Shown: piece by piece, positions 1-64,000 of the stretch
How positions within the stretch are numbered: position 1 is the stretch's first letter
Layout: every line of letters starts with the position of its first letter
IMG/VR virus record: IMGVR_UViG_3300028558_000791
Location: 310,001 to 374,000 of that record
Strand: one strand, 5' to 3'
DNA length: 64,000 bases
Made by a program: the position numbers and the translations under genes
Notes under the pieces: model-generated
What the model was told of the DNA's origin: nothing
Seen by the model: the letters and a program-made list of their open reading frames with translations, nothing else
The model's database searches: none

Positions 1-2
1 TT

Positions 3-980
3 GCCATTCCATTTGTTTATGATGCTAGTTACTTGAAAACAAGCAGTACAGCAAATGCTGAAAGACCTTTGTTAGAGAAAATTATTAGAGACAGGTTGGC
101 AACACCCAAAGTATCTGATTCTGGTATTTCTGTGGCTGATACGGTTACCTACATACAAGGCAACAAGAACTTACAGGGAATAACCATAGGTGGAACTACT
201 CTTAGCAGTATTTTCAGCGGCAATGTGTATAAGCTATCCCAGCAACAAGCTTTTGCAGAATATCTATCTACTATCCGTTCATTAATGTTTAAACTAGTTG
301 ATTCTATGAGAATCATACATGCTCGACAAGGAAGCTATTACTGGCTACCAATTCCCGCAGTGCGCGGTCCTGAGGGCGGCTGTAGTATACGAGACGTACC
401 ACTCAGCAAGAATATTGACCCGGCTCTATTTACTATCAACGATTTTGACATCATTGAAAAGCAGGCTGGCGTTATTCTATCCAATCTAAACAGCTCATCC
501 GTTCAGCCATCTGTTACTCCAGACGCTGGAAGTTTTGCCTTTTCTAACTACAAGCTGACCTTTGATTCTAGTACCTCAGACTCCCAGGGTAACCTAAGCA
601 CTAGGTCACAAGATACCCTAACCAAAATTAGAACCAAGTCTTTAAAAGAGGCTTCTGAGGCTCTACAGATAATTGAAATGATTATGGGAGAGTTCAGCGG
701 TTTGGGTCTAGCTGATATTATTGCTATTATGGGCGCTCTCTATGTTATGCCGCTCAATGATCCTGATAGCAAAGGCACCGGCAACTTACTGGGATTTTTG
801 GATGATGATGCTGTTGTAAGAGCGGAAGAGATACTTGAACTCCCTGATAAGAGCCTACAGAACGTAAGGTCTGGAATCACTCCAGCGATGACTACTTTGT
901 GCAATACTGTCAATGGCTTTTACCAAATTATGGACCAGATTTTCCAAGACTACTTGAACAATGCTGCTCTCAACCTTTAA
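3..980 (+). CDS. Hypothetical protein, 5'-truncated (probable virion/tail-associated)
   Basis: Frame is open from the window edge (AIPFVYDASYLKTSS...); lies directly upstream of the baseplate genes; no recognisable motif. Confidence 0.6.
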   Translation, partial: AIPFVYDASYLKTSSTANAERPLLEKIIRDRLATPKVSDSGISVADTVTYIQGNKNLQGITIGGTTLSSIFSGNVYKLSQQQAFAEYLSTIRSLMFKLVDSMRIIHARQGSYYWLPIPAVRGPEGGCSIRDVPLSKNIDPALFTINDFDIIEKQAGVILSNLNSSSVQPSVTPDAGSFAFSNYKLTFDSSTSDSQGNLSTRSQDTLTKIRTKSLKEASEALQIIEMIMGEFSGLGLADIIAIMGALYVMPLNDPDSKGTGNLLGFLDDDAVVRAEEILELPDKSLQNVRSGITPAMTTLCNTVNGFYQIMDQIFQDYLNNAALNL

Positions 981-993
981 TCCATTGGATTGC

Positions 994-1009
994 CTAATAA
1001 TTTTGCATT
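994..1009 (+). promoter_or_regulatory. Putative phage (late-type) promoter motif CTAATAATTTTGCATT
   Basis: Intergenic, 16 nt before ATG 1026; resembles motifs at 33258, 36506, 47641(-), 47713 and 54872. Confidence 0.4.
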
Positions 1010-1025
1010 ACAAGGTGGAGCCGGT

Positions 1026-1457
1026 ATGTCTTTTGACCTAAAAATAGTTAACGGGGATTTGGTTGTCAGCCAAAGTGCCCTTCAGACCGTGGAAGATAGC
1101 GAAAAGCTTATCCAAGACATCCTCAAGATTTGCTTGACGGACGTAGGGGGTAATCCCATACATCCGTCATATGGTTCTTTCTTGTCGAGATCAGTAATTG
1201 GGAACGCCCAACAGACTAGTGTAGTTGTGCAAATAGCTAAGTCACAACTCAATACTTGTTTGACGAATTTGCAGTATTTGCAAACCCTACAAATGAAATC
1301 TCTACAAAAAATGACTGCAGATGAGCAACTTGCAGCAATAACAGGTATATCTGTAGTAAGAAGTGCATTTGATCCAAGACTCTTCAACGTTAAAATCAGT
1401 TGTGTGACAAAAGGATTCAAACCAATCACTACTGCTTTTAGTATCTCAACAATTTAA
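1026..1457 (+). CDS. Baseplate wedge protein, gp25/GPW-like
   Basis: DLKIVNGDL...KLIQDILKICLTDVGGNPIHPSYGS pattern typical of gp25-like proteins; GGTGGAG RBS before ATG 1026; precedes the baseplate J-like gene. Confidence 0.75.
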   Translation: MSFDLKIVNGDLVVSQSALQTVEDSEKLIQDILKICLTDVGGNPIHPSYGSFLSRSVIGNAQQTSVVVQIAKSQLNTCLTNLQYLQTLQMKSLQKMTADEQLAAITGISVVRSAFDPRLFNVKISCVTKGFKPITTAFSISTI

Positions 1458-1466
1458 GGATAGCTT

Positions 1467-4400
1467 ATGGTCACAATAAGGTCAGTAAATGAAATTATTG
1501 CCAACCTGATAGACTTTTTCAGAATGGCACAACCTAACCTGGACACTAAACCAGGTACTGTGGCTAGAGATCTGTTTATCGAAGGTCCATCATCTCAATT
1601 ATCCATTCTGTATGATGAGTTACAAGGTGTCTCTAATAAGCAGTCGCTAAGACTATCTATCGGAACAGATTTAGATAAACTGGGCAAAAACTTTGGGTTA
1701 ATTAGAAAGCAGTCTACTCCATCAACAGGTGTGGCTCTATTAACGTTCTCTTCCTTAAATTCCACTATTAATGTCAATAAGGGCTCTTCTATCTTTACAT
1801 CGGGTGGTTTAGGATTCACTGTGGTCAATGGTATTTCTATTGTTCCATCCAATATCAATTTCTATCGCTCAGTCGCCAGTAAGTTCGCTGCCCAACTTGC
1901 TTTCGTAGGAATCACAGACCAATACGCTGTTGAAGTTACGGTTATCGCCTCTGCTCCAGGTTCATCTGGAAACATTGGCCAATATACGCTATCTAAAATC
2001 AGTATACCAGGTATCAGTAATGTAACCAACGTTGCCAGTTTTGCCGGTGGAACTGACCAGGAAACTGATGCGGCCTTTAGAAACCGTGTTCTATCTACAT
2101 TCAGTGGTTCCAGCGTTGGAACTCAACTCGGTTATTTGAACGCAGCTCTAAGTGTGACTGGAGTTCAGGATGCCGTTGTAATTGAGCCAGGCGACCCGCT
2201 AATGACTCGTGATGGCACTGTAACAGAAACCATCAATGGCGTCTTAACAATCGTTTCAGAGGGTTCTGGAGGTAAAGTAGATATAGCAGTTTTAGGAACT
2301 AACGATGTTGCTAATACTGACACTTTTATTTATCAAGATAAAAGTAATAATAACGATCCTACTAACTCCAAAAATGACTTTGTGCTAGGCCAAATTATTG
2401 CAGATGCTAATTTAAGTGTTTCTCAAAAGAGAGTTAAAGACATAAAGAATGGCCAGCTCCCTGCCCAACCAGTAGATTCTATTATTCAGGTAACTGGCTC
2501 AATCAGTGGTTCTAACTTTATTCCATACTCAGTAGATCAATATGGTCGTGGCTCAGGTAACTATCAACTACAGAAAGATACTGGAGTTTATGGTGGTAGC
2601 CCATTCGGATTCGATACTTTCATTTGGAAGAACAATCAAATTGAATTCCAAGAAGATTTAATCAAGGGTCAGACTAACGGTCAAGATCCAACTACATTTA
2701 CTGAAGTACAACAAATTACCGATGCTCAGCAGCAGTTGGGCGTAACAAATGAAAATAGCACTGTAACTAGCGACCGCACTATCATTCAGTTACTACATAC
2801 TCCAGCCACTAACGTCACCAGAGTCTTCAATACAAATACTGGAGAAAGATATCTAATCACCAATCAGAATTTTGATAATACCGCCCCATTTAACACAACT
2901 GGTAGAATTAAAATTTCCGGTAACACATTACCTTCCCCTAGCGATATTCTTCAGGTAGATTATACTTGGGTTGTAGATTATGATAGATATTCTGATTTCG
3001 ACGGATTGCTTGACACTCAAAATCCAAGAACTGTTACTGATAGTATAGATTGGGGATATCCTTCTGCTATTAAGAGTGAATTTGTTGATTTTACTTTAAG
3101 TCCAGGAAATAACTTTTACGTAGGAACTGCATCCCATCCGGTTGATACTGTCATTTCAACTAATAGTTATCTGCAAGTAGATGGATATGTGCAAATAATT
3201 AAGTCTGGAGCCTTCGTCAATAGACTATCAGTAGTAGTAAGTAACTTAGAGAGTCCTACTACATCAGTAGATAGTATCGTTTGGAAAAACAACGGCACAG
3301 AACTATACAAGACTGCCCAAAATGATGGTTCCTTCTCTAATTTAGCCGGAGTAGTTGGAATTGATATTGTGTATACCACAACTATCATTTTGCCAACTGA
3401 TTCAGCCGCTCAGATAGGAGATAGGGTTTCTATCTACATGAACCTTAATAATATCTTCCAGTCCGGTGCCCTACAAGGTAGCAGTAACGGAGCGCAGATA
3501 ACGATACCATCTTTGTTGGTAGGTTCATCTACTGATAGAATTAACCTAAGAGTAACATACATTGCCAATGTCAATGATCTATTCTCTTCAGCAATTACTT
3601 CCCTTCCAACTAGCAGAGTTGGTAATGGTTATGCCCTTTCCACTAACAGTGGATTCAATAACTTTAGCATTGTCAATGTATCTAGACGTGAGAATCAGAT
3701 TGTTCAGCTCAATCTAAGCAATCAATTTTTCGTAGAACTAAATCTACCAAGCTCTGATTACAATTTGGATGCCGATAAGGTTCTTTCGGTAGTCAGATTG
3801 TCTGACGGCAAGGAACTATGGAATGCTGATCATGAAGGTCAAGCTACCGTTGGAACAGATGGTAATTACCAGCTCATACTAACAGGATTCAATACTCCTG
3901 TCACGGCTGACCGTGTGTTGATAATCTATTATGCTGACGACCTACGTCGCTTCCAGCCATTCAGTTTTGGCAACCAAATCATCAAGACTAAAATCAATAA
4001 TCTAGGTGTAGACCCTATTAGTAAGAACTTCACAGTTCCATTGATTGAGCTAACTGCTCAAGCTAGCGGATTGAATTTCGAAGTAGTTGAGCAAAACAGT
4101 GATACGGTTCTTTTCAATGTATTGGATGGATACCTAACTCCAATCAGCGCTACTCAAGCTAATCTAAATAGCTTAACTGTTAACTTTTCTAGTCTCCCAG
4201 ATTTGACAAACAAGCGTATTAAAATTACGGGAGCTATTGCTCCAAATAATGACGGGTATTATGATATCATCGATTATAATGTGATGACCAATAATATCAC
4301 CATCACCAACATACTAGATCATATTACCGCGAATCAAATTTCCATAGTAAGAGTATTGGATGGTAAAGAGTTATGGAACTATAGTGGCACTATTGATCAA

Positions 4401-5561
4401 GCAAATAATAGGTTGATCATCCCTAAAACTTCCAATGCTGTAGCTAATGACTTAGTTTATGTTATGTTTTTCAACTACAATAACCTAAGAAAAGCGCCAA
4501 CTAGAATCGTAGGAACCATTGTTGACCAAGTTGTCAATGTAGGAGTTATCTCTGTTATTGGAACTAGCATGGCTCTGGCGTCTGATGTTATCTTCACGGC
4601 CACGAGCACTGGCCTCCAGCAGAATTTACAAGAAGCTTTGCGCAAGGCTTTGGGTCTCAGCTCCACAGCCAGCATTCCGTCTACTATAAAGATTGCTAAG
4701 GTTGTTAAGGCTGAGAAGGTTCAGACATTCTCCGCCGGAAGCGATATTGTTACCAGCGTATTGTCTACGTTTGATGTAATTGGAACCACAATTGCTAACA
4801 ATCTATATTTTGCAGATACTATGCAATCCAATCCATTGTTACCAAATCTAGATTTCGTTCTTCCAGCTACCACTAATAATACTTTGACTGGTTCGAATAA
4901 TAACCTACCAACTGTAGGAGATTTGATTAGAGTATCTTTCTATTACACAACTGATAATGACTCTGAAAATCTGTCATATACTCGAATTGGTTCGTTATAT
5001 ACAAATAAGAAGTTCGCGTTGATTAACCAGATTTATGTGAATAGCGGATTTCAAGCGTCTCAGGCTACCAAGTTTAGCGCTACCTCATTTACCAAGCCAA
5101 GTGTCGGTGCCAGATATACAACCTTCTACAATTATCTTGCTCCAAAACAAAATGAAAGAATTCTGATACAGTATAACTATAACAAACTGATCTCAGATAC
5201 TACCTTCACAATTGAAGGAAGCCGCCCTATCAATGCTGACGTGTTAGTCAGATCCGCTAAGTTGATTCTAATTGACCTAACTATGAACGTAGTTATCAAC
5301 CAGAATTTCTTAACGACCTCCGCTACCGTTCTGCAGAACCTGCGTAATCAAATGGTAGCTGCCTTAACTACCACACAGCTAGGTCAAACTATAGACCAAA
5401 TAACGTTAATCAATATAGCTCAAGGCGTACAGGGTATAGATAGGGCAAGAATACTCTTCTTCAACGTAACCGGACTACCAGGTCAAGTACTTAGTATCGT
5501 TGCTAACGAAGACCAATACTTCCAGTCCAATAGCATCACCATAAACACTGAAACAAGATGA
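1467..5561 (+). CDS. Baseplate J/gp47-like protein, greatly enlarged (1364 aa)
   Basis: N-terminal DTKPGTVARDL, GTDLDKLGKNFGLIRK and GGTDQETDAAFRNR motifs; C-terminal LINIAQGVQGID; long beta-rich central insert. Confidence 0.8.
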   Translation: MVTIRSVNEIIANLIDFFRMAQPNLDTKPGTVARDLFIEGPSSQLSILYDELQGVSNKQSLRLSIGTDLDKLGKNFGLIRKQSTPSTGVALLTFSSLNSTINVNKGSSIFTSGGLGFTVVNGISIVPSNINFYRSVASKFAAQLAFVGITDQYAVEVTVIASAPGSSGNIGQYTLSKISIPGISNVTNVASFAGGTDQETDAAFRNRVLSTFSGSSVGTQLGYLNAALSVTGVQDAVVIEPGDPLMTRDGTVTETINGVLTIVSEGSGGKVDIAVLGTNDVANTDTFIYQDKSNNNDPTNSKNDFVLGQIIADANLSVSQKRVKDIKNGQLPAQPVDSIIQVTGSISGSNFIPYSVDQYGRGSGNYQLQKDTGVYGGSPFGFDTFIWKNNQIEFQEDLIKGQTNGQDPTTFTEVQQITDAQQQLGVTNENSTVTSDRTIIQLLHTPATNVTRVFNTNTGERYLITNQNFDNTAPFNTTGRIKISGNTLPSPSDILQVDYTWVVDYDRYSDFDGLLDTQNPRTVTDSIDWGYPSAIKSEFVDFTLSPGNNFYVGTASHPVDTVISTNSYLQVDGYVQIIKSGAFVNRLSVVVSNLESPTTSVDSIVWKNNGTELYKTAQNDGSFSNLAGVVGIDIVYTTTIILPTDSAAQIGDRVSIYMNLNNIFQSGALQGSSNGAQITIPSLLVGSSTDRINLRVTYIANVNDLFSSAITSLPTSRVGNGYALSTNSGFNNFSIVNVSRRENQIVQLNLSNQFFVELNLPSSDYNLDADKVLSVVRLSDGKELWNADHEGQATVGTDGNYQLILTGFNTPVTADRVLIIYYADDLRRFQPFSFGNQIIKTKINNLGVDPISKNFTVPLIELTAQASGLNFEVVEQNSDTVLFNVLDGYLTPISATQANLNSLTVNFSSLPDLTNKRIKITGAIAPNNDGYYDIIDYNVMTNNITITNILDHITANQISIVRVLDGKELWNYSGTIDQANNRLIIPKTSNAVANDLVYVMFFNYNNLRKAPTRIVGTIVDQVVNVGVISVIGTSMALASDVIFTATSTGLQQNLQEALRKALGLSSTASIPSTIKIAKVVKAEKVQTFSAGSDIVTSVLSTFDVIGTTIANNLYFADTMQSNPLLPNLDFVLPATTNNTLTGSNNNLPTVGDLIRVSFYYTTDNDSENLSYTRIGSLYTNKKFALINQIYVNSGFQASQATKFSATSFTKPSVGARYTTFYNYLAPKQNERILIQYNYNKLISDTTFTIEGSRPINADVLVRSAKLILIDLTMNVVINQNFLTTSATVLQNLRNQMVAALTTTQLGQTIDQITLINIAQGVQGIDRARILFFNVTGLPGQVLSIVANEDQYFQSNSITINTETR

Positions 5562-8500
5562 TAGCAACTCTTAGAGTCGTCAATTTAGCTATAAACAGCA
5601 GCACTAGTATAGATGTTTCATTTACAGAAGCATTGACTGGTGATCTTGTGACTGGTAACGTCTCTATTCTTTCGCAGACCGAAAATGTTCCCAACTCAGA
5701 AGTTCTACAGATTTCTGTAAATGGAAATGTTCTTTCTATTACCTGCCAACCCCTCACACCATATTCGGCATTCTACTTACAGTTTCAATCTACCCCTGGT
5801 AATCCATTTATTTCTCTAAATGGAGACGCTAAAATTTCTGAGGATGGCGTCTCCAATAGGATGATTATTATTGGTCCATTACCATCTGACAATCCTGTTA
5901 ATGACTATCTACAGTCATTTTACCAAAACAACATTTACAAAACTAGTGATACCACAACGGTTGTAAATAAGTACATTCAATCTATTGCCGTTAATTTTGC
6001 TAGAGCATTATATGATATTAGGCAGCTTGGAAATGAGAACTATCTCTCATTTACCATAGTAGATGAAGTACACACAAAGGGAGAAACTCCTTTTGAAAGA
6101 CTATATGAAGAGGGAGCCTATGATGTATTTAGATTAGGTTTCGGTCTTTCAGAGGCGCCCGTATCTACTACATTTGTTTTTGATAGTTTTCCATCTTATC
6201 CAGTTACTTTGCAAAGACAATTGGTAACTGAGATTATTAAAGCTTCTTCTAACGATACTGATGGTACTTTTAATATCAATACTCTTGTTTTCAATCTAAG
6301 TAACAAGCCAGTTACTAGGGTAAATAGCATCACATTTACTTTAACTACTGCAGACCCAGTATTCGTTTACGATATTGATAAGCTCGGATACCAGATTCTA
6401 AATTCTACTTTTGACCAGGATTTTGCCTCTAGCTATTTGCTATTAGAAGACAACCAAGTCAAAATAAATGAGTCCATTCTAAGCGATCCTAATTTCTCTT
6501 TGGATCAGATATTCCATATTGTAATTGAGTACGAGTACAAAGGTTTAGGAATTCAAGTAGATCCTACTACGGTAAATACATTTGCGACCCTACAATCTGT
6601 TAGAGAAGTTCTACCTCCTATTATCAACATCTTCAGTTTAAAGCATGCTCCTATAACTGATGCATCTAATAATACTGTAACAACAGGCGGAGTATTTTTC
6701 ATAGATCCAAATTCTGGAACTGGTACTCCACATCCTGCATTCATGGTTGAAATACCATTCAGCCTCAGCGGTTTGCCATCCTCTCCAGGAGTTTACTCTA
6801 TAGACTATTCTACTGGAACTGTTTATGTATATGGTGCAAATAGCGATAATGATGGTACTGGACCGTCACCCCCACTAGCTACATACTACTATAAGTTTAC
6901 ATTCACTCCAGACATAGATTACGTTTATGATTCTGATTTGCTAGAATTGGTTGCATTACCATTAGGTAATTTGATTGACCAGGCTGGCACCATTGCATTC
7001 AATTATGAGCAAGTTTTAATTCCAGGCGTAGACTATGTTGCAGACACTCACATTGAGTCTATCAATGAAAGAATTGGCAATAAACTAAACGCCCTCAACT
7101 CTCTTACAACTCTACATTCACCAATCACTAATGTGTTTCAAATTTTCAACGAAACATCTGGTGAAATATACATTCTAGATAGATGGAATGATGACACTGT
7201 TTATTTCAGATTCAACAGCCCTCCAAGAGTATTAAACCAAATCGGAGAGAACTCTAAATTCTTCACGGTTACTAATGAGCTATTGGGAATTAATACTACT
7301 ACTACGAATGCTAATAACCTACGTATTTTCGTTATCCTATTAGCAAACAACACAATCATCAATTCATCACAAGATGGTATTGGTGCTTCGTTCAATACTA
7401 GTCTACAGTTCACGAATGGTAATGTTTTCAATAGAGAGCTGTGGTTTGACCAAGAATTCACTGCCGGTTTCAATGTAGATAGAATACAGGTTCCTGGTGA
7501 GTATGTTGTTGACTATAAGAATGGAGTTGTATACGTTGCAGTATCTTCAACCCAGAGTAATGACATTGGTACAGTTACGTACAAGAAAAACAGTATAGTT
7601 CCAAGTTTCCCACATGTCATTAGTGTAGATGATATCTATAACCGTATCAGCGTCCTAAATCCTAAGAACAAGCAGTTCTCATACTTATCATTCGGTGATG
7701 GATTCATAGTCCCACAGAATTTAGATATCTCTGATGAGGCTTTCCTTAATGGAGTTACATCATCTCCATATCAGATTTTCCAAAATCAGGTTGGGGCATT
7801 TGTACAATCCACATTCGTAAATGGCGTAACCAATGCCGTTAAGTATGTAAGAAGTGTTTATGAATTTAACGATCTAACTAACAGTAGCAACCCAATCAAT
7901 TTTGGAATTGTAAGTACTAGTAGTAATTTTAACATCACTGTTGGTTCAATCAATAGACAATCTTTTGAGAGCGTGCAGTTTGATGGTTCTAATTATTTCA
8001 TTACACTTAACGAAAACATACCATATCTTTCTCCAGGAATTACATTCACATTTGATGTGGTAAGAACATCTGATTTGCAACCACTATGGAATGGATCTGG
8101 AACTGTTGTACCGGGTAATCCACTCAAACTAATTCTTCCTGGCATTGGATCTCCTCAAATTGGAGATTTGGTAAAAGTAACTTACTCATTCTCAATTGTA
8201 CCATTAGAAAGAGTGATTGTAGATTATAATAAGGGAGATTTCTTTACTGACTATACGTATGTTGCCGATGAAATTCTAGTTAGTTACGAATATGGAGATA
8301 ACGTAATTGACTTCCGTAAGAATTTGAATTTGCCAACCGGCTCAAACTACTATGTATCTTACAAGGCTGGAGCGCTCCGTGATGCCCTTCTCAGGAACTT
8401 CGGAACATTGGTAAACGTTCCCGACTTATCTACTTTTGATTTGAGTTTGGATAGAGAAAGATACCGCGATGCCTTGTATGCCGCGCTTTCATCTTTTATT

Positions 8501-11500
8501 CAAGGACCAACCGTTGCTGCTATCAAGAACATTGGACAAGTTATTACACATGTTGAACCTGAGGTAATTGAATCGGCATTTGAAATCTGGTCATTAGGTA
8601 GCAGCCTATTGTTCCCAGTTAGTGTGCAAACTACTGGAAGCTTCCAGCTCTTACCAGCTCACTATGGTAATGGAGTGCTCATTGATCAGCCAGAACAAAC
8701 TATTACTATGCCTGTTAATTCAAACTTACGTTTGGAAGAAGGCACATTTGAAACTTGGGTACTACCACAATGGAACGGCTTAGATAATGATGCCTCATTG
8801 GCATTCCATATAACTAGAGATGGTTATGCTATAGATCCGTATAGACTATTTATCGGAGGATCAGAGTATCATCCAGAATTAGATGGTAAGTATAACTTCA
8901 CACTAAATAAGCAGTCAAATGTTACAGGTCGTCCTAATAGGAATAAAGACGGTATTTTCATCTATTATGATAAAGATATCTCTGGCAGCTTCTACCGTTG
9001 GTATGTGGAAGTTATCGATGGATATGTGGCTCCTGACAATCATATTTACCAATTCCAGATTTTCTCCTCAGGTAAATTCTACGATGTTAAACCTATTGGT
9101 GGGGTTAAGCCATCTAATATGAGTACCTTCACTGGTACTAGTAAAGTTAATCTAACCATTAGACCATCATTTGATGGATATGGAATTGATGAAGGTATTA
9201 CTTTTGTTTCTGATGTTGAGCATTACATTTTGGACTTTGGTTTGACCAAAGATTCCAATAGACTTTCTATTTTCAAAGATGTAAGTGGATACATGAACTT
9301 CCGAGTTTATGATAGAGACCACAAGATGTATACTATTAGTGCCGATGTATCATCTTGGAAAAATAACGTACCTCACATGGTAGCAGCTTCTTGGAAGTTG
9401 AATACTAAGAACAATCGTGATGAGATGCATTTGTTCATTGATGGGTTGGAAGTTCCAAATATCATCAAGTACGGACAGAAACTACAGCCGTATCTACATG
9501 AGAAATTTAGAACTGTTAACCCAGAAGAAATAGTGGGTCTAGCAACTCGCGATATCGTTGGTTCAACAGATTTGGCCACTTTAGAAGGTTCTACTCTAGT
9601 TACATCGAGTATCAACTTTAGTGATTTTAAAGTGTTCATTGGAGATACTATCTTCATTAACGAAAATGGATTTTCTCCGGTTGGATATACGATTATCAAT
9701 ATCAATGGCCAATCATTAACTCTAAATTCGGCGATGCCTGTCACTATGAATGGTGGTAGATTCTCTGTTAATCAGACTGAGTTCCCAGTTTCATCTGAGA
9801 TTAACATTGCTCCAAATATCGCAGTAACTACAGTACATACATTTGCTACCGGCACTGATCTAACTACAATCTCGGGATCTGCTACAGTAACATCTGTTGG
9901 AACTAACTTTAGTGCGTTGGGCGTCAAACCAGGCTTCATACTAAGAATAGATAATTCTTCTTTTGCTCTAACCTATAGCATTGTTCAAGTAAGTGGTAAT
10001 TCACTCACCATTACCGATCCATCTCCACTAAGTCTATCTGGAGTTACTTTCCAGATCTACTCAAATGTAGAGAACGAAATTCCTGGTGTTAGGGCGCTTC
10101 ATCCAGCCTACAGCATTACTCAAGATGCTAATTTCAATAATATTTTGACTGTATCAAATGATGTTTTTGCTAACGATCTAATCCTAATTAGAACGCTCGG
10201 CTTAAACTTTAAGGATATCAAAAAACAATATTATGTTTGGAGTTCTCAGATAGAGAACGTTCTACAGACTCAATTGCCTCCACCAATCAATTTGGACCAG
10301 GCCAACATCACTAGAATTATTACACCAACCACTGCTATTGGTCCAGCTAATTCTACTTTAATGGCAGGCGTATTTGTTTCTAACTATCTACCAACAGCAA
10401 AACCATCTAATGCTCAAGTTGGTAGAACTATACAAGCTACTATTAGCGGTACTAACGTTGATTTCTCTGTGCCAGTACAAGTTACTATTAATGGTATTTC
10501 AGGCATTAATACAATCAATGAGACTATTACATTTACTAACTATGGTACTCTAGATTTTACTAACACTTTTGTTACAGTTAACTACGTATGGGTTAATGTT
10601 AAACCAGTCAATGCAAGTAAAAATGCATTAGCATTAGAGTTGAGAGAAAAATACCCAATGACTCATGGCGAGTCCAGTGGTCTAGTTCCAGTTATTAGAT
10701 ATAGCTATCATATCAATGGAGGTTATACTCTAGGCGGTAATGGTATTGATAATACAGTAACCGATCTAAACAATACGTTTAGTGCGCTGGATATCAACAA
10801 CTATTTGATTATCCATTCGCCACCAACTGTAGCTGGATTCTATTTGATTACCGGGCTATCTACTGATAGACACTCAATAACTATTCAGCCAACTGCCGCA
10901 TCTTTCTCAGTGCCACTACCTTATTTTGCTAACGGAGCATACCAGGTACTAAACACTACGCAATATCGTAGCGGCTTGCAAAACGGATATTTTACTCTAG
11001 AAGCTGGAGTTCTTCCAGGTCAACAGTATTTCCTTGACCAAGGATTCTATGAACTAGAGTACTCTACTTACGCTAGAATTAAGTTTGATGCTCTTAACAC
11101 CAAGATGTATATCGGAAGTGATTTCCAGGGACATAGTCAAGCAAATTCTATTATCGACCAAGCAACTATCTACTCAATCATGTTGACCGATACTAGAGTT
11201 GGTGAAGTAATTGCCCTACACAAACATTCTGTCACCAAAGATTTCAACTCTCTAAGGCCACCTAAAGCAGACTCTAATACGTTAGCGCTGATTGACTTTG
11301 ATACTTATCCATTTACTAATGATGCCAGCTTTTATGCTAGCACCAACAATGACCATAAACATTTCCAATCAGATTTTACGGTTAATGATAACTTCAGTCA
11401 GAGCTTGGTAATCTTGGATGAGCCGCTAGTTTTATCTAACGATGGAATATTGGATACTAGACATCAAGGAACTATTGAATTCTGGATGAGTCCAATATTC

Positions 11501-12712
11501 GATACATCTAATGATCCAAACACTAGATACTACTTTGATGCCTTTGGCGCCGTAACTGAAACCGTCACTAGTGTTAGCAACGTAGCAGTCAAGTTGTCTT
11601 CTCCAGCTTCTAAGATTTTAAGTGTTACTCTGGCAGCAGGTGATCCTAAAATTGATTACTTTGCTGGTGGTCAGTTGGAGATTGATACTCAGCATGCCAT
11701 CCAAGAAGAATCTATGGTTACAGGAATGTCCATTGTAACAGTCTCTCAGCCAATTCTTCAAGTCATTACTGTTAAGATTGCAGGAGACCTAACTGAGAAG
11801 GATTACTTTGCTAACGGAAGCGTCGGAGCTGATGGAAAAACTATCTTCTTGGGTATCTCAACTCCACAAGCAAATGTAGATGTTATCGTTACTTATCAGA
11901 CAACGAGCAATAACAACGTCACGCTCAATACCCAGGTCATTAGACTCAACAGGAAGCTACCTGCGCAAAATTCTAAGGTTGTTGTAACCTATATTCCAAC
12001 CGGACTCCAGGGAGACCGCCTCTCAATTTATAAAGACCCATACGGTTACATTAATTTTACCATCCGTGCTTCTGACTCTGACTTTGTAGTTAGAGCGCCA
12101 GTTCGCTGGGCACAAAACACCTGGCACCGTGTCAAAGCAAGTTACAAGATCAATAATGGTCTTGGACAAGATGAAATGAGACTATTCCTAGATGGATATC
12201 AGTATACTGATGTGCTATTTGGTGAAGGACTGTCTTTTGGCAAGTTCCCAATGGTTTATGGTTCTGTAGCAGTAGGAGATGGTTACAGTTTGGTAGGCAG
12301 CATTTCTTTCAAGGACCCAATTAACACGCTGTATATTGGATCTGATTTTAATAAGAATAACCCAATCTATACCCTGTTGGATAATTTTAGGGTCAGCAAT
12401 CTCTCTAGACCGATCTATGCCCCTTATGGAGAGCCTCTAGATGCAAACTTTAGCAGTAACTTAAGTACGGTTTTCCCAGTTACAAAAGACTTATACACAA
12501 CTTTACTGATAGATTTTGACAGGTTGAATGCCTTGAATACAGATTTTGCCACTTTGATTGATAGAGCTAATGGAGCTTTTGATTTTACTGTGAATATCTT
12601 CGATTCTTTTGGTATAGTTAGTGGTAGTGCGAAAGTCAAAGAAGTACTTGAAAACCTTATCAATATCCTAAAGCCAGCCAACTGCAGGGTGTTTATTAAG
12701 TATATTACCTGA
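5558..12712 (+). CDS. Giant virion baseplate-region protein with LamG/concanavalin-like domains (2384 aa)
   Basis: LRNFGTLV...RERYRDAL...QGPTVAAIK (tail-I/wedge-like); EGTFETW/HMVAASW/LFIDG and QGTIEFW/WHRVKASY/LFLDG/LYIGSD/LDNFRVS LamG motifs; C-terminal LKPANCRV. Confidence 0.65.
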   Translation: MIATLRVVNLAINSSTSIDVSFTEALTGDLVTGNVSILSQTENVPNSEVLQISVNGNVLSITCQPLTPYSAFYLQFQSTPGNPFISLNGDAKISEDGVSNRMIIIGPLPSDNPVNDYLQSFYQNNIYKTSDTTTVVNKYIQSIAVNFARALYDIRQLGNENYLSFTIVDEVHTKGETPFERLYEEGAYDVFRLGFGLSEAPVSTTFVFDSFPSYPVTLQRQLVTEIIKASSNDTDGTFNINTLVFNLSNKPVTRVNSITFTLTTADPVFVYDIDKLGYQILNSTFDQDFASSYLLLEDNQVKINESILSDPNFSLDQIFHIVIEYEYKGLGIQVDPTTVNTFATLQSVREVLPPIINIFSLKHAPITDASNNTVTTGGVFFIDPNSGTGTPHPAFMVEIPFSLSGLPSSPGVYSIDYSTGTVYVYGANSDNDGTGPSPPLATYYYKFTFTPDIDYVYDSDLLELVALPLGNLIDQAGTIAFNYEQVLIPGVDYVADTHIESINERIGNKLNALNSLTTLHSPITNVFQIFNETSGEIYILDRWNDDTVYFRFNSPPRVLNQIGENSKFFTVTNELLGINTTTTNANNLRIFVILLANNTIINSSQDGIGASFNTSLQFTNGNVFNRELWFDQEFTAGFNVDRIQVPGEYVVDYKNGVVYVAVSSTQSNDIGTVTYKKNSIVPSFPHVISVDDIYNRISVLNPKNKQFSYLSFGDGFIVPQNLDISDEAFLNGVTSSPYQIFQNQVGAFVQSTFVNGVTNAVKYVRSVYEFNDLTNSSNPINFGIVSTSSNFNITVGSINRQSFESVQFDGSNYFITLNENIPYLSPGITFTFDVVRTSDLQPLWNGSGTVVPGNPLKLILPGIGSPQIGDLVKVTYSFSIVPLERVIVDYNKGDFFTDYTYVADEILVSYEYGDNVIDFRKNLNLPTGSNYYVSYKAGALRDALLRNFGTLVNVPDLSTFDLSLDRERYRDALYAALSSFIQGPTVAAIKNIGQVITHVEPEVIESAFEIWSLGSSLLFPVSVQTTGSFQLLPAHYGNGVLIDQPEQTITMPVNSNLRLEEGTFETWVLPQWNGLDNDASLAFHITRDGYAIDPYRLFIGGSEYHPELDGKYNFTLNKQSNVTGRPNRNKDGIFIYYDKDISGSFYRWYVEVIDGYVAPDNHIYQFQIFSSGKFYDVKPIGGVKPSNMSTFTGTSKVNLTIRPSFDGYGIDEGITFVSDVEHYILDFGLTKDSNRLSIFKDVSGYMNFRVYDRDHKMYTISADVSSWKNNVPHMVAASWKLNTKNNRDEMHLFIDGLEVPNIIKYGQKLQPYLHEKFRTVNPEEIVGLATRDIVGSTDLATLEGSTLVTSSINFSDFKVFIGDTIFINENGFSPVGYTIININGQSLTLNSAMPVTMNGGRFSVNQTEFPVSSEINIAPNIAVTTVHTFATGTDLTTISGSATVTSVGTNFSALGVKPGFILRIDNSSFALTYSIVQVSGNSLTITDPSPLSLSGVTFQIYSNVENEIPGVRALHPAYSITQDANFNNILTVSNDVFANDLILIRTLGLNFKDIKKQYYVWSSQIENVLQTQLPPPINLDQANITRIITPTTAIGPANSTLMAGVFVSNYLPTAKPSNAQVGRTIQATISGTNVDFSVPVQVTINGISGINTINETITFTNYGTLDFTNTFVTVNYVWVNVKPVNASKNALALELREKYPMTHGESSGLVPVIRYSYHINGGYTLGGNGIDNTVTDLNNTFSALDINNYLIIHSPPTVAGFYLITGLSTDRHSITIQPTAASFSVPLPYFANGAYQVLNTTQYRSGLQNGYFTLEAGVLPGQQYFLDQGFYELEYSTYARIKFDALNTKMYIGSDFQGHSQANSIIDQATIYSIMLTDTRVGEVIALHKHSVTKDFNSLRPPKADSNTLALIDFDTYPFTNDASFYASTNNDHKHFQSDFTVNDNFSQSLVILDEPLVLSNDGILDTRHQGTIEFWMSPIFDTSNDPNTRYYFDAFGAVTETVTSVSNVAVKLSSPASKILSVTLAAGDPKIDYFAGGQLEIDTQHAIQEESMVTGMSIVTVSQPILQVITVKIAGDLTEKDYFANGSVGADGKTIFLGISTPQANVDVIVTYQTTSNNNVTLNTQVIRLNRKLPAQNSKVVVTYIPTGLQGDRLSIYKDPYGYINFTIRASDSDFVVRAPVRWAQNTWHRVKASYKINNGLGQDEMRLFLDGYQYTDVLFGEGLSFGKFPMVYGSVAVGDGYSLVGSISFKDPINTLYIGSDFNKNNPIYTLLDNFRVSNLSRPIYAPYGEPLDANFSSNLSTVFPVTKDLYTTLLIDFDRLNALNTDFATLIDRANGAFDFTVNIFDSFGIVSGSAKVKEVLENLINILKPANCRVFIKYIT

Positions 12713-12720
12713 GAGAAGTA

Positions 12721-15700
12721 ATGACAAAGCGAGCCCCCGTATCCGTACAAAAACCAATTTGGTATGATGCCCAGCAGGTAGACGAGACCGATCTATCTTC
12801 TGAGCAGACAGCTAATGACACTATTGATGCTGCCATTATTAACAACCACATTGGAGACGGTGTTCTACCAGAGAACCTGGTGGCCAATGTTTTGTTTGAC
12901 TCCAGCCTAACCACTGGCTTTTTAGATGGTCTTGCCATTCAAACACAAGTTCAGCCCTCCGATAACAATTTCGGCAATCAACTTACCATCACCCTAACCG
13001 GCTCAAAGGCATCTGGCCATCGCCGTGTTAAAGTAGGTATTATTGGATTGGACTTTCAATCCAACTTGCAATATGAAACCTTTTATTTCAAGAGTAATGA
13101 AGTTCAAGTTAGCAGGCGCCATTTTACTAAAATTCTAGTGCTACTATTCAATGACTTTATTGGAGATGACGAGCTATCTTTCAATCTAGGTGGAAATATT
13201 GTTATTGCAGAGGCTCTGCCAATGACTCTTTCAAGAGATATTGTAATGATCTCACAAGAGCAACAGCCCAATCTATTCTTCAGAGACTTCTTCCTAGACT
13301 CTTCCATTAGTAAATTGTCTATCCAAACAATGTTGCAAGACGCGCTACCACTATACAACATAGATAGTCTCAATATCTTAGGCGCCCCACTTGATAATCT
13401 ACCAATTCTAAGTGGTGACGTTACTACTCAGATTGGACAAAAGTTTCAAGCTACCACCAATAGCGTTCAAAAGATTTCTCTATTACTATCCGTAAGAAAT
13501 CAGGTTGCAGGAAAAGAAGATGATTTAGTTTGGAGCGGAGATATTGTTGTTAGTATCTATCCTCTACAGACTAGCATTGATTGTCCAACAGACTTCTTAC
13601 CAAATCTACCAATCGATTTCTCGCCATCTAATATTCCAGTTGCTCAAATTAGCTATAACTATAATAGCTTAACTGCTGCTGGTATAGTTCTTGATTCAGT
13701 TCCACAGCCAGTAGACTTTGTATTTAGTAATAGTCCTGTTGCCGGCGGTAATCAAATGGTACCGGGCCAATACTATGCTCTTACCATTAAGCGTTCAGGT
13801 TCCGCCAATCAATGTGACATCTTAGTCGCAACTGGTCAAGATCTAATTACTAACTCCAGAATCACTACATTTACTGGGACATTATGGGTTGATATTCCTG
13901 ACCAAGATTTATGGTTTATTGTTTGGACAGATGCCGCTAAAGTGTCTGATGGACAAGCCTACGATCAAGGTCATGGTGTTACTATCCCTAAGACAACTAC
14001 CGATCCAACAACGTTGGCTACAGTAGATAATGTATTTGGTTCCAAGCAGTTCGTTGGTAATGATGTATTTAGAGCCGTTCTTGCGGCCGTTACCCAGGTT
14101 TCCGATCCTGTACCAGACCAGAGAACTGGTAACCCAGTTGATTCTCGTCAAGAATATGTTCCTCAAGTTACATTGATGAACAGCATTGACATTACCAATC
14201 TAGAAAAATCATCTGAGCCACTTATCCTTGGCGCTATCTCTGACAAGAACATTAAGTTCTTTGATGCAAGCCAGCAAATCATCAACTCTACATTGTATAG
14301 TGCTACGATGGTTAAAGATGAAATTGTTATTAGAATAGTTGATGACCCAACTGATACTGTAAGATTTGATTTATCAGTTAGTGGATTGGCAACTAGCCTA
14401 TTAAATGGTGATTTGGTTGGAGCTATTATTAGACCAGATGCTGCCGCTCCATTCACATCATATCGTTTGGCTGGCGCTAGACTATGTTCCATGATTTTAG
14501 GTGATGTAGATGGTAATGGAATTATCGATGAAAAAGATTTAGCTTTGTTGAATACGTTTGTTGGTTACAATATGAACGTTGGACTACCAGCTCATACCAA
14601 TATCGTAACAGACGGTTACACTACTACTTTCCAAAATGGATATCAAAGCCTTACTCAACCGTTCGCCAATCTATTCGGCATTAGCTTCCAGCTAATTAAC
14701 CCAAATGATGGTTCTGTTGTTGCTGCAGCTACTGATGGTGTTTTAGTTGCTAACCCATCCGATCCAACTTTAGCTCAATTTACTAGTGCGACTATACAAT
14801 TCAATACCATTGTTGGTCTCAGCTCTTACAAATTGGTTATTCTAAGCAGTGGTTCTAATGAAGCTGATTGGGGTGGCTGGAATATTACCGCACTAGACTC
14901 TAGTGTAGATGTTATTACTATTCAGAAGATATTGCTAACTGGAGACGTATTTGCCCAGATGCTAAGGGCTGATATCAACGGTGACTTTGCTGTTACTACA
15001 GCGGACGGATACTTACTCGGTAGTTACATTGATAGACTTCCAACCACGGCTATCCCTCCAGCTACATATCCAGCTCCAAGCACAAATCCATATACTAAAA
15101 TTGGAACTCGTTTTAACGTTATTAGATTAAGAGTGGAAGAGTTAGTAGATAGACTTGATGATTATACTGCTGATCCTAATACTCGTGCATTGACCGTCCA
15201 TCCACAACAAGACATCTTCTCTGGTGATGGTTACTTCGCCAACCATAATTTCTATACATCTCCAATCCAAATGGCTTTTACCAAGCAATTGGTCTGGGAC
15301 GCTTCATTGGTTATTACTAACGCTCATCCAAAGCTAGTACCAAGTGTATTCACGTCTGAAACTGGTGTTGTTCATAATGCTTGTGAGATAGAAGGCATTC
15401 AATGCAATGTCTATCCAGTCCCACAACCATTCGATCCAGGCAAGGTAGACTTCTTTGTACCTAACAACCTCATCATCGGTGATGGTGAGCTACAGCGTCC
15501 AGACGGATATTTCTACAAAGTAGACTTTGAAGTTGGTACAGTCGTTCTAGAGATTCCAGACGGATTGTTTGGTTCAGAACGAACTATTGACATCATGAAT
15601 GATTTTATCTCTGATTACACAGGCAATGGTGCGACTCGTCTTGGATTCCCATCCATGAGATTTGCAGACTGCTCTTATGTGCAGAGAGATGCTCTATCAA

Positions 15701-16746
15701 AGGATCAAATTAGATTTTCGGTTTCTGTGCAGTCTTTCTCACCAAATACAGCCGGTTTGAGTCCCGATGGATATACGGGAGCCATTGTAGATGGTAAGAT
15801 GGGTGTAAGCGTAGACTTTGAAACCGGCTTGCTCACATTGAACTTCAGTAATTTGTATCAGGACCCAACCCTCTTGACTCTAAGTACCAAGGTACAAGTC
15901 AATGTGTTCTTGAAGAAGGGCGGGTTTAACAACATGCCAATCTTCGTAGACTCTACTAAGGTCCAGAACATGCTAAGTTTGATTAGTGTCTTCAGCGGTG
16001 CCAATGATGGCGGCCCATCTGCTCTAGTAGATTTAGGTAATGATGTAACTGGAATCCTACCAATCTTGAATGGTGGTACCGGTCTCAATGCAGTAGGAGC
16101 TTTCGGAACCGTGCTCACAAGCACCGGAAGCGGACTAAGCTATCAATTCATTAATACTTTGCTCAACGTCATTCCATTCTCTAGTGGTATCCCATCTGCT
16201 GATAAGGTTCCAAAGCTTGATGGTTATGGATTCCTAGACCCAAGCTTTATGTACAAACAACCAATGTATATTGTTGGTGTGGCTGGAAACTACTCTAATG
16301 ATGGATATATTCCATCAGCCATTGGCGCCCTTACATTTAGACTAGATAGCTTCATTCTAGAAGGTCTAGATAGTATTAAGCTAGAGTGTATTCTAGAAAC
16401 TACTAATGTGGCTAGCACAGCAGGTCTACAGCTATTTAATGTAGATAACCACACTTATGTTCCTCTTAATGGATCTAGTACGGCTTTGATAACTACCAAT
16501 GTACAAGCAACGTACTTAGTATCTCAGGACCTAAAGGGATTGTTATACACGGGAGCTACGAACTTTGTATATGAAATCCATCTATTCTCGAATCCTGGTG
16601 GTTCATTGGATACGGGTATCTGCAAGATGGCAAGATTGGTTATGACATACAACAATTTGACTTTGAATGGAGTCTCTGCAATTGCACCTCCAGTATCTCA
16701 TAGCTACAACTTCGTACCGTTCCTACCAAGCCCAACTCCATCATAA
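12721..16746 (+). CDS. Large virion structural protein with dockerin/EF-hand-like repeats (1341 aa)
   Basis: N-terminal WYDAQQVDETDLSSEQ; GDVDGNGIIDEKDL and ADINGDFAVTTAD repeats; GILPILNGGTG fibre-like motif; last gene of the structural operon. Confidence 0.6.
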   Translation: MTKRAPVSVQKPIWYDAQQVDETDLSSEQTANDTIDAAIINNHIGDGVLPENLVANVLFDSSLTTGFLDGLAIQTQVQPSDNNFGNQLTITLTGSKASGHRRVKVGIIGLDFQSNLQYETFYFKSNEVQVSRRHFTKILVLLFNDFIGDDELSFNLGGNIVIAEALPMTLSRDIVMISQEQQPNLFFRDFFLDSSISKLSIQTMLQDALPLYNIDSLNILGAPLDNLPILSGDVTTQIGQKFQATTNSVQKISLLLSVRNQVAGKEDDLVWSGDIVVSIYPLQTSIDCPTDFLPNLPIDFSPSNIPVAQISYNYNSLTAAGIVLDSVPQPVDFVFSNSPVAGGNQMVPGQYYALTIKRSGSANQCDILVATGQDLITNSRITTFTGTLWVDIPDQDLWFIVWTDAAKVSDGQAYDQGHGVTIPKTTTDPTTLATVDNVFGSKQFVGNDVFRAVLAAVTQVSDPVPDQRTGNPVDSRQEYVPQVTLMNSIDITNLEKSSEPLILGAISDKNIKFFDASQQIINSTLYSATMVKDEIVIRIVDDPTDTVRFDLSVSGLATSLLNGDLVGAIIRPDAAAPFTSYRLAGARLCSMILGDVDGNGIIDEKDLALLNTFVGYNMNVGLPAHTNIVTDGYTTTFQNGYQSLTQPFANLFGISFQLINPNDGSVVAAATDGVLVANPSDPTLAQFTSATIQFNTIVGLSSYKLVILSSGSNEADWGGWNITALDSSVDVITIQKILLTGDVFAQMLRADINGDFAVTTADGYLLGSYIDRLPTTAIPPATYPAPSTNPYTKIGTRFNVIRLRVEELVDRLDDYTADPNTRALTVHPQQDIFSGDGYFANHNFYTSPIQMAFTKQLVWDASLVITNAHPKLVPSVFTSETGVVHNACEIEGIQCNVYPVPQPFDPGKVDFFVPNNLIIGDGELQRPDGYFYKVDFEVGTVVLEIPDGLFGSERTIDIMNDFISDYTGNGATRLGFPSMRFADCSYVQRDALSKDQIRFSVSVQSFSPNTAGLSPDGYTGAIVDGKMGVSVDFETGLLTLNFSNLYQDPTLLTLSTKVQVNVFLKKGGFNNMPIFVDSTKVQNMLSLISVFSGANDGGPSALVDLGNDVTGILPILNGGTGLNAVGAFGTVLTSTGSGLSYQFINTLLNVIPFSSGIPSADKVPKLDGYGFLDPSFMYKQPMYIVGVAGNYSNDGYIPSAIGALTFRLDSFILEGLDSIKLECILETTNVASTAGLQLFNVDNHTYVPLNGSSTALITTNVQATYLVSQDLKGLLYTGATNFVYEIHLFSNPGGSLDTGICKMARLVMTYNNLTLNGVSAIAPPVSHSYNFVPFLPSPTPS

Positions 16747-16759
16747 TATTTGGCGGGCC

Positions 16760-16787
16760 TTGACATCCTAATTTTTAAGGCTACAAT
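16760..16787 (+). promoter_or_regulatory. Sigma70-like promoter TTGACA-N16-TACAAT
   Basis: Near-consensus -35/-10 in the intergenic gap before ORF 16829. Confidence 0.6.
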
Positions 16788-16828
16788 GCTCCTTACATAA
16801 GGATCGGTGTGCGCCGAATTGTGGAAAA

Positions 16829-17530
16829 ATGAGACGAGAAAAATGGTGGAAAATTTTCCATCTACCATCTCCAAAGGAGCTGGGGTGGACTACTAGCGAG
16901 TACAATGCGTTACCAATGGCTTTGTTCAAGAAAGCTAATGATGATACTCCTACTTGGGAAGACTGGGACGCAAAGATGCGTAAAGAGTATCCAGTGAGAT
17001 ATTTCTTTGCGGAGACTGTCCCCTATTGGTTTAGTACTATGATTAGAAGACGCGTCAAGGATGCTTGGTACTGGTTTAAATGCCACGTGTTACCCAGCCA
17101 CCAATATCATATGTTAGATCTTAGGCAGCCTAAGAACGAGTTCATGCACAGTTACAAATGGGGTTGGATTGATTCCGATACCAAAATTCTGTATGCACTC
17201 TTTAACATTCTCAATACTTTTGTCAAGGAAGAGCTGCCCCATATGTATTGCCCTAGTGAAGAGGATGTACAAACGGATGCTCACCTATTGCATCAACGTA
17301 ATCACTATCTAGAAATCAAGGCCATTCATTACTGGTGGAATGTTGAAAGATTACGCCAGAATAAGAATCACGCTGATGTTCTTTCTGCTTGGTCAGATGC
17401 TAAACATGCCAGCGATCCCAAAGAACACCAACTCTGGGATGATTTAAAGAAAATTGAAGCTGCCAATGAAGCCAAAGAGGATGAAATGATGGGCAGGCTA
17501 ATCAAGATCCGACGTTCTTTATGGACCTGA
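16829..17530 (+). CDS. Hypothetical phage protein (Trp-rich, C-terminal EDEMMGRLIKIRRSLWT)
   Basis: Clean ORF downstream of a promoter; function not recognised. Confidence 0.7.
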   Translation: MRREKWWKIFHLPSPKELGWTTSEYNALPMALFKKANDDTPTWEDWDAKMRKEYPVRYFFAETVPYWFSTMIRRRVKDAWYWFKCHVLPSHQYHMLDLRQPKNEFMHSYKWGWIDSDTKILYALFNILNTFVKEELPHMYCPSEEDVQTDAHLLHQRNHYLEIKAIHYWWNVERLRQNKNHADVLSAWSDAKHASDPKEHQLWDDLKKIEAANEAKEDEMMGRLIKIRRSLWT

Positions 17531-17543
17531 TATAGAAAGGTTC

Positions 17544-18680
17544 ATGAAGATTTGTTGGTTTGGATTTCTTGGAAAAAATCATAGTTGGTCAATTGTTGCA
17601 CAGAATCTCTCTAGAGAGTTTGTTAGGATGGGGCACCAGGTAGACTTGTTCTCCACCAATGGTACAGATCATTTTCCAGAAGATTTGAAACCATATCTAA
17701 AAGGTTCCATCACCGAAGATGAAGGCGTAGCCCCTGAGCAATTCTATGCTAAGGTGGCATCCAAGCTAGATGCCAATTATGATATGCAAATGTCGTATAC
17801 GGCACTCCGTAATTTCTGCAATTATTTCAGTAGAGGCGAAACCAATAGATTTGGTATTTGGAATTACGAAACAACCAAACTGCCCACCGCATTCTCTAGA
17901 TTTGGCAAGTGTGTAGATTTAGTTCTACCCTCATCTGAATTTTCTAAGAAGATTTTCACTGACAACGGAATGGCAGCAGATCACCAAGTGGTAGTGCCAC
18001 ATGGCATCTATCTTGATAGATTTGCCAACCTGGGAAAGTATCCTCTCAAAACTAAAAAGAAGTATAAGATACTGGCTAACATTGCACAGCCCCATTTACG
18101 AAAGAACATACCGGGGTTGCTAAGAGCATTTGGTAAAGCTTTTACTAGGAAAGATGATGTATGTTTGGTGCTGAAAGTCGCTCGTAAGAGCCCTCAGCCA
18201 GGATTTGATGTGCCGTTTAACGATATCATGGCTCGTTGGCAAAAGGAATTTCCTCAGCACGCTGAAGTTGAAATTATCGACAAGTTCATTGTCGATATTG
18301 AAACTCTTTACAATGCTTGTGACGTTGTATATACTATGGCACATGCTGAATGTTTCTGGATGCCTGGTCTAGAAGGATTTGCGGCTAACAAGATTGTTGT
18401 AGCTCCACGCTATGGCGGTCAGCTTGACTATATGAATGATGAGAACTCTATCCTAATAGATGGTAAGATAATTAGGGCCGACGTACGTATGCAATATTGG
18501 GAACCATCTTCATATGCAGAAGTATTTGATCCAAATCAAGATCAAGCCGCCGAGAAGCTCAAGCACCTCATCGCAAACTATGATGACTACCTAAAGAAAT
18601 TCTCTCCGGGCATGCAAGAGACGGCACATAAGTTTACGTGGGAGAATGCGGCCAAACAAATTATAGGACTATGTAAATGA
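17544..18680 (+). CDS. Glycosyltransferase, GT4/GT-B family
   Basis: RKNIPGLLRAF, LYNACD, ECFWMPGLEGFA (E-x7-E), FTWENAA motifs. Confidence 0.85.
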   Translation: MKICWFGFLGKNHSWSIVAQNLSREFVRMGHQVDLFSTNGTDHFPEDLKPYLKGSITEDEGVAPEQFYAKVASKLDANYDMQMSYTALRNFCNYFSRGETNRFGIWNYETTKLPTAFSRFGKCVDLVLPSSEFSKKIFTDNGMAADHQVVVPHGIYLDRFANLGKYPLKTKKKYKILANIAQPHLRKNIPGLLRAFGKAFTRKDDVCLVLKVARKSPQPGFDVPFNDIMARWQKEFPQHAEVEIIDKFIVDIETLYNACDVVYTMAHAECFWMPGLEGFAANKIVVAPRYGGQLDYMNDENSILIDGKIIRADVRMQYWEPSSYAEVFDPNQDQAAEKLKHLIANYDDYLKKFSPGMQETAHKFTWENAAKQIIGLCK

Positions 18681-19468
18681 CCGATCCAAAGAAAGTTGAA
18701 CTTGGTTTCACGGTGAAAGAAAAAATTGGTATTGGAATAGTAAACCCACGGGGAATCTATCGATCCCTTAGTATTGTTATTCCTGTGTTCAATAAGTGGA
18801 ACTTTACCAAGTCTTGTCTGAATGACTTAGCTCAGCTACCAGAAGATCATGAAATCATTATCATCGATAATGCTAGTTCAGATGAAACTCAACAAGAAAT
18901 CGAGAAACTAATCAATGACCTTAGAGAAAAATATCCTTCAAGCGCTTACGTCCGTTATGTTAGGAATGAAGAAAACACTTTTCACTCTAAAGCTTGCAAT
19001 CAAGGCTTTAAAATCGCGAGTGGTGAAAATGTTCTGTTCCTGAACAATGATATTAGAGTTAGGGCTAACCATACAGGTTGGACCAAAGCTATCATTGATG
19101 CTTGTAAGGCTGGTGGAATAGTAGGGCCGACCATGGGACTACTAGATAAAGATCTAAACTTCGTTAAAGAGGCTAACCAGCAACTAACTGGTAATTGTTA
19201 TCTAGGTGGTTGGTGCATTGCTGCCTCAAAAGAGACTTGGAAGCGGTTGGACACTGGTGATAATAAAGTTTGGAATGAAGACTTCCCGTTCTATTTCAAT
19301 GACACTGATTTGAGTTTTCGTGCTCGTCAGAAGAAAGTAGCATTGACTGTAATCGCTGTGCCAGAGGTAGCCCATTTTGGCAAAGTGTCTGCTGCCCAGA
19401 TCAACATTCCAAAATTATATCAAGAAGGTAGAAATGTCTTTCTCAAGAAGTGGGCAAGGGGCCGTTAA
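18677..19468 (+). CDS. Glycosyltransferase, GT2/GT-A family
   Basis: SIVIPVFN, IIIIDNASSD, FLNND, YFNDTDLSFRA motifs. Confidence 0.85.
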   Translation: MTDPKKVELGFTVKEKIGIGIVNPRGIYRSLSIVIPVFNKWNFTKSCLNDLAQLPEDHEIIIIDNASSDETQQEIEKLINDLREKYPSSAYVRYVRNEENTFHSKACNQGFKIASGENVLFLNNDIRVRANHTGWTKAIIDACKAGGIVGPTMGLLDKDLNFVKEANQQLTGNCYLGGWCIAASKETWKRLDTGDNKVWNEDFPFYFNDTDLSFRARQKKVALTVIAVPEVAHFGKVSAAQINIPKLYQEGRNVFLKKWARGR

Positions 19469-19523
19469 TTCGGTTGGCAAATGCCATTTTGGTAAATGGT
19501 ATCTTCATCAAACGTCTGAGAAG

Positions 19524-19805
19524 ATGGATGCGTGGAAGAAGCCTGTTGTAGATCCGATCCAGGATATTATGGTTGTAGACGGTTACATACGAATCATTCG
19601 TCAAAATATAGATGTGGCCTCTCAAAAATTCGAATACAGTATTTTCTTTGTTGGTGAAGCAAATTTTTTGAGAGAGCATTTCAAAAGTTTTAGGCCAGAA
19701 TACGAAGATCATACAACTAAACTTGAATTTGAAAGTATTCAGGCCGCTAAAGATTATATTGACAAATTCATTGAGCGATTAGACAATCTCATAGCATTCA
19801 TCTAA
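19524..19805 (+). CDS. Hypothetical protein with C-terminal RLDNLIAFI tag
   Basis: Fills the gap between GT2 and Fpg; start uncertain (track start 19377 overlaps the upstream gene). Confidence 0.55.
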   Translation: MDAWKKPVVDPIQDIMVVDGYIRIIRQNIDVASQKFEYSIFFVGEANFLREHFKSFRPEYEDHTTKLEFESIQAAKDYIDKFIERLDNLIAFI

Positions 19806-19821
19806 TAGGAGTATATGTGTT

Positions 19822-20658
19822 ATGCCGGAAGGCCCCGAAGTTAAACTCAGTGCAGATTTGATTAGACCATTAGTTGTTGGAAAGAAAGTTATCAATGCTT
19901 TCCCAGGAAAGAATAGTAGATATGCTGGTAGTAACCCAGAAGGATTTGCTAAGTTTTTAGATTCTCTTTCTGAAGTGGAAGTAAGAGTAACTGAGATAAA
20001 TATTGTAGGTAAGTTTATGTACTGGAAGTTTAGTAATGAGTGGTATCTCATGAATACTTTTGGTATGAGTGGACAATGGTCTGCGGAGGCTGGTAAACAT
20101 CCTAGTTTTGGATTCTACTTTAGTGAAAATTGGCCTAATATTGAGTCTACTATGTACTTCAATGACCCGCGCCATTTCGGTACCATTAAGTTTGTGAATT
20201 CCAAGAAAGAGCTAGAGAAAAAACTTCAGGAATTAGGCTGGGATCCCTTGTCGATGCCCCTTGACAAAAGCCTAAAGTGGCTTACATTTCAGCTATCAAA
20301 AAGCAGTAAATCCATTGCGGAAGCGTTGATGGACCAAGGCTTATTTTCAGGCGTTGGAAACTATATTAGGGCCGAAGCGTTATATGCATGTAAGATTTCC
20401 CCGTGGCGCAAAGCTAATCAACTTTCCCAGGATGAGGTCAAAACTTTGTGCCAAGCTATCGTTGATGTAATGCAAGAGTCATATCAACAACAAGGTGCTA
20501 CCATTCATACTTACAAGACTGCGTATGGCGAAGAAGGTAAGTATTCAGGTTTCTTTAAAGTATACGGTAAAGCAAAAGACCCATTAGGCAATAAGATAAT
20601 CAAACAACAGACACCAGATAAAAGAACTATTCACTGGTGTCCTGACATTCAAGTATAA
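19822..20658 (+). CDS. Fpg/Nei-family DNA glycosylase/AP lyase
   Basis: N-terminal MPEGPEV, FGMSG, DPRHFG, H2TH GVGNYIRAEAL, C-terminal RTIHWCPDIQ. Confidence 0.9.
   Translation: MPEGPEVKLSADLIRPLVVGKKVINAFPGKNSRYAGSNPEGFAKFLDSLSEVEVRVTEINIVGKFMYWKFSNEWYLMNTFGMSGQWSAEAGKHPSFGFYFSENWPNIESTMYFNDPRHFGTIKFVNSKKELEKKLQELGWDPLSMPLDKSLKWLTFQLSKSSKSIAEALMDQGLFSGVGNYIRAEALYACKISPWRKANQLSQDEVKTLCQAIVDVMQESYQQQGATIHTYKTAYGEEGKYSGFFKVYGKAKDPLGNKIIKQQTPDKRTIHWCPDIQV
20261..20288 (+). promoter_or_regulatory. Internal sigma70-like promoter TTGACA-N16-TACATT
   Basis: Same geometry as the promoters at 16760 and 51413 but inside the Fpg gene. Confidence 0.35.
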
Positions 20659-20668
20659 GGTATCATTC

Positions 20669-21661
20669 ATGTCTCCTACATTAATCAAAATCCTCGTAGC
20701 CGTTGGTGCTGTATTGACCATTGGCGTTGTAGGTCTAATCATCTACAATCAAATTCAAATCAGAAAACAGAATGATGCTATTCAATCTCAATTAGTTGAA
20801 CAACGATCATTAGTTGACGGCATTGTAAGAAGCCAGAATCAATATGCCACCAAGAGTGATGTTGATAAGTTTGCTAAGGACAATGGCATTAACCTAAACG
20901 CTATTCAATCTGATCTGGACAAACTACATGGAGAGATTAGCGCCGTAAACGTAGCCATCTCTACCAGCCAAGGCCAGCATGGCACCAACATTCCAAGCGT
21001 CAAGCCTACTCCAAGCAACCCAGTCAACCCTAACCCGGTGGACCCAGCCAACCCGGATCCTTTTGGTTATCAAAAATCTCAGCAGAATTTGGCTTTGAAT
21101 GAAGACTTCGGCACAATCAAGGTTCCGTTTGGCAGTGTCGGCTTCTCTGCTTGGCAGAAAGACCCATGGAGCGTGGATGTTAATCCAAGACAATACAACG
21201 TAGACACGGTTGTTGGGACTGACGAGAACCAGAGACAGTATTTCTACAATAAGTTTAGCGTAGTCACTGGAGATAAAACGTACGAAATCCCAATCAAGAC
21301 AGCTACTACTAAGCAAGAGTTCCCGACTGCTAAGTGGAGTTGGTGGAATCCAAGACTCCTAATGGGTCTGGATGGTGGCGTCAACATCACTAATGTCAAA
21401 GGAGAATTCACGCCACATGTTGGCGTTGGCATTATGTCCTATGGACAGTATAAAACTACGCCAGACTTCTCAATCTTAGAGGTGGGTGTAGGGTATGGAA
21501 CCATAAACAAGACTGGTCAAGTAGTGGTTACACCAGTTGCCTACAACATAGGTAAGAATCTGTTCTCACCACTGATGAACAACACATATATTGGCCCAAG
21601 CCTTTCAATTGGCACTGACGGTTCCATTGGAGCTGGAGCGGGCGTAAGGGTAGGTTTTTGA
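20669..21661 (+). CDS. Membrane-anchored protein: N-terminal TM helix, coiled coil, C-terminal beta-strand domain ending in Phe
   Basis: ILVAVGAVLTIGVVGLIIY TM; heptad region; Pro/Asn linker; amphipathic strands ending GAGAGVRVGF. Confidence 0.6.
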   Translation: MSPTLIKILVAVGAVLTIGVVGLIIYNQIQIRKQNDAIQSQLVEQRSLVDGIVRSQNQYATKSDVDKFAKDNGINLNAIQSDLDKLHGEISAVNVAISTSQGQHGTNIPSVKPTPSNPVNPNPVDPANPDPFGYQKSQQNLALNEDFGTIKVPFGSVGFSAWQKDPWSVDVNPRQYNVDTVVGTDENQRQYFYNKFSVVTGDKTYEIPIKTATTKQEFPTAKWSWWNPRLLMGLDGGVNITNVKGEFTPHVGVGIMSYGQYKTTPDFSILEVGVGYGTINKTGQVVVTPVAYNIGKNLFSPLMNNTYIGPSLSIGTDGSIGAGAGVRVGF

Positions 21662-22500
21662 TGTTACATATTCTCACTTTGACATGGAACGCTGCTGATA
21701 AGCTATCTAAATTGCATGAGACTCTTATGCCTGCTCTAGAAGGTATTGATTTCAAATGGTGGATCAAGGATAACGCTTCTAAAGATGATACAGTAGCCGT
21801 GGCCTCTACATGGGGAGATAAGGTAACTGTTATCCCTTACAAGGATAACCGCCAGAACTTCTCTGAAGGCTGCAACTTTCTCTTCAATGAGGCAAAACCC
21901 GCTGATGATGATTATGTCATGTTACTAAACAATGATATCGTTTTCAATGATACTGATTCTATCAAGAAGATGTTGGCCATTATTGAAAATGATGATTCAG
22001 TAGGAATGGTAGGCGCCCGCTTACTGTACACCAACACTGATCAGCTTCAGCACTGTGGCGTGGTATTCAATCCAACCTATAAGACTCCAATGCATTTCCG
22101 TGCAGGTCAGAAATCAGACAATGATGCCGAGCGAGATCGCGAGTTCCAAGTAGTCACTGGCGCCGTTTGTATCACCAAAGCAGAATACTTCCGTAAGGCT
22201 AATACGACCACTAAGTCTGGTATTGCTGGAATGGATGAGAGCTATCATTGGGCTTTTGATGATGTGGATTTGTGTCTGTCCATTAAGTACAATCTAAAGA
22301 AGAAAATTGTGTATTGTGGTAGGACCAATATCTTCCATGAAGAAAGTGCATCTCTCAAGAAGAACCAAGTCAATAAACTATTTTTGACTCACAACCTACA
22401 ATATCTTTTTGGAAAATGGCAGGGCCGCTACGATATAGATCAGGAAGCCTATGCTAAGGATTCCAGGCTCAACCTTTATCGAGGTCCTAGTGTCGGTTGA
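21658..22500 (+). CDS. Glycosyltransferase, GT2 family
   Basis: IKDNASKD, NFSEGCN, LLNND, VTGAVC, FDDVDLCL, HEESAS motifs. Confidence 0.85.
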   Translation: MMLHILTLTWNAADKLSKLHETLMPALEGIDFKWWIKDNASKDDTVAVASTWGDKVTVIPYKDNRQNFSEGCNFLFNEAKPADDDYVMLLNNDIVFNDTDSIKKMLAIIENDDSVGMVGARLLYTNTDQLQHCGVVFNPTYKTPMHFRAGQKSDNDAERDREFQVVTGAVCITKAEYFRKANTTTKSGIAGMDESYHWAFDDVDLCLSIKYNLKKKIVYCGRTNIFHEESASLKKNQVNKLFLTHNLQYLFGKWQGRYDIDQEAYAKDSRLNLYRGPSVG

Positions 22501-22711
22501 GTTAGGGTTGTACCAGCACTCCAAGGGCGGCCTTTACTGGGTAATTGGTATTGGAAAACACTCAGAGACTTTAGAGGAGATGGTTGTATATCAAAAGTAT
22601 TATGGCCCTGACGATCTTGGTGAAATATGGGTTCGACCTTTAAGCATGTGGTCTGAAGAAGTGAAACCTGGAGTTCCTCGTTTCCGAAAAGTAGATGATG
22701 TTGTGAAATAA
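22490..22711 (+). CDS. DUF1653-like protein
   Basis: GLYQHSKGGLYWVIGIGKHSETLEEMVVY...WVRPLSMW; probable GTG start at 22490. Confidence 0.75.
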   Translation: MSVELGLYQHSKGGLYWVIGIGKHSETLEEMVVYQKYYGPDDLGEIWVRPLSMWSEEVKPGVPRFRKVDDVVK

Positions 22712-22718
22712 GGTGTAA

Positions 22719-23693
22719 ATGAAAAAAGTTCTTGTAACAGGTACATGTGGTTTTATCTTTAGTAACTTTATTCGTAAAGCCATCTACGACCAAAATCAGA
22801 GAAGATCTCAAGATAAGGATTACACTTTTGTTAGCGTAGACCGTGTTACGGCTAATGCCATCAATTCTATGTATTGGAACAAGAACCATATCTTCCACCC
22901 GGCTGACATTCGTGACCAACATGTCATGGATGTAATCTTCCAATTTGAGAAGCCAGATATTGTTATCCATGGAGCGGCTGAGACCTTCGTGGATACATCG
23001 TTGAAAGACCCGAACTCTTTCGTAACCTCTAATGTGCTAGGCACCCAAGTTATCATTAACTCGTGCCTCAAACACAAAGTGGAGAGGATGATTTACATTT
23101 CCACAGATGAAGTGTATGGTCACCTTACCAGCGAGTCAGAGGCCGCCTGGAAGGAAGATGCGCCCCTCAATCCTAGAAACCCCTATTCAGCCTCTAAGGC
23201 TGCCGGGGAGCTAATGGTCAGAGCAGCCCACCAGACTCATGGATTAATTTATAACATTACTAGAAGCTCCAACTGCTATGGTCCCCGCCAGCTTCCTGAA
23301 AAGCTGGTGCCCAAGGCAATAAAGTGTGTTATGGATGGACAGAAAATCCCAATTTACGGTCAAGGTCAACAGATTAGAGATTGGACCTATGTAGCAGATA
23401 ATTGTACTGCCATAATGACAGTTTTAAACCAAGGTAAACCTAATGAGGTTTACAATATTTCCGCTAATCAGGAATTTACCAATATTGAAACTATTAACTT
23501 AGTTTGTAATGCCATGGGTAAGGGTCACGACTTGATATCCTTCATTCCAGATCCGAGAACCGGGCATGATTTTAGGTACGCGATTGATACTAGTAAAATT
23601 CGAGAGCTGGGCTGGAAGCCAACTTACAAATTTAAGGATGGCATCAGAGATACAGTACAGTGGTATCTAGATAACCAATGGTTTTTGAAGTGA
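22719..23693 (+). CDS. rmlB: dTDP-glucose 4,6-dehydratase (RmlB/RfbB-like SDR)
   Basis: VTGTCGFIFSNF, AAETFVD, ISTDEVYG, YSASKAA, NCYGPRQLPEKL, IRDW, GHDFRYAID. Confidence 0.9.
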   Translation: MKKVLVTGTCGFIFSNFIRKAIYDQNQRRSQDKDYTFVSVDRVTANAINSMYWNKNHIFHPADIRDQHVMDVIFQFEKPDIVIHGAAETFVDTSLKDPNSFVTSNVLGTQVIINSCLKHKVERMIYISTDEVYGHLTSESEAAWKEDAPLNPRNPYSASKAAGELMVRAAHQTHGLIYNITRSSNCYGPRQLPEKLVPKAIKCVMDGQKIPIYGQGQQIRDWTYVADNCTAIMTVLNQGKPNEVYNISANQEFTNIETINLVCNAMGKGHDLISFIPDPRTGHDFRYAIDTSKIRELGWKPTYKFKDGIRDTVQWYLDNQWFLK

Positions 23694-23718
23694 TATAGTA
23701 GGACGCACAGGAGAAATA

Positions 23719-25077
23719 ATGCCCGCAACGTCAGTAACCGAACAAGATCAAAAAGAAGAAGTCATGGATGATGTATCCAATGAAGAAGTAAAGCCGTCTG
23801 AAACAGTAGACGTCAGCAAATTAGCAGCACTAAAGGCCAAGAGCCAAGCCAAGCAAGAGGAGAGTAAGATGGCAGCAAAGATTGTGTCAAAGAAAGACAG
23901 AAGTATCACATTAGGAGTTCTAGGATCAGGCCAGGCCGGTTCCAGAATTGCTGAAGCTTTCTACAAGCTCGGCTATGATGCTGTCGCAGTCAACACTGCC
24001 ATGCAGGATCTCAAGTTTATTGATATCCCAGATTCTAACAAGCTGCTGCTTGAGTACGGTTTGGGTGGAGCTGCCAAGGAAACCGAAATTGGTCGTGCGG
24101 CTGCTGAAGCTCATCGTGGAGAGATTCTCCAATTGGTTAATGAGAAGCTACAAAACTCGCAGGTCAACGTACTTTGCTTGAGTTTGGGTGGCGGTTCTGG
24201 TGCAGGTTCTTGCGATACTATGGTAGACATTCTATCATCTCTAGGTAAGCCACTTGTCGTTGTCACTGTACTTCCAATGGATACAGAAGACGCACAGACC
24301 AAGGCTAACGCATTAGAAACTCTTTCTAAGCTAGCTAAGGCAACACAAACTAAGAAGGTCAATAACCTAATTGTAGTAGACAATGCTAAGATTGAAGCTA
24401 TCTACCACAATATTAGCCAGGTTGATTTCTACGGCATTGCCAATAAAGCCATCGTAGAACCAATTGATATCTTCAATACACTTTCATCCTTACCATCAGC
24501 AGTCAAGGGACTAGATCCAATGGAATGGGGAAAGCTCTTTACAGATGGTGAGGGTTTAACTGTCTATGGTGAATTGACCATTGAAAACTTTGCCGAAGAT
24601 ACTGCTATTGCAGAAGCTGTCGTCAATAACTTGAATGGTAACTTGCTAGCTGGCGGTTTCGATCTAAAGCAGTCTAGATATGTTGGCGTTATCATTGCTG
24701 CCAACAAAGAAGTCTGGTCCAAAATCCCAAGCTCCAGTATTACTTATGCTATGGCCATGGTTAATGATCAATGTGGATCACCAAAGGGCGTATTCAAAGG
24801 TATCTACACTATAGAGACCCCAGACCCAGTAGTCAAGGTATACTCTATGTTTACTGGTCTCGGCTTACCAGAATCACGTATCACTCAACTAAAGAAGGAT
24901 ACGGCAGCCATGCAACAGAATGTCAAGGGTAAGGATGAGCAGCGCAACCTATCTCTCAATCTAGACACCGGTACTAATGAAACTGTCTCTGCTGCCCAAA
25001 AGGTTAAAGAGAAGATTGCGGCTAAGTCTTCTGCTTTCGGTAAGTTGGTTGGTGGTGTTGTTGACAGGAGAAAATAA
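23719..25077 (+). CDS. Tubulin/FtsZ-superfamily GTPase (PhuZ/TubZ/CetZ-like)
   Basis: GSGQAGSRIA, AVNTA, tubulin signature LGGGSGAG, VVDNAK. Confidence 0.85.
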   Translation: MPATSVTEQDQKEEVMDDVSNEEVKPSETVDVSKLAALKAKSQAKQEESKMAAKIVSKKDRSITLGVLGSGQAGSRIAEAFYKLGYDAVAVNTAMQDLKFIDIPDSNKLLLEYGLGGAAKETEIGRAAAEAHRGEILQLVNEKLQNSQVNVLCLSLGGGSGAGSCDTMVDILSSLGKPLVVVTVLPMDTEDAQTKANALETLSKLAKATQTKKVNNLIVVDNAKIEAIYHNISQVDFYGIANKAIVEPIDIFNTLSSLPSAVKGLDPMEWGKLFTDGEGLTVYGELTIENFAEDTAIAEAVVNNLNGNLLAGGFDLKQSRYVGVIIAANKEVWSKIPSSSITYAMAMVNDQCGSPKGVFKGIYTIETPDPVVKVYSMFTGLGLPESRITQLKKDTAAMQQNVKGKDEQRNLSLNLDTGTNETVSAAQKVKEKIAAKSSAFGKLVGGVVDRRK

Positions 25078-25310
25078 TGGATGTTCTAGATCACACAGAA
25101 ACATCTTCTCCAACTCTAATGAAAGATATTTTTACCAATCTCATTGGAGAAGATGTTTCTGTTTACATCAGTGGCAGCAGTAGTACTACTACGTTGAATG
25201 GACAGTTACAGTCTTACAATGGGTTTGTTTTACATCTCACTTCCAATGGTGGTAGGTATCATTCTTACATACCGGCCGATAAAGTATCCGCAATCTGTAG
25301 TGGTAAATAA
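25077..25310 (+). CDS. Sm/Hfq-like fold small protein
   Basis: LIGEDVSVYI...LNGQLQSYNGFVLHL...YIPADKVSAI matches the Sm1/Sm2 pattern. Confidence 0.55.
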   Translation: MDVLDHTETSSPTLMKDIFTNLIGEDVSVYISGSSSTTTLNGQLQSYNGFVLHLTSNGGRYHSYIPADKVSAICSGK

Positions 25311-25609
25311 TGGAAACTGATATTCTAAAACACTTCATTGGTAAGGATGTAGAAATTCTTGTCTCTGGTGTTTGGATTGAAGGTCATATGCAGCCTATTG
25401 CAAAAGGGGTTGTAACTTTAGTGCCTATAGGAGAGGCTAGTTCTTTTTATGGGCCAGCCGCCTGTAAGACAGAAGTGATTGTAGCAATTAGACAAGTGAT
25501 TCGTTCTGGTGTAAAGTTGGCCGAGCCAATACCAGAGATAAATCAAGACCCACCGATTAGATCAAGCATGGAGTCAATTACTCCAGGACAACGTTTCAAG
25601 AGGAAATAA
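25310..25609 (+). CDS. Sm/Hfq-like fold small protein
   Basis: LKHFIGKDVEILVSGVWIEGHM...VVTL...VIVAIR. Confidence 0.45.
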   Translation: METDILKHFIGKDVEILVSGVWIEGHMQPIAKGVVTLVPIGEASSFYGPAACKTEVIVAIRQVIRSGVKLAEPIPEINQDPPIRSSMESITPGQRFKRK

Positions 25610-25896
25610 TGAAAAGACTAAAGAGAGTAACCAAGCGCGAGAAGAAAGCAATGCTCAAATTCCTTAAGGACATGGAGGCTAACCAACCCAAATCCGATGT
25701 TGCTGTTAAGCCTAAGACTTCCAAAGTGAAGGTTGTAATTACTCTAACTAAATTCTTGGAGAACCAAGCTAAGAAGAAGTTAGCTAAGGCAATTCATCGT
25801 GAAGAGAAGCGTAATCTCAAAGCAGCAGCTAAGGGACAAAAGAAGCCAAATCATACGCATGACCATGACCACGAACATGAACATGAGCACAAATGA
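25609..25896 (+). CDS. Lys-rich basic protein with His/acidic tail
   Basis: Very basic body; ends HTHDHDHEHEHEHK. Confidence 0.6.
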   Translation: MKRLKRVTKREKKAMLKFLKDMEANQPKSDVAVKPKTSKVKVVITLTKFLENQAKKKLAKAIHREEKRNLKAAAKGQKKPNHTHDHDHEHEHEHK

Positions 25897-26147
25897 GATA
25901 TGAGATTCTAACCAACTATTTCGGGCAGCATGTAGAGGTTGGTATTATCAACAAGATTTTTAGCGGTATCCTAAGGCAAGCCGAATCAGATGGTGGTTTG
26001 AATGATATTGTAGAAATCGAACCAGGTAACGATTATGCTAGAAAACGCTATGGTTCCGCTATCTTAGATGTGAATACAATCACTTCTATCAGGGCAATTA
26101 AACCGCATACAGATGAAGATGACGACTGTTGTGAAGACAGTCCATAA
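25893..26147 (+). CDS. Sm/Hfq-like fold small protein
   Basis: LTNYFGQHVEVGIINKIFSGIL...IVEI...ILDVNTITSIR. Confidence 0.45.
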   Translation: MRYEILTNYFGQHVEVGIINKIFSGILRQAESDGGLNDIVEIEPGNDYARKRYGSAILDVNTITSIRAIKPHTDEDDDCCEDSP

Positions 26148-26168
26148 CTAAAGTAATTGGCGGTATGT

Positions 26169-27008
26169 ATGACAAACTTGATTAAGGGCCTTGACGTTTC
26201 GATCATTCAAGGAAACATAGATTTCAAAGCCGTAGCGGCGACCGGAGTTCAATTTGTAGTTTGCCGTTGTGGTGTTGGTAACGGTGGAATTGATTCCAAG
26301 TACAAACAGAACATTGCAAATGCTAGAGCCGCTGGCCTTAAGGTCATGGCATACCATTTCATTTACCCTTTGCCTCCCCTAGCTTCCCAACCTCTACGTG
26401 ACCCAAAGCTCCAAGCCAAGATGCACGTAGACGCTGCTGGTGGAGAACTAGCAGCTTGTGACTTAGAGTGGCCAGCCCCAGAAGATTGGGGTAAGTGGGG
26501 ATGTACTGCCGCTCAGATTACTGCGTGGTCTATTGCATATCTCGAAGAGTATGAACGTCTATCTGGTATTAGGCCAATTGTCTATACCTATCCATACTTC
26601 GCCAAGGCTATCAACCTACCAGCTTCATTTGGTGAGAAGTATAAGCTATGGATTGCTAGCTACCAAACTGGTGCTCCACTTATTCCAAAGCCTTGGACTG
26701 ATTGGGTCATGTGGCAATATTCTGGAGGAACTGGACCTGAAGCCCAGCATCTTCCAAGCGGTGCTCCAGTTGATGGTGATAGAGTTAGAGACTTATCACT
26801 ATGGGACGTAGAAGAGGCCCCTGAGCCCGCTCCAGAGCCAGTACCAGAGCCTGATCCAGTTCCTGCTCCACCAGACCCAGTTCCAGAAGAGCCGGCTCCT
26901 GTGCCCGCCCCAGCGCCACCAGTAGAGCCTGTTGTGGCTAAGGCAAATCCTTTGTTACAATTTTTTCAACTCTTCTCTGGACTATTTGGCAAGCTCCTCA
27001 AGAGATAA
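26169..27008 (+). CDS. GH25-family lysozyme (endolysin) with Pro/Glu linker and amphipathic C-terminal helix
   Basis: GLDVSIIQG, AYHF, CDLEW, PIVYTY, LWIASY, WQYS motifs. Confidence 0.85.
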   Translation: MTNLIKGLDVSIIQGNIDFKAVAATGVQFVVCRCGVGNGGIDSKYKQNIANARAAGLKVMAYHFIYPLPPLASQPLRDPKLQAKMHVDAAGGELAACDLEWPAPEDWGKWGCTAAQITAWSIAYLEEYERLSGIRPIVYTYPYFAKAINLPASFGEKYKLWIASYQTGAPLIPKPWTDWVMWQYSGGTGPEAQHLPSGAPVDGDRVRDLSLWDVEEAPEPAPEPVPEPDPVPAPPDPVPEEPAPVPAPAPPVEPVVAKANPLLQFFQLFSGLFGKLLKR

Positions 27009-27071
27009 AACTCAGCGATTCTGAGATGTAGATTTGTCGAGAAAAAGGTACCAGTTATATATGGTATCTGT

Positions 27072-28598
27072 ATGGCAAAGATCATCATCAAAGGCAATAC
27101 CTCGCAAATTATCGAAGAGACGGATGTAGACCACATCTTAGCTCTCGATAAGCATTTGTCATTTTACGTAATAGGTGCCGAGCACACTGCCGCCTTCAAG
27201 GGATATCTAAATCGTGATGGAGACTGGGTCAAGTGGGATGGCTTCAAAAAGCTTCTCACGCCAACTTTACAGTTTCCTACTGGGTTAGTTGATCGTATCA
27301 AAGACTTCTATCAAGAGGCAAACAAACCACTTGAGATTCTAGATAAACGAACTAGTAAATCTGTCGGAAAGCCGCGTAATATTCTCGACAATTTGAAAAA
27401 GATTGGCAAACCGCCCTACCCCTATCAAACGGAAATTCTCGATGTCATTGACAAATATGATCGAGGAATTATTAAAGTAGCTACGGGTGGAGGAAAGTCT
27501 CTCATCGCTGCGCTCATTGCCGCAAAATTAGGAAAGAAGACGATCATCTATGTCATAGGTAAAGACCTACTTTACCAATTCCATGATTTCTTCACCCAGT
27601 GCTTTGATGAGCCTATTGGTATTATTGGTGACGGTCAATGTGTAATTCATGATATCAACATAGCAAGTGTCTGGACCATTGGTCAGGCTATTGGTATGAA
27701 GAAGAATGAAATCCTATTAGACTCTGACGATGATGAGAATCCACTTAACAAGGAGAAGTACACTAGCATTCTAAAAATGATGAAGGAGACTAAACTCCAC
27801 ATTATCGACGAGTGCCATATGTCAGCCTGCGAAACCATTCAACAGGTTTTCAAACACTCAGCATCAGAATACATCTACGGACTCAGCGGTTCTCCATGGC
27901 GTGATGACGGCGCTGACTTGATGATTGAGTCTATCCTTGGCAAATACATTGTCAACATTCCAGCTTCCCGCCTTATCAAAGAAGGCTACCTAGCTAAACC
28001 ATTTATCAAATTCAGAGTTACACCACCCTACCCATATGAATTAGAAAGACAATACCAATCCATATACAAAAAGTATGTAGTTGAGAATGATGTGCGTAAT
28101 GGTCTGGTTCTTGATGCCGCTAAAACATTAGTTGCCAAGGGATATCAAACGTTAGTTCTATTCAACAGCCTCAAGCATGGCAAGATTCTATACGATCTAT
28201 TCGAAGAACACATGACGTGCGCTTTGTTAGACGGATCGAATGACAAAGATGAAAGAGAAAAAGTCAAGAAAGACTTGATGAACCACAAAATTGATTGTGT
28301 TCTCGCCTCCCGCATCTTTGATATAGGCGTAGACATCCCTAGCCTGTCCGGCTTGGTAATCGCTTGTGGTGGCAAGTCTACTGTCAAGGCTTTGCAGAGA
28401 GTAGGTCGAGTTATCCGCAAGTATCCTGGCAAGAAGTTTGCAGTGATTATTGATTTTGCTGACCAAGCGCCATTCTTAGACAACCACTCTAAAATTAGGC
28501 ACCGCATCTATACGTCAGAAGATGGTTTTGATGTGGCCTGGCCAAAAGAAGTAAAGCAATCAAGGAAGAGAAAGAAGAAAGATGAGCAAGACGAATGA
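27072..28598 (+). CDS. Superfamily II DEAD/DEAH-box helicase (UvsW/XPB-like)
   Basis: ATGGGKS, IIDECH, GLSGSPWRDD, FDIGVDIP, QRVGRVIR. Confidence 0.9.
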   Translation: MAKIIIKGNTSQIIEETDVDHILALDKHLSFYVIGAEHTAAFKGYLNRDGDWVKWDGFKKLLTPTLQFPTGLVDRIKDFYQEANKPLEILDKRTSKSVGKPRNILDNLKKIGKPPYPYQTEILDVIDKYDRGIIKVATGGGKSLIAALIAAKLGKKTIIYVIGKDLLYQFHDFFTQCFDEPIGIIGDGQCVIHDINIASVWTIGQAIGMKKNEILLDSDDDENPLNKEKYTSILKMMKETKLHIIDECHMSACETIQQVFKHSASEYIYGLSGSPWRDDGADLMIESILGKYIVNIPASRLIKEGYLAKPFIKFRVTPPYPYELERQYQSIYKKYVVENDVRNGLVLDAAKTLVAKGYQTLVLFNSLKHGKILYDLFEEHMTCALLDGSNDKDEREKVKKDLMNHKIDCVLASRIFDIGVDIPSLSGLVIACGGKSTVKALQRVGRVIRKYPGKKFAVIIDFADQAPFLDNHSKIRHRIYTSEDGFDVAWPKEVKQSRKRKKKDEQDE

Positions 28599-29184
28599 TG
28601 ATGGAGGCGATCTGACGCCCATTCCGAATGACAAATACAAAAAGTTCTTCGAAAAGTTTGCTGAGATTGAAACCCTGGATGTGTCGCAATGGAAGGTTGC
28701 TCACATCCTTGGTTATTTCTGCAAGAAGTATAAGCAGACTTATGGGATTGATTACTCCTGGAAGTTCAATAATCAAAGCCCCAATAAGTCCTTCGAGGTT
28801 TGGCAAGCCAATACATTAGCGGCCAAGTTATCTGCCAATCCCAAGATTCTACGAGACTACATAGACTGGGTATACACTAACTATGTGCCCAAAACTAAGG
28901 CTCGTTTCCGTTCAGTTTCTTTCATTACCAAGGATGAGATTGTTCAAGACTACAAGATGAATGTACTGCTAGCAGGACAGAAGAATCTTCAGGTAGATCG
29001 TTCAACTCAACTGCCACCAAACTACATTGAGATTATGAAAGAGATTGGCGGGGTCAATGTCTCCAGTTATGGAGACTTGGCGTTCTTATCACACATGGAT
29101 CCAATGCCAGATAATCTAGCCAAGGCATTAGAGAAGCTTGCTGAGTTTGGATTGGACCAAGCTGTATTGAAGAGGATTGTATGA
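28582..29184 (+). CDS. Hypothetical replication-associated protein
   Basis: Clean ORF between the helicase and the DnaC-like loader; function by context only. Confidence 0.6.
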   Translation: MSKTNDDGGDLTPIPNDKYKKFFEKFAEIETLDVSQWKVAHILGYFCKKYKQTYGIDYSWKFNNQSPNKSFEVWQANTLAAKLSANPKILRDYIDWVYTNYVPKTKARFRSVSFITKDEIVQDYKMNVLLAGQKNLQVDRSTQLPPNYIEIMKEIGGVNVSSYGDLAFLSHMDPMPDNLAKALEKLAEFGLDQAVLKRIV

Positions 29185-29669
29185 ACACTGGACCACTATT
29201 TCTGATAAACAAAGACCAACACGTCAAGTGCTTCTTACGAAGCGGAATGGTGCTTGAAGGAATCGTGGAAGAATACACGATGTCTCAGGTTGTATTGCGA
29301 TCATTAAGCGACGGAAGCTTAATCATTATACATCATCCTGGCGAAGATATAGTGCTGACCAAGGTTATGCCAGACGTTGTGGCACAGGAAGTCCCAGTTC
29401 AGCCAAAAGCTCCAGTAATTCCTAATGACAATCCTGTCAAAGAAAAGCTACAGGAAGTATTGCAAACTGAGGATCCTGAGCTTCAAAAACTAAGCATTGA
29501 AGAACTACGTCAACTAGTTCAAGAGCAGGATAGGCAAATCATTGCTCAGAAAAGAAGAGAACATTTTGGGTCACCCGGTAATGCTAAGATGACCAAATAT
29601 AGTTCACCATACCAGCCAGGGAAGATCCCTTCTTGGGCTTATGGACGTCCGCCTCGTAAGGGAGAATAA
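29181..29669 (+). CDS. Hypothetical protein with N-terminal Sm-like pattern
   Basis: HVKCFLRSGMVLEGIVEEYTMSQVVL; C-terminal coiled region. Confidence 0.55.
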   Translation: MNTGPLFLINKDQHVKCFLRSGMVLEGIVEEYTMSQVVLRSLSDGSLIIIHHPGEDIVLTKVMPDVVAQEVPVQPKAPVIPNDNPVKEKLQEVLQTEDPELQKLSIEELRQLVQEQDRQIIAQKRREHFGSPGNAKMTKYSSPYQPGKIPSWAYGRPPRKGE

Positions 29670-30379
29670 TGGAACCTATTGATTTTATCAGAAGCCGAGC
29701 CCTCAATAACATCCCTGCCAAGAAGCTCCAGGAAGAACTTGACGCCATCAATGCGAGTTCTGATTCAATAGAGGTAAAGCATGTCAAGCTTATCGCAACC
29801 AATAGGTATGCGGAAAGCAACATTCCTATCGAGTATTGGAAACTCAAGATGGAAAAAGACTTCGTTGGAGATCCTCGTCTCAAACAGAAGTATGGCGAGT
29901 ACATTGCTGACCTAAAGCTTTCCCATCAGAGTGGCTCGTCTTTCTGTTTAGCGGGCGGGCATGGTGTTGGTAAAACAATGACCATGGCCTGTATTCTAAA
30001 GAAGGCAAGTCAAAAGGGCTATTCGTGTCTCTATACAACTCTTAGTGATATTGTCAGTGTACTGATTCAAGCTCCGCCAGAGGATAGATTCCTGGCTCGC
30101 CAAGAGCTTATCAAGGTAGATTTCCTAGTCATTGATGAGTTTGATCCTAGATTTATGGCTTCAGAGAATGCAGCCGATCTATATGCAAGAACATTAGAAA
30201 GTATCTTCCGTACTCGTAGCTCTAATAAGCAGCCCACATTAATGTGCACTAATAGTCCAAACGTGGTAGAGAGCTTCCATGGCTCATTGAAGGCTAGCAT
30301 CAATAGCTTGATGAAGGGATACATCAAGGTGTTTCCTGTGTTGGGTGAAGATATTAGACAGCAGCGGGGTGTTAAATGA
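29669..30379 (+). CDS. DnaC/IstB-like AAA+ helicase loader
   Basis: Walker A GGHGVGKT, Walker B LVIDEF, R..R...PTLMCTN; adjacent to DnaB. Confidence 0.85.
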   Translation: MEPIDFIRSRALNNIPAKKLQEELDAINASSDSIEVKHVKLIATNRYAESNIPIEYWKLKMEKDFVGDPRLKQKYGEYIADLKLSHQSGSSFCLAGGHGVGKTMTMACILKKASQKGYSCLYTTLSDIVSVLIQAPPEDRFLARQELIKVDFLVIDEFDPRFMASENAADLYARTLESIFRTRSSNKQPTLMCTNSPNVVESFHGSLKASINSLMKGYIKVFPVLGEDIRQQRGVK

Positions 30380-31785
30380 GTTTCGACGATTTGGAAATGA
30401 GAGTTCTCAAGACCATTACAACAAACAAAAAGTTTGGTCTTGATTTCGCCAATGAAAATGACCCTAAGCTATTCTCGGGTGAGTTGTGGAATTTTGCCAA
30501 TGTAGTAATTGGATACATCAAAACTCACAAAGACCTACCCACTATTCGTGTAATCAACGAAAAGCTATCTAAAGGCAACAACGAAAACTTACTCAAGAAG
30601 ATCAACTCAGTTTGGGAAAGCCTTCAAAAGGTTCAAGCTGATGATAAAGAGTATAAGCACGATCTAGAAAAGATGAAGAAGCGCTTTGCTGAAAAGGCGC
30701 TTATCGATACTAGCGGTATGCTAGGCAAACTAGAGCCTGGTAACATTGATGTTGGTAAAGCAGTTGTTGAATTGCAAAAAACCATTCAATCTATCAAGGG
30801 CCTAAGTCAGACTCGTACGTTCGAGCGTAGAACGCTTAAAGACGATGTGCCATTCTTCCGTGATGAGTACAACGCTAAACTACAAGATCCAAACTTTGAT
30901 GCTGGCATTAAGACTGGATATTCATTCCTTGACCACGTTACTGATGGTTTACGTGGCGGGGAGCTGTTGCTTATCGGTGGTGAGTCTGGTGCTGGTAAGT
31001 CCATGCTTCTAATGAATATGGCGATACAGATTTGGTTGGGCGAAAACAATATCGATATGACGGAGAACTTTTTGCCGGGCAACAACGTCATGTATTTCTC
31101 ATTGGAAATGCCATTCAAGCCTTGCCGTAACCGTGTGCTTGGTAGGTTGTCATCTAATCCAACTAAGTTGATTCGTACGGCCAAGCTGAATAACGAAGAA
31201 GCGGCCAAGCTGAAGAAGGTTTTGAAATTCGTTGGCAACTACCCGAATCAGTTCGAGGTCATTGACATCCCTCGTGGTGCCACCATGGAGAGCCTAGAAC
31301 TAATTTTTGAAGAAGCCAAAGTCATGTATGACCCAAAGGTCATTGTCATCGACTACCTCGGTCTAATGGACTATGAGGGCGGCAAGGAGATGGACGACTG
31401 GCTCAAGCTAGGAAAGATAGCAGAACGTATCCACGAGTTCGCTCGTGTCCATGGCGTAACTGTTCTAAGTGCTGTCCAGCTCAATCGTTCCAAAGGAGCC
31501 AAGGAAGAGGACAAGATTGGTTTACATCGTATTGGTCGTTCCGCTTTGATTATGACTAATGCTAACATTGCCATTCAAATTGAGACTAGAGCTAACGAGA
31601 AAAACTTCCCAGATATGAAGTACCATGTCATCAAGAACCGTGACGGTGAACTGGGTGATGGTCGATTGATCAAGAACCTGGCCTGTGGTACCCTTTTAGA
31701 CGAAAAAACTGAGGAAGATCCTACTACTTTCGAGATGCGTGACCCTGATGATATTTCAGAAAAGATTGAATTATTAGACATATAA
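30376..31785 (+). CDS. dnaB: Replicative DNA helicase, DnaB-like
   Basis: GGESGAGKS, FSLEM, VIDYL, AVQLNR, KNRDG. Confidence 0.9.
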   Translation: MSFDDLEMRVLKTITTNKKFGLDFANENDPKLFSGELWNFANVVIGYIKTHKDLPTIRVINEKLSKGNNENLLKKINSVWESLQKVQADDKEYKHDLEKMKKRFAEKALIDTSGMLGKLEPGNIDVGKAVVELQKTIQSIKGLSQTRTFERRTLKDDVPFFRDEYNAKLQDPNFDAGIKTGYSFLDHVTDGLRGGELLLIGGESGAGKSMLLMNMAIQIWLGENNIDMTENFLPGNNVMYFSLEMPFKPCRNRVLGRLSSNPTKLIRTAKLNNEEAAKLKKVLKFVGNYPNQFEVIDIPRGATMESLELIFEEAKVMYDPKVIVIDYLGLMDYEGGKEMDDWLKLGKIAERIHEFARVHGVTVLSAVQLNRSKGAKEEDKIGLHRIGRSALIMTNANIAIQIETRANEKNFPDMKYHVIKNRDGELGDGRLIKNLACGTLLDEKTEEDPTTFEMRDPDDISEKIELLDI

Positions 31786-31796
31786 TAGAGGTCAAA

Positions 31797-31970
31797 ATGC
31801 AGGACAAAGTAGTGGCGGAAGCCGTCAGAATAGAGTACGAAGAAAAGACCGGAAAGCTGTATATTGTTTTCGAGGTCAAGGACGAAAAGTACAAACAAGA
31901 CATCAAAGCTAATTGGACAAAAGATATAGAATATAAACTAGTAGATAAGTTTTTAGTGCAAGGTGACTAA
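31797..31970 (+). CDS. Small hypothetical protein (57 aa, not in the ORF track)
   Basis: MQDKVVAEAVRIEYEEKTGKLYIVFEV...; GAGG RBS; stop overlaps the next ATG. Confidence 0.65.
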   Translation: MQDKVVAEAVRIEYEEKTGKLYIVFEVKDEKYKQDIKANWTKDIEYKLVDKFLVQGD

Positions 31971-32317
31971 TGAACATAATCCAGATAGAAAATTTGAGGG
32001 CCCTAATCGATTTACAGTATCCTCACATTTGTATATACGAAGGGGACTTTAGACAATTTATGAATATACCTTGGGAGGCAAAACGCTTCTATCCGCTTCG
32101 AACACGAGGTGGCTGGTATGAGAAAAAGGGGTTCTTTCACAATGGTAGAACAACAGTCTGGGCAACTCTTAGCATGAAACAGAATCACATTAAGATTGCA
32201 GACAAAGAGATTCCAACTCTAACTTCAGGCGCCCACTGGACAAAGGATTTTTCTTTTGAAGAAGCAGGAAGTGCCGATGTCATTCGAAGGATGATGAAAC
32301 TAAAGGCTTTCTGGTAA
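31970..32317 (+). CDS. Hypothetical protein with C-terminal RMMKLKAFW tag
   Basis: Translationally coupled ORF. Confidence 0.65.
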   Translation: MNIIQIENLRALIDLQYPHICIYEGDFRQFMNIPWEAKRFYPLRTRGGWYEKKGFFHNGRTTVWATLSMKQNHIKIADKEIPTLTSGAHWTKDFSFEEAGSADVIRRMMKLKAFW

Positions 32318-32326
32318 GAGGACAAT

Positions 32327-32635
32327 ATGCCAACATATGAACATAGATGCGATACGTGTAAACATGAGTGGGAAGCTGATTATTCAATCAAAGCTGATCC
32401 ACCAAAAGAATGCCCTGAGTGTAAAGCCGAGACAGTTACTCGTCTTATCTCTGGCGCTCCAAGGGGAGTAGTTGAATTATATGGCCAAGACCTAGTTGAT
32501 AAGATTAAGTCTGATGCTAAGAAAACTAAAGCCGAAGCTGCAAAAGATGAAAAGGTATATGCTAACCTTCTAGGTGAAGACAGATACCAGAGCATGCAGA
32601 CACAGATAGACCGAAACAAACGCGAGCGCCGATGA
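32327..32635 (+). CDS. FmdB-like zinc-ribbon protein
   Basis: MPTYEHRCDTC...CPEC...RLIS. Confidence 0.8.
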   Translation: MPTYEHRCDTCKHEWEADYSIKADPPKECPECKAETVTRLISGAPRGVVELYGQDLVDKIKSDAKKTKAEAAKDEKVYANLLGEDRYQSMQTQIDRNKRERR

Positions 32636-32859
32636 ATGCATCTCGCCGTGTCCAGTTATCCGCTAGCATGTTAGCCTGTAACTATATTGTTAAGAAATTA
32701 TTGATGAGAATTGCCGAAGTGGAGTCCGATACGGAAACTTCTTTAGATGACAAGGTTTCTCAAATCAAAAACATTAAGGACGAAATAACGAAAGTTGGCA
32801 CGGAAATTGACAGCATAAAAAAAGAGATTACATTGCTAAATGCATATAACGTAAATTGA
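32632..32859 (+). CDS. Small coiled-coil protein
   Basis: Heptad pattern; coupled ORF. Confidence 0.55.
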   Translation: MNASRRVQLSASMLACNYIVKKLLMRIAEVESDTETSLDDKVSQIKNIKDEITKVGTEIDSIKKEITLLNAYNVN

Positions 32860-32865
32860 GGATAA

Positions 32866-33060
32866 ATGCCTACGTACCTGTATGAGTGCTCCGTTCATGG
32901 AGAGTTTGAACATCAACATTCAATAAATGATCAGTTAGAGTGTTGCCCTAAGTGCCAGGCGGAAACCCCTCCAGTGGAAACGAAGGTCAAGAGGCTAATT
33001 GCTGGCGGTAGTGGCTTCATACTAAATGGGAGTGGTTGGGCCAAAGACAACTATAGCTAA
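32866..33060 (+). CDS. FmdB-like zinc-ribbon protein
   Basis: MPTYLYECSVHGEFE...CPKC...KRLIAGGSGFILNGSGW. Confidence 0.8.
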   Translation: MPTYLYECSVHGEFEHQHSINDQLECCPKCQAETPPVETKVKRLIAGGSGFILNGSGWAKDNYS

Positions 33061-33061
33061 C

Positions 33062-33208
33062 ATGAAACACAACGGCAGGGGCAGCGATAAACATAAACTG
33101 GAGCAGGTGATCGAGCTGCTCAAATTCGCTTTGACTCTTGACGATGAAGAGATAATGAAGTCCACCGTTGAATCTGTTATTGAGATTCTTGAAGAAGAAA
33201 TTAAGTAA
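33062..33208 (+). CDS. Small hypothetical helical protein
   Basis: Likely ATG at 33062 directly after the preceding stop. Confidence 0.5.
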   Translation: MKHNGRGSDKHKLEQVIELLKFALTLDDEEIMKSTVESVIEILEEEIK

Positions 33209-33257
33209 GTGAATCGTTACCTTGTAATGTATGAAGACCTAATTTTGTAAGCCCGTA

Positions 33258-33273
33258 TCAATAACAGAGTATA
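33258..33273 (+). promoter_or_regulatory. Putative phage promoter motif TCAATAACAGAGTATA
   Basis: Intergenic upstream of the sigma gene; same spacing as the motif at 994, 36506 and 54872. Confidence 0.3.
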
Positions 33274-33305
33274 CTATTACTTTCGACTAAAGTGAGAAGA
33301 ATAAA

Positions 33306-33935
33306 ATGCTGACAGACCAAGAAGCACATGACCTGATGGTTAAGTTTATCGACCTTAGAACCCAGTTTTCCGAAACTGGAGATTCTAAGATTGAGGCTCA
33401 ACTGAAGCGTCATGAACAAGAGTGCATTGAGAAATTTCGATATCTAGTAACCATGAAAACTGGCCGCTATAAGGCGTTCAGTAATTATGAAGATTTGAAT
33501 CAAGAGGGCTTCGAAGCTCTGATCAAAGCAATGAAAACCTTTAAGCCAAACAAGGGTTCGTTTTTTGCGTGGGCGCACAATTACATTGGTACTCGTATTT
33601 CGAGAAGTGCCAATTTGCACACGACAATTCGTTTTCCATTAAAGGTTGCTAAGGCCAATACCCCACACAAGGAATCTGTAATGCCTGTGCAGGTAGAGGA
33701 ACGCTATTGCCCTGATAAGGAGCTTGAGGAATCTCAAACCACTCATGCCATTCAAGATGCTCTTTCTGTCCTAACCAAAGAACAGAAGGAGATTATTAAC
33801 CTGGCATATGGCTTTGATGGTGACAAGCCTATGTCCATTAACAAGATATGTAAGAAACTAAACATATCTCGATTGAGCTGTATCAAAACGATTAACAGCG
33901 CTCTTTCTTCGATGAAAGAAAACATCAAAATTTAA
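33306..33935 (+). CDS. Phage sigma70-family RNA polymerase sigma factor
   Basis: Region 2 EDLNQEGFEALIKAMKTFKPNKGSFFAWAHNYI; region 4 LTKEQKEIINLAYG...SINKICKKLNISR. Confidence 0.85.
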   Translation: MLTDQEAHDLMVKFIDLRTQFSETGDSKIEAQLKRHEQECIEKFRYLVTMKTGRYKAFSNYEDLNQEGFEALIKAMKTFKPNKGSFFAWAHNYIGTRISRSANLHTTIRFPLKVAKANTPHKESVMPVQVEERYCPDKELEESQTTHAIQDALSVLTKEQKEIINLAYGFDGDKPMSINKICKKLNISRLSCIKTINSALSSMKENIKI

Positions 33936-33992
33936 CCGTCTACTGTATCTACAATATAGGGACTTTAACTTAATTCCTCTAAAGGATGGATT

Positions 33993-36503
33993 ATGCAGGG
34001 ATACACTTATTCTCAGGTTTATGAAGCGTCAATTGAATACTTTGCTGGTGATGAATTTGCTGCTAAGGTTTTCGTTGACAAATATGCTTTGCAAGACCTG
34101 AGCGGAACTTACTTAGAACTTACTCCAGCGGCAATGCATCGCCGTTTGGCCAAGGAGTTTGCACGCATTGAACAAAACTATCCAAACCCTCTTGATGAGG
34201 AGGTAATTTTTTCATTGCTAGATCATTACAAATATATTGTACCACAAGGCAGTCCTATGTCTGCTATTGGTAATCCTTATCAGATGCAGAGTTTATCGAA
34301 TTGCTTCGTGATTCAAGGCGTGCATTCAGATAAGTTTGATTCCTATGGTGGCATCATGCTTGCTGATCAAGAACTAGCCCAAATCATGAAACGTAGGGGT
34401 GGTGTAGGATTAGACATTTCTGGCATCCGACCTAAAGATGTAATCACTAACAACGCAGCTAAGACCACTGATGGTCTTGGCGTTTTCATGGAACGTTTTT
34501 CTAATACCTGCCGTGAGGTAGCTCAGAATGGTAGACGTGGTGCAGAAATGATCACCATCTCTATCAATCATCCTGAAATTGAAACATTCATCAATATCAA
34601 GCGTAATCTCACTAAGGTAACTGGAGCTAATATTTCCATTCGTCTTAATGATGACTTTATGCAAGCAGTTAAAGACGATCAAGGATACACACTACGTTGG
34701 CCAGTAGAATCCTCTCCAGAAACAGCAAGAGTAACAAAAACAGTTAGAGCCAGAGACATATGGGATCAAATCATAGACTCCGCTTGGACATCCGCCGAGC
34801 CGGGTCTTTTGTTTTGGGATACTGTCAAGAAGCATACTCCATCTGACATCTATCATGAGTTTGGTCATAACTCCATCTCCACTAATCCATGTGGTGAGAT
34901 TGTATTACCGGCCTATGATGCTTGTCGTTTGCTCGTTCTTAATCTAGTTTCTTACGTCAATAACCCATTTACCAAAGATGCCGTATTCGATTTTAAGAAA
35001 TTCCATCGGCACACGTTGATAGCTCAGCGTCTAATGGACGATATCATTGATTTAGAGATTGAGTGCATCGATAGAATCCTTGCCAAGATCAAAGCTGACC
35101 CTGAGCCGGACGAAGTCAAGGCAGTCGAACTGGCCTTATGGCACAAGATTCGTAACATGAACACCTCTGGCCGTAGAACCGGTTTAGGCATCACTGCGCT
35201 CGGCGATACACTAGCTATGCTTGGCATCAAATATGGCGCTCCAGAATCTATTGAAGTTACTCGTAAGATTTATCGTGCTTTGGCCGTAGGCTCACACACA
35301 TCTTCTTGCATCATGGCAAAGGAACGTGGAGCATTCCCAATCTTCAATTATGATCTGGAAAAAGATCACAAGTACCTCAATGCTATCTTTGACGATTGCA
35401 CTCGGGAAGTCAGGCGGATGTGGAAGAAGACTGGTAGAAGAAACATTGCCAATACTACTACTGCACCAGCGGGCTCAGTGTCTTCACAGACTCAAACGAC
35501 CTCTGGTATTGAGCCGGCATTTATGCTTTCCTATGTTCGTCGTAAGAAACACAATCCATCTGATAAGAATGCTCGTGTAGACTTCGTAGATGCAATGGGT
35601 GACCAGTGGCAGGAGTTTACTGTGTACCACCATGGTGTCAAGCTATGGATGGAAGCAACTGGTGAAACCGACATCACTAAGTCACCATACTATGGCGCTA
35701 CCTCTAATGAAATTGATTGGGTTGCCTCCGTAGATATGCAAGCTGCTGCTCAAGACTCAATTGATCATAGTATCAGCAAGACTTGTAACTTACCAGAAGA
35801 TATCTCTAAGGATATCGTATCTCAGGTCTATATGAGGGCTTGGGAAAAGGGATGTAAGGGTTTCACTGTCTATCGCGATAAATGTCGTGATGGTGTATTG
35901 ATTAGCTCATCTAAGTCTAATAGTAAGAAAGCTCAAGATGGTAGGCCATTAGAGATTGAAACACACATGGCACCAAAGCGCCCCCTTGAACTACCTTGTG
36001 ATATTAAGAAGGCTAAGGTCCAGGGTGAACAGTGGACTCTTTTTGTGGGAATGTTCAACGGTAAACCATACGAAATATTTGGAGGTTTGTCTAAGTATGT
36101 AGACATTCCAAACAAATACAAAATGGGTAGAGTTGTCAAGAATGGTAAAGTAGAAGATATTACCACTTACAATTTGATTATTGGTGAAGGTGAAGATCAG
36201 ATGTTGATCAAAGACATTGCAAACGTTTTTGAGAATGCTAACTTTGGAGCTTTCACTCGTACTATTTCTCTAGCTTTACGTCATGGTACTCCGGTACAAT
36301 ATGTAGTAGAGCAACTTCAGAAAGATAAGTATTCTGATGTAACGTCTTTTTCTAAAATAGCAGCTAGAGTTCTAAAGAGCTATATTGCCGATGGAACTAA
36401 ATCAACTGCTGAGAAAAAATGTCCTAAATGCCATATGGAAAACAACTTTGCATATCAGGAAAAATGCCTGACTTGTATGGGTTGCGGATGGAGTAAGTGC
36501 TAA
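33993..36503 (+). CDS. nrdJ: Class II (adenosylcobalamin-dependent) ribonucleotide reductase
   Basis: SNCF, GRRGA, EPG, TNPCGE, APAGSVS, TSGIEP, SISKT, KGFTVYRD; C-terminal TSCPD-like domain and CPKC...CMGCGWSKC; no beta subunit nearby. Confidence 0.85.
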   Translation: MQGYTYSQVYEASIEYFAGDEFAAKVFVDKYALQDLSGTYLELTPAAMHRRLAKEFARIEQNYPNPLDEEVIFSLLDHYKYIVPQGSPMSAIGNPYQMQSLSNCFVIQGVHSDKFDSYGGIMLADQELAQIMKRRGGVGLDISGIRPKDVITNNAAKTTDGLGVFMERFSNTCREVAQNGRRGAEMITISINHPEIETFINIKRNLTKVTGANISIRLNDDFMQAVKDDQGYTLRWPVESSPETARVTKTVRARDIWDQIIDSAWTSAEPGLLFWDTVKKHTPSDIYHEFGHNSISTNPCGEIVLPAYDACRLLVLNLVSYVNNPFTKDAVFDFKKFHRHTLIAQRLMDDIIDLEIECIDRILAKIKADPEPDEVKAVELALWHKIRNMNTSGRRTGLGITALGDTLAMLGIKYGAPESIEVTRKIYRALAVGSHTSSCIMAKERGAFPIFNYDLEKDHKYLNAIFDDCTREVRRMWKKTGRRNIANTTTAPAGSVSSQTQTTSGIEPAFMLSYVRRKKHNPSDKNARVDFVDAMGDQWQEFTVYHHGVKLWMEATGETDITKSPYYGATSNEIDWVASVDMQAAAQDSIDHSISKTCNLPEDISKDIVSQVYMRAWEKGCKGFTVYRDKCRDGVLISSSKSNSKKAQDGRPLEIETHMAPKRPLELPCDIKKAKVQGEQWTLFVGMFNGKPYEIFGGLSKYVDIPNKYKMGRVVKNGKVEDITTYNLIIGEGEDQMLIKDIANVFENANFGAFTRTISLALRHGTPVQYVVEQLQKDKYSDVTSFSKIAARVLKSYIADGTKSTAEKKCPKCHMENNFAYQEKCLTCMGCGWSKC

Positions 36504-36505
36504 TA

Positions 36506-36521
36506 TCAATTAACTAGCATT
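36506..36521 (+). promoter_or_regulatory. Putative phage promoter motif TCAATTAACTAGCATT
   Basis: Intergenic, 8 nt before ATG 36530. Confidence 0.3.
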
Positions 36522-36529
36522 GGATAAAG

Positions 36530-36931
36530 ATGAAAGGCACGATACTTCTCGATTATAGCGAGAATACCCACCAGATTGAAGACGAAGAAAAAGCTAGATT
36601 CCTTAAAGGAATTCTAGAAATGTGCTTCAATGACGCTGAAAACGTGAAAACCCAAATTCAATCAATTTGGACTTCGGATGGGGTATTACCAGCTTCCCAA
36701 AAAGTAAAATTGAGAGGTATCCTCGCTACTTACGGCATACAGGTTATAGATGATCTTGACGGCCACATGCAGATATACTTAGAAAATGAGTTAATTGCTG
36801 AATGGCACAAGTGTACCTATAAACTTAAAAGAGACCTGCGTGCTATAGATCCGCGAAAGCGTGTTTATCTTGAAATGGAAGTTAATTGTTGGTCAGTTTT
36901 TGACGACAAAGAGGAACAAGAGATAGAATGA
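36530..36931 (+). CDS. Hypothetical protein
   Basis: Clean ORF coupled to the PhoH gene. Confidence 0.65.
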   Translation: MKGTILLDYSENTHQIEDEEKARFLKGILEMCFNDAENVKTQIQSIWTSDGVLPASQKVKLRGILATYGIQVIDDLDGHMQIYLENELIAEWHKCTYKLKRDLRAIDPRKRVYLEMEVNCWSVFDDKEEQEIE

Positions 36932-38238
36932 GAAAAACTTACGTACTTGATACTAGTACCTTGATCACCGATCCCGTAGCTTACAAATCATTTATGCACA
37001 GCGATGTGGTAATTCCAATCGCTGTTCTTAATGAACTTGACAAATTAAAGAAAGGTTCAAGTGAAGCTGGCAGAAATGCCAGAGTCGCAATTAGATTACT
37101 AGATGAAATCTGCGATAGAGGCGATATTAGCATGGGTATTTTGCTTGATGATGATATCATGCTCAGTGTAGATGCTACCTATCTTGATTGTTCTCAGCCA
37201 CCATATCTTGGATTCGGCGATCCAAATTATGGTGATACTCAAATCCTTGCCTGCTTACAGTCTCACTGGCTCAGACACCCAGAGCGTGATGTTGCATTAA
37301 TTAGTAACGACATCAACTTGCGTGTAAAAGCCAAGTCACGTTCTATTGATGCGGAATCACATGATGGTGGTGAGTATTCACTTAGCGATCTTTACTCTGG
37401 CGCCTCGATAGTCAATCATGAGGATGCTGGTGTGGCCTTGCTCCAAGATGGTAAGATTGATCCGCGTGTCTTTGGCATTAGACTCAATATGCACGAGTGT
37501 GTATTGTTCCAGGCTGACAACGGTGATGGTCTTTGCATGGGTCGTAAGGTAGCGAATGACTGTGTCAAACTAATCCGTAAACAATACCCTTGGAATATCT
37601 CTGCCCGTAATAAGGAACAGAGCTTCGCCATGGATCTAATTATGGATAGAAACGTTGACCTAGTTACCCTAATTGGTAAGGCTGGTACCGGTAAAAGCTT
37701 AATCGTATTAGCAACTGCTCTAGAATTAGTTCTTAGCAGAAAAGAATATGACAAATTCATTATCTATCGTCCAATTCAGCCAGTTGGTAATGACATTGGT
37801 TATTTGCCAGGAACTATGGAAGAAAAGTTGGCCCCATGGTTTAGTGCCATTATGGACAATTTCGAAATGCTCTTTACCACCAAAGCTGGTGGAGACTGGA
37901 AGCGTGAGTTAGAAATGTACCAGAAAAAGGGCAGAATTGAGATGGAAGCTATTACCTATATTCGTGGTCGTAGTATTCCGAATGCTATTATCCTAGTCGA
38001 TGAGTGCCAAAACTTGAGCAAAGAGGATGTAAAAACTATCCTAACTCGTGCTGGAGAAGGTACAAAAATCATCTTGACAGGTGATATAGAGCAGATTGAT
38101 AATTCATTGCTAGATGCTACCAGCAACGGATTAACACATGTTATCGAGAAGTTTAAGGATTCTGAGTTGGCTGGTCACGTTACCTTCACTCAGGGTGAGC
38201 GTAGCAAGTTGGCAACTAAAGCCGCTGAAATTTTGTAA
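36928..38238 (+). CDS. phoH: PIN-PhoH (PhoH2-like) protein
   Basis: N-terminal PIN VLDTS...ELDKLK...SNDINLR; GKAGTGKS, GYLPG, RGRS, DECQN, GDIEQID. Confidence 0.9.
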   Translation: MRKTYVLDTSTLITDPVAYKSFMHSDVVIPIAVLNELDKLKKGSSEAGRNARVAIRLLDEICDRGDISMGILLDDDIMLSVDATYLDCSQPPYLGFGDPNYGDTQILACLQSHWLRHPERDVALISNDINLRVKAKSRSIDAESHDGGEYSLSDLYSGASIVNHEDAGVALLQDGKIDPRVFGIRLNMHECVLFQADNGDGLCMGRKVANDCVKLIRKQYPWNISARNKEQSFAMDLIMDRNVDLVTLIGKAGTGKSLIVLATALELVLSRKEYDKFIIYRPIQPVGNDIGYLPGTMEEKLAPWFSAIMDNFEMLFTTKAGGDWKRELEMYQKKGRIEMEAITYIRGRSIPNAIILVDECQNLSKEDVKTILTRAGEGTKIILTGDIEQIDNSLLDATSNGLTHVIEKFKDSELAGHVTFTQGERSKLATKAAEIL

Positions 38239-38247
38239 GGAGTTTTC

Positions 38248-38625
38248 ATGACTAAGAAGAAGAATTCTCAACCAGGAGCACCTGAAGTAGTATTGACGCC
38301 AGATGAATCCTCGGCTGAAGCACCTACTACCAATGTGAATGGCGTCCCACTTGGTTCTGTAGTTCCAATGACAGTGCCAGGGGCCCCAAGCAGACTAACC
38401 GATATGGATAGAATGGCCTTGGAACTAGCTAGACAACAAAGACTAACCACTTTAGCTGAAGCTAGAGCTGCCGTTGCTCAGACTGAAAAATCTGAGTTAG
38501 CCTATAAGTATGTGGTCCTCCAATTGTATATGAAGTACGGCCTAACCGATGCTGATGCCATTAGCGAAGCTGGTGATATTATCAAGGGTGGCGCACTACC
38601 TCAGAACCAACCAAAGCAGCAGTAA
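38248..38625 (+). CDS. Hypothetical protein
   Basis: AGGAG RBS; helical C-terminal half. Confidence 0.65.
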   Translation: MTKKKNSQPGAPEVVLTPDESSAEAPTTNVNGVPLGSVVPMTVPGAPSRLTDMDRMALELARQQRLTTLAEARAAVAQTEKSELAYKYVVLQLYMKYGLTDADAISEAGDIIKGGALPQNQPKQQ

Positions 38626-38909
38626 TGCAATTTGAAGAGCTTATTGGTCTGATTAAGATTAGAGAATACGTTGTCAATTCTACCGCTCTTCCTACTATCG
38701 ATAGGAAGACGGTAAATGAGTTGAATGGTATTCTCCTATTATTGGACAAAAAGATTATCGGACTCTTGACAGGCGCGGACTTCAAGGATTACATTGGCTA
38801 CCATGACGTGCAAGCTGCCAAAGAAGCAGCGGCCCGTATCACGAACATCTATTCGGGCATTGATAATAAGAACGCTGCCCTTCACAAACACATTAAAAAC
38901 CAGAAGTAA
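38625..38909 (+). CDS. Hypothetical protein
   Basis: Coupled ORF. Confidence 0.6.
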   Translation: MQFEELIGLIKIREYVVNSTALPTIDRKTVNELNGILLLLDKKIIGLLTGADFKDYIGYHDVQAAKEAAARITNIYSGIDNKNAALHKHIKNQK

Positions 38910-38919
38910 TAGGTAACAT

Positions 38920-39723
38920 ATGAGAATGAACGCTCCCAAAGAGCTGTTCAGCGAAAACAGCTTGGTTCGTCTAAAAGACAAGGACTGGTTGGAGAAACAA
39001 AGGGTCGCCGGCAGAATTGCTGCCGAGACCCTTTTGCTTTTGGAGGGTTTCGTCAAAGGACGAACTTTCCATTCTCTTCTAGCTCTTAATGAAGTAGCAG
39101 AACATTACATCACTAAGAATGGTGGAACTGCAACCTTCAAAGGCTACAAAGGATTCCCTGCCGGTGTCTGTATCTCTGTCAACAAGGAAATGGTCCATGG
39201 TATCCCCAAGGATATTGTCCTAGATGATGGTGATATTGTCAGCTTTGATTTAGGCGTGACTTACCAAGGTGCTATTGCTGATACGGCTATCACCTGTATC
39301 TTCGGCACTCCCAAATCAGAAAGACATGTTACCCTTGTTAAAGCTACTGAAGAGTCTTTGATGAAAGGCATTGAAGCCATTCAAGTGGGCAGTCGTCTAG
39401 GTGTAATTGGTCAGGCCATTTCCAAACACGCAAAGACCTATGGGTTTGGCGTCATCAATAACTATGGTGGGCACGGATTAGATTGGGACGTTCCCCATGC
39501 TCCGCCCTTCGTGGAAAACAAATCAGATGAGACTCGTGGAATTAGAATTCAACCAGGATTAGCCATTGCTATAGAGCCGATGCTCGTGCTTGGTTCTACC
39601 AGTACCACCACACTGAGTGATGGTTGGACTGTGGTAACACCTGATTTGAGTGCTCATTTTGAACACTCAGTCTATGTTCATGAAGACCATGTCGAAATCA
39701 TTACCGATAGGAGCAAACTATGA
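38920..39723 (+). CDS. map: Methionine aminopeptidase, type I
   Basis: CISVN...HGIP, DLGV, DTAIT, GGHG, AIEPM, AHFEHSV metal-binding motifs. Confidence 0.92.
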   Translation: MRMNAPKELFSENSLVRLKDKDWLEKQRVAGRIAAETLLLLEGFVKGRTFHSLLALNEVAEHYITKNGGTATFKGYKGFPAGVCISVNKEMVHGIPKDIVLDDGDIVSFDLGVTYQGAIADTAITCIFGTPKSERHVTLVKATEESLMKGIEAIQVGSRLGVIGQAISKHAKTYGFGVINNYGGHGLDWDVPHAPPFVENKSDETRGIRIQPGLAIAIEPMLVLGSTSTTTLSDGWTVVTPDLSAHFEHSVYVHEDHVEIITDRSKL

Positions 39724-39989
39724 TTACTAAAGAGTCAGTGGTTGCGCAACTTAATAGACTGTTACAGTTAGATAGAAATCTAACTGAAAAACTGATAGAT
39801 ACTCGTTATCCGGTTACTAATGAATACGCAGACTCAGAAGAGTTTATTTGTATGGTAGATGATCCTAACAATCCAGTAGCTGGTATGCTTGGTGTACTCA
39901 ATGGACTGCTAAATGAAGATATTCCAATTGCAGCGGTCTATGATGAGGATATGAAACTAATCATGTTTGTACTAGCTGAAAGGCCCTAA
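39720..39989 (+). CDS. Hypothetical protein
   Basis: Coupled ORF; GMLGVLNGL motif. Confidence 0.6.
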   Translation: MITKESVVAQLNRLLQLDRNLTEKLIDTRYPVTNEYADSEEFICMVDDPNNPVAGMLGVLNGLLNEDIPIAAVYDEDMKLIMFVLAERP

Positions 39990-40192
39990 TGTTTATCGTA
40001 GATGTACTAATGCCTTGGGATGATATTCCTAACATGAAGGTAAACTATCAAGAAACCTTTGCAGGTGCATTAAGTGCGGCCGAAAGAATCGTACAAGAGT
40101 CTGGCGGAGCTAGGCGTATTGAGATTTTTGAAGCCGATGAAAAGCACTCTAAGAATAAAAGGCTGATTGCCTCTCTAAGGACAATCAGATGA
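39989..40192 (+). CDS. Hypothetical protein
   Basis: Coupled ORF. Confidence 0.55.
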   Translation: MFIVDVLMPWDDIPNMKVNYQETFAGALSAAERIVQESGGARRIEIFEADEKHSKNKRLIASLRTIR

Positions 40193-40395
40193 ATGAGGGA
40201 GTCATTGAAGGCAACATCCGTATAATTGCTGATGGTCTTGATAGAGACTTGCCAGAAAATGAAATCATTGAGGCGTATATTGCCGTTGGTTTCGATATGG
40301 CAGATGTTACGCTTCTATTAGCGGCGGCCAGGCTATTACTTGGTGATCGTAAAAGTGCTCAGGCAGTCCGCGGCACATTCAGGAGAGTTACATGA
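40189..40395 (+). CDS. Hypothetical protein
   Basis: Coupled ORF. Confidence 0.55.
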   Translation: MNEGVIEGNIRIIADGLDRDLPENEIIEAYIAVGFDMADVTLLLAAARLLLGDRKSAQAVRGTFRRVT

Positions 40396-40565
40396 AAATC
40401 ACATTCGATGATAAGAGCTATATTGAGTGTATCAAGTCAGCTAATCCTGGCAAGATAATCTTTACTATCTCTGCTAAGGATCACACTGACCCACTCAAGA
40501 AAATTACTAACGCAGTTGAGATTACTGTCGAAGAATTCAAGAAACTAATTTCTGATGTAACATGA
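40392..40565 (+). CDS. Small hypothetical protein (57 aa, not in the ORF track)
   Basis: MKITFDDKSYIECIKSANPGKIIFTIS...; AGGAG RBS; ATGA overlaps at both ends. Confidence 0.65.
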   Translation: MKITFDDKSYIECIKSANPGKIIFTISAKDHTDPLKKITNAVEITVEEFKKLISDVT

Positions 40566-40837
40566 TTGAAAATCGCTCCATAAGACTAGAAGACTATCTC
40601 AAGCAATACGACCTTGAGAAGAGTATTAGTTTTATGAGGGCGATTTTTCATTTCAGTTACACAAAAACTCGTGGTGATGATGGTGTTTATATTTGGTTTG
40701 GCGATAAAGATTGGGGTACTAATTCCAAATGCTTTATAGCTCATGTCGGCTATTGTTCATTCATCTTTATTGATTATACAGAAGATCAAGTGATCGACAA
40801 GTATGATCGATATTACAAACTAAAGGCATTTACATGA
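40562..40837 (+). CDS. Hypothetical protein with C-terminal RYYKLKAFT tag
   Basis: Coupled ORF. Confidence 0.6.
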   Translation: MIENRSIRLEDYLKQYDLEKSISFMRAIFHFSYTKTRGDDGVYIWFGDKDWGTNSKCFIAHVGYCSFIFIDYTEDQVIDKYDRYYKLKAFT

Positions 40838-41376
40838 AGGTATATTTTGTTGGCGCTCATAGCACTGGTAAGACGACGTGTGCTCGCTATGTTTCCGAGC
40901 AATACAAACTGCCTATGATTACAGAGGTGGCAAGAGCTGTCCTGTCTGAAAAGGAATTGCATTTAGATAGCTTGCGATACAATATGGATTTGGTAGATGA
41001 TTACCAACAGTCTATTTTCTACAGGCAGCTTTCTGAAGAAACAAAGCATGATACTTTTGTCTCAGATAGAAGTTTTGACTGTCTTGCTTACGCGGCCCAG
41101 CATACGCGCATTCTATCTAAGTTACTTACCAGCGATCAGATGATGCCGTATGTTGAAAAACTAAGGGACTCAGACGTATTTATATTCTTCGTTCGACCCT
41201 CCAAGGCTACCCTGAAGGCTGACGGCGTACGAGAAAGTTTAACGTGGGATGGCGTGGTCGCAATCGATGCCATGGTGAAGTTTATGTTAGAGATGTGGCA
41301 GCTTAAGCACTATCAGATTAATATGGAGAATATGCAAGAGCGTATTCAGCTAATTAACGCGGTGCTTGAGCGATAA
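40834..41376 (+). CDS. P-loop nucleotide kinase-like ATPase (AAA_28/NadR-like)
   Basis: GAHSTGKTT, EVAR, VSDRSFDCLAY, DGVR. Confidence 0.75.
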   Translation: MKVYFVGAHSTGKTTCARYVSEQYKLPMITEVARAVLSEKELHLDSLRYNMDLVDDYQQSIFYRQLSEETKHDTFVSDRSFDCLAYAAQHTRILSKLLTSDQMMPYVEKLRDSDVFIFFVRPSKATLKADGVRESLTWDGVVAIDAMVKFMLEMWQLKHYQINMENMQERIQLINAVLER

Positions 41377-42193
41377 ACGTCTGACAACACTCTCCAAACT
41401 GATAAGTGGGTTTTACCACTGTAACAGCAGAAAATCTAGTATTCAGAATGGCAGTAAGCTCGCTAACCGTTGGAAAGTGATGTTTAGCCGTTTTGCCCCT
41501 ATATACATCTATGGTAGCAACATCGGCCGGAGAGAATCCGTTATGTGGAGACGCTTTAAGTATCATCTGCACGGCCTTCCAGACATCATCTTGGCTGACG
41601 CCCTCTTCAAATGATCTTTGGAGCGCCATAGCTACCCTAAATTTGAATTCATGAAAGTTGATATGATAACCGTCACTATAACCATCATGAACATCGTGAA
41701 GAATAGTTGTAACGGTTTCTCTTCTTTCGGGCATTACAAAACAGCGAGTTAGAAAAATGCCATTATTATCTAGCGCCAAAGATACTCTAGTAACTAATCT
41801 TGACACACCTTCTGGATTGAAAAATACTAACGATCCATCTGCCAAAACAATGTCTTTTGATCTATTTACTATGTAGTAGTTAAACCAGTCCCCATGAACG
41901 GCGGTACGTTGGTTAGGAATATCTCCTGGCCAGACATACTGAATCATGGCCTCAGACTTATCTATAGCTAATAGGTTAGTGGGAGTTGGGAAATTCATAG
42001 TAGCAATTTCAGGAGTAACTCCTAATAAAACAGCTTGAGCATATCCGTCAACAGGCGCATATCCATCTGAGGACCAAACACCAAGTGAATCCTCTAAGAT
42101 AGTTGTATCTTCGATATTTGGTCGCAATGGTGGTGCCCAATGGTCCCACATGGTGGCAATGGCATTCCATGTATCTTGTAAGTCATTTGGCAT
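41354..42193 (-). CDS. Class I SAM-dependent methyltransferase-like protein carrying four DGY motifs
   Basis: WAPPLRP, LLGVTPE, AIDKSEAM, GDW, DIVLADGSL, GIFLTR Rossmann-MTase pattern. Confidence 0.7.
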   Translation of the reverse strand: MPNDLQDTWNAIATMWDHWAPPLRPNIEDTTILEDSLGVWSSDGYAPVDGYAQAVLLGVTPEIATMNFPTPTNLLAIDKSEAMIQYVWPGDIPNQRTAVHGDWFNYYIVNRSKDIVLADGSLVFFNPEGVSRLVTRVSLALDNNGIFLTRCFVMPERRETVTTILHDVHDGYSDGYHINFHEFKFRVAMALQRSFEEGVSQDDVWKAVQMILKASPHNGFSPADVATIDVYRGKTAKHHFPTVSELTAILNTRFSAVTVVKPTYQFGECCQTFIAQAPR

Positions 42194-43586
42194 TGATATT
42201 CTCCGGCTCTACAACGATTATTTTCAATTTTCCATTAGGACGTTCGATAACTTCGCTCTTCTTTATATCGACATGAACAGTAGATTCTACCTCTTCTTGA
42301 ATGCATTGAATCATTTTTAACCCATGTTCGTCGGTCCACTCTTTATTAGGAACTACTCTTAATGTGAAGTTATCGATATTGTGTTGAATAACTTGGAACT
42401 GACGAACCCCGCCTATTTGACGTATACCTAACATAATTCCAGTAGATACTTTACGACGATTGCCGGCTAAGAATAGCATTGGATGCCTTCTACCATTGAT
42501 ATGTTTTAGAAGTGGTAAACCGCGACCACAGGAACAAGGCTCATTGGCAAGCGTTACTTCGTCAATGATATCGTATCTAATAAATGGATTAATAAAATTG
42601 GTTAAGCTTGTAACAACTAGCTTACCAGTTTCTCCAGGCTTACATGGATTATTTTGTTCATTCAGAACTTCTACGTATACACTCTCTGCATGGATATGTA
42701 ATCCATTACCAGTCGGACAAGAAGATGCAATGTAACCGGTTTCGTTAGCCGAATAAAGATTGACTACTTTGGCTCCAAAAGTTCTTTCAAGTCTTTCTTT
42801 AATTTGTGGAGTAAGAGTCTCTCCAATGGTTTGGATTGTTTCCAAGTCTGGTAGTTTTCTACCACTCTCTTCAACCAAATCAGCTAACACTTCTAAATTA
42901 GAAGGCATACTGATTAGATAATTTGGATTAACAGTTCTGAGCCAAGTTAATTGGACTTTAGGGTCTTGACGTATATCCATACCATGAACTGGTACGCATT
43001 TGAAGACACTGTATCCATGAACTTTTGGTAGCCAAGTAGGTATTGAAATGCCCTTAACAGCAATTTCATAGTCGCTCTTGTTCATACCAATCAATCTAAT
43101 AGATGCCATACGTTTCATGGGGTCCATGCCACCCCATTCAAAATCACGCATAGCCATTGCTTGCCACCACAAATTATCTCTATCTGTTTTGTATAGAGAG
43201 ATAGGCGTGCCGTTAGTTCCTGAAGTATGTATAGGCGAGGGGCTTGGAATCATCCCTTCTGGTAGTTTACTAACCTTAATACTAGAGTAATGATCTTGAT
43301 ACTTCTTGCGAGTTAGTAGTGGTATTTTTCTAAACTCTTGAAAACTTGTAATTGGTTTCCTTCCAATACCACACTGATCTAACATCAGCCTATAGTAAGG
43401 CGAGTTATCATAAGAGTGTTGTAGTAGATTATTTATCTGTTGAAGTTGGGCCTGCTCTAATTGTTCCGGACTTAACCATTGTGTTTTAGTTAGTTCAGTA
43501 TAGGCGCTAACAACAGACGTAAACTCAGGAATAGGAACCATCGGCCAGGTTGAGCCTGGAGTGGATGTAAACTTAAAAAAACTCAT
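42183..43586 (-). CDS. Adenylate-forming enzyme, phenylacetate-CoA ligase/CapK-like
   Basis: HTSGTNGTP P-loop, NLYSANETG, GKLVVTSL, PFIRYDIID, GRR. Confidence 0.85.
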   Translation of the reverse strand: MSFFKFTSTPGSTWPMVPIPEFTSVVSAYTELTKTQWLSPEQLEQAQLQQINNLLQHSYDNSPYYRLMLDQCGIGRKPITSFQEFRKIPLLTRKKYQDHYSSIKVSKLPEGMIPSPSPIHTSGTNGTPISLYKTDRDNLWWQAMAMRDFEWGGMDPMKRMASIRLIGMNKSDYEIAVKGISIPTWLPKVHGYSVFKCVPVHGMDIRQDPKVQLTWLRTVNPNYLISMPSNLEVLADLVEESGRKLPDLETIQTIGETLTPQIKERLERTFGAKVVNLYSANETGYIASSCPTGNGLHIHAESVYVEVLNEQNNPCKPGETGKLVVTSLTNFINPFIRYDIIDEVTLANEPCSCGRGLPLLKHINGRRHPMLFLAGNRRKVSTGIMLGIRQIGGVRQFQVIQHNIDNFTLRVVPNKEWTDEHGLKMIQCIQEEVESTVHVDIKKSEVIERPNGKLKIIVVEPENINAK

Positions 43587-43609
43587 TGTGACTTAGATAT
43601 AACCAAAGG

Positions 43610-46600
43610 TTAACCGCCAGTAAATCCAGGAACCTCAAACCATTCGGCTGTGGCCATTACACTTATTATATTGGTTGCATCGCCCCTAAAATTAAATCTG
43701 ATAATGTTATCAGACGCACTAATACTAAAGTCCCAAACGGTTCCATTTGGAACATCATGTATAACAAATTGATCATCAATAATTGCTGTGCCGTTAACAT
43801 TATGAACTAAAATTTGACGACTGAACATTGCAGCTTGTTCATTATTGATGCTATTGGCAATACATGTGACTCTCATAGCATAAGCTTGACCTGGCTCTAG
43901 GAATAACTCTCCACTAAATTCATCTCTAAGTGTTATTGGAGCTTCATTAAATGAAGTTCCTTTTACAAAGTATCTTGCAAATTGAGCATCTCCGGGACTA
44001 CCTAAATAGCCGCCTGCATGAGATAGTTGTCCGGTTCTTATTGCTTTACCACCATGTCCGCCAGGAACGGTTCCATAATCTGCGGTAACACTGTTTTGAT
44101 AGCCGCCGCCAATGGTTCCTTTACCGGCTGAAATGCTGTTATTAATTCCTCCAGCAATTACGCTATAGCCATCACCACCAGAGATGACGTTATTAGTGCC
44201 ACCACCAACTGTATCAAAGTGGTCTTGTGTTCTATTGCTAGAACCTCCAGCAATTGTTCCATATGGTTGAGTAACGGTGTTGTTAGAACCGCCACCAATG
44301 GAAGCGTCGTTTGCACCAGATAAAACTTGGTTAAACTGGCCGCCACTAATGACTGCATATGATGCGCTATTATTGTTGTTAGCGCCACCACTTATTACGG
44401 CTCCAGAGCTGTTGCTGACGTCATTACCAATACCTCCAGCAATCGTGGCATAATCTGCTGTAACAATAGCATGGCCATGACCTCCACTGATAGTGCCTCC
44501 TGTAGTGTCACCAATGGAATGTCCTTCTCCGCCAACAATAACATTCCATTTACGGCCAGGCGTGCCAGTACTATAAATAGTGTTATTGCCACCACCACCA
44601 ATAAATGAGAATGTTGGTGGTCCACCGAGACCACTAGTATCATAAATTAAGTTACTGAATCCACCAAGTATTACGTCATATTCGCCTTGTGATTTGTTAT
44701 TAAGACCACTTAGAATGACCGCATAGTTGTTGCCAGTGCCGGGTGATAGGTATGGGTTAGTTTGTTCAGCAAAATTTAACTGACCTGAAAATGCGGGACT
44801 GACATCTGATTGATTTAGTTTGGTAGATACTAAATTAGAACGACCAATAACATCATCAAATACTATATCTCCCTGAAACCATTTAGCTGAAAATGGGCCA
44901 GCCCAAGATTCGTTGAACTGATTTGAACTATTATCAATGCTTACAATTGAGTTTCCGCCAGGATTAGCTACCCAAGTATAATTATTGTAGGAATCGTAAG
45001 CCATTCCCATAAATGGAGCGCCACTTAATCCAGATGTTGGAATCTTAATGGTAGCTGTTATTGATGGAGAACTAGTTATAGCTGTAGATACTCTAAAGAC
45101 AGTATTGTTACTATCATTAATCCAGATATCACCATCGTTATTACCATCAGAGATGATGTCTCCAGCAAAACCACCAAGACTTAAAAGTCCATTTGCTCCG
45201 CTATTAAGATTTTGGAACTCAAACTCTTGAAGAAGTTGGCTTCCCAAAGAAGTGGTCCATAATCCCCAACCAAAAGAATTGTGATGTACTGGTACAACAC
45301 CGCCGAGTTGATAACCTGGTGTATAACCCGAACCATTACCATAGTTACCAAATATAGTGCTGAGGCCGTCATCAACAGAACAGAACTGGTAGATATAGCC
45401 GGCACTGCCGGTGACTAGATAACCACCTTCGCCACCAATGAAGCACATATCTTCCCAGTCGGCCGTGCCGTTTGGTATGATTTGGAAAAGATCCGGATCA
45501 ATTTCAGTAGGGTAATTTGCAATCATATCAGAGATACTAAATCTCTGAACAACATCAGGTTGCGGATCGCTGACTGGACCTCTAGCCTTACATACTACCC
45601 AAAGGTAGTCTGCATTTCCGGTAGTGGTGATAGCTGTTGTCTGTCCAGTTTCAGTTCCTTTGGAATTACCAACACCAACAACTGCGGCACTGTTCTTATT
45701 GATAACATATACTTTACCACTATTATTAGAGGTTACATATACATTTGTTGAGTCGCCAGTAATTTTCCAACCTTGGAACGATCCTGACAAGCCAACATTA
45801 TTAGATAATACTGGGGAACCAGATGTAACATTTAGTTTTTGAACAGTTGGGGTCGAGGCATTAGTAACCCATAAATCATATGTTGCTGAATCAAACCATA
45901 AACCTACTGGGGTGATAAATAATTGATCTGGGACCAATCTCAAATTATCATATACATTACCTGGTGGTGGTAAAGTTCCAGCATCAATATTCAGATTTAC
46001 TGTATCAAATGCGCCCGATGAAAAAGTTCCGCCGCTTGGAATATTAATTGTTCCAAATGCTCCGATTCCAGTTCCATTATTTTGAAATTGCAATTGATTG
46101 GTAGATGATGGAATAGATGTGTATACAATTTCTAATTGACCACCAAAGAATTTAACCCAAGCTTCTGTACCTAATCCGGTAGAGATAGCATCCATACCGC
46201 CAGCGTAGCCACCAGTACTTAAGGTCCAAATATAAGTGCCATCAAAAGCTGGCATACCAAAACCGTATGGAGAATGACTTACTGAAGCAATTACAGCCTC
46301 ACTACCAAGCGTTGTTGATATTCTATATGCTACTGAACCATTATTAGTTTGCCAAATAGTGGAATCATCACTTATAATACATCGTCCCACACTAGGGTTA
46401 GCTGTAGGTATGAATGCAATAGGCGCAGAAAGATTAGATGGATCAAATCTATGAATGCCTCCACTACTCTCATGGAAATTATTAACCCATAAGCTTCCAA
46501 AAGCAAACGTGCAACCATATGCTACACCAAGACCAGGACTATCTTCGGTATATGAATCAAGCACAGTCATACTTGATGGATCTATTTTGTAAATCTTTCC

Positions 46601-47623
46601 ACCATCATATCCGCCGCTTGTGACAAATAGGAAGCCACCACCAAAACACATATTACCATAATATGATCCAGAAGCATCGGGACCTAGTGTCTGAAGAGGT
46701 GGTACTGAATTAGGGTATGCTAGAAGTGCAGCAGATTTAGAATATTTCTCAACTCTAGAGTTATTAAGTGGCGTACTGGTACTTGGGCCAGTAGAAACAT
46801 AAATATTGTTTCCATCAACAGCAATATCAAGGAAAAATTCTCCAGTACTACCAGTAGAAATTCTACCAACTATATTATTAGTTGCTCTTTCGATAATGAA
46901 AATGTGACCATAAGGGAAACTGGCTGGTCCAACTTGGTTATATCCAAGAGATGTAACAAAAATGTGAGTGTCATCTGATGTTAGTAACCCACTATTATTG
47001 CTTAGTGGTAGCTCAACTATCTTTGTAATTTCAGGGGTAGCAGGGTTTATTCTAAGTACGCCATTGCTTCCGCCATTGGAGACCCACAAATCTGTTCCAT
47101 CAAATATGATTCCAGCAGGCCCCTGAAAAGACTCTTTAGCTTGGAGATATTTGCCCGCATCATTATTGAATTCACCTTGATGACCTTTTCTTACAGGAAT
47201 AGTATTGATACCAATTACTTCTTGTGTAACTGGATTTCCTTGTAAGTCACCAGCAAAATGTACGTTAGCTGGTTGAGTGCCTGGTGTCCAGGCAAGTCCG
47301 TCCCAGACATATACATCACCAGGAGCTGGAGGGACGGTAGAAATAGGGCGGCCGTGAATACCAATGACCTGGGGATGTTCTAATGTTCCGCCCAAATCAT
47401 TTTCAAGTTCAATTACTCTTAAATTGCCAACAATATTTTCAAGTGCATCAAAGCGAGCACGAACGGTGGCATAAAGACCACTTGGTTTTACTCCTAGTTC
47501 CTCTTCAATGGCGATTATCGCCACTCTTAATTGCTCAACAGATCCGCCAGTTACTGGCTGTCCGTCAAGAATTGGCTTGAGGGTGAAAACGGTGTCTATG
47601 GCTGCTGGGTATTTTGTTACCAT
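43610..47623 (-). CDS. Tail-fibre/receptor-binding-like protein with beta-propeller repeats and GG-N repeats (1337 aa)
   Basis: N-terminal TKYPAAID...AIEEELG coiled segment; repeated FDGTDLWV/FDGTYIW blades; C-terminal I(G/A/S)GG-x-x-N repeats. Confidence 0.65.
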   Translation of the reverse strand: MVTKYPAAIDTVFTLKPILDGQPVTGGSVEQLRVAIIAIEEELGVKPSGLYATVRARFDALENIVGNLRVIELENDLGGTLEHPQVIGIHGRPISTVPPAPGDVYVWDGLAWTPGTQPANVHFAGDLQGNPVTQEVIGINTIPVRKGHQGEFNNDAGKYLQAKESFQGPAGIIFDGTDLWVSNGGSNGVLRINPATPEITKIVELPLSNNSGLLTSDDTHIFVTSLGYNQVGPASFPYGHIFIIERATNNIVGRISTGSTGEFFLDIAVDGNNIYVSTGPSTSTPLNNSRVEKYSKSAALLAYPNSVPPLQTLGPDASGSYYGNMCFGGGFLFVTSGGYDGGKIYKIDPSSMTVLDSYTEDSPGLGVAYGCTFAFGSLWVNNFHESSGGIHRFDPSNLSAPIAFIPTANPSVGRCIISDDSTIWQTNNGSVAYRISTTLGSEAVIASVSHSPYGFGMPAFDGTYIWTLSTGGYAGGMDAISTGLGTEAWVKFFGGQLEIVYTSIPSSTNQLQFQNNGTGIGAFGTINIPSGGTFSSGAFDTVNLNIDAGTLPPPGNVYDNLRLVPDQLFITPVGLWFDSATYDLWVTNASTPTVQKLNVTSGSPVLSNNVGLSGSFQGWKITGDSTNVYVTSNNSGKVYVINKNSAAVVGVGNSKGTETGQTTAITTTGNADYLWVVCKARGPVSDPQPDVVQRFSISDMIANYPTEIDPDLFQIIPNGTADWEDMCFIGGEGGYLVTGSAGYIYQFCSVDDGLSTIFGNYGNGSGYTPGYQLGGVVPVHHNSFGWGLWTTSLGSQLLQEFEFQNLNSGANGLLSLGGFAGDIISDGNNDGDIWINDSNNTVFRVSTAITSSPSITATIKIPTSGLSGAPFMGMAYDSYNNYTWVANPGGNSIVSIDNSSNQFNESWAGPFSAKWFQGDIVFDDVIGRSNLVSTKLNQSDVSPAFSGQLNFAEQTNPYLSPGTGNNYAVILSGLNNKSQGEYDVILGGFSNLIYDTSGLGGPPTFSFIGGGGNNTIYSTGTPGRKWNVIVGGEGHSIGDTTGGTISGGHGHAIVTADYATIAGGIGNDVSNSSGAVISGGANNNNSASYAVISGGQFNQVLSGANDASIGGGSNNTVTQPYGTIAGGSSNRTQDHFDTVGGGTNNVISGGDGYSVIAGGINNSISAGKGTIGGGYQNSVTADYGTVPGGHGGKAIRTGQLSHAGGYLGSPGDAQFARYFVKGTSFNEAPITLRDEFSGELFLEPGQAYAMRVTCIANSINNEQAAMFSRQILVHNVNGTAIIDDQFVIHDVPNGTVWDFSISASDNIIRFNFRGDATNIISVMATAEWFEVPGFTGG

Positions 47624-47640
47624 CTTGTAAGTCCTGCTAT

Positions 47641-47728
47641 AATATCAAAATTTTAGCATAAGCAGAGAATCTGACTATCTATATCTGAAGAACTCTTAAA
47701 GTCAAGAATATACTAAAATTTTGATATT
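47641..47728. promoter_or_regulatory. Divergent promoter pair: perfect 16-bp inverted repeat CTAAAATTTTGATATT
   Basis: 47641-47656 (AATATCAAAATTTTAG) is the reverse complement of 47713-47728; each copy faces a divergent structural gene. Confidence 0.7.
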
Positions 47729-47757
47729 CTTGTGAGCTTTTAGTTCAATGAGGATAC

Positions 47758-49425
47758 ATGAGCGGAATTTTAACTCCAGGATACCTAAGGTGGGATGGCA
47801 CCAAATATGTTCTAGACCACGATGTAGAAATCGTTGGTCCATCAGGCTCACAGGGTCCGGCAGGTATTGCCGGACCAGTGGGTCCAGCCGGTCCTAATGG
47901 TACTGCTTCAGGCGATCTGTTAGGAACTTTCCCAGGTCCCATATCAGTGGTTGGCCTAACCGGCATCTCTGGCACTGTCAGTTATGGCTCGGCCGTAACC
48001 AATCCAACGATTACTCAAGTAGCTACGGCAGGTACAACCGGCCAATCAATGACCTGGAAAGCACAGAATGCTACCCTATTCGGTGGTAATGCCGTAATTC
48101 AAAGTGGAACTGGTACTACTGCTGGTCTTATTCAATTTTTAGTAGGTAATACCGCTGCAGCATATTTTGATTCCAATCAGGCTTTTAGATTTGGACCAAA
48201 TGCTACCTCCACCGTAACAGGGCCAAATGGAGTTTCTCCATTAGCTGGTACTGATTATATCTTTGGAAACAATGCTGCCGGAAGTATATTGTCTGAAATA
48301 TTTACAGAATCATCTTCACAAAGAGCTGGTTACTTTGCATACAATGCAGCGGCTGGTGGAACTGGTGTCAGCGGAATCAGTATACAGTCTCCTGGAACAA
48401 CTTATACTGTTGGAGCATACCAGGGTCAGGGAGTTATCGAGCAATCAGGTCTCGCAACTTCTGCAATGATTTTTAGCAAAGTCTTGGGCGACGGTTCATC
48501 TCGTGGTGTGACTGGTCGCGTTTTCCAATCTGGAGCTTGGAGCATTGGAGATTTAAGCAGTTCATCTTCTTTTAACCAAGCCGGTTTAACTGGTCCAGTA
48601 ATGAATTTCGCTCCTGTCGGTGGAACTTTGACCACTACATCTGGCCAAGCCCTAATATTCGCACAAAGTTTCGGACCAAGCAGCCAGGGCCTTCTTAACC
48701 TTCAAGGAAATATTGGAGTTAACTTACTATCTGGAACTACATTAGTAGCAAATACTTTAGCTTCTAAGTTTATTACTAATGTTGGTAGAAGAATTAAAGT
48801 TAGAACTACTACAACTACTCCTGATACTATGACGGGAGCTGATGAGGTTCTTTCTATTGGTGCAATCGCAACTCCTTTTACTGTTAATTTACCAGCCACT
48901 CCAACATCTGGTGATACCTATATTATTAAGGATGCTCTGGGAAATGCGGGTAACTTTAATATTACTGTGTCTGGTAACGGTAGCAACATTGACGGATTCT
49001 CAACTATACTTATTAGCACCAACTATACAGAAGCATCTTTTGTATACAACGGTACGACATGGATTTCATCGCTAACCAACAATATCTCACCAAATACCGG
49101 ATACTCTTCTGTTATAAACGTAGCAAGCGGCGGTAGCGCTAGTATAGTAGGTCTTGATCAGCTTTTCGTTTGTGACCCAACTAGTAATACTTGTACTATT
49201 ACAGCTCCAGCAACCCCAACTGTTAACTTAAGATTTACTGTAAAGGATGCTACATTTACTGCTAATACACATAACATTGTTGTTCAGGGTAATGGTAGGA
49301 CACTAGAAGACCCGGCCACACTTGGTACATATACTTCCCCAATTAATATCAACGTAGCTGGCCGTTCAGCTACTTGGGCTTATGACCCAACCAGAAATAG
49401 ATACACCCTAGTTTCAAGGATATAA
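47758..49425 (+). CDS. Fibre-like virion protein with short collagen-like segment
   Basis: GPSGSQGPAGIAGPVGPAGPNG; GDLLGTFPGP motif shared with ORF 43610; two C-terminal T(V/I)xxP...KDA...NI.V.GNG repeats. Confidence 0.65.
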   Translation: MSGILTPGYLRWDGTKYVLDHDVEIVGPSGSQGPAGIAGPVGPAGPNGTASGDLLGTFPGPISVVGLTGISGTVSYGSAVTNPTITQVATAGTTGQSMTWKAQNATLFGGNAVIQSGTGTTAGLIQFLVGNTAAAYFDSNQAFRFGPNATSTVTGPNGVSPLAGTDYIFGNNAAGSILSEIFTESSSQRAGYFAYNAAAGGTGVSGISIQSPGTTYTVGAYQGQGVIEQSGLATSAMIFSKVLGDGSSRGVTGRVFQSGAWSIGDLSSSSSFNQAGLTGPVMNFAPVGGTLTTTSGQALIFAQSFGPSSQGLLNLQGNIGVNLLSGTTLVANTLASKFITNVGRRIKVRTTTTTPDTMTGADEVLSIGAIATPFTVNLPATPTSGDTYIIKDALGNAGNFNITVSGNGSNIDGFSTILISTNYTEASFVYNGTTWISSLTNNISPNTGYSSVINVASGGSASIVGLDQLFVCDPTSNTCTITAPATPTVNLRFTVKDATFTANTHNIVVQGNGRTLEDPATLGTYTSPININVAGRSATWAYDPTRNRYTLVSRI

Positions 49426-49427
49426 GA

Positions 49428-49787
49428 ATGAACTCTGTAGATAAATTATTCAAATTGGCCGATCGTTTGGCTCGTAAAATCTCATTGGGACAAAAGGTTG
49501 CTGGTGACTTTCAAGATGTATTGCAAGCAGCCGGTTTATGGGATAAAGCAGCAGAAGTATCTCCAATGTTAGCTACTGCTGGAGTAGATGATGGTCCTGT
49601 TGCCATAACTATTCATTTTGATAAGGCTTTGAATATTAAGTTTCTTGTTAGTGCCACTCCACCAGCAGCCGCCACTAAATTAGCAGCTATGCTTACCGCT
49701 AAATATGCTGCTGCAATGAAGGCAGCCGTAGTTGCTGCTAAGCTCACGGTTATGGAAACTATGGATGTTAAGTGGTTAACCTTCTAA
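49428..49787 (+). CDS. Ala-rich hypothetical protein
   Basis: Follows the fibre gene; N-terminal helix VDKLFKLADRLARKI. Confidence 0.65.
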   Translation: MNSVDKLFKLADRLARKISLGQKVAGDFQDVLQAAGLWDKAAEVSPMLATAGVDDGPVAITIHFDKALNIKFLVSATPPAAATKLAAMLTAKYAAAMKAAVVAAKLTVMETMDVKWLTF

Positions 49788-49818
49788 AGAAATTCTAACC
49801 CCGATATAATATGAGGGC

Positions 49819-51027
49819 ATGAAAGATTTTGATGTCGGTATTATTGGGGCTGGTGTAGCGGGCGCTTTTGCAACTTTGAAGTTAGCAAAAGACCATAAAA
49901 ACGTTAAAGCTATTCTTTTTGATTTGGGTAGACCTCCTATGAAGCGCAGAAGACAACTGGAAGGTTGGCTTGGCTGCTTGCCAAATAGTGATGGAAAACT
50001 ATATCAATCTGATGTGTCCAAAGTTGCAGAACTTACTGGACTTCGCAGAGCCAAATCGGCTCACACTTGGTTTCGACATGTATTAGAACAAGTCGATGAA
50101 TTCAAAGTAATCAAAGACCGCGCTCCTACAACGTCTTTGGAAAAGAAAATCAAGAAGCTAGGATATGATATTGCTCTCAACGATCATATTCAGATCTATC
50201 CAAAAGAGATTCATGCCCTATCTAAACACATGGCTGAACTTATTGAGGTAGGCAAGAATATTACTTTCAATTTTGATAGTGAAGTTGTTAGAATAGTTAA
50301 GCAGAAGAATGTCTTCGTTATCACTACTGAAGAACATGAATATCGCTGCAAGAAAATTATCATTGCTGTTGGTAGAAGTGGCTGGCGTTGGGCTAGAGCA
50401 CTATATGGTAGCTTTGGAATTGTAGATAATAATGACATTGCTCGTTTTGGTATTCGTGTAGAAACTAACTCTAGCGTTATGAAGGATTTCAATAGATCCA
50501 ATTGTACTCTTACTAAGTCCGACCTAGAGATAGGACCATTATCTTGGTATGGTACTGTTATTCCAGAAGACCATATAGATTTAGCTATTTCAGCTTTCCG
50601 TTCCAATGAGAATAGATGGAAGACGGATAAAGTTTCGTTTAATCTAATAGGTAATAGACCATTTCCTGATACTGGATTTGAACAGACAGATAGAATTGGA
50701 AAACTAACTTTCGTTCTTGCCAATGACAGAATTATTAAAGAAAGAGTCTCTACTATTTTAACTGGTAAGAGTCGAATATCTATTATCCCAGAGTATGAAT
50801 GGTTAAAGCCAGTCATTACTGAGCTATCTGCTATTATACCAGAGATTACTACCAAAGCTTACTTCCATGTTCCTACTATCGTACCATCTGCTCCCAAGAT
50901 AAACATTGGAGATAATTTGGAAACTGAAGTAGATGGAATGTTTGTGGCTGGCGAAAGCGCTGGTATCCATGGTATATTATCAGCAGGCATCATGGGCATC
51001 ATTGCGGCAGATGCCGTATGCAAATGA
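49819..51027 (+). CDS. FAD/NAD(P)-dependent oxidoreductase-like protein
   Basis: IIGAGVAG, SDGKL, IAVGRSG, GMFVAGESAG...GILSA. Confidence 0.8.
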   Translation: MKDFDVGIIGAGVAGAFATLKLAKDHKNVKAILFDLGRPPMKRRRQLEGWLGCLPNSDGKLYQSDVSKVAELTGLRRAKSAHTWFRHVLEQVDEFKVIKDRAPTTSLEKKIKKLGYDIALNDHIQIYPKEIHALSKHMAELIEVGKNITFNFDSEVVRIVKQKNVFVITTEEHEYRCKKIIIAVGRSGWRWARALYGSFGIVDNNDIARFGIRVETNSSVMKDFNRSNCTLTKSDLEIGPLSWYGTVIPEDHIDLAISAFRSNENRWKTDKVSFNLIGNRPFPDTGFEQTDRIGKLTFVLANDRIIKERVSTILTGKSRISIIPEYEWLKPVITELSAIIPEITTKAYFHVPTIVPSAPKINIGDNLETEVDGMFVAGESAGIHGILSAGIMGIIAADAVCK

Positions 51028-51034
51028 GATAAAC

Positions 51035-51406
51035 ATGCCAACTAAAACACAGACTAAAACTAATACAGATGCAACACCCAATCTACCTCAAGTAGGTGAA
51101 GAGGGGAAAGACGGTAATACCAAATACAGTCTTAGTAAATTCGAATATGATTTGTATCATGAAGAAGATGACAAAGCCGAAAAGGTAATTAGAGTAAAAC
51201 GAATTGCTATGCCCAATAAAGGCGAGAAGTGGAAAATCTTTGAAGATAATAAAGTGATGTTTATTGTCGAAGGCTCTAAGCTAAATAACAAAGAAAAAGA
51301 TTTCTTGCGCACAATTGACGGCGTAAATTTCCTGATTACTCAATACAAGGCCGGCATCAAGTCCTTCAATGCTCTGAAAAACGAGATCAAGAAAAAACTA
51401 AAATAA
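51035..51406 (+). CDS. Hypothetical protein
   Basis: Likely ATG at 51035 (MPTKTQ...); the track start overlaps the upstream gene. Confidence 0.6.
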   Translation: MPTKTQTKTNTDATPNLPQVGEEGKDGNTKYSLSKFEYDLYHEEDDKAEKVIRVKRIAMPNKGEKWKIFEDNKVMFIVEGSKLNNKEKDFLRTIDGVNFLITQYKAGIKSFNALKNEIKKKLK

Positions 51407-51412
51407 TAGGGG

Positions 51413-51440
51413 TTGACTCTCGGCCCTCGATTCTTACATT
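51413..51440 (+). promoter_or_regulatory. Sigma70-like promoter TTGACT-N16-TACATT
   Basis: Intergenic before the exonuclease gene. Confidence 0.5.
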
Positions 51441-51472
51441 AGTCGGAGCATCCAGCACTAGAGGTGTATTGT

Positions 51473-52093
51473 ATGAATTATGTATTTTATGTTGCCGATA
51501 TTGAAACGACTGGACTAGACGCTCGCAAACATGATGTGATTGAGTTGTCTCTCCATCGCTTGGGCGATTCCAGCGAGAATGCCCAGAAAACCTGGTGTCT
51601 AAAACCACTAACACCAGAAACCACCGAAGCAGCCGCGCTGAAAATTAACGGCCACAAACTAGAGGACATAACCCATAAGACCAAAGAAGGTCGTGAGCGT
51701 TATCTGGATCCAATTCCTACACTAGTTGAGATTGAAGATTGGTTAGCTGAAGATGGCGTGCCTGCTGAGAAGCGCTTTCTCATTGGTCAGAACATTGCCT
51801 TCGATAAAGAACGATTGGTTCAATTGTGGAATAAGTGCGATTCAGATGGATCATTTCCGTTTGGACGCAGACTGATTGATACCATGATTGTTGAGTTGTT
51901 CTTTGACTTCTGTAAGGGCCAGTTCGCAGAAGGATATAGTCTAAAGAATTTAGGCAAGAAGTATGGTATTAAGAACGATAAGGCTCACACCGCTGCGGCT
52001 GACGTAAAGGCTACTAAAGAAATCTTTGAGAAGCAGGTTGAGTTGATGCAGAAACTTATCAAGTTAGGTGTAGAAGCTAAGCTGTTTGAATGA
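51473..52093 (+). CDS. DEDDh 3'-5' exonuclease (DnaQ-like)
   Basis: ADIETTGL, GQNIAFD, IDT, AHTAAADV. Confidence 0.88.
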   Translation: MNYVFYVADIETTGLDARKHDVIELSLHRLGDSSENAQKTWCLKPLTPETTEAAALKINGHKLEDITHKTKEGRERYLDPIPTLVEIEDWLAEDGVPAEKRFLIGQNIAFDKERLVQLWNKCDSDGSFPFGRRLIDTMIVELFFDFCKGQFAEGYSLKNLGKKYGIKNDKAHTAAADVKATKEIFEKQVELMQKLIKLGVEAKLFE

Positions 52094-53067
52094 AGATATT
52101 GTACGCGGCCTCTAACAATCAGAATGCCAAGATTCAGCTCTCACGTTTCCTAAGGGCTATGGAAGGATCTGCGCATCAGATTAAGATTGCAGCGTATAAA
52201 AAATCGTCTCTTAAGAATGTTAATATCGATTGGACTCTAGACGCACTATTAAACATCTATCGACCAGACTTACTGTCCCTGTACGGTGACAACTTAAACA
52301 TCTATCTGGAGCAAGTCAAGAGCTATGCGCCTGATTTAATTATTAGTGACTTAGAGTATTTCACCAGCAGTGTAGCTATCGATTTGAACATCACCCTGTG
52401 GCAGTGTAGTTCCTCACTAATCAACTACGCCCTTGTTAGGAATGAGAAGTATAATCTTGGTCTCTTCAAATATCATGCGCATGCATTGAATAGAGATACT
52501 ATACATTCTCAGAGAATGATAAACGTTCTAGATAACTCCAATCGTAATTTTGTATACTCCCATTTCGGTGACATGGATGAACCCCCAACGCTGTTAGATG
52601 GATTTCAATGGGTGCGTCCCTATCATCAAATCGCCAGGAATTCTATCCCTTGCCAACATCACATAACTGCGGCCTTTTCTGTACTTGATAAGCACGTGAT
52701 AGATTTTTTGAAGAAGTATCCCGATAGTGTAGCTTTCATGGATGATCCGCAAGAACGCTATCAAAACGTGCAGGTCAAGGATATAAGGATCGTAGACGAG
52801 TATTACTGTAATCTCAAAAATTCTGCATTCTACATTTGCCAGGGCCAAACTAGTTTCTTGGCAGATGCTTTTTACAATGGTAAGTACGCTCTAATCTTTC
52901 CAGATTATGAGGATGCTGAGTCTATTACTAATAGTCAGCTTGCTCAGAAAATAGGCATTGGACGTATTATGATTTTCACAGAGGGACTAGATGGTTTCTC
53001 CATGAAAGTTGAGCCTGCGTGCTCAGACTCAATTAAGTATCTGCACGAACATATAGAGGAACTATGA
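52090..53067 (+). CDS. Divergent GT-B glycosyltransferase-like protein
   Basis: MKILYAA, PDLIISDLEY, ICQGQTSFLADAFYNGK...P...E...N pattern of GT28/MJ1255-like proteins. Confidence 0.55.
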   Translation: MKILYAASNNQNAKIQLSRFLRAMEGSAHQIKIAAYKKSSLKNVNIDWTLDALLNIYRPDLLSLYGDNLNIYLEQVKSYAPDLIISDLEYFTSSVAIDLNITLWQCSSSLINYALVRNEKYNLGLFKYHAHALNRDTIHSQRMINVLDNSNRNFVYSHFGDMDEPPTLLDGFQWVRPYHQIARNSIPCQHHITAAFSVLDKHVIDFLKKYPDSVAFMDDPQERYQNVQVKDIRIVDEYYCNLKNSAFYICQGQTSFLADAFYNGKYALIFPDYEDAESITNSQLAQKIGIGRIMIFTEGLDGFSMKVEPACSDSIKYLHEHIEEL

Positions 53068-53708
53068 AGTATGTAGCCTTAGATATTGGTAACGTACTAT
53101 GTCACGTTGACTTTACCGAATTTCTAAACGATTTATCGGCCGAGATGAACATATCTTTAGAAGATGCTATGTACTTCTTGAATCGAAGTCAGAAGCAACA
53201 TGACTTAGGACTTACTGTAATGAAAGATGAGTTGCATGACCATCTTCATCTCAAATCCCCGGTGGTCATAGATAAACTATTGCGATCTTGGAATAGATCT
53301 ATTCAACCAAATTTACATGTTCTAGATATGTACAACTCTATGACTGAGAAGCATGGGCTCCAAGTAGCCTTATTATCCAATATCGGTATTGAACATGCTA
53401 AACAGGCCGAGAATATCCTGTCCCATGGCGGATTCTTTGAAGGAGCTATCAAACATTTCAGTTGTAATGTTGGCGCCCGCAAACCTACCAGTCTATTTTA
53501 CCAAAGCTTTCTAATGGAATATCCAGAATTCCATGGATGTGTATATGTAGATGACGTTCTAGAGAACTTAGAAACTGGTAGAAGATATGGATTTCAGTCC
53601 TATCATTTTGACTTATCTAAGATGGACACTAGTAAAGAATTACCTGAAATTGAGAAGATGATACTAGAAGTAGCTGAAGTCCAGCAGAAAAACCCACGTT
53701 GGCACTGA
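53064..53708 (+). CDS. HAD-superfamily phosphatase
   Basis: LDIGNVL, LLSN, ARKP, YVDD...N. Confidence 0.85.
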   Translation: MKYVALDIGNVLCHVDFTEFLNDLSAEMNISLEDAMYFLNRSQKQHDLGLTVMKDELHDHLHLKSPVVIDKLLRSWNRSIQPNLHVLDMYNSMTEKHGLQVALLSNIGIEHAKQAENILSHGGFFEGAIKHFSCNVGARKPTSLFYQSFLMEYPEFHGCVYVDDVLENLETGRRYGFQSYHFDLSKMDTSKELPEIEKMILEVAEVQQKNPRWH

Positions 53709-53745
53709 TATATTCACTGTTAGAGCCGTCTATAAAGGATATTAT

Positions 53746-54243
53746 ATGAATAAAGATAACAACGCATCCAATGTCGCCAAGCAATTTCAACCAAAAGGTC
53801 GAGTCAAGGTAATCAACGGAAGCATTTTAGCACCAGAGAACGCAGGACTACGTTTTGTATTGAACGTTGTAAACATGGCTGGCAAGATTGACAGTCCTCT
53901 TTACCCGGTTTTCGAGAAGAAGTGGCCAACTGTTAAGCGTGAAGCTAAGGGTTGGTTCAATGCCCGTGATAACAAGTACAAGCTAGGTGCAGTCGCTACT
54001 AACGCTGTTCAGAGTGACACTTGGGTACTTAGTATGCTATGTCAAAATGCCGAGTTAGAAACTGATTCTGCAGGACTTACTGCCTGTTTGAAGGAAATCT
54101 GCAAGATGGCCAAGTATGAGAGAGCAAGCGTTCATGTTTCTACTCTATTGACTACTGCCCTTCCAGAGTTGCAGGAACTCCTCACTACGGAGTTAGTTGA
54201 CAATGGTGTTTCAGTTTACTTCTACGAAGAGCCGCAAGCTTAA
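53746..54243 (+). CDS. Macro-domain-like protein (divergent)
   Basis: VKVINGSI...VLNVVN...KKWP...LG...WVLSMLCQ pattern; lacks an obvious Gly-rich loop. Confidence 0.5.
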   Translation: MNKDNNASNVAKQFQPKGRVKVINGSILAPENAGLRFVLNVVNMAGKIDSPLYPVFEKKWPTVKREAKGWFNARDNKYKLGAVATNAVQSDTWVLSMLCQNAELETDSAGLTACLKEICKMAKYERASVHVSTLLTTALPELQELLTTELVDNGVSVYFYEEPQA

Positions 54244-54413
54244 TGACCAAGCTAACTGAGACTGTTACTGTAACAAGAGAAGTTCCTTCTCATATTGCAG
54301 ACCTTGTTAGATTTGCGCGGATTGTCTGCGCTCATGATGTGAATACCCTAGATGATAGCGATTTAATTAGGATGGCTAGAGACTTTTGGGACTCGCAGCA
54401 TGGTGAAGACTAA
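54243..54413 (+). CDS. Small hypothetical protein (56 aa, not in the ORF track)
   Basis: MTKLTETVTVTREVPSHIADLVRFARIVC...; TAATG coupling. Confidence 0.55.
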   Translation: MTKLTETVTVTREVPSHIADLVRFARIVCAHDVNTLDDSDLIRMARDFWDSQHGED

Positions 54414-54878
54414 ATGTTGCGCCTGATTAACATCGGGGCAGGAAACTATGATCTCATTACGGATGTTGAAGAAGTCATAATTCCGCATACTGACATGACA
54501 AAACTCAAACCGGGAGACCGAGTTGATTGTCGTGTGAAGGCGTCCACCATAGTCAGCCCCTATAAAAGCTATGATGAGATTCAGACTTTCGAGATTGTCG
54601 CCATTGACAATCAAGGGTACTATCTTTACGTACCCCATTATTATTCATTGAAGGGCACTACGGTAGCCAATAGCTATCGGTGTAAACAGCTAGGAATTGA
54701 TAAGAAGTTCCTAGACGAAAACATCCTCTATATTCAAGGTAATATGGTAGCGCATGTTCATGAGAAAATGGACGGCTTATCATGTTGTATTTGTCGTGAG
54801 TTCTATAGGTATGCGGAGCCAAATCAGCCTAATGATACCTTGATTTGCTATTCTTGTCGTCAAAATCCATATCGATAA
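54414..54878 (+). CDS. Hypothetical protein with C-terminal Zn finger
   Basis: CCIC...CYSC; true start may be about 54495. Confidence 0.6.
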   Translation: MLRLINIGAGNYDLITDVEEVIIPHTDMTKLKPGDRVDCRVKASTIVSPYKSYDEIQTFEIVAIDNQGYYLYVPHYYSLKGTTVANSYRCKQLGIDKKFLDENILYIQGNMVAHVHEKMDGLSCCICREFYRYAEPNQPNDTLICYSCRQNPYR

Positions 54879-54887
54879 CTAAGTATT
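54872..54887 (+). promoter_or_regulatory. Putative phage promoter motif TCGATAACTAAGTATT
   Basis: 6 nt before the ATG of the M23 gene; same family as 994, 33258 and 36506. Confidence 0.3.
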
Positions 54888-54893
54888 ATAGGT

Positions 54894-55670
54894 ATGGCAG
54901 ATTTGGATGACAGCTATTTCGAGACTCTTATTAATCAAACAAAGGGTCTGTTTGGCAATAAAAACCAGCAGAGTGCGCCGGCCTCCCCAACCCCAGGCGG
55001 GCAGGGAAAGCAATTTGTAGTGTCTCCTGGAGGCTTCACGGCCCCAATCCATGGTGCCTGGCACAACTTGGGCGGATTCGCCCCCAGCATGAAGCGCTAC
55101 GATGATGATCCAAAGGCTGCAAAAGGCCGTGGACATTTTGGTGTTGACATGAGCGCTGCTGCCGGAACCCCAGTCTATGCCCTCACTTCAGGCACAGTCA
55201 ATACTGTAGGTACTGACCCAATGGGTGGTAACATCGTAGGCGTTCAACATGCCAATGGTCTATGGTCCTATTACGCCCATCTTTCTACTGCCAGTGTGCA
55301 GAAGGGGGATAAGGTAGATTCCAATACTGTAATTGGTACCGTAGGTAATACGGGCAATGCCGGTAACCCCAATGACCCCCTAAAGACGCAAGAGGGTGGA
55401 AGAACCTGGCCTCACTGTCATTTTGGTATTAAAGAGAATGGTAGCTGGGTTGACCCTGCCAAGTACATTACTATTCCCGCTTATGATCCTAGTTTTGCTA
55501 AGAATCCATCCAAGTATCAAAAATTTTGGGTATCTGATCAGGCCAAGCAAGATGCAGAAGCATTCAACATGAAAGACCACCTCTCTAAACGTAGAGTGGC
55601 CTTCTCTAAAGATGTTGATACATTAATGAAGGTTGCGTTTGAGTACGCTAAAGCCATTAAGAAAACTTAA
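54894..55670 (+). CDS. M23-family metallopeptidase (peptidoglycan hydrolase)
   Basis: HFGVD, GTPVYA, YAHL, VGNTG, PHCHF. Confidence 0.88.
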   Translation: MADLDDSYFETLINQTKGLFGNKNQQSAPASPTPGGQGKQFVVSPGGFTAPIHGAWHNLGGFAPSMKRYDDDPKAAKGRGHFGVDMSAAAGTPVYALTSGTVNTVGTDPMGGNIVGVQHANGLWSYYAHLSTASVQKGDKVDSNTVIGTVGNTGNAGNPNDPLKTQEGGRTWPHCHFGIKENGSWVDPAKYITIPAYDPSFAKNPSKYQKFWVSDQAKQDAEAFNMKDHLSKRRVAFSKDVDTLMKVAFEYAKAIKKT

Positions 55671-55987
55671 CGATCAATCCAGGTAAGGACAACCTCTATA
55701 TTAGAGAGCGCGTGCCCACTGGGCGGAATCAATAGTGGTGCGCCCATCGAGAACCATACTTCATACCTATTGGTGCTAGTATTAAATCCTTGCAACTTGA
55801 AATAGGTATTGAATCCGTATGTTACTCTAGTGGTCGGATTAAACGCTACAAATTGAATCGATGGATTATAGGCAGTGGTAACAAAATTGCTTTGGTAATC
55901 ATGTATTCCTTGACTTCCTGAATATTGTCCAGTCCAAGTTTTAAATAACACATTACCGAAAACACCTAAATCTGTAGTGGTTGACAT
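55667..55987 (-). CDS. Small virion-associated protein, paralog of 63068..63562
   Basis: YFKLQGFN...YEVW...PPSGHALSNI...WI. Confidence 0.65.
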   Translation of the reverse strand: MSTTTDLGVFGNVLFKTWTGQYSGSQGIHDYQSNFVTTAYNPSIQFVAFNPTTRVTYGFNTYFKLQGFNTSTNRYEVWFSMGAPLLIPPSGHALSNIEVVLTWIDR

Positions 55988-55996
55988 AGTTTATCC

Positions 55997-58753
55997 TTAT
56001 GGGTTCAATCCGCCGGCACCATTCCATCTCATATAGATTCCATTTTGGAGATGTAGAAATTGTGCGGTTCCATTAACAGTACCACCACCAGTATATGGAT
56101 TTAGTCCATTAGTATTGTTTAATGTAAAGTGAGTATTATCAACTACTGTAATAACAAAAGTTCCATTAGCAACAGTATTGCCTGTTACTCCAGTAATGAC
56201 CACCGTCTGTCCAGTTACTAATGTATTAGTTGCAGATGTTGTAATTTGGATTGGTGATGTAGCGGTCGCTCCAGTTACCGTTAGGGATGTCGTGTTATCG
56301 GTGCTTAAAGTAAAGGTTCCAAAGTTAGCTCTTCCTTGTCTAATATTTGGCGCAGTTCCCATAAATCTCTGATTGATAGTATTTACAGTTAAACCACCAA
56401 TAGCAATTGGTAAGCTACCTACGTTATCTGTTGCTGTTCCGCCCCAAATTTCCCAAGGCAATAACTCTGTAGTTCCTGTAAATGGACTATCTCCGGCATT
56501 CGTGGCGTAAGCTGGACTTGCACCAGAAACTCCATCCGCATTTGCCCAGCCCGAAATTAAACAGGTTTCAGGTGCAGAATCTCTGAACGTGTAGCCAAAA
56601 TTATTGGAGTTACCCACTCTCATTTGAATTCCACTATAATCAACAGTATTAACTCCACCATAGACAAATGGTCTATTGGTAGTTGGAGCTAATGGCGATG
56701 GCTCATTGCTAGGTATTCCCATTAGAAGGAGTCCATTGGCGCCTGCACCCTGTGTTCTAGCATACATGAAAACTGATTGACCAAGATCATCACCCATTAC
56801 AGTCATACGATAAGCAATAGCTCCAGTTGTTGAAGCTCCAACAACCGATGCCGCATAAGGTGAAACGGGATTGTTTCCTAAATATTGCGATATGCTGCTA
56901 GTTATTCCGCCTATAGGCCAGTCACCATTTAAGACTCCGCCGAAACCAACACTTACTGATGTTGGAGGCATATTTGGAATGTTAAATGGTTCAACGGCCA
57001 TTCTAGATTGCCATGCAGTTGAGTGCGGGCTTTGTAGAATAATCTTACTATTAAATGAATATCCATCACCACCAGTATATCCAATACGACTTATAGATCC
57101 GGAAGTGGTAGAGGTACCATTACCAATAGACCCATTGAGTGTAAACGTATTACTTCCATTAGTTGTAATTGTCCAAGTGCCATTAGCATTTGTATTTCCA
57201 GTCACACCAGCTATAGTAACTCTTTGACCAGTTAAAAATTGATTGATCGTATTCAAATTAGGTGTAACTTGAATAGGTGCCGTGTTTGTTGTTGATAGCA
57301 TTCCTAAACCAGTAATAAAAGTATTATTTGGGTAGGACGCGTAAAATGAAACTTGAGTTTCAACTTCATACAACCACCAATCCATAGTCTCGTTAGGTGG
57401 AGTATCAGTAGAGCGATAATCAATTGTATAGCCGTTGAAATTATTAACTGTGTTACCAGTAGTCATTGTGCCAGTTCCACCAGTACATCCTGTAAATTGC
57501 GTGCCGCCTGAAATTCCGGTATATGCTACTGTCTGTACCCCTGTAGTTGTAAAGACAAAAATGTTTCCGCTAGTTGGGAATCCGGCCGTGGAAGCGACAT
57601 TTATAGTAGACTGTGGAAGTGATGCATTGTTAGAGCCGACAGCAATAGTGGTGCTGTTGCCAGTATTAGCGGCAGAGATTTTGAAAGCGCCAGAGTTTTT
57701 GGTTGTATAACTGGAACTTTTTAGTACTAGTATTCTACCTGCATCTCCTGTAGTTGGTGCAGTTCCAGATACTACAACTCTAGCAGATTGTGGAATGCTA
57801 ACAGCATAGACTGAGTTAGCGCCAGTCACATTTATCTGTGCTCCCGTTCCTCCAGCAACAGTACCAGATGCGACTAGCATACCTGTAGGTGTTAGAGTTC
57901 CAGAAAAAGCGGTGTAGGCAGCGCCATCAGCCTTAGAACCAACCAGCGTTAATTGTGTCGGGCTAGTAACAACAGTTGGCCATAGTCCATTAAGATTGGC
58001 TGTACCGGCAATTCCGGATGTTAAAACATACTGGCCACTCGTTACTCCGTGTGGTACTTGAGTTGTAATGGTTGCATACTGATTAAGCGTAGTAGTAGCG
58101 GCCGATATTTTAGTTGGTCCACAGAAGATAGTGCTTGCAGCAGAGGTGACAGCATTACCTGTAGCCATAGAACCGGTGCCACCTAGACATCCAGTAAAGG
58201 TCGTTGCACCAATTCCAGTATATGTTACTAGTTGAGTGCCTGCGGAGGTAACGACATAGATAGATCCACTAGTAGGAAATCCTGCTGTTGTGGCTACGTT
58301 GATAGTTGCTTGCGGAAGAGATGCTCCGTTAGATCCTGAAGTTATTGTTGTGGCTTGACCAGATGACATACTACCAGTTCCACCAGTGCAATTTAAGAAT
58401 GCATTAGCTGTAGTACCGGAATATTTGACAGCCTGAATCCCACCAGAAGTATTGACATAAATAGTTCCAGAATTAGGGAAACTAGTTGTTGATATTACAT
58501 TGATGATAGATTGCGGAAGTGATTGTCCATTTGACCCAGCAGCTACGGAGGTTCCATTGCTGGCCGTAAATGTTTGCACATTTGAGTTGTTGATATCCCA
58601 TCCAGTATTAGAAACAACAGAATGACCTAATATTTTGTGCATGAAGACTGGCAACAAATATTGCTGTGTAACCCAGAAGTAATTGACACCACCACCAGGA
58701 GCAAAATATCCAGTGGTTGCCATAGGATAGTCTCTTAGAATATGAACAGCCAT
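55997..58753 (-). CDS. Fibre-like virion protein, paralog family (918 aa)
   Basis: Shares GRILVL, IDYRS, WWLYE, IILQSPH, MGDD, GRANF, HLQNG motifs with its neighbours; contains repeated inserted modules. Confidence 0.7.
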   Translation of the reverse strand: MAVHILRDYPMATTGYFAPGGGVNYFWVTQQYLLPVFMHKILGHSVVSNTGWDINNSNVQTFTASNGTSVAAGSNGQSLPQSIINVISTTSFPNSGTIYVNTSGGIQAVKYSGTTANAFLNCTGGTGSMSSGQATTITSGSNGASLPQATINVATTAGFPTSGSIYVVTSAGTQLVTYTGIGATTFTGCLGGTGSMATGNAVTSAASTIFCGPTKISAATTTLNQYATITTQVPHGVTSGQYVLTSGIAGTANLNGLWPTVVTSPTQLTLVGSKADGAAYTAFSGTLTPTGMLVASGTVAGGTGAQINVTGANSVYAVSIPQSARVVVSGTAPTTGDAGRILVLKSSSYTTKNSGAFKISAANTGNSTTIAVGSNNASLPQSTINVASTAGFPTSGNIFVFTTTGVQTVAYTGISGGTQFTGCTGGTGTMTTGNTVNNFNGYTIDYRSTDTPPNETMDWWLYEVETQVSFYASYPNNTFITGLGMLSTTNTAPIQVTPNLNTINQFLTGQRVTIAGVTGNTNANGTWTITTNGSNTFTLNGSIGNGTSTTSGSISRIGYTGGDGYSFNSKIILQSPHSTAWQSRMAVEPFNIPNMPPTSVSVGFGGVLNGDWPIGGITSSISQYLGNNPVSPYAASVVGASTTGAIAYRMTVMGDDLGQSVFMYARTQGAGANGLLLMGIPSNEPSPLAPTTNRPFVYGGVNTVDYSGIQMRVGNSNNFGYTFRDSAPETCLISGWANADGVSGASPAYATNAGDSPFTGTTELLPWEIWGGTATDNVGSLPIAIGGLTVNTINQRFMGTAPNIRQGRANFGTFTLSTDNTTSLTVTGATATSPIQITTSATNTLVTGQTVVITGVTGNTVANGTFVITVVDNTHFTLNNTNGLNPYTGGGTVNGTAQFLHLQNGIYMRWNGAGGLNP

Positions 58754-61700
58754 TACGTTCCTCCTGCCAGTACGTTATACGGTAGGATAGAACCATCCCA
58801 AGGAAGTAATATTCCATTAACTAAATGGATAAACTCACCACTATTTCCAACTAAATAAAATTGTGGTAATGTACCGCCCGTAAACTGCATTGGTCTCATT
58901 CTAGCTCTTGCAAATGAATACTGTCCAGCAGTTGAAGATACTGACATTAAAGCATCACTATATATAACTTGTCCAGTTTTATTTTGATAGGATAGGAATG
59001 TTGATAGGTTAAATCCTACAGTATATGCTGGCAAGATATTTCCTGGAGTACCTATAGTGCCTCCCGTATCACCGCCAAGATTTCTTGTTATCAATTGATG
59101 GGATCTAGTAACTCCATCAAATCCGACCATACCAAAAGATGTAGAAACGGAATCTGTAGTGTTACTTGCAGTTAACCCATTGCCACCAACTAGTATGGCT
59201 AGTAAATTAGGATCTTGTGCTTGCGTATACAATCTAGTTGGAGTGCAAGCCATAAAGTATAATGCTTTAGCGTTCGCTGCACCGTTGGAGTTAGCAGATT
59301 GAACATGGCCAAAGAAAAAGTCAGTATCGGCGAAAATTGTAACGAACCCACTTACGTTTATGTTTGCGCCGTTCAAAGTCACACCGTTAGCACTTGTTCT
59401 TTCTGTCATAGCTGAATTAGAGCCTGTTCCAGAAAAAGTAGCTCCAGACCAGCTACCATTAGGAGATCCTGCCATTCCAAAAGTTCCGAAAGCATTAGCC
59501 GCTCCTCTTAAGAAGAATTGAAATTGGCTTGGGGCTTGTCCAAAATTGATGTTAGCAGCTCCATTCATGGTTCCTACAAAATAGTTACCATTAGCTACTG
59601 CCAACTGAGATGCTGCTACAATATCAATTACTCTGTAGCTAAGTGAAGCTCTAGATGTTAGATTGTTTTTAAGAGTTGATATGTCTGTTGTTCCGCCGCT
59701 AAATGGAACCAATTGCAATTGTGTATTTGATGGCACAGCTACAATCTTGTAAATAGAGTCATCTGTACTTGCCGGATTAACAGATACATTTCCATTAGTG
59801 AACATAGTGCCGGTGCCTCCAGTACATCCAGTAAATATCTGTCCCGTAACAGCATTACCAGTAGTCATAGCTCCAGTACCACCCGTACATCCAGTAAAGC
59901 TAGTTGCAGTTACTCCAGTATATGTTACTACTTGTGCGGCGTTAGCATTCGTAATTACATTGATAGTTCCACTTGTTGGAAATCCGGTTGTGGATCCTAC
60001 ATTGATTGTTGCTTGAGGAAGTGATTGTCCATTAGATCCGACTGCAATAGTAGTATTAACTATTCCAGTATAAGCAACTGTTTGAGTACCAGCATTTGTT
60101 ACTACAAATATGGTTCCACTGTTTGCGAACCCAAGAGTGGATCCTACATTTATATTTGACTGTGGTAGTGTTTGTCCAACAGAAGCCTGACTAACTCCTG
60201 TATTAGCTCCAGCCAACCAGACAACTACATGCTTACCTATCATAGTAGCTGGACTAAATGGAGTTGAGGCAGAAGCTGTTAAGGTGCTACCGATAGAAGA
60301 GGTGACTCCATCGTTTCCTACAGCCAAAACACTTGCTCCCTCAAAAAATCCGGCCGGACCGCTGGTTGGAGAAATTGGCATTCCTCCCGGTACAAATACT
60401 TGACCACCACTAGTATAAGTGGCATTGCCAACAGCTCCATTCAAACTGAATTGAGTAGAGCTTACAACGGTAACGTTCCAACCACCATTGGCATTGGTAT
60501 TTCCACCTACGTTATATACGCCGACTAATTGGTTATTAGATAGATTATGGGGAGTGGAGGTAGTTATTGTAATTGGGTTGGCATTAGAGGCTGCAATTAC
60601 GTTAAGCATTTGGTTAGTGCCATTGACGCAATACGCCCAAAACTCATAGCACAACTTCATGAAGATAGGGATATCCTTACCATTCGTTCCTGTTGTGTAT
60701 TGTAAACCTCTAAGTAATTTTAAAGCCATTTTATCCTTATGCTACCACTGGCGGACCGCCCCACAATAACCACAAACCCCTTCTCATATGTTGTCCAACA
60801 AGATCAGTGGTTGTGGTAAATTCAGAGAAATTAGCTCTTCCTTCCCTTATATGCGCAATAGTTCCCAGGAACCTTCCTTCTAGTCTGGGGAAGCCATAAT
60901 TGATGGCTGCCGAGCCGTTCCAAGTGTTTACAATTCCAGCCATTACATCTACTGGATACAGTTCTGTTCCGCCAAGCCAAGGGGATTCGCCAGCGCTACC
61001 ATCAAAAATTGGACTGCCTTGTTGTCCATTTCCAAAAATATAAGCCAACAATGTAATATTCAGTGTAACTGGTAATGGAACTTGGCCAATAGCTGACTGA
61101 ATAGTTATGCCTTGTGTATTACCGCCTCCAATATTTCCCGGATACCAACTCATATCGTTTAAGCTATTCCCGCTACCTGAACTTAATCCCGAACCAATAA
61201 CAAATAATCTAGCTTCATTGTTTGGTGGTAATGGAACTATTTCCTGAGCTGGTAGTCCAAATGTTAGGAAGTATGATCTTGGAGTACTGGCATTTCCTGG
61301 TCTACGACCAAATATTGAAACACCATAACCATCATCATCTCCTGCTAAAGTAATTCTATAAGGCATAGAATTAGTTCCAGCAGGGATATTTGTATTATCA
61401 CCAAATCCTAAAGTTCCACCTTGCAAATTATTGCTATTTGAATTGTAATATAGTGCAGTGTGAAGATGTGGCCCTCCAACCGCAAAGTCTCCAGAAGCAT
61501 TGCCACCAAATCCAGGAGCAAAACTTATTAACGGGCACTCAGAGCTAACGCCCCCAGTTCCAACTGAAGAATCATCAACTGTTTCATGACAAATTCTAAC
61601 TTGCCAGGCCAAAGCATGCGGGCTTTGAAGAATAAGTCTTGGTGTCGTAGAAGTTCCATTACCCCTATATTGTAAAGTAGTATTTCCATTAGAAGCACCT

Positions 61701-62630
61701 TGAATTGGCGAAGAGCCATCTTTTTCATATAGATACCAATTCATACTATCAGATGGTTCTGCTGGCGGAAGATTAGGTGAGAAGTAAATTGTACCACCAG
61801 TTGACATGGATCCAGTTCCTCCCGTACATCCTGTGAATGTAGTCCCGGTCGATCCTGTGTATGAAACTTTTTGTACACCAGCAGATGTTGTTACATAGAT
61901 GGTTCCACTGTTAGGATTGAATCCTGCTACCACTGCATTACCAGTACTCATAAGGCCAAACCCACCTAAACATCCTGTGAATGTGGTCGCTGTAGTTCCA
62001 GTATAGCTAACTAACTGTTTACCATTATCAGTTGAAACCCAAATGTTTCCGGCAGTAGGAAATCCCGTAGTAGAAGCTACTGTGATAGTACCGGCAGTCG
62101 CTGTTGGCAATCTGGTCGCATTGGAGGCGGATGCAATTGTTGTTGTAGCAGTAGTTGTTGAAGCGACGTTAATAGTTGCTTGCGGCAAAGATTGACCGTT
62201 AGATCCAGAAGCAATCGTAGTGGTAGTTGCAGAAACTATTGTAGAGAATCCAATGACACCTGTACCACCCGAACATCCTGTGAAAGTGGTAGCCGTTATT
62301 CCGGTATAGCTAACTGTTTGCCTACCGGTACTAGTATAAACAAATAGAGTTCCGCTACTTGGAAATGGTGTAGTGGATGGGACCGTTAAGGTAGTTTGAG
62401 GTAGAGTAGTTGCATTGTTAGCTACACCATTTCCAGTTCTCATAGCTCCAGTGCCACCCGTACAACCGGTGAAAGTAGTAGCCGTTTTTGCAGTATAGGT
62501 TACAGTTTGCACGCCGTTATCAGTATACACTAAAATAGTTCCACTAGCGGGAAATACTGTTGTTGAGCTTACGTTAATAGTGCTTGTAGGAAGAGAAATG
62601 GCATTAGAGCTAGATATGATTGTTGTATCT
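57440..62630 (-). repeat. Nine copies of a ~65-aa module (TTIAxGSNGxSLPQxTINVxSTxGFPxSGTIxVxTxxGxQxVxYTGxTxTxFTGCTGGTGxMxTG)
   Basis: 3 copies in the 918-aa, 2 in the 658-aa and 4 in the 773-aa protein, read from the translations; boundaries approximate. Confidence 0.85.
58753..60729 (-). CDS. Fibre-like virion protein, paralog family (658 aa)
   Basis: LLR N-terminus; C-terminal HLVNGILLPWDG; nested repeat modules. Confidence 0.7.
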   Translation of the reverse strand: MALKLLRGLQYTTGTNGKDIPIFMKLCYEFWAYCVNGTNQMLNVIAASNANPITITTSTPHNLSNNQLVGVYNVGGNTNANGGWNVTVVSSTQFSLNGAVGNATYTSGGQVFVPGGMPISPTSGPAGFFEGASVLAVGNDGVTSSIGSTLTASASTPFSPATMIGKHVVVWLAGANTGVSQASVGQTLPQSNINVGSTLGFANSGTIFVVTNAGTQTVAYTGIVNTTIAVGSNGQSLPQATINVGSTTGFPTSGTINVITNANAAQVVTYTGVTATSFTGCTGGTGAMTTGNAVTGQIFTGCTGGTGTMFTNGNVSVNPASTDDSIYKIVAVPSNTQLQLVPFSGGTTDISTLKNNLTSRASLSYRVIDIVAASQLAVANGNYFVGTMNGAANINFGQAPSQFQFFLRGAANAFGTFGMAGSPNGSWSGATFSGTGSNSAMTERTSANGVTLNGANINVSGFVTIFADTDFFFGHVQSANSNGAANAKALYFMACTPTRLYTQAQDPNLLAILVGGNGLTASNTTDSVSTSFGMVGFDGVTRSHQLITRNLGGDTGGTIGTPGNILPAYTVGFNLSTFLSYQNKTGQVIYSDALMSVSSTAGQYSFARARMRPMQFTGGTLPQFYLVGNSGEFIHLVNGILLPWDGSILPYNVLAGGT

Positions 62631-63058
62631 GGAGTAATTGATGTCCCACTTCTATAATCAATGACATAAGAATTAGTGCCAGTATCAAATCCGGTAATTA
62701 GAAAACAACCTGAATTAGATTGTGGATTAGCCGTACTTCTTAGGACTAGTATTCTACCCTTATCGGTAGCAGAAACTGTTCTAGTCCCTGATGGAATAGA
62801 AACGTTCAACTCGGTATTCAAACCTAGATTGATTCCGGCTCGTGAGCCGCCAGCAAAAGTTGGGGCACCAGTAGGAGTAGAGTCGGCGGTAGAGATTAGT
62901 AACGTTCCAACAGAATTTATGTTGTAGTTCGTATCACCAACATAGGTATACAACAAAACTCTTCTTAAAAAGATCGTTGATAGATACGAGCCAATGAATG
63001 TAGAGGTTGTAGTATTGAAATTCTGTGTTACATAATCTCTGAGTAAATGCCTTACCAT
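60737..63058 (-). CDS. Fibre-like virion protein, paralog family (773 aa)
   Basis: HLLRDY N-terminus; four repeat modules; GRANF...HMRRGLWLLWGGP. Confidence 0.7.
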   Translation of the reverse strand: MVRHLLRDYVTQNFNTTTSTFIGSYLSTIFLRRVLLYTYVGDTNYNINSVGTLLISTADSTPTGAPTFAGGSRAGINLGLNTELNVSIPSGTRTVSATDKGRILVLRSTANPQSNSGCFLITGFDTGTNSYVIDYRSGTSITPDTTIISSSNAISLPTSTINVSSTTVFPASGTILVYTDNGVQTVTYTAKTATTFTGCTGGTGAMRTGNGVANNATTLPQTTLTVPSTTPFPSSGTLFVYTSTGRQTVSYTGITATTFTGCSGGTGVIGFSTIVSATTTTIASGSNGQSLPQATINVASTTTATTTIASASNATRLPTATAGTITVASTTGFPTAGNIWVSTDNGKQLVSYTGTTATTFTGCLGGFGLMSTGNAVVAGFNPNSGTIYVTTSAGVQKVSYTGSTGTTFTGCTGGTGSMSTGGTIYFSPNLPPAEPSDSMNWYLYEKDGSSPIQGASNGNTTLQYRGNGTSTTPRLILQSPHALAWQVRICHETVDDSSVGTGGVSSECPLISFAPGFGGNASGDFAVGGPHLHTALYYNSNSNNLQGGTLGFGDNTNIPAGTNSMPYRITLAGDDDGYGVSIFGRRPGNASTPRSYFLTFGLPAQEIVPLPPNNEARLFVIGSGLSSGSGNSLNDMSWYPGNIGGGNTQGITIQSAIGQVPLPVTLNITLLAYIFGNGQQGSPIFDGSAGESPWLGGTELYPVDVMAGIVNTWNGSAAINYGFPRLEGRFLGTIAHIREGRANFSEFTTTTDLVGQHMRRGLWLLWGGPPVVA

Positions 63059-63067
63059 ATTTTACCT

Positions 63068-63562
63068 TTACTGGATCCATCTTGCTACTATTTTTATGTT
63101 GGAAAGAGTATTTCCAGAAGGAGGAGCGAAGAAAACATTCAAATCTACATTGGGTGGGTTTCTAGTTGGATCAAACACTTCAGGACGCGGCACGATTTCT
63201 TCTGAAATTATCCATGTTTCGTAGGAGCTAGTGTTCTGATTAAACCCAGATAGTTTGTAATATATCTGTTGGTCTTTAGGATGAGGATAAACTGTGTTAG
63301 TGTCTAGTTGAACTGTTTGAAAATTCAATTCTGGAATGGCACTATAGTTATCTATAAACCCATTATATCCTTGATCTCTGAATGAGCTTGATAGGTTTTG
63401 GACTGTATTGCCTCCGTAATTGCCATTATTACCTTCATACAACACATTGAATTCGCCTTGTGAACCTTTTGGTAGTACAGATCCGCCAAAATTTTGATCG
63501 AATCCTTGATAGGGAAGAGTGCTTCCGGCAGTGTTAATTCCTAAATCAGCGGAGTTACTCAT
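63068..63562 (-). CDS. Small virion-associated protein, paralog of 55667..55987
   Basis: YYKLSGFN...YETW...PPSGNTLSNI...WI; likely ATG at 63562 (MSNSADLG, cf. MSTTTDLG). Confidence 0.65.
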   Translation of the reverse strand: MSNSADLGINTAGSTLPYQGFDQNFGGSVLPKGSQGEFNVLYEGNNGNYGGNTVQNLSSSFRDQGYNGFIDNYSAIPELNFQTVQLDTNTVYPHPKDQQIYYKLSGFNQNTSSYETWIISEEIVPRPEVFDPTRNPPNVDLNVFFAPPSGNTLSNIKIVARWIQ

Positions 63563-63999
63563 GGTACGACCTGTGGACCATTCCAAGTTACATAAACACC
63601 ATTTCTCATATGCTGCCAGGAATGATTGGCATCGGTGGTTAGTGAATACTCACCAAAGTTAGATCGGCCCGCTCTTAGATGAGGAACAGTTCCAATAATT
63701 CTTGGTTCAAGAGGAAATAAGGTTTGTGAGACGCCGCTATAACCACTAAAAGTAGTTGCTGTTCCATTAACAATATCTACCGAGAATAGTTCTGTGGCAT
63801 TTAACCATACACCATCGGTTGCGCTACCATCGAATCCGGGGCTATTAAATTGACCTACCCCTGTAGTATAAGTCCAAAGAGACGGCACACTACTGCATGG
63901 TAGTCCGCCCTGTGATTGACTAACGCCTTGACCTAGATTGGAATCGGGTGTCGATCCGTTGCTGGCAAATACGTTTCCTGGAGACCAACCAACATTATT
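63559..63999 (-). CDS. Fibre-like paralog, 5'-truncated by the window edge
   Basis: Frame is open to the window end; LEPRIIGTVPHLRAGRSNF...HMRNGVYVTWNGP matches the C-termini of the 773 and 918 aa proteins. Confidence 0.7.
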   Translation of the reverse strand, partial: NNVGWSPGNVFASNGSTPDSNLGQGVSQSQGGLPCSSVPSLWTYTTGVGQFNSPGFDGSATDGVWLNATELFSVDIVNGTATTFSGYSGVSQTLFPLEPRIIGTVPHLRAGRSNFGEYSLTTDANHSWQHMRNGVYVTWNGPQVVP

Positions 64000-64000
64000 T

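What the first reader, a model, noticed from the sequence alone, without database searches (positions are those of the whole stretch)
25077..26147. Cluster of Sm/Hfq-like small proteins directly downstream of the phage tubulin
Seen: three short ORFs (25077, 25310, 25893) share L-x-x-x-x-G-x-x-V-x-[VI]...G-x-[LM]...[VI]-x-[LI]...[VI]-x-[AS]-I. The first (VSVYI...LNGQLQSYNGFVLHL) closely parallels the Hfq Sm1 motif (VSIYL...LQGQIESFDQFVILL). ORF 29181 has a fourth similar N-terminus. Established: Sm/Hfq proteins form RNA-binding rings. Inference: the phage may encode a heteromeric Sm-like ring or Hfq decoys for RNA control, co-expressed with its cytoskeleton.
Basis: partly seen in the sequence, partly recalled or inferred. 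Interest (0 to 1): 0.65.

Follow-up and report, generated by a model that had tools for sequence, protein, structure and literature searches.

The report
Megaphage cluster of Sm-fold small proteins
Three small genes just after the tubulin gene of an uncultivated 480-kb phage are real, distantly related copies of a new, phage-restricted branch of the Sm/LSm/Hfq protein fold, but they lack the usual RNA-binding residues and relatives of the phage do without them, so an RNA role or a link to the tubulin is unproven.

Summary
ORFs 25077-25310, 25310-25609 and 25893-26147 are homologous, under purifying selection, and translationally coupled to the tubulin/TubZ-like gene.

The Sm assignment also holds. 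An AlphaFold2 model shows an N-terminal helix plus five strands. Its best PDB matches are Hfq/Sm/LSm chains (Z 7.4-8.1). An 88-member family profile hits archaeal SmAP3 at E 3.7e-6. One paralog passes Pfam DUF6897. A four-copy fold gave the canonical beta4-beta5 Sm interface (ipSAE 0.43, best control 0.15).

The functional inference is not supported:
- The uridine-binding residues of Sm and the Q8/K56/H57 and rim arginines of Hfq are not conserved.
- The cores are mildly acidic, and most tails are strongly acidic and often contain Cys.
- The genes sit in a hypervariable slot between tubulin and a UvsW-like helicase. Four complete relatives lack the family altogether.

The family has only 93 clusters among 1.84 billion representatives. 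The five contexts resolved beyond the related loci: three in this slot, one uninformative, one a Bacillota spore-coat locus.

ORF 29181 has a separate Hfq-like barrel and is a core replication-module gene.

Verdict: a new variant of a known fold, of moderate interest.

The parts
23719..25077 (+). Tubulin/TubZ-like GTPase (452 aa). This is the context gene; its stop overlaps the start of the first Sm-like ORF.
   Evidence: Pfam Tubulin 4.3e-16, TubZ-like_C 7.9e-06; PHROG tubulin PhuZ 1.8e-08. TAATG junction. Nearest cultured relative is Bacillus phage G, 23% identity.
25077..25310 (+). Sm-like paralog 'type C' (P0001, 77 aa, no tail). The most Hfq-like in sequence and specific to this genome.
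   Evidence: Pfam DUF6897 32.8 bits, above the 23.9 cut-off. Singleton by word search. Absent from the closest relatives L003 and L004, where the P0002 orthologue follows the tubulin directly. Weak homologues in L047 and L053. Profile hits S. aureus Hfq at E 0.0019.
25310..25609 (+). Sm-like paralog 'type A' (P0002, 99 aa). Sm core at residues 1-64, then a Pro-rich linker and the conserved basic tail motif RSS[LM]E..TPGQRFKR.
   Evidence: AF2 model pLDDT 84 (above 93 over residues 1-60): helix 3-9 plus five strands. Foldseek and VIA top hits are Sm/LSm/Hfq. Orthologues in about 20 loci at 55-87% identity. dN/dS 0.17-0.25.
25609..25896 (+). Basic Lys/Arg-rich protein (P0003, 95 aa, pI 10.3) with an HDHEHEHEH tail, set between the Sm-like genes.
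   Evidence: Family alignment A4. 47 clusters, all from metagenomes, with no Pfam or PDB match. dN/dS 0.08-0.16. Lies next to Sm-like genes in 9 of 13 distinct Sm-bearing slot layouts.
25893..26147 (+). Sm-like paralog 'type B' (P0004, 84 aa) with the acidic Cys-containing tail DEDDDCCEDSP.
   Evidence: jackhmmer links it to P0002 in both directions. hhalign type A vs type B: 97.2%, E 3.8e-11. dN/dS 0.09. Tail net charge -7.
29181..29669 (+). Separate core gene (P0005, 162 aa): N-terminal Hfq/Sm-like five-strand barrel without the N-terminal helix, then a coiled coil and a conserved C-terminal motif. It lies between a 200-aa ORF and the DnaC/IstB-like and DnaB genes.
   Evidence: 38 relatives. 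AF2 strands at 14-62 with pLDDT above 90. Profile hits Hfq 4y91 at E 1.4e-3. VIA Z 5.2-6.0 to Hfq/SmAP. Neighbouring genes.

Best explanation
SHOWN. The three ORFs are diverged paralogs of a small family of Sm-fold (LSm/Hfq-superfamily) proteins. Its phage members have been found only in one lineage of uncultivated ~430-500 kb phages. Pfam DUF6897 captures part of the family. They are expressed as a translationally coupled run: tubulin, Sm-C, Sm-A, basic His-tailed protein, Sm-B. The run sits in a hypervariable accessory slot between the tubulin gene and a UvsW-like helicase gene.

INFERRED, moderately supported. Each protein self-associates through the canonical Sm edge pairing, beta5 of one subunit against beta4 of the next. 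The family-specific conserved residues R61 and Y47-G48 lie at that contact. This would give a ring or an open oligomer.

INFERRED, weakly supported. The oligomers act as accessory nucleic-acid-handling factors of the RNA chaperone/regulator type. They would use a non-canonical surface: the basic tail of type A, or the co-encoded basic protein, whose charge the acidic tails of type B would complement. The position next to the tubulin gene is an accident of the variable slot, not a functional coupling.
For: Fold:
- AF2 model shows a helix plus five strands, pLDDT above 93 over the core.
- Foldseek top 50 hits are almost all Sm/LSm/Hfq, TMt 0.6-0.7.
- VIA Z 7.4-8.1, rmsd 1.6-2.9 A over 53-64 residues, mostly to Hfq, SmAP and snRNP Sm chains, but also RimP, YaeO, Gemin6, GerQ and a designed SH3-like barrel in the same Z range.

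Homology:
- 88-member profile hits SmAP3 1m5q at 3.7e-6 and 1ycy at 2.3e-5, followed by SmG, archaeal Sm, LSm8 and LSm6.
- Individual members hit Pfam DUF6897 (14), LSM (7), SM-ATX (4) and DUF2642 (1).
- The Sm1 glycine is invariant (G25).

Oligomer:
- Four copies of residues 1-66 gave ipSAE 0.43 (runs 0.50, 0.43, 0.34) against a best control of 0.15. Partner pLDDT was at least 85 and the runs shared at least 97% of contacts.
- In calibration this mark was reached by 20 of 30 proteins solved as pairs and 1 of 23 solved as single chains.
- The lowest-error contacts were 61-50, 61-47, 59-52 and 58-53, which is beta5 against beta4.

Real genes: dN/dS 0.09-0.25 and overlapping stop/start codons.

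Accessory status: the slot holds 0-3 copies across 34 distinct layouts. Four complete relatives have none. The own genome has exactly three.

Restricted family: 93 clusters among 1.84 billion representatives. Divergent members P0079, P0086 and P0094 sit in the same slot.

Against: - No RNA-binding signature. Loop 3 and loop 5 positions are variable or acidic. The Sm Asn / Arg-Gly and the Hfq Q8, K56, H57 and rim Arg have no conserved equivalents.
- Median core net charge is -1 (pI 6.0). 53 of 88 tails have net charge of -3 or lower.
- No Rfam RNA anywhere in the window.
- The multimer pass may reflect the model's memory of solved Sm rings. It used four copies and my own alignment, which is outside the calibration.
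- Foldseek E-values are only about 2e-3, and VIA Z of about 8 is in the range the tool calls middling.
- The sequence-nearest Pfam families (DUF6897, DUF2642) occur in Bacillota spore-coat loci, where RNA binding is not expected.
- No expression data could be obtained.
Confidence: 0.4

Rival explanations
1. Protein-directed decoy or host-takeover / anti-defence factors. Small acidic Sm-barrel oligomers carry nucleic-acid-mimicking acidic tails that sequester a basic host protein or the phage's own basic protein, and they do not bind RNA themselves.
For: Acidic cores and strongly acidic tails in 53 of 88 members. Fast divergence relative to the tubulin: 56-87% against 88-98% identity in the same loci. 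Copy number varies from 0 to 3 in a hypervariable slot that also takes up GIY-YIG and HNH homing endonucleases. Dispensable in complete relatives. RNA-contact residues are not conserved.
Against: dN/dS of 0.09-0.25 shows no pervasive positive selection. No similarity to any known anti-defence protein was sought or found. The type A tail is basic, not acidic.
Confidence: 0.27
2. Tubulin accessory factors. The Sm-like proteins, with or without the basic protein, would be adaptors or modulators of the TubZ-like filament, analogous to TubR/TubY, linking a cargo (DNA or RNA) to the cytoskeleton.
For: Strict position immediately 3' of the tubulin gene with overlapping stop/start codons. Every family member from this phage lineage that was located lies in this slot. 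This tubulin has no TubR-like winged-helix gene upstream, whereas Bacillus phage G has a 98-aa ORF there that looks winged-helix by eye (not tested).
Against: In many relatives the helicase gene follows the tubulin gene within 18-135 nt. Four complete genomes with 66-74% identical tubulins have no family member anywhere. The slot also carries a GH25 lysozyme and homing endonucleases, so it collects unrelated cargo. No complex with the tubulin was modelled.
Confidence: 0.1
3. Metal-handling or structural self-assembly module. The Cys/Asp/Glu tails of the Sm-like proteins and the His/Asp/Glu tail of the basic protein would bind a metal together. Alternatively the barrels would polymerise into filaments or layers, as DUF6897/DUF2642-type spore-coat proteins and GerQ do.
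For: 38 of 88 tails contain Cys within acidic runs. The basic-protein family has (H-x)n tails that JGI auto-names as a Zn-binding protein. P0001 passes the DUF6897 cut-off. A tandem DUF6897/DUF2642 protein sits beside CotH, YwrJ and GerA genes. GerQ filament and MnxE are among the structural matches.
Against: Tails are not conserved across subtypes: type C has none and type A has a basic one. The genes lie in a replication/early block, not among virion genes. His- and Cys-rich tails are compositional features, not motifs.
Confidence: 0.1

Closest known systems
Archaeal Sm-like proteins (SmAP3 of Pyrobaculum aerophilum, PDB 1m5q; P. abyssi Sm 1h64/1m8v; P. furiosus 1ycy)
   Same: Best sequence-profile matches (E 3.7e-6 and 2.3e-5). 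Same N-terminal helix plus five-strand barrel. Conserved Sm1 glycine. Predicted beta4-beta5 subunit contact.
   Different: The loop 3 Asp/Asn and loop 5 Arg that bind uridine are not conserved. An extra short helix and a conserved Tyr-Gly-Pro precede beta4. Tails are acidic with Cys, or basic. The genes are phage-encoded and occur as a multi-paralog run.
Bacterial and archaeal Hfq
   Same: Among the top structural matches: Z 7.4-8.1, e.g. M. jannaschii Hfq at rmsd 1.6 A over 53 residues. The family's Y47 aligns with the Tyr of the Hfq YKH Sm2 motif. The P0001 subtype profile hits S. aureus Hfq at E 0.0019.
   Different: No Pfam Hfq hit at the thresholds used (E<=10 for the window proteins, E<=0.01 for the 88 members). 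Q8, K56, H57 and the rim arginines are absent. The N-terminal helix is shorter.
Pfam DUF6897 (PF21838) and DUF2642 (PF10842), Bacillota proteins including CotB-like spore-coat loci
   Same: P0001 scores above the DUF6897 gathering cut-off. 14 of 88 family members hit it at E<0.01.
   Different: P0002 is below the cut-off and P0004 is not detected. The Bacillota proteins carry tandem domains with low-complexity Arg/Ser/Gly/Asn tails and sit beside coat and germination genes.
T4 GoF / MotB.1 / Frd.2 LSm-like fold family (PMC12152347)
   Same: Phage-encoded, several diverged paralogs per genome, non-essential, five-strand Sm-like barrel, and suspected but unproven RNA function.
   Different: The T4 proteins are dispersed in the genome and carry C-terminal domains. 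AlphaFold3 gave them no confident multimers. Here the genes are clustered and coupled, and a multimer fold passed its controls. Sequence kinship between the two families was not tested.
TubR/TubY partners of TubZ (type III partition systems)
   Same: Small genes adjacent to and co-transcribed with a TubZ-like tubulin.
   Different: TubR is a winged-helix DNA binder (my own knowledge of the TubZRC literature). Here the fold is Sm, the genes lie downstream in a variable slot, and complete relatives lack them.

Membership tests
Sm/LSm/Hfq superfamily (Sm fold) | N-terminal alpha-helix followed by five strongly bent antiparallel beta-strands | tested here: met
   AF2 model of P0002: H3-9, E13-18, E21-27, E34-38, E50-53, E57-62, pLDDT above 93 over residues 1-60. 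Best structural matches are Sm/LSm/Hfq chains.
Sm/LSm/Hfq superfamily (Sm fold) | Significant sequence-profile similarity to established members | tested here: met
   A2 profile vs PDB: SmAP3 3.7e-6, 1ycy 2.3e-5, then SmG, archaeal Sm, LSm8 and LSm6 at 2e-3 to 2.5e-2. Seven members hit Pfam LSM and four hit SM-ATX at E<0.01.
Sm/LSm/Hfq superfamily (Sm fold) | Sm1 motif with a conserved glycine in beta2 | tested here: met
   G25 is invariant in 88 sequences. The hydrophobic pattern V14, I16, L27, L37 is conserved.
Sm/LSm/Hfq superfamily (Sm fold) | Sm2 motif and nucleotide-contact residues (Sm: loop 3 Asn, loop 5 Arg-Gly; Hfq: Q8, F/Y42, K56, H57) | tested here: not met
   Columns equivalent to loop 3 (positions 29-33) and loop 5 (53-56) are variable or acidic. 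Only the Tyr equivalent to the Hfq Y55 is kept (Y47).
Sm/LSm/Hfq superfamily (Sm fold) | Ring oligomer built by beta4-beta5 pairing of neighbouring subunits | tested here: inconclusive
   Four-copy fold: ipSAE 0.43, best control 0.15, contacts 58-66 with 45-53. This supports the interface, but ring closure and stoichiometry cannot be shown with four copies, and the model may be recalling solved Sm rings.
Sm/LSm/Hfq superfamily (Sm fold) | Binds RNA | not testable with these tools
   Needs EMSA, anisotropy or CLIP. The indirect indicators (charge, motifs) are unfavourable.
Hfq proper (Pfam Hfq) | Match to the Hfq family model and the YKH Sm2 motif | tested here: not met
   No Pfam Hfq hit for the window proteins at E<=10 or for the 88 members at E<=0.01. 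The family has YG[PA] in place of YKH.
Pfam DUF6897 (PF21838) | Score at or above the gathering cut-off of 23.9 bits | tested here: inconclusive
   P0001 scores 32.8 bits (met), P0002 scores 20.9 bits (below), P0004 has no hit. 14 of 88 members hit at E<0.01.
TubZ partner proteins (TubR/TubY-like adaptors) | Obligatory co-occurrence with the tubulin gene, and a DNA-binding winged-helix (TubR) | tested here: not met
   The fold is Sm, not winged-helix. Of 34 distinct slot layouts, 21 lacked a family match in the scan, and one of those (L053) carries a divergent member detected by the other model. Four complete relatives lack it genome-wide.
T4 GoF/MotB.1/Frd.2 LSm-like family | Sequence-profile kinship to GoF-family N-terminal domains | not tested
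   The T4 sequences were not fetched. tblastn of P0002 against 50,697 phage records gave no match at E<=1.

The most novel reading that the evidence does not exclude
The Sm-like oligomers, together with the basic His-tailed protein, would form a ribonucleoprotein or nucleoprotein adaptor that rides on the phage's TubZ-like filament. This would be a cytoskeleton-coupled Sm particle in a bacteriophage, taking the place of the missing TubR-type adaptor in the sub-lineage that carries it.
Probability: 0.06. Interest if true: 0.85.

Novelty: new variant of a known kind. Interest (0 to 1): 0.45.

Why it matters
Sm/LSm/Hfq rings are central RNA-handling machines in all domains of life. Phage versions are barely known: T4 GoF/MotB.1/Frd.2 and one putative cyanophage protein.

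This finding defines a compact, sequence-detectable Sm branch whose phage members are found only in one lineage of very large uncultivated phages. It has up to three diverged paralogs per genome, unusual acidic/Cys or basic tails, and a linked basic His-tailed partner.

If the proteins bind RNA despite lacking the canonical pocket, they would show a new way of using the Sm scaffold. If they do not, they add to the evidence that phages reuse this barrel for other purposes. Either way, they give these megaphages some annotatable accessory genes.

The result also corrects a tempting over-reading: the position next to the tubulin gene reflects a hypervariable insertion slot, not a demonstrated cytoskeletal partnership.

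Tried and rejected
- Pairwise BLASTP of P0004 against P0001 and P0002 found nothing. Profiles were needed.
- Word search with P0001 returned only itself.
- phmmer of P0001 against PDB gave only a compositional match to actinohivin repeats. I rejected it as spurious.
- PHROGs gave no family for any of the small ORFs.
- megablast and tblastn against 50,697 phage records found no relative of the region or of P0002. The only cultured tubulin relative is Bacillus phage G at 23% identity, and it has no Sm-like neighbours.
- The ESM Atlas feature search gave only unnamed clusters at scores around 0.9, which is not informative.
- A literature search for DUF6897 returned no papers. The GerQ filament paper does not discuss an Sm or SH3 fold.
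- Promoter and terminator scans were at background level, and Rfam found nothing in the window.
- The basic-protein profile has no PDB match.
- hhalign of the trio's family against the P0005 family gave only 7-10% probability, so I do not count P0005 as a fourth member.
- Co-occurrence of Sm-like genes with the basic gene (Fisher p 5e-4) and with GH25 (p 5e-6) is confounded by shared ancestry of the loci. I do not use it as evidence of function.
- Complexes with the tubulin, with P0003, or between paralogs were not modelled. The single complex job went to the homo-oligomer.
Full report
SETTING

The window is bases 310001-374000 of a 480,838-bp IMG/VR virus record. The flagged region lies in a long co-directional gene block:
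- GT2 glycosyltransferase, DUF1653 protein and an NDP-sugar dehydratase/epimerase;
- a tubulin/TubZ-like gene at 23719-25077;
- five short ORFs;
- a GH25 lysozyme and a UvsW/ResIII-type helicase;
- a 200-aa ORF and P0005;
- an IstB/DnaC-like ATPase and a DnaB-type helicase.

No cultured phage is close. The only tubulin match among 50,697 phage records is Bacillus phage G, at 23% identity.

OBSERVATION

The three ORFs exist as described.

P0001 (25077-25310) and P0002 (25310-25609) are related by BLASTP, E 7e-6. Both hit Pfam DUF6897. P0001 scores above the curated cut-off and P0002 scores below it.

P0004 (25893-26147) cannot be linked pairwise. I collected 53 related loci through the tubulin and used their ORFs to test the link:
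- jackhmmer connects the P0002 and P0004 families in both directions.
- HMMs built without any window sequence recover the other paralogs as the next-best hits among 319 window ORFs. The type B model finds P0002 at 3e-9 and P0001 at 0.011.
- hhalign of type A against type B gives 97.2% probability, E 3.8e-11.

A family profile finds exactly these three copies in the whole 480-kb genome.

The genes are real. dN/dS against orthologues is 0.17-0.25 for P0002, 0.08-0.16 for P0003 and 0.09 for P0004, compared with 0.02-0.06 for the tubulin. All junctions from the tubulin stop onwards are TAATG or ATGA overlaps.

It is a Lys/Arg-rich protein (pI 10.3) with an HDHEHEHEH tail.

FOLD AND FAMILY

An AlphaFold2 model of P0002, built on a 33-sequence alignment, is confident over the core (pLDDT above 93 for residues 1-60). 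It shows an N-terminal helix followed by five strands.

Foldseek's top matches are almost exclusively Sm, LSm, SmAP and Hfq chains. E-values are only about 2e-3, which is usual for a 60-residue domain, and TM normalised by target is 0.6-0.7. Re-alignment gives Z 7.4-8.1, for example M. jannaschii Hfq at rmsd 1.6 A over 53 residues. The tool itself warns that Z near 8 is middling, so the sequence evidence matters.

The exhaustive HMM search found only 93 clusters among 1.84 billion representatives. An 88-member profile built from them hits:
- SmAP3 (1m5q) at 3.7e-6;
- the P. furiosus protein 1ycy at 2.3e-5;
- then a run of SmG, archaeal Sm, LSm8, LSm6, LSm2 and EDC3.

Scanned individually, members hit DUF6897 (14), LSM (7), SM-ATX (4) and DUF2642 (1). 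The Sm1 glycine (G25) is invariant.

I conclude that the trio belongs to the Sm-like superfamily as a divergent branch of its own.

WHAT IS AND IS NOT CONSERVED

Residue positions were mapped using the HMMER alignments to S. aureus Hfq and SmAP3 and the column statistics.

The positions that contact RNA in canonical Sm proteins (loop 3 Asn, loop 5 Arg-Gly) and in Hfq (Q8, Y/F42, K56, H57, rim arginines) are variable or acidic here. Only the Tyr equivalent to the Hfq Y55 survives, as Y47.

The family's own conserved polar residues are K12, E15, P39, Y47-G48 and R61. Cores are mildly acidic (median net charge -1, pI 6.0). Tails fall into three classes:
- type A (P0002): a Pro-rich linker and a conserved basic motif, RSS[LM]E..TPGQRFKR;
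- type B (P0004): strongly acidic and often Cys-containing, such as DEDDDCCEDSP;
- type C (P0001): no tail.

Overall, 53 of 88 tails have a net charge of -3 or lower, and 38 contain Cys.

OLIGOMERISATION

Four copies of residues 1-66 scored ipSAE 0.43 (three runs: 0.50, 0.43, 0.34). The best of three controls scored 0.15. Partner pLDDT was at least 85 and the runs shared at least 97% of contacts.

In the tool's calibration this mark was reached by 20 of 30 proteins solved as pairs and 1 of 23 solved as single chains. The counts hold only roughly here, because I used four copies and my own alignment.

The lowest-error contacts (61-50, 61-47, 59-52, 58-53) are beta5 of one copy against beta4 of the next. 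This is the canonical Sm interface, and it places the family-specific R61 and Y47-G48 at the contact.

This supports self-association but does not show it. The model may be recalling solved Sm rings, and ring size cannot be derived.

GENOMIC BEHAVIOUR

The interval between tubulin and helicase is hypervariable. There are 34 distinct layouts among the 42 loci that span it. It ranges from 18 nt, with the helicase directly after the tubulin, to about 2.8 kb. It holds 0-3 Sm-like genes, the basic-protein gene, the GH25 lysozyme, unrelated small ORFs, and GIY-YIG or HNH homing endonucleases.

- P0001 is absent from the closest relatives (tubulin 94-98% identical). There the P0002 orthologue starts right after the tubulin stop.
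- Divergent family members retrieved from the global search lie in the same slot.
- Four complete related genomes of 435-452 kb have no family member anywhere. The same kind of search, run with the smaller A1 profile, found three in the window's own genome.

The genes are therefore accessory, and the tubulin works without them in close kin. The statistical association of Sm-like genes with the basic gene and with GH25 is confounded by shared descent.

ORF 29181

P0005 is conserved in 38 relatives, including those that lack the Sm cluster. Its N-terminus is a confident five-strand barrel with no N-terminal helix.

Its profile hits Hfq best (4y91, E 1.4e-3), then EDC3 and other Hfq chains. VIA gives Z 5.2-6.0 to Hfq and SmAP. 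Kinship with the trio is not significant.

It is a core replication-module protein with an Hfq/Sm-like small barrel, and it is a separate matter from the cluster.

MECHANISM

Shown: a paralogous Sm-fold family that is translationally coupled, accessory and lineage-restricted.

Inferred with moderate support: self-association through beta4-beta5 pairing.

Inferred with weak support: a nucleic-acid-handling role through non-canonical surfaces, possibly together with the basic protein. I give this explanation as a whole 0.40.

The main rival (0.27) is a protein-directed decoy or host-takeover role. The acidic composition, rapid divergence and variable-slot location favour it. A tubulin-adaptor role (0.10) is disfavoured by the gene's dispensability in relatives. 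A metal-handling or structural role (0.10) rests only on tail composition and on the spore-coat context of the nearest Pfam families.

COMPARISON AND NOVELTY

The closest known families are archaeal SmAPs and Hfq by fold and profile, DUF6897/DUF2642 by family model, and the T4 GoF/MotB.1/Frd.2 LSm-like trio as a biological precedent (PMC12152347).

Unlike the T4 proteins, these are clustered, have the N-terminal helix, are detectably Sm by sequence, and pass a multimer test. This is a new variant of a known kind.

LIMITS

- No complex with the tubulin, with P0003, or between paralogs was modelled.
- Host and habitat are unknown.

Noticed in passing
window 25609-25896: A lineage-restricted basic protein family (pI about 10, K+R about 30%). 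It has a conserved core FSLTxYLxxxAQKKLxKLxxRxEKR and an (H-x)n His/Asp/Glu tail. There is no Pfam or PDB match. JGI auto-names some members as a Zn-binding protein because of the His run.
   Followed up: partly
window 29181-29669: A core replication-module protein with an N-terminal Hfq/Sm-like five-strand barrel (no N-terminal helix), a coiled coil and a conserved C-terminal KKVxYGxPGFFxKP motif. It sits just upstream of the DnaC/IstB-like and DnaB genes and is conserved in 38 relatives.
   Followed up: partly
L036:1463-2107, L044:7365-8012, L047:3827-4453, L032:7365-8042; L057:5564-6187: In relatives, the slot between the tubulin and helicase genes carries GIY-YIG and HNH homing-endonuclease genes. 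This marks it as an insertion hot spot.
   Followed up: partly
L053:7401-7604 and L021:7402-7701: Further small ORFs in the same slot look Sm-like by eye. L053 ends ...YIKKNAISALTY, close to the Hfq YKHAIS. L021 hits SM-ATX and LSM weakly, at E 0.04-0.07. The family HMM does not catch them, so copy numbers are lower bounds.
   Followed up: partly
window 26157-27008: A GH25 lysozyme with a Pro-rich PEPAPEPVPEP linker and a hydrophobic C-terminal segment sits inside the replication-gene block. The listed ORF starts at TTG, and ATG codons follow within about 15 nt.
   Followed up: no
window 21658-23693: Sugar-modification genes (GT2 glycosyltransferase, DUF1653, NDP-sugar 4,6-dehydratase/epimerase) lie immediately upstream of the tubulin gene, with only 25 nt between them. 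The same arrangement occurs in relative L057.
   Followed up: no
L060:3689-3985 (Bacillus phage G gp137): The distant tubulin homologue of Bacillus phage G is directly preceded by a 98-aa ORF that looks like a winged-helix, TubR-like protein. The window's tubulin has no such neighbour.
   Followed up: no
L059:4001-4753: A tandem DUF2642/DUF6897 protein with an Arg/Ser/Gly/Asn-rich tail lies between CotH and YwrJ and next to GerA-family genes in a Bacillota contig. The Pfam families nearest to the phage proteins are therefore spore-coat-associated.
   Followed up: partly

Follow-up and report, generated by a model that had tools for sequence, protein, structure and literature searches.

An optional tail-fibre cassette in a soil jumbo phage, with a PaaK-like ligase and a predicted methyltransferase-fold protein carrying the Asp-Gly-Tyr motif of the tail proteins

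The enzymes and genes closest to those described here are of four kinds. Phenylacetate-CoA ligase PaaK and the PaaK-like ligases, including the ester-forming ligases NatL2 and AjiA1, belong to the ANL superfamily of adenylate-forming enzymes, and NatL2 shows that this subfamily can pass the acyl-adenylate to a phenol rather than to CoA (PMC7204872). The class I SAM-dependent small-molecule methyltransferases (Methyltransf_11/25) include CmoA, UbiE/MenG, CysG and PE N-methyltransferase. In phages, enzymes encoded in or beside the structural module and proposed to act on virion proteins are a concept cited in PMC11256854 and PMC12801897; mycobacteriophage glycosyltransferases, for example, are held to glycosylate capsid or tail proteins. 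In addition, accessory genes such as morons, receptor-modifying genes and fibre-assembly genes may be placed directly downstream of tail-fibre genes. Below we report a locus that touches on all of these, in a roughly 480-kb rhizosphere jumbo myophage (IMG/VR record IMGVR_UViG_3300028558_000791). The window, that is, the whole stretch analysed, comprises 64,000 nucleotides (positions 310,001 to 374,000 of the record), and all coordinates refer to it.

Three co-oriented genes on the minus strand make up the locus: a 1337-aa tail-fibre-like protein at 43610-47623(-), a 467-aa PaaK-like ligase at 42183-43586(-), and a 279-aa protein of class I methyltransferase (MTase) fold at 41354-42193(-), whose start overlaps the ligase stop by 11 nt. 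A sequence-only reading had described this unit, with a SAM-MTase carrying four Asp-Gly-Tyr (DGY) tripeptides as two tandem pairs, and our analysis confirms that observation. The MTase has 5 DG dipeptides, 4 of them DGY, at residues 43-51 and 170-176, while about 0.04 DGY would be expected by chance in a protein of this size. Close DGY pairs (6 aa or less apart) occur 5 times in the genome against 0.26-0.55 expected (P about 1e-5 to 3e-4). The same reading placed the unit behind a copy of a 16-bp promoter repeat, and here a caveat is needed. The 16-mer CTAAAATTTTGATATT occurs only twice in the whole 480-kb genome, as an inverted pair at 47641-47656(-) and 47713-47728(+), which lie 17 nt upstream of the fibre ATG and 29 nt upstream of the divergent 555-aa gene, respectively. 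Loose matches are at chance level, and a k-mer survey of upstream regions found a different abundant repeat that is absent from this intergenic region. This shows that the 16-mer is a local element and not a genome-wide promoter motif, and any promoter activity is putative. The plus-strand copy is the ancestral one; the cassette-less relative G001 has a single copy in the same place.

The ligase is assigned with confidence. Its AMP-binding domain (PF00501) scores 41.6 bits against a cutoff of 29.9, and it matches solved PaaK-type structures with E values of 9e-22 for 9s3l and 4r1l, 4e-20 for AjiA1 (6wuq) and 4e-19 for 6siw. All catalytic motifs are kept: the P-loop TSGxxGxP (T121-S122-G123..G126), A5 YSxxExG (Y278..E282), A7 RYxxxD (R337-Y338..D342), the A8 GR hinge (G365-R366) and the A10 GK with the catalytic lysine (G452-K453) are invariant in an alignment of 10 phage and bacterial cassette ligases. 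However, it is far below every NCBIfam equivalog cutoff, with 90.4 vs 646.3 bits for PaaK (TIGR02155), 109.9 vs 700 for NF041878 and 141.9 vs 300 for the DVU_1553 family of AMP-dependent CoA ligases (NF045666), so that neither PaaK orthology nor membership in the DVU_1553 family is reached.

The MTase call rests on the predicted fold and on named homologs. Of 230 homologs, many are named SAM-dependent MTase or carry PF08241 or PF13649, while the window protein itself has no Pfam hit; a profile of the family hits PDB MTases at E 1.6e-5. The structural model (pLDDT 95.7) shows a complete class I Rossmann core of the seven-strand type, with Foldseek probability 1.0 to many SAM/SAH-bound MTases, although identity to any solved MTase is 17% or less. 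The canonical motif I, (E/D)xGxGxG after beta1, is missing, and the whole family has LLGVTPE instead (G58 and T60 invariant, E62 nearly invariant), so SAM use is inferred from fold only. The usual acidic residue after beta2 and the conserved D119-G120 are present. DGY pair 1 (DGYAPVDGY, residues 43-51, 42041-42067(-)) lies in the loop between helix 27-42 and strand beta1, and pair 2 (DGYSDGY, residues 170-176, 41666-41686(-)) in the loop before the conserved NFHxFK helix. Whether bacterial homologs already contain these segments had been named beforehand as a test, and they have no DGY at either site. Pair 1 occurs only in the five closest homologs (P0001-P0005), which form a single subclade, with a spacer varying from 2 to 4 aa, and the extra SDGY of pair 2 is a 4-aa insertion found only in the window protein and its 87% relative (P0001 and P0002). 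The two copies in pair 2 use different codons, so this is not recent slippage. In total, phage MTases carry 20 DGY in 3007 aa against 14 in 30401 aa for other homologs, about 14 times the density. Some phage MTases (P0006, P0011 and P0012) have no DGY, although the one such phage locus examined, which leaves out the contig of P0012, is itself DGY-rich.

The fibre-like gene lies in the tail module, in a block that holds sheath, baseplate wedge, fibre-assembly and fibre-like genes, though the 1337-aa protein has no Pfam or PHROG hit. Its N-terminal conserved region (about residues 1-145, 47189-47623(-)) is about 80% identical over the first 120 residues to the ortholog (P0147) in a related phage contig, L094, and has 71% identical matches in two IMG/VR contigs. 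The central region (about residues 150-930, 44834-47176(-)) may consist of two beta-propeller-like blocks, which is only a lead from language-model look-alikes with SGL/lactonase/Vgb-lyase propellers (scores 0.75-0.83). The C-terminal module (residues 941-1337, 43613-44803(-)) is predicted to be a YadA-head-like GGxxN beta-roll followed by a terminal beta-sandwich (model pLDDT 89). The model matches solved phage fibres and tailspikes, with Kp9 gp42 at 2e-6, Fri1 gp49 at 3e-6 and T4 gp9 at 4e-4, though with low TM (0.34-0.38), while BFVD phage proteins reach TM 0.82 and UspA1 head repeats are matched at E 2.5e-7. This module is the only part of the fibre that is shared among the phage cassettes, and it travels with the ligase-MTase pair.

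We then examined the distribution of the pair. The MTase family occurs in 253 species genomes, and 32 of 80 bacterial loci have a homologous ligase adjacent, showing a widespread, self-contained bacterial two-gene module. In the tree, the phage copies form one clade nested beside Planctomycetota sequences, so one phage clade appears to have captured the module once. The bacterial copies have no fibre-like or other constant neighbour, no third conserved partner was found, and the 139-aa protein between ligase and MTase in Desulfosudis gave only E=0.005 against the fibre tip in a single pairwise comparison, which is not meaningful. In phages, the order fibre-ligase-MTase and the 11-nt overlap are conserved in the related contigs L002, L003, L004, L008 and L009 and in the more distant L096, and in all phage contexts where the upstream gene is visible the pair lies directly 3' of a fibre gene with the same tip domain, which holds also after inversion of the whole unit. 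The cassette is, however, optional. In the window it is inserted in inverted orientation between an AAA_28 kinase-like gene at 40834-41376(+), whose 3' end overlaps the MTase 3' end by 23 nt in convergent orientation, and the 555-aa fibre-like gene at 47758-49425(+) (phrog_972, tail fibre proximal subunit). In two close relatives, G001 and G002, the AAA_28 homolog (79% identity) is followed directly by the 555-aa homolog (67-68%), with about 66 nt between them, and no ligase or MTase is present anywhere in their 359-kb and 210-kb records. A third relative has the orthologous fibre without the enzymes, and other fibres with the same tip lack them too, so the enzymes are not needed to make this fibre. 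Among GenBank phages there is no DNA or protein match to the cassette, the MTase or the fibre tip, only distant PaaK-like genes at 25-28% identity, and an IMG/VR scan with the MTase alignment found no relatives. PADLOC gave no hit for any of the three proteins.

The DGY motif was next analysed in the genome as a whole. It is the most over-represented tripeptide (80 vs 21.4 expected), and the excess is confined to the structural block (64 vs 7.2), about nine times expectation, while the other 462 ORFs have 16 vs 14.1. Against a dipeptide-corrected expectation the excess has z=14.6. Only 2 of 64 sites are explained by paralogy, which is thus rejected as the source. A DNA-level, slippage or RNA-motif origin is also rejected, since codons are mixed, the pairs use different codons and the signal is in frame only (64 vs 1-2 out of frame). 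NGY, DGF, DGW and EGY are not enriched, ruling out a generic beta-turn preference, and DGY is not enriched in 149 unrelated fibre-like proteins, ruling out a general property of such proteins. In G001, which lacks the enzymes, the ninefold excess is kept (62 vs 6.6), and 44 of 49 sites (90%) are conserved against 56% expected (P=2e-7). Therefore, DGY is a selected tail-protein motif that does not depend on the ligase or MTase, and it was later grafted onto the MTase, which points to an unknown recognition system. Literature searches for a DGY motif in phages and for CapK/PaaK in polysaccharide modification found nothing relevant.

On the whole, the interpretation given by the sequence-only reading is partly supported. 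Its proposals that the pair is of probable bacterial origin and that DGY was added in loops hold, and DGY as a portable recruitment tag is a reasonable but unproven reading; in contrast, nothing shows that the enzymes acylate or methylate fibre residues or glycans, and DGY is not a mark written or needed by this enzyme pair. What the analysis does establish is the optional, exchangeable cassette with its gene content and intact ligase motifs, the bacterial module apparently captured once, and its constant position behind this fibre tip type. Beyond this we can only infer that the three genes are made together from a duplicated copy of the upstream element of the neighbouring fibre gene, that the ligase activates a carboxylate as an acyl-adenylate and passes it to a thiol, amine or hydroxyl acceptor, and that the MTase methylates the same substrate or product. 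In this view, the most likely target in the phage is the co-encoded fibre tip or something bound to it, making the pair an optional fibre-tailoring accessory, and the DGY pairs, which are not part of the family's conserved core and copy a tripeptide that this clade's tail proteins carry under purifying selection, most probably let the enzyme engage whatever recognises DGY on tail proteins, for recruitment to the assembly site or the virion. We hold this explanation tentatively, as it is without direct evidence of a substrate, of late expression or of virion association; only DNA runs from rhizosphere metagenomes contain the region, and complex prediction of ligase plus MTase gave a score of 0.00, which is evidence neither way.

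The main alternative, somewhat less likely in our view, is that the pair is a moron-like passenger acting on a host small molecule or cell-envelope precursor, for example to mask a receptor or alter metabolism, which sits beside the fibre gene only because fibre loci are recombination hot spots where cargo accumulates; the DGY loops would then reflect the same pressure acting on late proteins rather than virion targeting. The autonomy of the module in bacteria, where the absence of a fibre-like neighbour shows that the ancestral substrate is not a fibre, agrees with this, as do the small-molecule substrates of the nearest enzymes by sequence and fold (PaaK, NatL2/AjiA1, CmoA, UbiE and PE N-methyltransferase), the optional nature of the cassette, and the four different gene arrangements seen at this junction among relatives. 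On the other hand, the linkage to one tip domain extends to the distant L096, and an enzyme with four DGY is out of pattern for a purely metabolic protein, since the excess is otherwise restricted to structural-module proteins. It is also unlikely that the MTase-fold protein is not a methyltransferase but binds another ligand or serves as an adaptor or chaperone for the ligase or the fibre. The non-canonical motif I, the low identity and the lack of a Pfam hit leave room for it, but many family members reach Methyltransf_11/25, the predicted core is complete, and strong family-wide invariants suggest a catalytic or ligand-binding site.

That DGY is the substrate of the pair, modified at its Asp or Tyr, with the loops of the MTase as auto-modification or pseudo-substrate sites, is very unlikely. 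The acylation of phenolic hydroxyls by NatL2 (PMC7204872; the 6siw family), the Tyr and carboxylate present in DGY, and the fact that the MTase is the only recognisable enzyme carrying DGY pairs would speak for it, but it is largely refuted by the enrichment and conservation in G001 without the enzymes, and bacterial hosts of the module show no DGY excess (37 vs 39). Least probable of all is that the pairs are neutral accidents, despite their location in variable loops that tolerate change, considering the density in phage MTases, the excess of close pairs, and the retention of pair 1 in five homologs of 56-87% identity while its spacer changes length. A further possibility, bolder and rather doubtful though not excluded, is that DGY is a transferable short linear motif, a tail-protein code specific to this jumbo-phage clade and read by an as yet unidentified modifying enzyme, chaperone or assembly scaffold, so that grafting tandem copies onto a horizontally acquired bacterial enzyme was enough to route it to the tail-assembly site or into the virion. 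The glycosyltransferase encoded at 17544-18680 is one candidate for such a reader.

If the inferred parts hold, a ligase-plus-methyltransferase module tied to one fibre tip type would be a new kind of accessory at the receptor-binding end of a phage, suggesting chemical tailoring of fibres beyond glycosylation, and would give a handle on the function of a widespread bacterial two-gene module. Meanwhile, the DGY signal is unusually clean for a three-residue motif: it arose many times independently, is specific to D-G-Y, is conserved above background and has been acquired by an imported enzyme. Short linear targeting or modification motifs are familiar in eukaryotes but hardly described for phage virion assembly, and this system makes the question directly testable.

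Compared with the systems introduced above, the ligase shares with PaaK, AjiA1 and NatL2-type enzymes the AMP-binding domain and core motifs (E 9e-22 to 4e-18 to solved structures), but belongs to a separate clade that is paired with a specific MTase, carries an invariant CxCGRxLP motif and is set in a phage fibre locus. The MTase-fold protein has the Rossmann-like fold of the class I small-molecule MTases (TM by target 0.6-0.7), whereas its family has LLGVTPE as motif I and its own N-terminal W..W.PPLRP..D and C-terminal Y.FG.CCP signatures, and the phage copies carry DGY loops. With the phage enzymes proposed to decorate virion proteins, the pair has in common its place at the structural module, while its predicted chemistry is adenylation plus methylation rather than glycosyl transfer, and the cassette is optional and its enzyme pair of bacterial origin. 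As for the accessory genes downstream of tail fibres, the position immediately 3' of a fibre gene, the presence or absence among close relatives and the movement together with a fibre tip module are the same, but the unit has no similarity to known fibre chaperones (no PHROGs hit) or to defence proteins in PADLOC, and is a two-enzyme module.

The window (positions 310001-374000) lies in a virus record of 480,838 bp, which was recovered from rhizosphere metagenomes. The observation of the sequence-only reading holds, since the three minus-strand ORFs are exactly as it described: a 1337-aa protein at 43610-47623, a 467-aa protein at 42183-43586, and a 279-aa protein at 41354-42193, whose start overlaps the preceding stop by 11 nt. 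The 3' end of this unit overlaps, in convergent orientation and by 23 nt (window 41354-41376), the end of an AAA_28 kinase-like gene, and no terminator-like hairpin was found between the two genes. Its 5' end faces a divergent gene for a 555-aa fibre-like protein that hits phrog_972.

We then present the three proteins in more detail. The 467-aa protein is an ANL-superfamily enzyme of the PaaK type, with the Pfam AMP-binding domain above threshold and E-values of about 1e-21 to solved PaaK, AjiA1 and NatL2-type structures. However, it falls far below every NCBIfam equivalog cutoff, so it is not a PaaK ortholog. An alignment of ten phage and bacterial cassette ligases keeps the P-loop, A5, A7, the GR hinge and the C-terminal GK lysine invariant, and shows in addition a family-specific CxCGRxLP motif. 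For the 279-aa protein, the Pfam search of the window protein itself returns no hit, while among its 230 homologs many carry PF08241 or PF13649 or are named SAM-dependent methyltransferase. A structural model built on 98 sequences is very confident (pLDDT 95.7) and matches class I methyltransferases (MTases) only, with an identity of 17% or less to any of them. The whole family has LLGVTPE where GxGxG is expected, so that the use of SAM is inferred rather than shown. The 1337-aa protein has no hit to a curated family, but a role as tail fibre or receptor-binding protein is supported by its location in the tail module, by its first 120 residues, which are about 80% identical to an ortholog in a related phage, and by its last 397 residues, predicted to be a YadA-head-like beta-roll plus a beta-sandwich. 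The model of this C-terminal part (pLDDT 89) matches the Klebsiella phage Kp9 fibre gp42, the Acinetobacter phage Fri1 tailspike gp49 and T4 gp9, as well as many uncultured-phage proteins with TM-scores up to 0.82. The central part gives only weak beta-propeller leads.

The MTase family occurs in at least 253 bacterial species genomes, and in 32 of the 80 loci retrieved a homologous PaaK-like ligase lies immediately adjacent, Desulfosudis oleivorans being a named example with a ligase at 30% identity and E 3e-55. No third neighbour recurs in these loci and the contexts are heterogeneous, showing a self-contained bacterial two-gene module. The only bacterial context seen with a large secreted-type repeat protein beside the pair is that of a Rhodospirillaceae genome (locus L075), where a 1984-aa RTX-repeat protein at 927-9177 (+) lies directly upstream of the MTase-ligase module. 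In a maximum-likelihood tree, nine jumbo-phage MTases form one clade (100/98), which sits beside a further phage copy (from contig L096) and Planctomycetota sequences, inside a much wider bacterial diversity. This fits a single capture from bacteria, although the tree is unrooted and the direction rests on the breadth of the bacterial diversity. In the phage contexts seen, the pair always follows a fibre gene, which holds in the phage contigs L004, L008 and L009 and also in the distant L096, whose ligase and MTase are 46% and 37% identical, respectively. The 11-nt overlap is kept in the close relatives, while only the C-terminal module of those fibres is shared with the fibre of the window.

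Actually, the cassette is optional. In two IMG/VR relatives, G001 (359 kb) and G002 (210 kb), neither enzyme is found, and the AAA_28 gene (79% identical) is followed directly by the homolog of the 555-aa protein (67-68% identical), with about 66 nt between them. In the related phage contig L094 the orthologous fibre is present at the same site without the enzymes, and L097, another soil phage contig, has a fibre with the same tip and no enzymes. On the whole, the junction between the AAA_28 gene and the 555-aa gene (window 41376-47757) shows four different states among the window, L004, L008, L094, G001 and G002, namely no insert, fibre only, inverted fibre-ligase-MTase, and collinear fibre-ligase-MTase followed by a second fibre, and is a hot spot for fibre-module exchange.

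G001 has a single copy of the element ACTAAAATTTTGGTATTCT in front of its homolog of the 555-aa gene. The window keeps that copy and has a second, inverted, exact 16-nt copy 17 nt upstream of the fibre ATG, and these are the only two copies in the genome. The cassette therefore appears to share the upstream element of the neighbouring fibre gene, which suggests co-regulation but does not prove a promoter. A different repeat, with core GGCTCCCATTCACGG, is the most common k-mer in upstream regions of the genome, with about 60 copies genome-wide, e.g. upstream of many ORFs; its 12-mers lie in 9-10 upstream regions and have 19-32 copies genome-wide, and the 10-mer CTCCCATTCA has 60 copies. It is absent from the fibre intergenic region and could be a real promoter or terminator-like repeat. 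In addition, tRNA-like k-mers (GGTTCGAATCC) recur in upstream regions, and a tRNA nucleotidyltransferase gene lies at 257859-259103 of the record, next to the major head gene.

It is of interest to consider the two DGY pairs of the MTase. Pair 1 (residues 43-51) lies in the loop before strand beta1, and pair 2 (residues 170-176) in the loop before the conserved NFHxFK helix, where the confidence of the model is lower. Pair 1 is present only in the five closest homologs, which form one subclade, and both of its DGYs are kept while the spacer varies from 2 to 4 residues. In pair 2, the first DGY sits on the xGxI position of the family and also occurs in the homologs P0003, P0007, P0008 and P0010, while the second is a 4-aa insertion found only in the window protein and its 87% relative. 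Bacterial homologs have no DGY at either site, and the phage-clade MTases carry 20 DGY in 3007 aa, against 14 in 30401 aa for the rest. The presence of these segments in bacterial homologs had been named beforehand as an outcome that would overturn the sequence-only reading, and it is not observed.

Below we report the analysis of DGY across the genome. Overall, DGY is the most over-represented tripeptide in the proteome, with 80 observed against 21.4 expected, followed by HHH (16 against 1.5). The excess of DGY is confined to 255-393 kb, where 64 are observed against 7.2 expected, while the remaining 462 ORFs have 16 against 14.1. This block is the virion module, including the major head protein, sheath, tape-measure-like protein, gp6-like baseplate wedge, fibre-assembly protein and fibre-like proteins. 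DGY is found in the sheath, the baseplate wedge and many large unassigned proteins of the module, however is absent from the major head protein. Against a dipeptide-corrected expectation the excess has z = 14.6, far above any other tripeptide. Codon use is mixed and the tandem pairs use different codons, and 64 DGY lie in frame 0, against 1-2 in other frames and 4 antisense. Paralogy explains little, since only 2 of 64 sites align to a DGY in a paralog, and the similar tripeptides NGY, EGY, DGF and DGW are not enriched. Neither 149 unrelated fibre-like proteins (40 observed against 50 expected) nor the bacterial loci (37 against 39) show an excess.

Tandem pairs of the form DGYxDGY or DGYxxDGY, like those of the MTase, also occur in three other proteins of the block, of 504, 121 and 1507 aa, at 260678-262192, 275107-275472 and 284602-289125 (+) of the record, respectively, making five close pairs in total against 0.3-0.55 expected. 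The pair in the 1507-aa protein appears conserved in G001 and G002, as judged without an alignment of orthologs from DGY-coding 9-mers that lie 12 nt apart in a run of matching spacing in both records. Outside the structural block, a 415-aa protein at 98306-99553 (+) of the record has 6 DGY within Kelch-like xDGYIYxFGG repeats, where the motif is explained by repeat homology, unlike in the tail proteins. DGY arrays occur also beyond the immediate clade of the window, as a 191-aa protein in L097 (12392-12967, minus strand) has 5 DGY, four of them spaced 8-9 residues apart within 30 aa. Within the window, a glycosyltransferase gene at 17544-18680 (+) (phrog_2170, E 2e-24) lies 798 nt downstream of the large DGY-rich baseplate/fibre genes (1467-16746), and its product is a candidate virion-modifying enzyme or DGY reader. 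In addition, families of 36-99-nt direct repeats (60-83% identical, 4-8 copies) lie inside the minus-strand genes for 918-, 658- and 773-aa proteins at window 57400-62700, indicating repeated protein domains in these large structural-looking proteins.

The same excess of DGY is seen in G001, which is missing the cassette (62 against 6.6). Of 49 alignable DGY sites, 44 are conserved, against 56% expected from the conservation of D, G and Y elsewhere in the same proteins (P=2e-7). The contig L004 is also enriched (12 against 1.1). DGY is therefore a protein-level motif of the tail proteins of this clade, which has arisen convergently, is under purifying selection, and does not depend on the ligase or the MTase.

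Taken together, our analysis demonstrates the anatomy of the cassette, its origin, its optional nature and the DGY statistics, while the function is inferred, and the interpretation made from the sequence alone is partly supported. We tentatively favour the reading that the pair is an optional fibre-associated tailoring module, which would be made together with the fibre, and that the DGY loops of the MTase are a clade-specific addition that may let it engage whatever recognises DGY on tail proteins. The main rival, which we consider somewhat less likely but which remains possible, is a passenger module that would act on a host metabolite or envelope precursor and be lodged in a recombination-prone fibre locus. 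The idea that DGY is the substrate motif of the enzymes themselves is largely excluded by the excess and conservation of DGY in the cassette-less G001, and chance is excluded by the statistics.

No described phage in GenBank was found to carry this cassette, and a literature search found no paper mentioning a DGY motif in phages. The DGY phenomenon is the more unusual part of these results and deserves attention in its own right. As a gene arrangement, the cassette follows the known habit of phages to keep accessory genes beside fibre genes, of which the fibre-ligase-MTase unit is a form new among them.

Follow-up and report, generated by a model that had tools for sequence, protein, structure and literature searches.

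The best described analogue of the insertion of a small domain into copies of the same fold is the Si3 insertion of cyanobacterial RNA polymerase, in which copies of one small beta domain (SBHM) are not arranged in simple tandem, four of the eight SBHMs are built from distant parts of the chain, and the whole forms an elongated (~150 Å) body inserted in a loop of the host protein (PMC10895346). Among phage structural proteins, small beta-barrels are placed as inserted or decorating domains in loops of virion proteins, for example the I-domain of the P22 coat protein, residues 490–567 of lambda gpJ, and the insertion domains of tail tubes and capsids; these are single insertions into a different host fold and are not inserted into copies of themselves. 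In phage JBD30, two adjacent genes with similar folds, gp47 and gp48, build the lateral tail fibres as heterodimers (PMC11445458). In addition, the 'evolved' distal tail proteins of lactococcal and lactobacillus siphophages are host-recognition proteins enlarged by whole carbohydrate-binding modules inserted in loops; the inserted domains differ in fold from their host, and no recursion is known.

Here, a stretch of 64,000 nucleotides (hereafter the window; positions 310,001 to 374,000 of IMG/VR record IMGVR_UViG_3300028558_000791), belonging to a 480-kb soil phage, was analysed. Three adjacent minus-strand genes encoding proteins of 918, 658 and 773 aa (P0001, P0002 and P0003) carry nine copies of a module of about 68 residues, which is a beta-barrel in predicted structures and has repeatedly been spliced whole into loops of other copies of itself, a rare natural case of recursive domain insertion. 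A sequence-only reading of the window had previously described nine copies of a ~65-aa module in these genes, one copy interrupting another in the 658-aa protein and again, at a different point, in the 773-aa protein, with one copy before the IDYRS motif in the 918-aa protein and the copies of the 773-aa protein after it. Every one of these statements held when the locus was examined with a profile built from the copies (Table 1), and the nesting turned out to be more extensive than had been described.

Table 1. Genes and module copies in the window (all on the minus strand), with the residues, profile positions and i-E of the profile matches
Feature	Window position	Residues	Profile match	Remarks
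P0001	55997..58753 (-)	918 aa		Family-A scaffold; three intact modules and three FCCH-like barrels
Module copy 1, P0001	58346..58546 (-)	70-136	70-136; i-E 5e-31 to 5e-32 (range for copies 1-3)	Intact; orthologues P0156 and P0170 carry a further module inserted at profile position ~35 of this copy
Module copy 2, P0001	58145..58345 (-)	137-203	137-203; see copy 1	Intact; orthologues P0153 and P0161 carry a further module inserted at position ~23 of this copy
Module copy 3, P0001	57443..57646 (-)	370-437	370-437; see copy 1	Inserted in the scaffold hairpin just before the IDYRS motif
P0002	58753..60729 (-)	658 aa		Family-B scaffold; one nested pair and one FCCH-like barrel (residues 51-116)
N piece of split host module, P0002	60049..60195 (-)	179-227	179-227; profile 1-49; 2e-20
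Complete inner module, P0002	59845..60048 (-)	228-295	228-295; 8e-31	Inserted between YTGIV and QIFTGC; absent from the 565-592-aa orthologues
C piece of split host module, P0002	59782..59844 (-)	296-316	294-316; profile 45-67; 4e-5
P0003	60737..63058 (-)	773 aa		Family-A scaffold with a predicted JBD30-gp47-like fold; two tandem modules plus one nested pair, all after the IDYRS motif
Module copy 6, P0003	62420..62620 (-)	147-213	147-213	Intact
Module copy 7, P0003	62231..62419 (-)	214-276	212-276	Intact; the most diverged copy
N piece of split host module, P0003	62141..62215 (-)	282-306	282-306; profile 1-25; 3e-7
Complete inner module, P0003	61928..62137 (-)	308-377	308-377; 6e-30	Inserted in the strand-1/strand-2 turn of the host module
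C piece of split host module, P0003	61784..61924 (-)	379-425	379-425; profile 22-67; 1.5e-18

In both split copies the N and C pieces are complementary: when joined, each aligns over all 67 match positions of the profile with nothing missing or duplicated, and the inserts themselves are full-length profile matches. That is to say, on the sequence level these are complete domains lying inside discontinuous host domains. Outside the window, 12 more copies were found. A 1260-aa gene just beyond it (P0004) carries the module nested five deep, its order of N pieces (N), full copies (F) and C pieces (C) being N26 N25 N33 N36 F C39 C37 C21 F C23, preceded by a separate N25 F C21 nest. The breakpoints of these pieces match in last-in-first-out order. 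Moreover, 156 of the 351 module-bearing proteins collected contain at least one N...C pair. Last-in-first-out pairing is the best or joint best of all pairings in 14 of 15 balanced multi-level proteins, with a summed breakpoint mismatch of 11.9 against 43.5 for first-in-first-out and 34.3 for random pairing, although most of these proteins are orthologues and therefore not independent. The breakpoints of 168 N/C pairs cluster at profile positions 22–24, 33–38 and 45–48, that is, at three turns of the module (~23, ~35 and ~47), and small indels in intact modules fall in the same loops.

Comparison of related phages of ~470–510 kb showed clean gains or losses of one module, including inside a module. 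In the P0002 group, the gene exists with 0 modules (~500 aa), with one intact module (565–592 aa) or with the nested pair (643–673 aa); in the P0001 group, there is no nest, a nest in copy 1 or a nest in copy 2; and in the P0004 group, two clean one-module indels occur in all four combinations. The direction of each indel, insertion or precise loss, is inferred from identity levels and not from a rooted tree.

The AlphaFold2 models were confident. The model of P0003 had a pLDDT of 84.5 and a pTM of 0.85, with the split host at pLDDT 88–95, and the model of the five-level nest had a pLDDT of 89.3 and a pTM of 0.66; every piece keeps the strand pattern of the intact module. At the level of the fold, the predicted module is a small barrel of the EF-Tu-domain-2 / F1-ATPase-N-terminal / P22-I-domain kind, superposing at Z 5–7.2 and rmsd 2.0–2.8 Å over 63–71 residues on many V1/F1-ATPase, EF-Tu, eRF3, Hbs1 and SelB chains; since these Z values are middling, this is a fold assignment and not evidence of homology. 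Its structural neighbours among virion proteins are the P22 I-domain (2m5s: Z 6.3, rmsd 2.5 Å, 74 residues aligned), the lambda tail tip (Z 5.2–7.0), the Mystique tail tube (9n71: Z 7.5–8.3) and the VP1 capsid protein (9in6: Z 7.1), with none of which a sequence relationship was found. In the predicted five-level nest, structural alignment (VIA-align) placed contiguous 80–100-residue barrels from the PDB on model ranges 25..318, 49..269 and 1..445, with only 64–72 aligned residues at rmsd 2.0–2.8 Å. These ranges are the predicted N+C pieces of levels 2, 3 and 1, so that in the models the split barrels re-form from pieces up to about 365 residues apart.

Fragment complementation of the P0002 host (residues 176–227 plus 294–325) gave weak support, with an ipSAE of 0.40 against 0.01 for the best of 3 controls. 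The mark was reached by 58 of 80 solved complexes and by 2 of 110 mismatched pairs, but at 0.60 or under it was reached by only 7 of those 80 and by both mismatches that passed; the runs agree in at least 92% of contacts and the pLDDT of the partner is at least 62, and as alignments of our own were used, the counts hold only roughly.

The predicted scaffold of P0003 resembles JBD30 gp47. Chain 8rk3_K, which was identified as gp47 by its length, gave Z 16.4 and rmsd 4.1 Å with 253 of 317 residues aligned over model residues 4..767, and 8rk3_G (gp48) was matched by Foldseek at probability 0.98. There is no sequence similarity between them, and the JBD30 proteins are ~310 aa and carry no barrel modules. 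In the present locus two gene families, A and B, alternate, but no homology between them could be demonstrated, and the structural assignment concerns the family-A scaffold only, so that a heterodimeric fibre would be an analogy with JBD30.

Taken together, we hold with fairly high confidence that the module is an autonomous beta-barrel of ~68 residues decorating the predicted fibre-forming proteins of a clade of uncultivated soil phages. In this view, the chain enters and leaves the barrel at the same place, so that a whole barrel, or a whole nest of barrels, can be spliced in frame into a turn of another barrel or of the scaffold without breaking the host fold. A single intact module in the ancestor of the 658-aa gene would have received a second module at position ~47, the 773-aa gene carries its nest at position ~23, and the two pieces of each host module would re-form one barrel at the base of the insert; a nest would therefore be a stalk of barrels in which the chain runs out and comes back, whereas tandem copies give beads on a string. 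The analysis itself shows the nesting, the complementary breakpoints, the orthologue indels, the fold and the re-formed barrels, the latter two in predicted models; the adjacency of the termini, the DNA mechanism, the stalk geometry and a role as surface spacers or adhesion domains of tail fibres are inferred, and the adjacency and the geometry rest on alignment ranges, secondary structure and confidence scores.

The interpretation offered by the sequence-only reading, namely a loop-insertable domain with adjacent termini that spreads by recombination and produces branched, multivalent fibres, is partly supported. True nesting and a loop-insertable domain are supported, and the adjacency of the termini has indirect structural support. 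Spread by recombination is plausible but the evidence is indirect: besides the four combinations of two indels, nest units with the same breakpoints occur in different proteins, the host modules of the P0003 nest and the first P0004 nest being 80% identical, and in one case the same junction motif occurs in P0004 level 2 and in the P0153 copy-2 nest. It appears that nest units, once formed, are copied between modules of different proteins by recombination within the flanking module halves. However, the nests in the window's own genes are old (DNA copies 62–85% identical), and no recent event, junction microhomology or donor could be identified. An inner copy is not the closest relative of its host (58% for the P0002 inner copy against its host, for example), which argues against local self-duplication but does not name a donor. 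Branched, multivalent fibres remain a conjecture of that reading.

Both alternatives that the sequence-only reading had named as able to overturn it were examined, and neither fits. Ordinary tandem repeats seen out of phase or decayed by deletions, with the apparent nesting a by-product of circular permutation, are very unlikely: tandem pairs do exist (P0001 copies 1–2 and P0003 copies 6–7) and many family members have only F F arrangements, but an array cut out of phase gives C F..F N, whereas the order observed is N..N F C..C with several N pieces in a row, each with a complementary C piece, and the orthologues go from one intact module to a nested pair in a single clean indel with no F F intermediate. 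Mis-joining of repeats by the metagenome assembler can be all but excluded. The region is repetitive at the protein level, and the comparison with contigs gave four joints (run X1); these, however, are 24–62-letter secondary matches of a separately assembled 23-kb contig to other module copies, and that contig spans the whole stretch with 0 differences. The divergence of the DNA copies leaves no long exact repeats to mis-join, contigs from a second rhizosphere sample and study bridge three of the four nest junctions with no differing letters, and the same nests occur in dozens of independent assemblies at 50–85% protein identity.

It is also unlikely that the pieces extend one large continuous beta structure, such as a sheet, solenoid or propeller-like array. 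Although all the structures here are predictions, and the N-terminal 40 positions of the profile give weak summed matches to the NHL-propeller 'Pizza' blades, the Pizza and PknD matches have E-values of only 3.6–21 per stretch and cover only profile positions 2–42, and the models show barrels. Likewise unlikely is an actively mobile element, with homing-like or enzyme-driven copy-and-paste, or a target of programmed diversification. Recurrent insertion at the same three sites and the polymorphism among orthologues would fit it, but the module DNA is just the 200–215 nt coding for the barrel, the copies are old and diverged, and no nuclease, reverse transcriptase or recombinase is encoded within or beside the modules, a result that does not extend to diversity-generating retroelements elsewhere in the 480-kb genome. 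The site preference is explained by structure, since only inserts in turns are tolerated, and by inferred gene conversion between homologous module halves.

Compared with Si3, whose fold and family are unrelated, whose setting is cellular and whose architecture is fixed and ancient in one protein, the nests described here are polymorphic between related phages, occur in many proteins and at three defined turns, and reach five strictly nested levels. Domain insertion is known, and same-fold nesting is known in that one cellular protein; here a small domain is nested in itself up to five deep, with gains or losses visible between related genomes, which makes the process itself open to study. It is possible, although tentative, that recursive insertion is a general and ongoing way for this module family to grow, in which a barrel with paired termini and three permissive turns would act as a self-similar building block, and nests would be copied between proteins by gene conversion using the host-module halves as homology arms. 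Phages could in that way lengthen or branch their receptor-binding fibres in one-module steps and shuffle them between paralogues, a mode of fibre evolution distinct from tandem repeat expansion and from swapping of C-terminal tips. For annotation, a large unannotated virion domain family is marked and the fibre genes of ~0.5-Mb soil phages are given a first structural assignment (predicted JBD30-gp47-like), while repeat finders and domain callers will mis-describe such genes as fragments or degenerate repeats. For protein engineering, a natural barrel that tolerates whole-domain inserts at three turns, and can itself be inserted, is a ready-made scaffold for display or for rigid out-and-back stalks.

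The module has no Pfam family: Pfam gave nothing for it at E up to 0.1 in 13 module-bearing proteins, and the only PHROG hit is phrog_22827, of unknown function. The E1_FCCH-like barrel (PF16190) of phage fibre proteins, also a ~65-aa barrel found at variable positions, co-occurs in the same proteins, but PF16190 matches only other segments of P0001 and P0002 and no module residues, a profile–profile comparison (hhalign) gave a probability of 0.3%, and the FCCH domain of UBA1 is only a weak structural neighbour (Z 4.8–4.9). On the other hand, the module profile matches 3128 cluster representatives, and besides three turns of itself, the module sits in at least three loops of the family-A scaffold, in the family-B scaffold, and inside GMC-oxidoreductase-like and pectate-lyase-like proteins.

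The DNA under study belongs to a virus record of 480,838 bp (G000), and the same DNA occurs in rhizosphere metagenomes from two samples and two studies. The module-bearing proteins lie in three adjacent minus-strand genes, P0001, P0002 and P0003, and a fourth gene, P0004, is located just beyond the window. The coordinates of these genes and of the neighbouring features are collected in the table. The same gene order is found in a related 492-kb contig (L005), where a 1260-aa gene, a ~580-aa gene, a small gene, the 773-, 658- and 918-aa genes and another small gene are followed by an M23 peptidase on the other strand. The two small proteins that close each group of fibre genes are paralogues (BLASTP 4e-11), and the locus looks like a duplicated cassette of family B, family A (the two scaffold families of the fibre proteins) and a small gene.

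Positions of the module-bearing genes and neighbouring features (the window is bases 310001-374000 of G000; L001 is the stretch of the record in which P0004 lies)
Feature	Position	Strand	Description
P0001	window 55997-58753	-	918 aa
P0002	window 58753-60729	-	658 aa
P0003	window 60737-63058	-	773 aa
P0004	L001:1295-5077 (G000 375295-379077)	-	1260 aa, family B; eight module copies, including the five-level nest
Module copy, one example	window 57443-57646		carries the FTGCTGGTG loop, as every copy does
FCCH-like barrel	window 57878-58075		P0001 residues 227-292
FCCH-like barrel	window 57083-57280		P0001 residues 492-557
FCCH-like barrel	window 56060-56257		P0001 residues 833-898
FCCH-like barrel	window 60382-60579		P0002 residues 51-116
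Small protein	window 63068-63586	-	172 aa, closes a group of fibre genes
Small protein	window 55667-55987	-	106 aa, closes a group of fibre genes
M23 peptidase	window 54894-55670	+	Pfam 2.4e-25, divergent from the fibre cassette
Four very large ORFs	window 1467-16746 and 43610-47623	+ and -, respectively	1364, 2384, 1341 and 1337 aa
Laminin_G_3 (PF13385) proteins	L005:1260-3919		three proteins just upstream of the fibre cassette in the 492-kb relative
Matching genes in this genome	L001:5168-8327		only unknown-function or weak structural-protein PHROG matches

Motif scans and a profile built from the copies confirmed nine copies of a ~68-aa module in the three genes, of which seven are continuous. 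In P0002, the order is an N piece (profile 1-49), a full copy and a C piece (profile 45-67), while in P0003 it is two full copies, an N piece (1-25), a full copy and a C piece (22-67). When each N piece is joined to its C piece, a module is obtained that aligns over every profile position. The sequence-only reading had described nine copies, with a complete copy (~59842-60057) interrupting another between YTGIV and QIFTGCTGGTG in the 658-aa protein, a copy (~61928-62150) interrupting another between VASTT and AGFNPNSG in the 773-aa protein, and copies lying before the IDYRS motif in the 918-aa protein (one copy) but after it in the 773-aa paralog. The junctions, the coordinates and the statement on IDYRS are all correct. 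The observation is real, and it is more extensive than was reported. In every copy, the FTGCTGGTG loop holds a nearly invariant cysteine and three nearly invariant glycines, and it could be a ligand- or metal-binding loop, or simply part of the core packing.

The profile also found 12 further copies elsewhere in the genome. P0004 reads N25 F C21, and then N26 N25 N33 N36 F C39 C37 C21 F C23 (N and C, pieces with their breakpoints; F, a full copy), which is five strictly nested levels with one extra full copy in tandem inside level 1, and the breakpoints of the N pieces are met in reverse order by the C pieces. Among 15 fully balanced multi-level proteins, last-in-first-out pairing is the best or joint best of all permutations in 14, and the summed mismatch is 11.9, against 43.5 for first-in-first-out. 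Most of these proteins are orthologues and therefore not independent, although independent examples exist, such as the proteins P0075 (N36 N49 F C45 F C31) and P0208 (N24 N49 F C46 C27).

Word-index searches with P0003, P0004 and P0002 returned hundreds of relatives, many of which come from contigs of 470-511 kb. Scaffold-only relatives exist for both families, with 455-490 aa for family A and 425-514 aa for family B. The orthologues of P0002 form a ladder of no module (~500 aa), one intact module (565-592 aa) and a nested pair (643-673 aa), and P0353 is an example of the natural one-module orthologue. In the alignment, the single intact module corresponds to the two pieces of the split copy in P0002, and the inner copy is one clean indel between YTG.. 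and ..FTGC. The orthologues of P0001 show three states: no nest, a module inserted at position ~35 of copy 1, or a module inserted at position ~23 of copy 2. Those of P0004 range from 987 to 1341 aa in steps of about one module and differ by two clean one-module indels, all four combinations of which exist. Over 168 N/C pairs, the breakpoints cluster at profile positions 22-24, 33-38 and 45-48, and intact modules carry their small indels in the same loops.

Two conditions that would have overturned the nesting, out-of-phase tandem repeats and mis-assembly, were examined. A tandem array read out of phase would give C F F N, never N N F C C, and circular permutation is therefore excluded. The nested order is also not an assembly artefact. 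The DNA copies are 62-85% identical, so that no long exact repeats exist, and an independently built 23-kb contig spans the stretch with no difference. Moreover, contigs of 260-713 bp from a second sample and study, with no differing letters from the window, bridge three of the four nest junctions, and the joints listed for run X1 are short secondary matches between module copies on that same contig. As for alternative identities, the module profile against PDB sequences returned only NHL 'Pizza' propellers, which arose through summed weak repeats and were rejected. A second small barrel, matching Pfam E1_FCCH (PF16190), is scattered at different positions in the same proteins and behaves like another insertable decoration, but it shows no profile similarity to the 68-aa module. 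Between the family-A and family-B scaffolds, BLASTP gave E 0.14 and hhalign gave E 0.015 over 48 C-terminal columns at a probability of 3%, and it is not claimed that they are paralogues.

AlphaFold2 with an alignment of 58 relatives gave P0003 a mean pLDDT of 84.5 and a pTM of 0.85, with the split host copy as the most confident module (pLDDT 88-95). Foldseek of the whole model against the PDB returned nothing at E up to 1e-3, and the scaffold match emerged only on re-alignment against PDB chains, while phmmer of the P0003 sequence against PDB sequences found nothing. In the re-alignment, the scaffold (model residues 4..767, skipping the modules) matched chain K of the JBD30 baseplate at Z 16.4, with 253 of 317 residues aligned, and the modules matched the N-terminal barrels of F1/V1-ATPases, EF-Tu domain 2 and barrels of phage tail and capsid proteins, at Z 5-7.5 and rmsd 2.3-3.5 Å. 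Chain K is gp47 by its length. In JBD30, gp47 and gp48 have similar folds and form the heterodimers that build the three lateral tail fibres, which bind the type IV pilus (PMC11445458).

The five-level nest (P0004 residues 386-830, 24 orthologues in the alignment) was modelled at pLDDT 89.3 and pTM 0.66. In an exhaustive alignment against 48,161 chains, contiguous barrels of 80-100 residues superposed, with 64-72 aligned residues at rmsd 2.0-2.8 Å, on model ranges 25..318 (many translation-factor barrels, lambda gpJ and the UBA1 FCCH domain), 49..269 (the crAss001 capsid protein) and 1..445 (eIF5B and the FCWL1 head-to-tail protein), and continuous copies were matched at 124..200 and 321..396. 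The three ranges are those of the N and C pieces of levels 2, 3 and 1, and a compact barrel can be matched that well only if the two pieces sit together in the predicted model; this comparison of alignment ranges is the strongest structural test made here. A fragment test of the P0002 host copy (residues 176-227 against 294-325, each with an alignment of module halves) gave only weak support, with an ipSAE of 0.40 against 0.01 for the best of three controls. The mark was reached by 58 of 80 solved complexes and 2 of 110 mismatches, but at 0.60 or under it was reached by only 7 of the 80 and by both mismatches that passed. The runs agree in at least 92% of contacts and the pLDDT of the partner is at least 62, while the counts hold only roughly because our own alignments were used.

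Pfam and PHROG scans gave no named family for the module, and it has no Pfam model. A profile search of 1.84 billion representatives found 3128 proteins at E up to 1e-3 and 1164 at E up to 1e-10, which range from 250 to 3300 aa. They include pectate-lyase-like proteins and a GMC-oxidoreductase-like protein (P0154, 1287 aa, a metagenomic relative), in which modules lie within and between its two Pfam halves, so the module also inserts into an enzyme fold. Nests at the same three turns occur in these other contexts too, as seen among the best 150 of the 3128 representatives. Look-alikes in the atlas are all from tailed phages. However, megablast of the locus and tblastn of P0003 and of a module pair found nothing in 50,697 GenBank phage records, with the low-complexity filter of BLAST on, by which weak kin could be masked, and no isolate exists.

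The interpretation in the sequence-only reading is thus partly supported: a loop-insertable domain with true nesting is right at its core, whereas its extensions, namely the recombination mechanism and the branched, multivalent fibres, remain unproven. What the analysis demonstrates is that whole modules occupy turns of other modules, that the host pieces are complementary, and that orthologues differ by single whole modules; the rest is inference. It is inferred that the two termini of the module are adjacent, which is necessary if an insert bridges a beta-turn and is consistent with long paired strands at the level junctions in the model. It is likewise inferred that new nests arise by rare in-frame insertion of ~200-215 nt, with selection keeping only those that fall in turns, and that existing nests spread by recombination through the flanking module halves. 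Three observations favour such spread. The host copies of the P0003 nest and of the first P0004 nest are 80% identical and share the same breakpoints, which is well above the 45-65% typical between copies, although the two scaffolds are not alignable. The junction motif of P0004 level 2 recurs in the copy-2 nest of P0153, a family-A protein, and inner copies are closer to modules of other proteins than to their own hosts. On the other hand, the DNA of the two similar nests is diverged, with no sign of recent conversion and with the inner copies much more diverged, and neither long exact repeats nor junction microhomology could be recovered from the DNA of the locus, which speaks against any recent event.

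The function is also inferred. Tandem copies would give beads on a string, whereas nests would give out-and-back stalks projecting from a gp47-like fibre subunit and exposing several barrels, and by analogy with other virion decoration barrels these would serve as spacers or weak adhesion domains. The nearest analogue is the Si3 insertion of cyanobacterial RNA polymerase, in which four of eight SBHM domains are built from distant parts of the chain and the whole forms a 150-Å rod (PMC10895346). The present case differs from it in the fold, the viral setting, the number of proteins involved and the polymorphism between related genomes. Literature searches for nested or recursive domain insertion in phage fibres found no description, within a collection lacking most subscription journals.

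IMG/VR labels the 480-kb record a 'provirus' at 100% completeness. Nothing that looks like host flanks was seen in the window, the GC content is even at 36-45%, and a tRNA scan of the window found none. None of the four very large ORFs contains the module, and the 1337-aa ORF, the only one of the four that was scanned, has no PHROG match. The M23 peptidase encoded next to the fibre cassette is probably a virion-associated or lysis peptidoglycan hydrolase.
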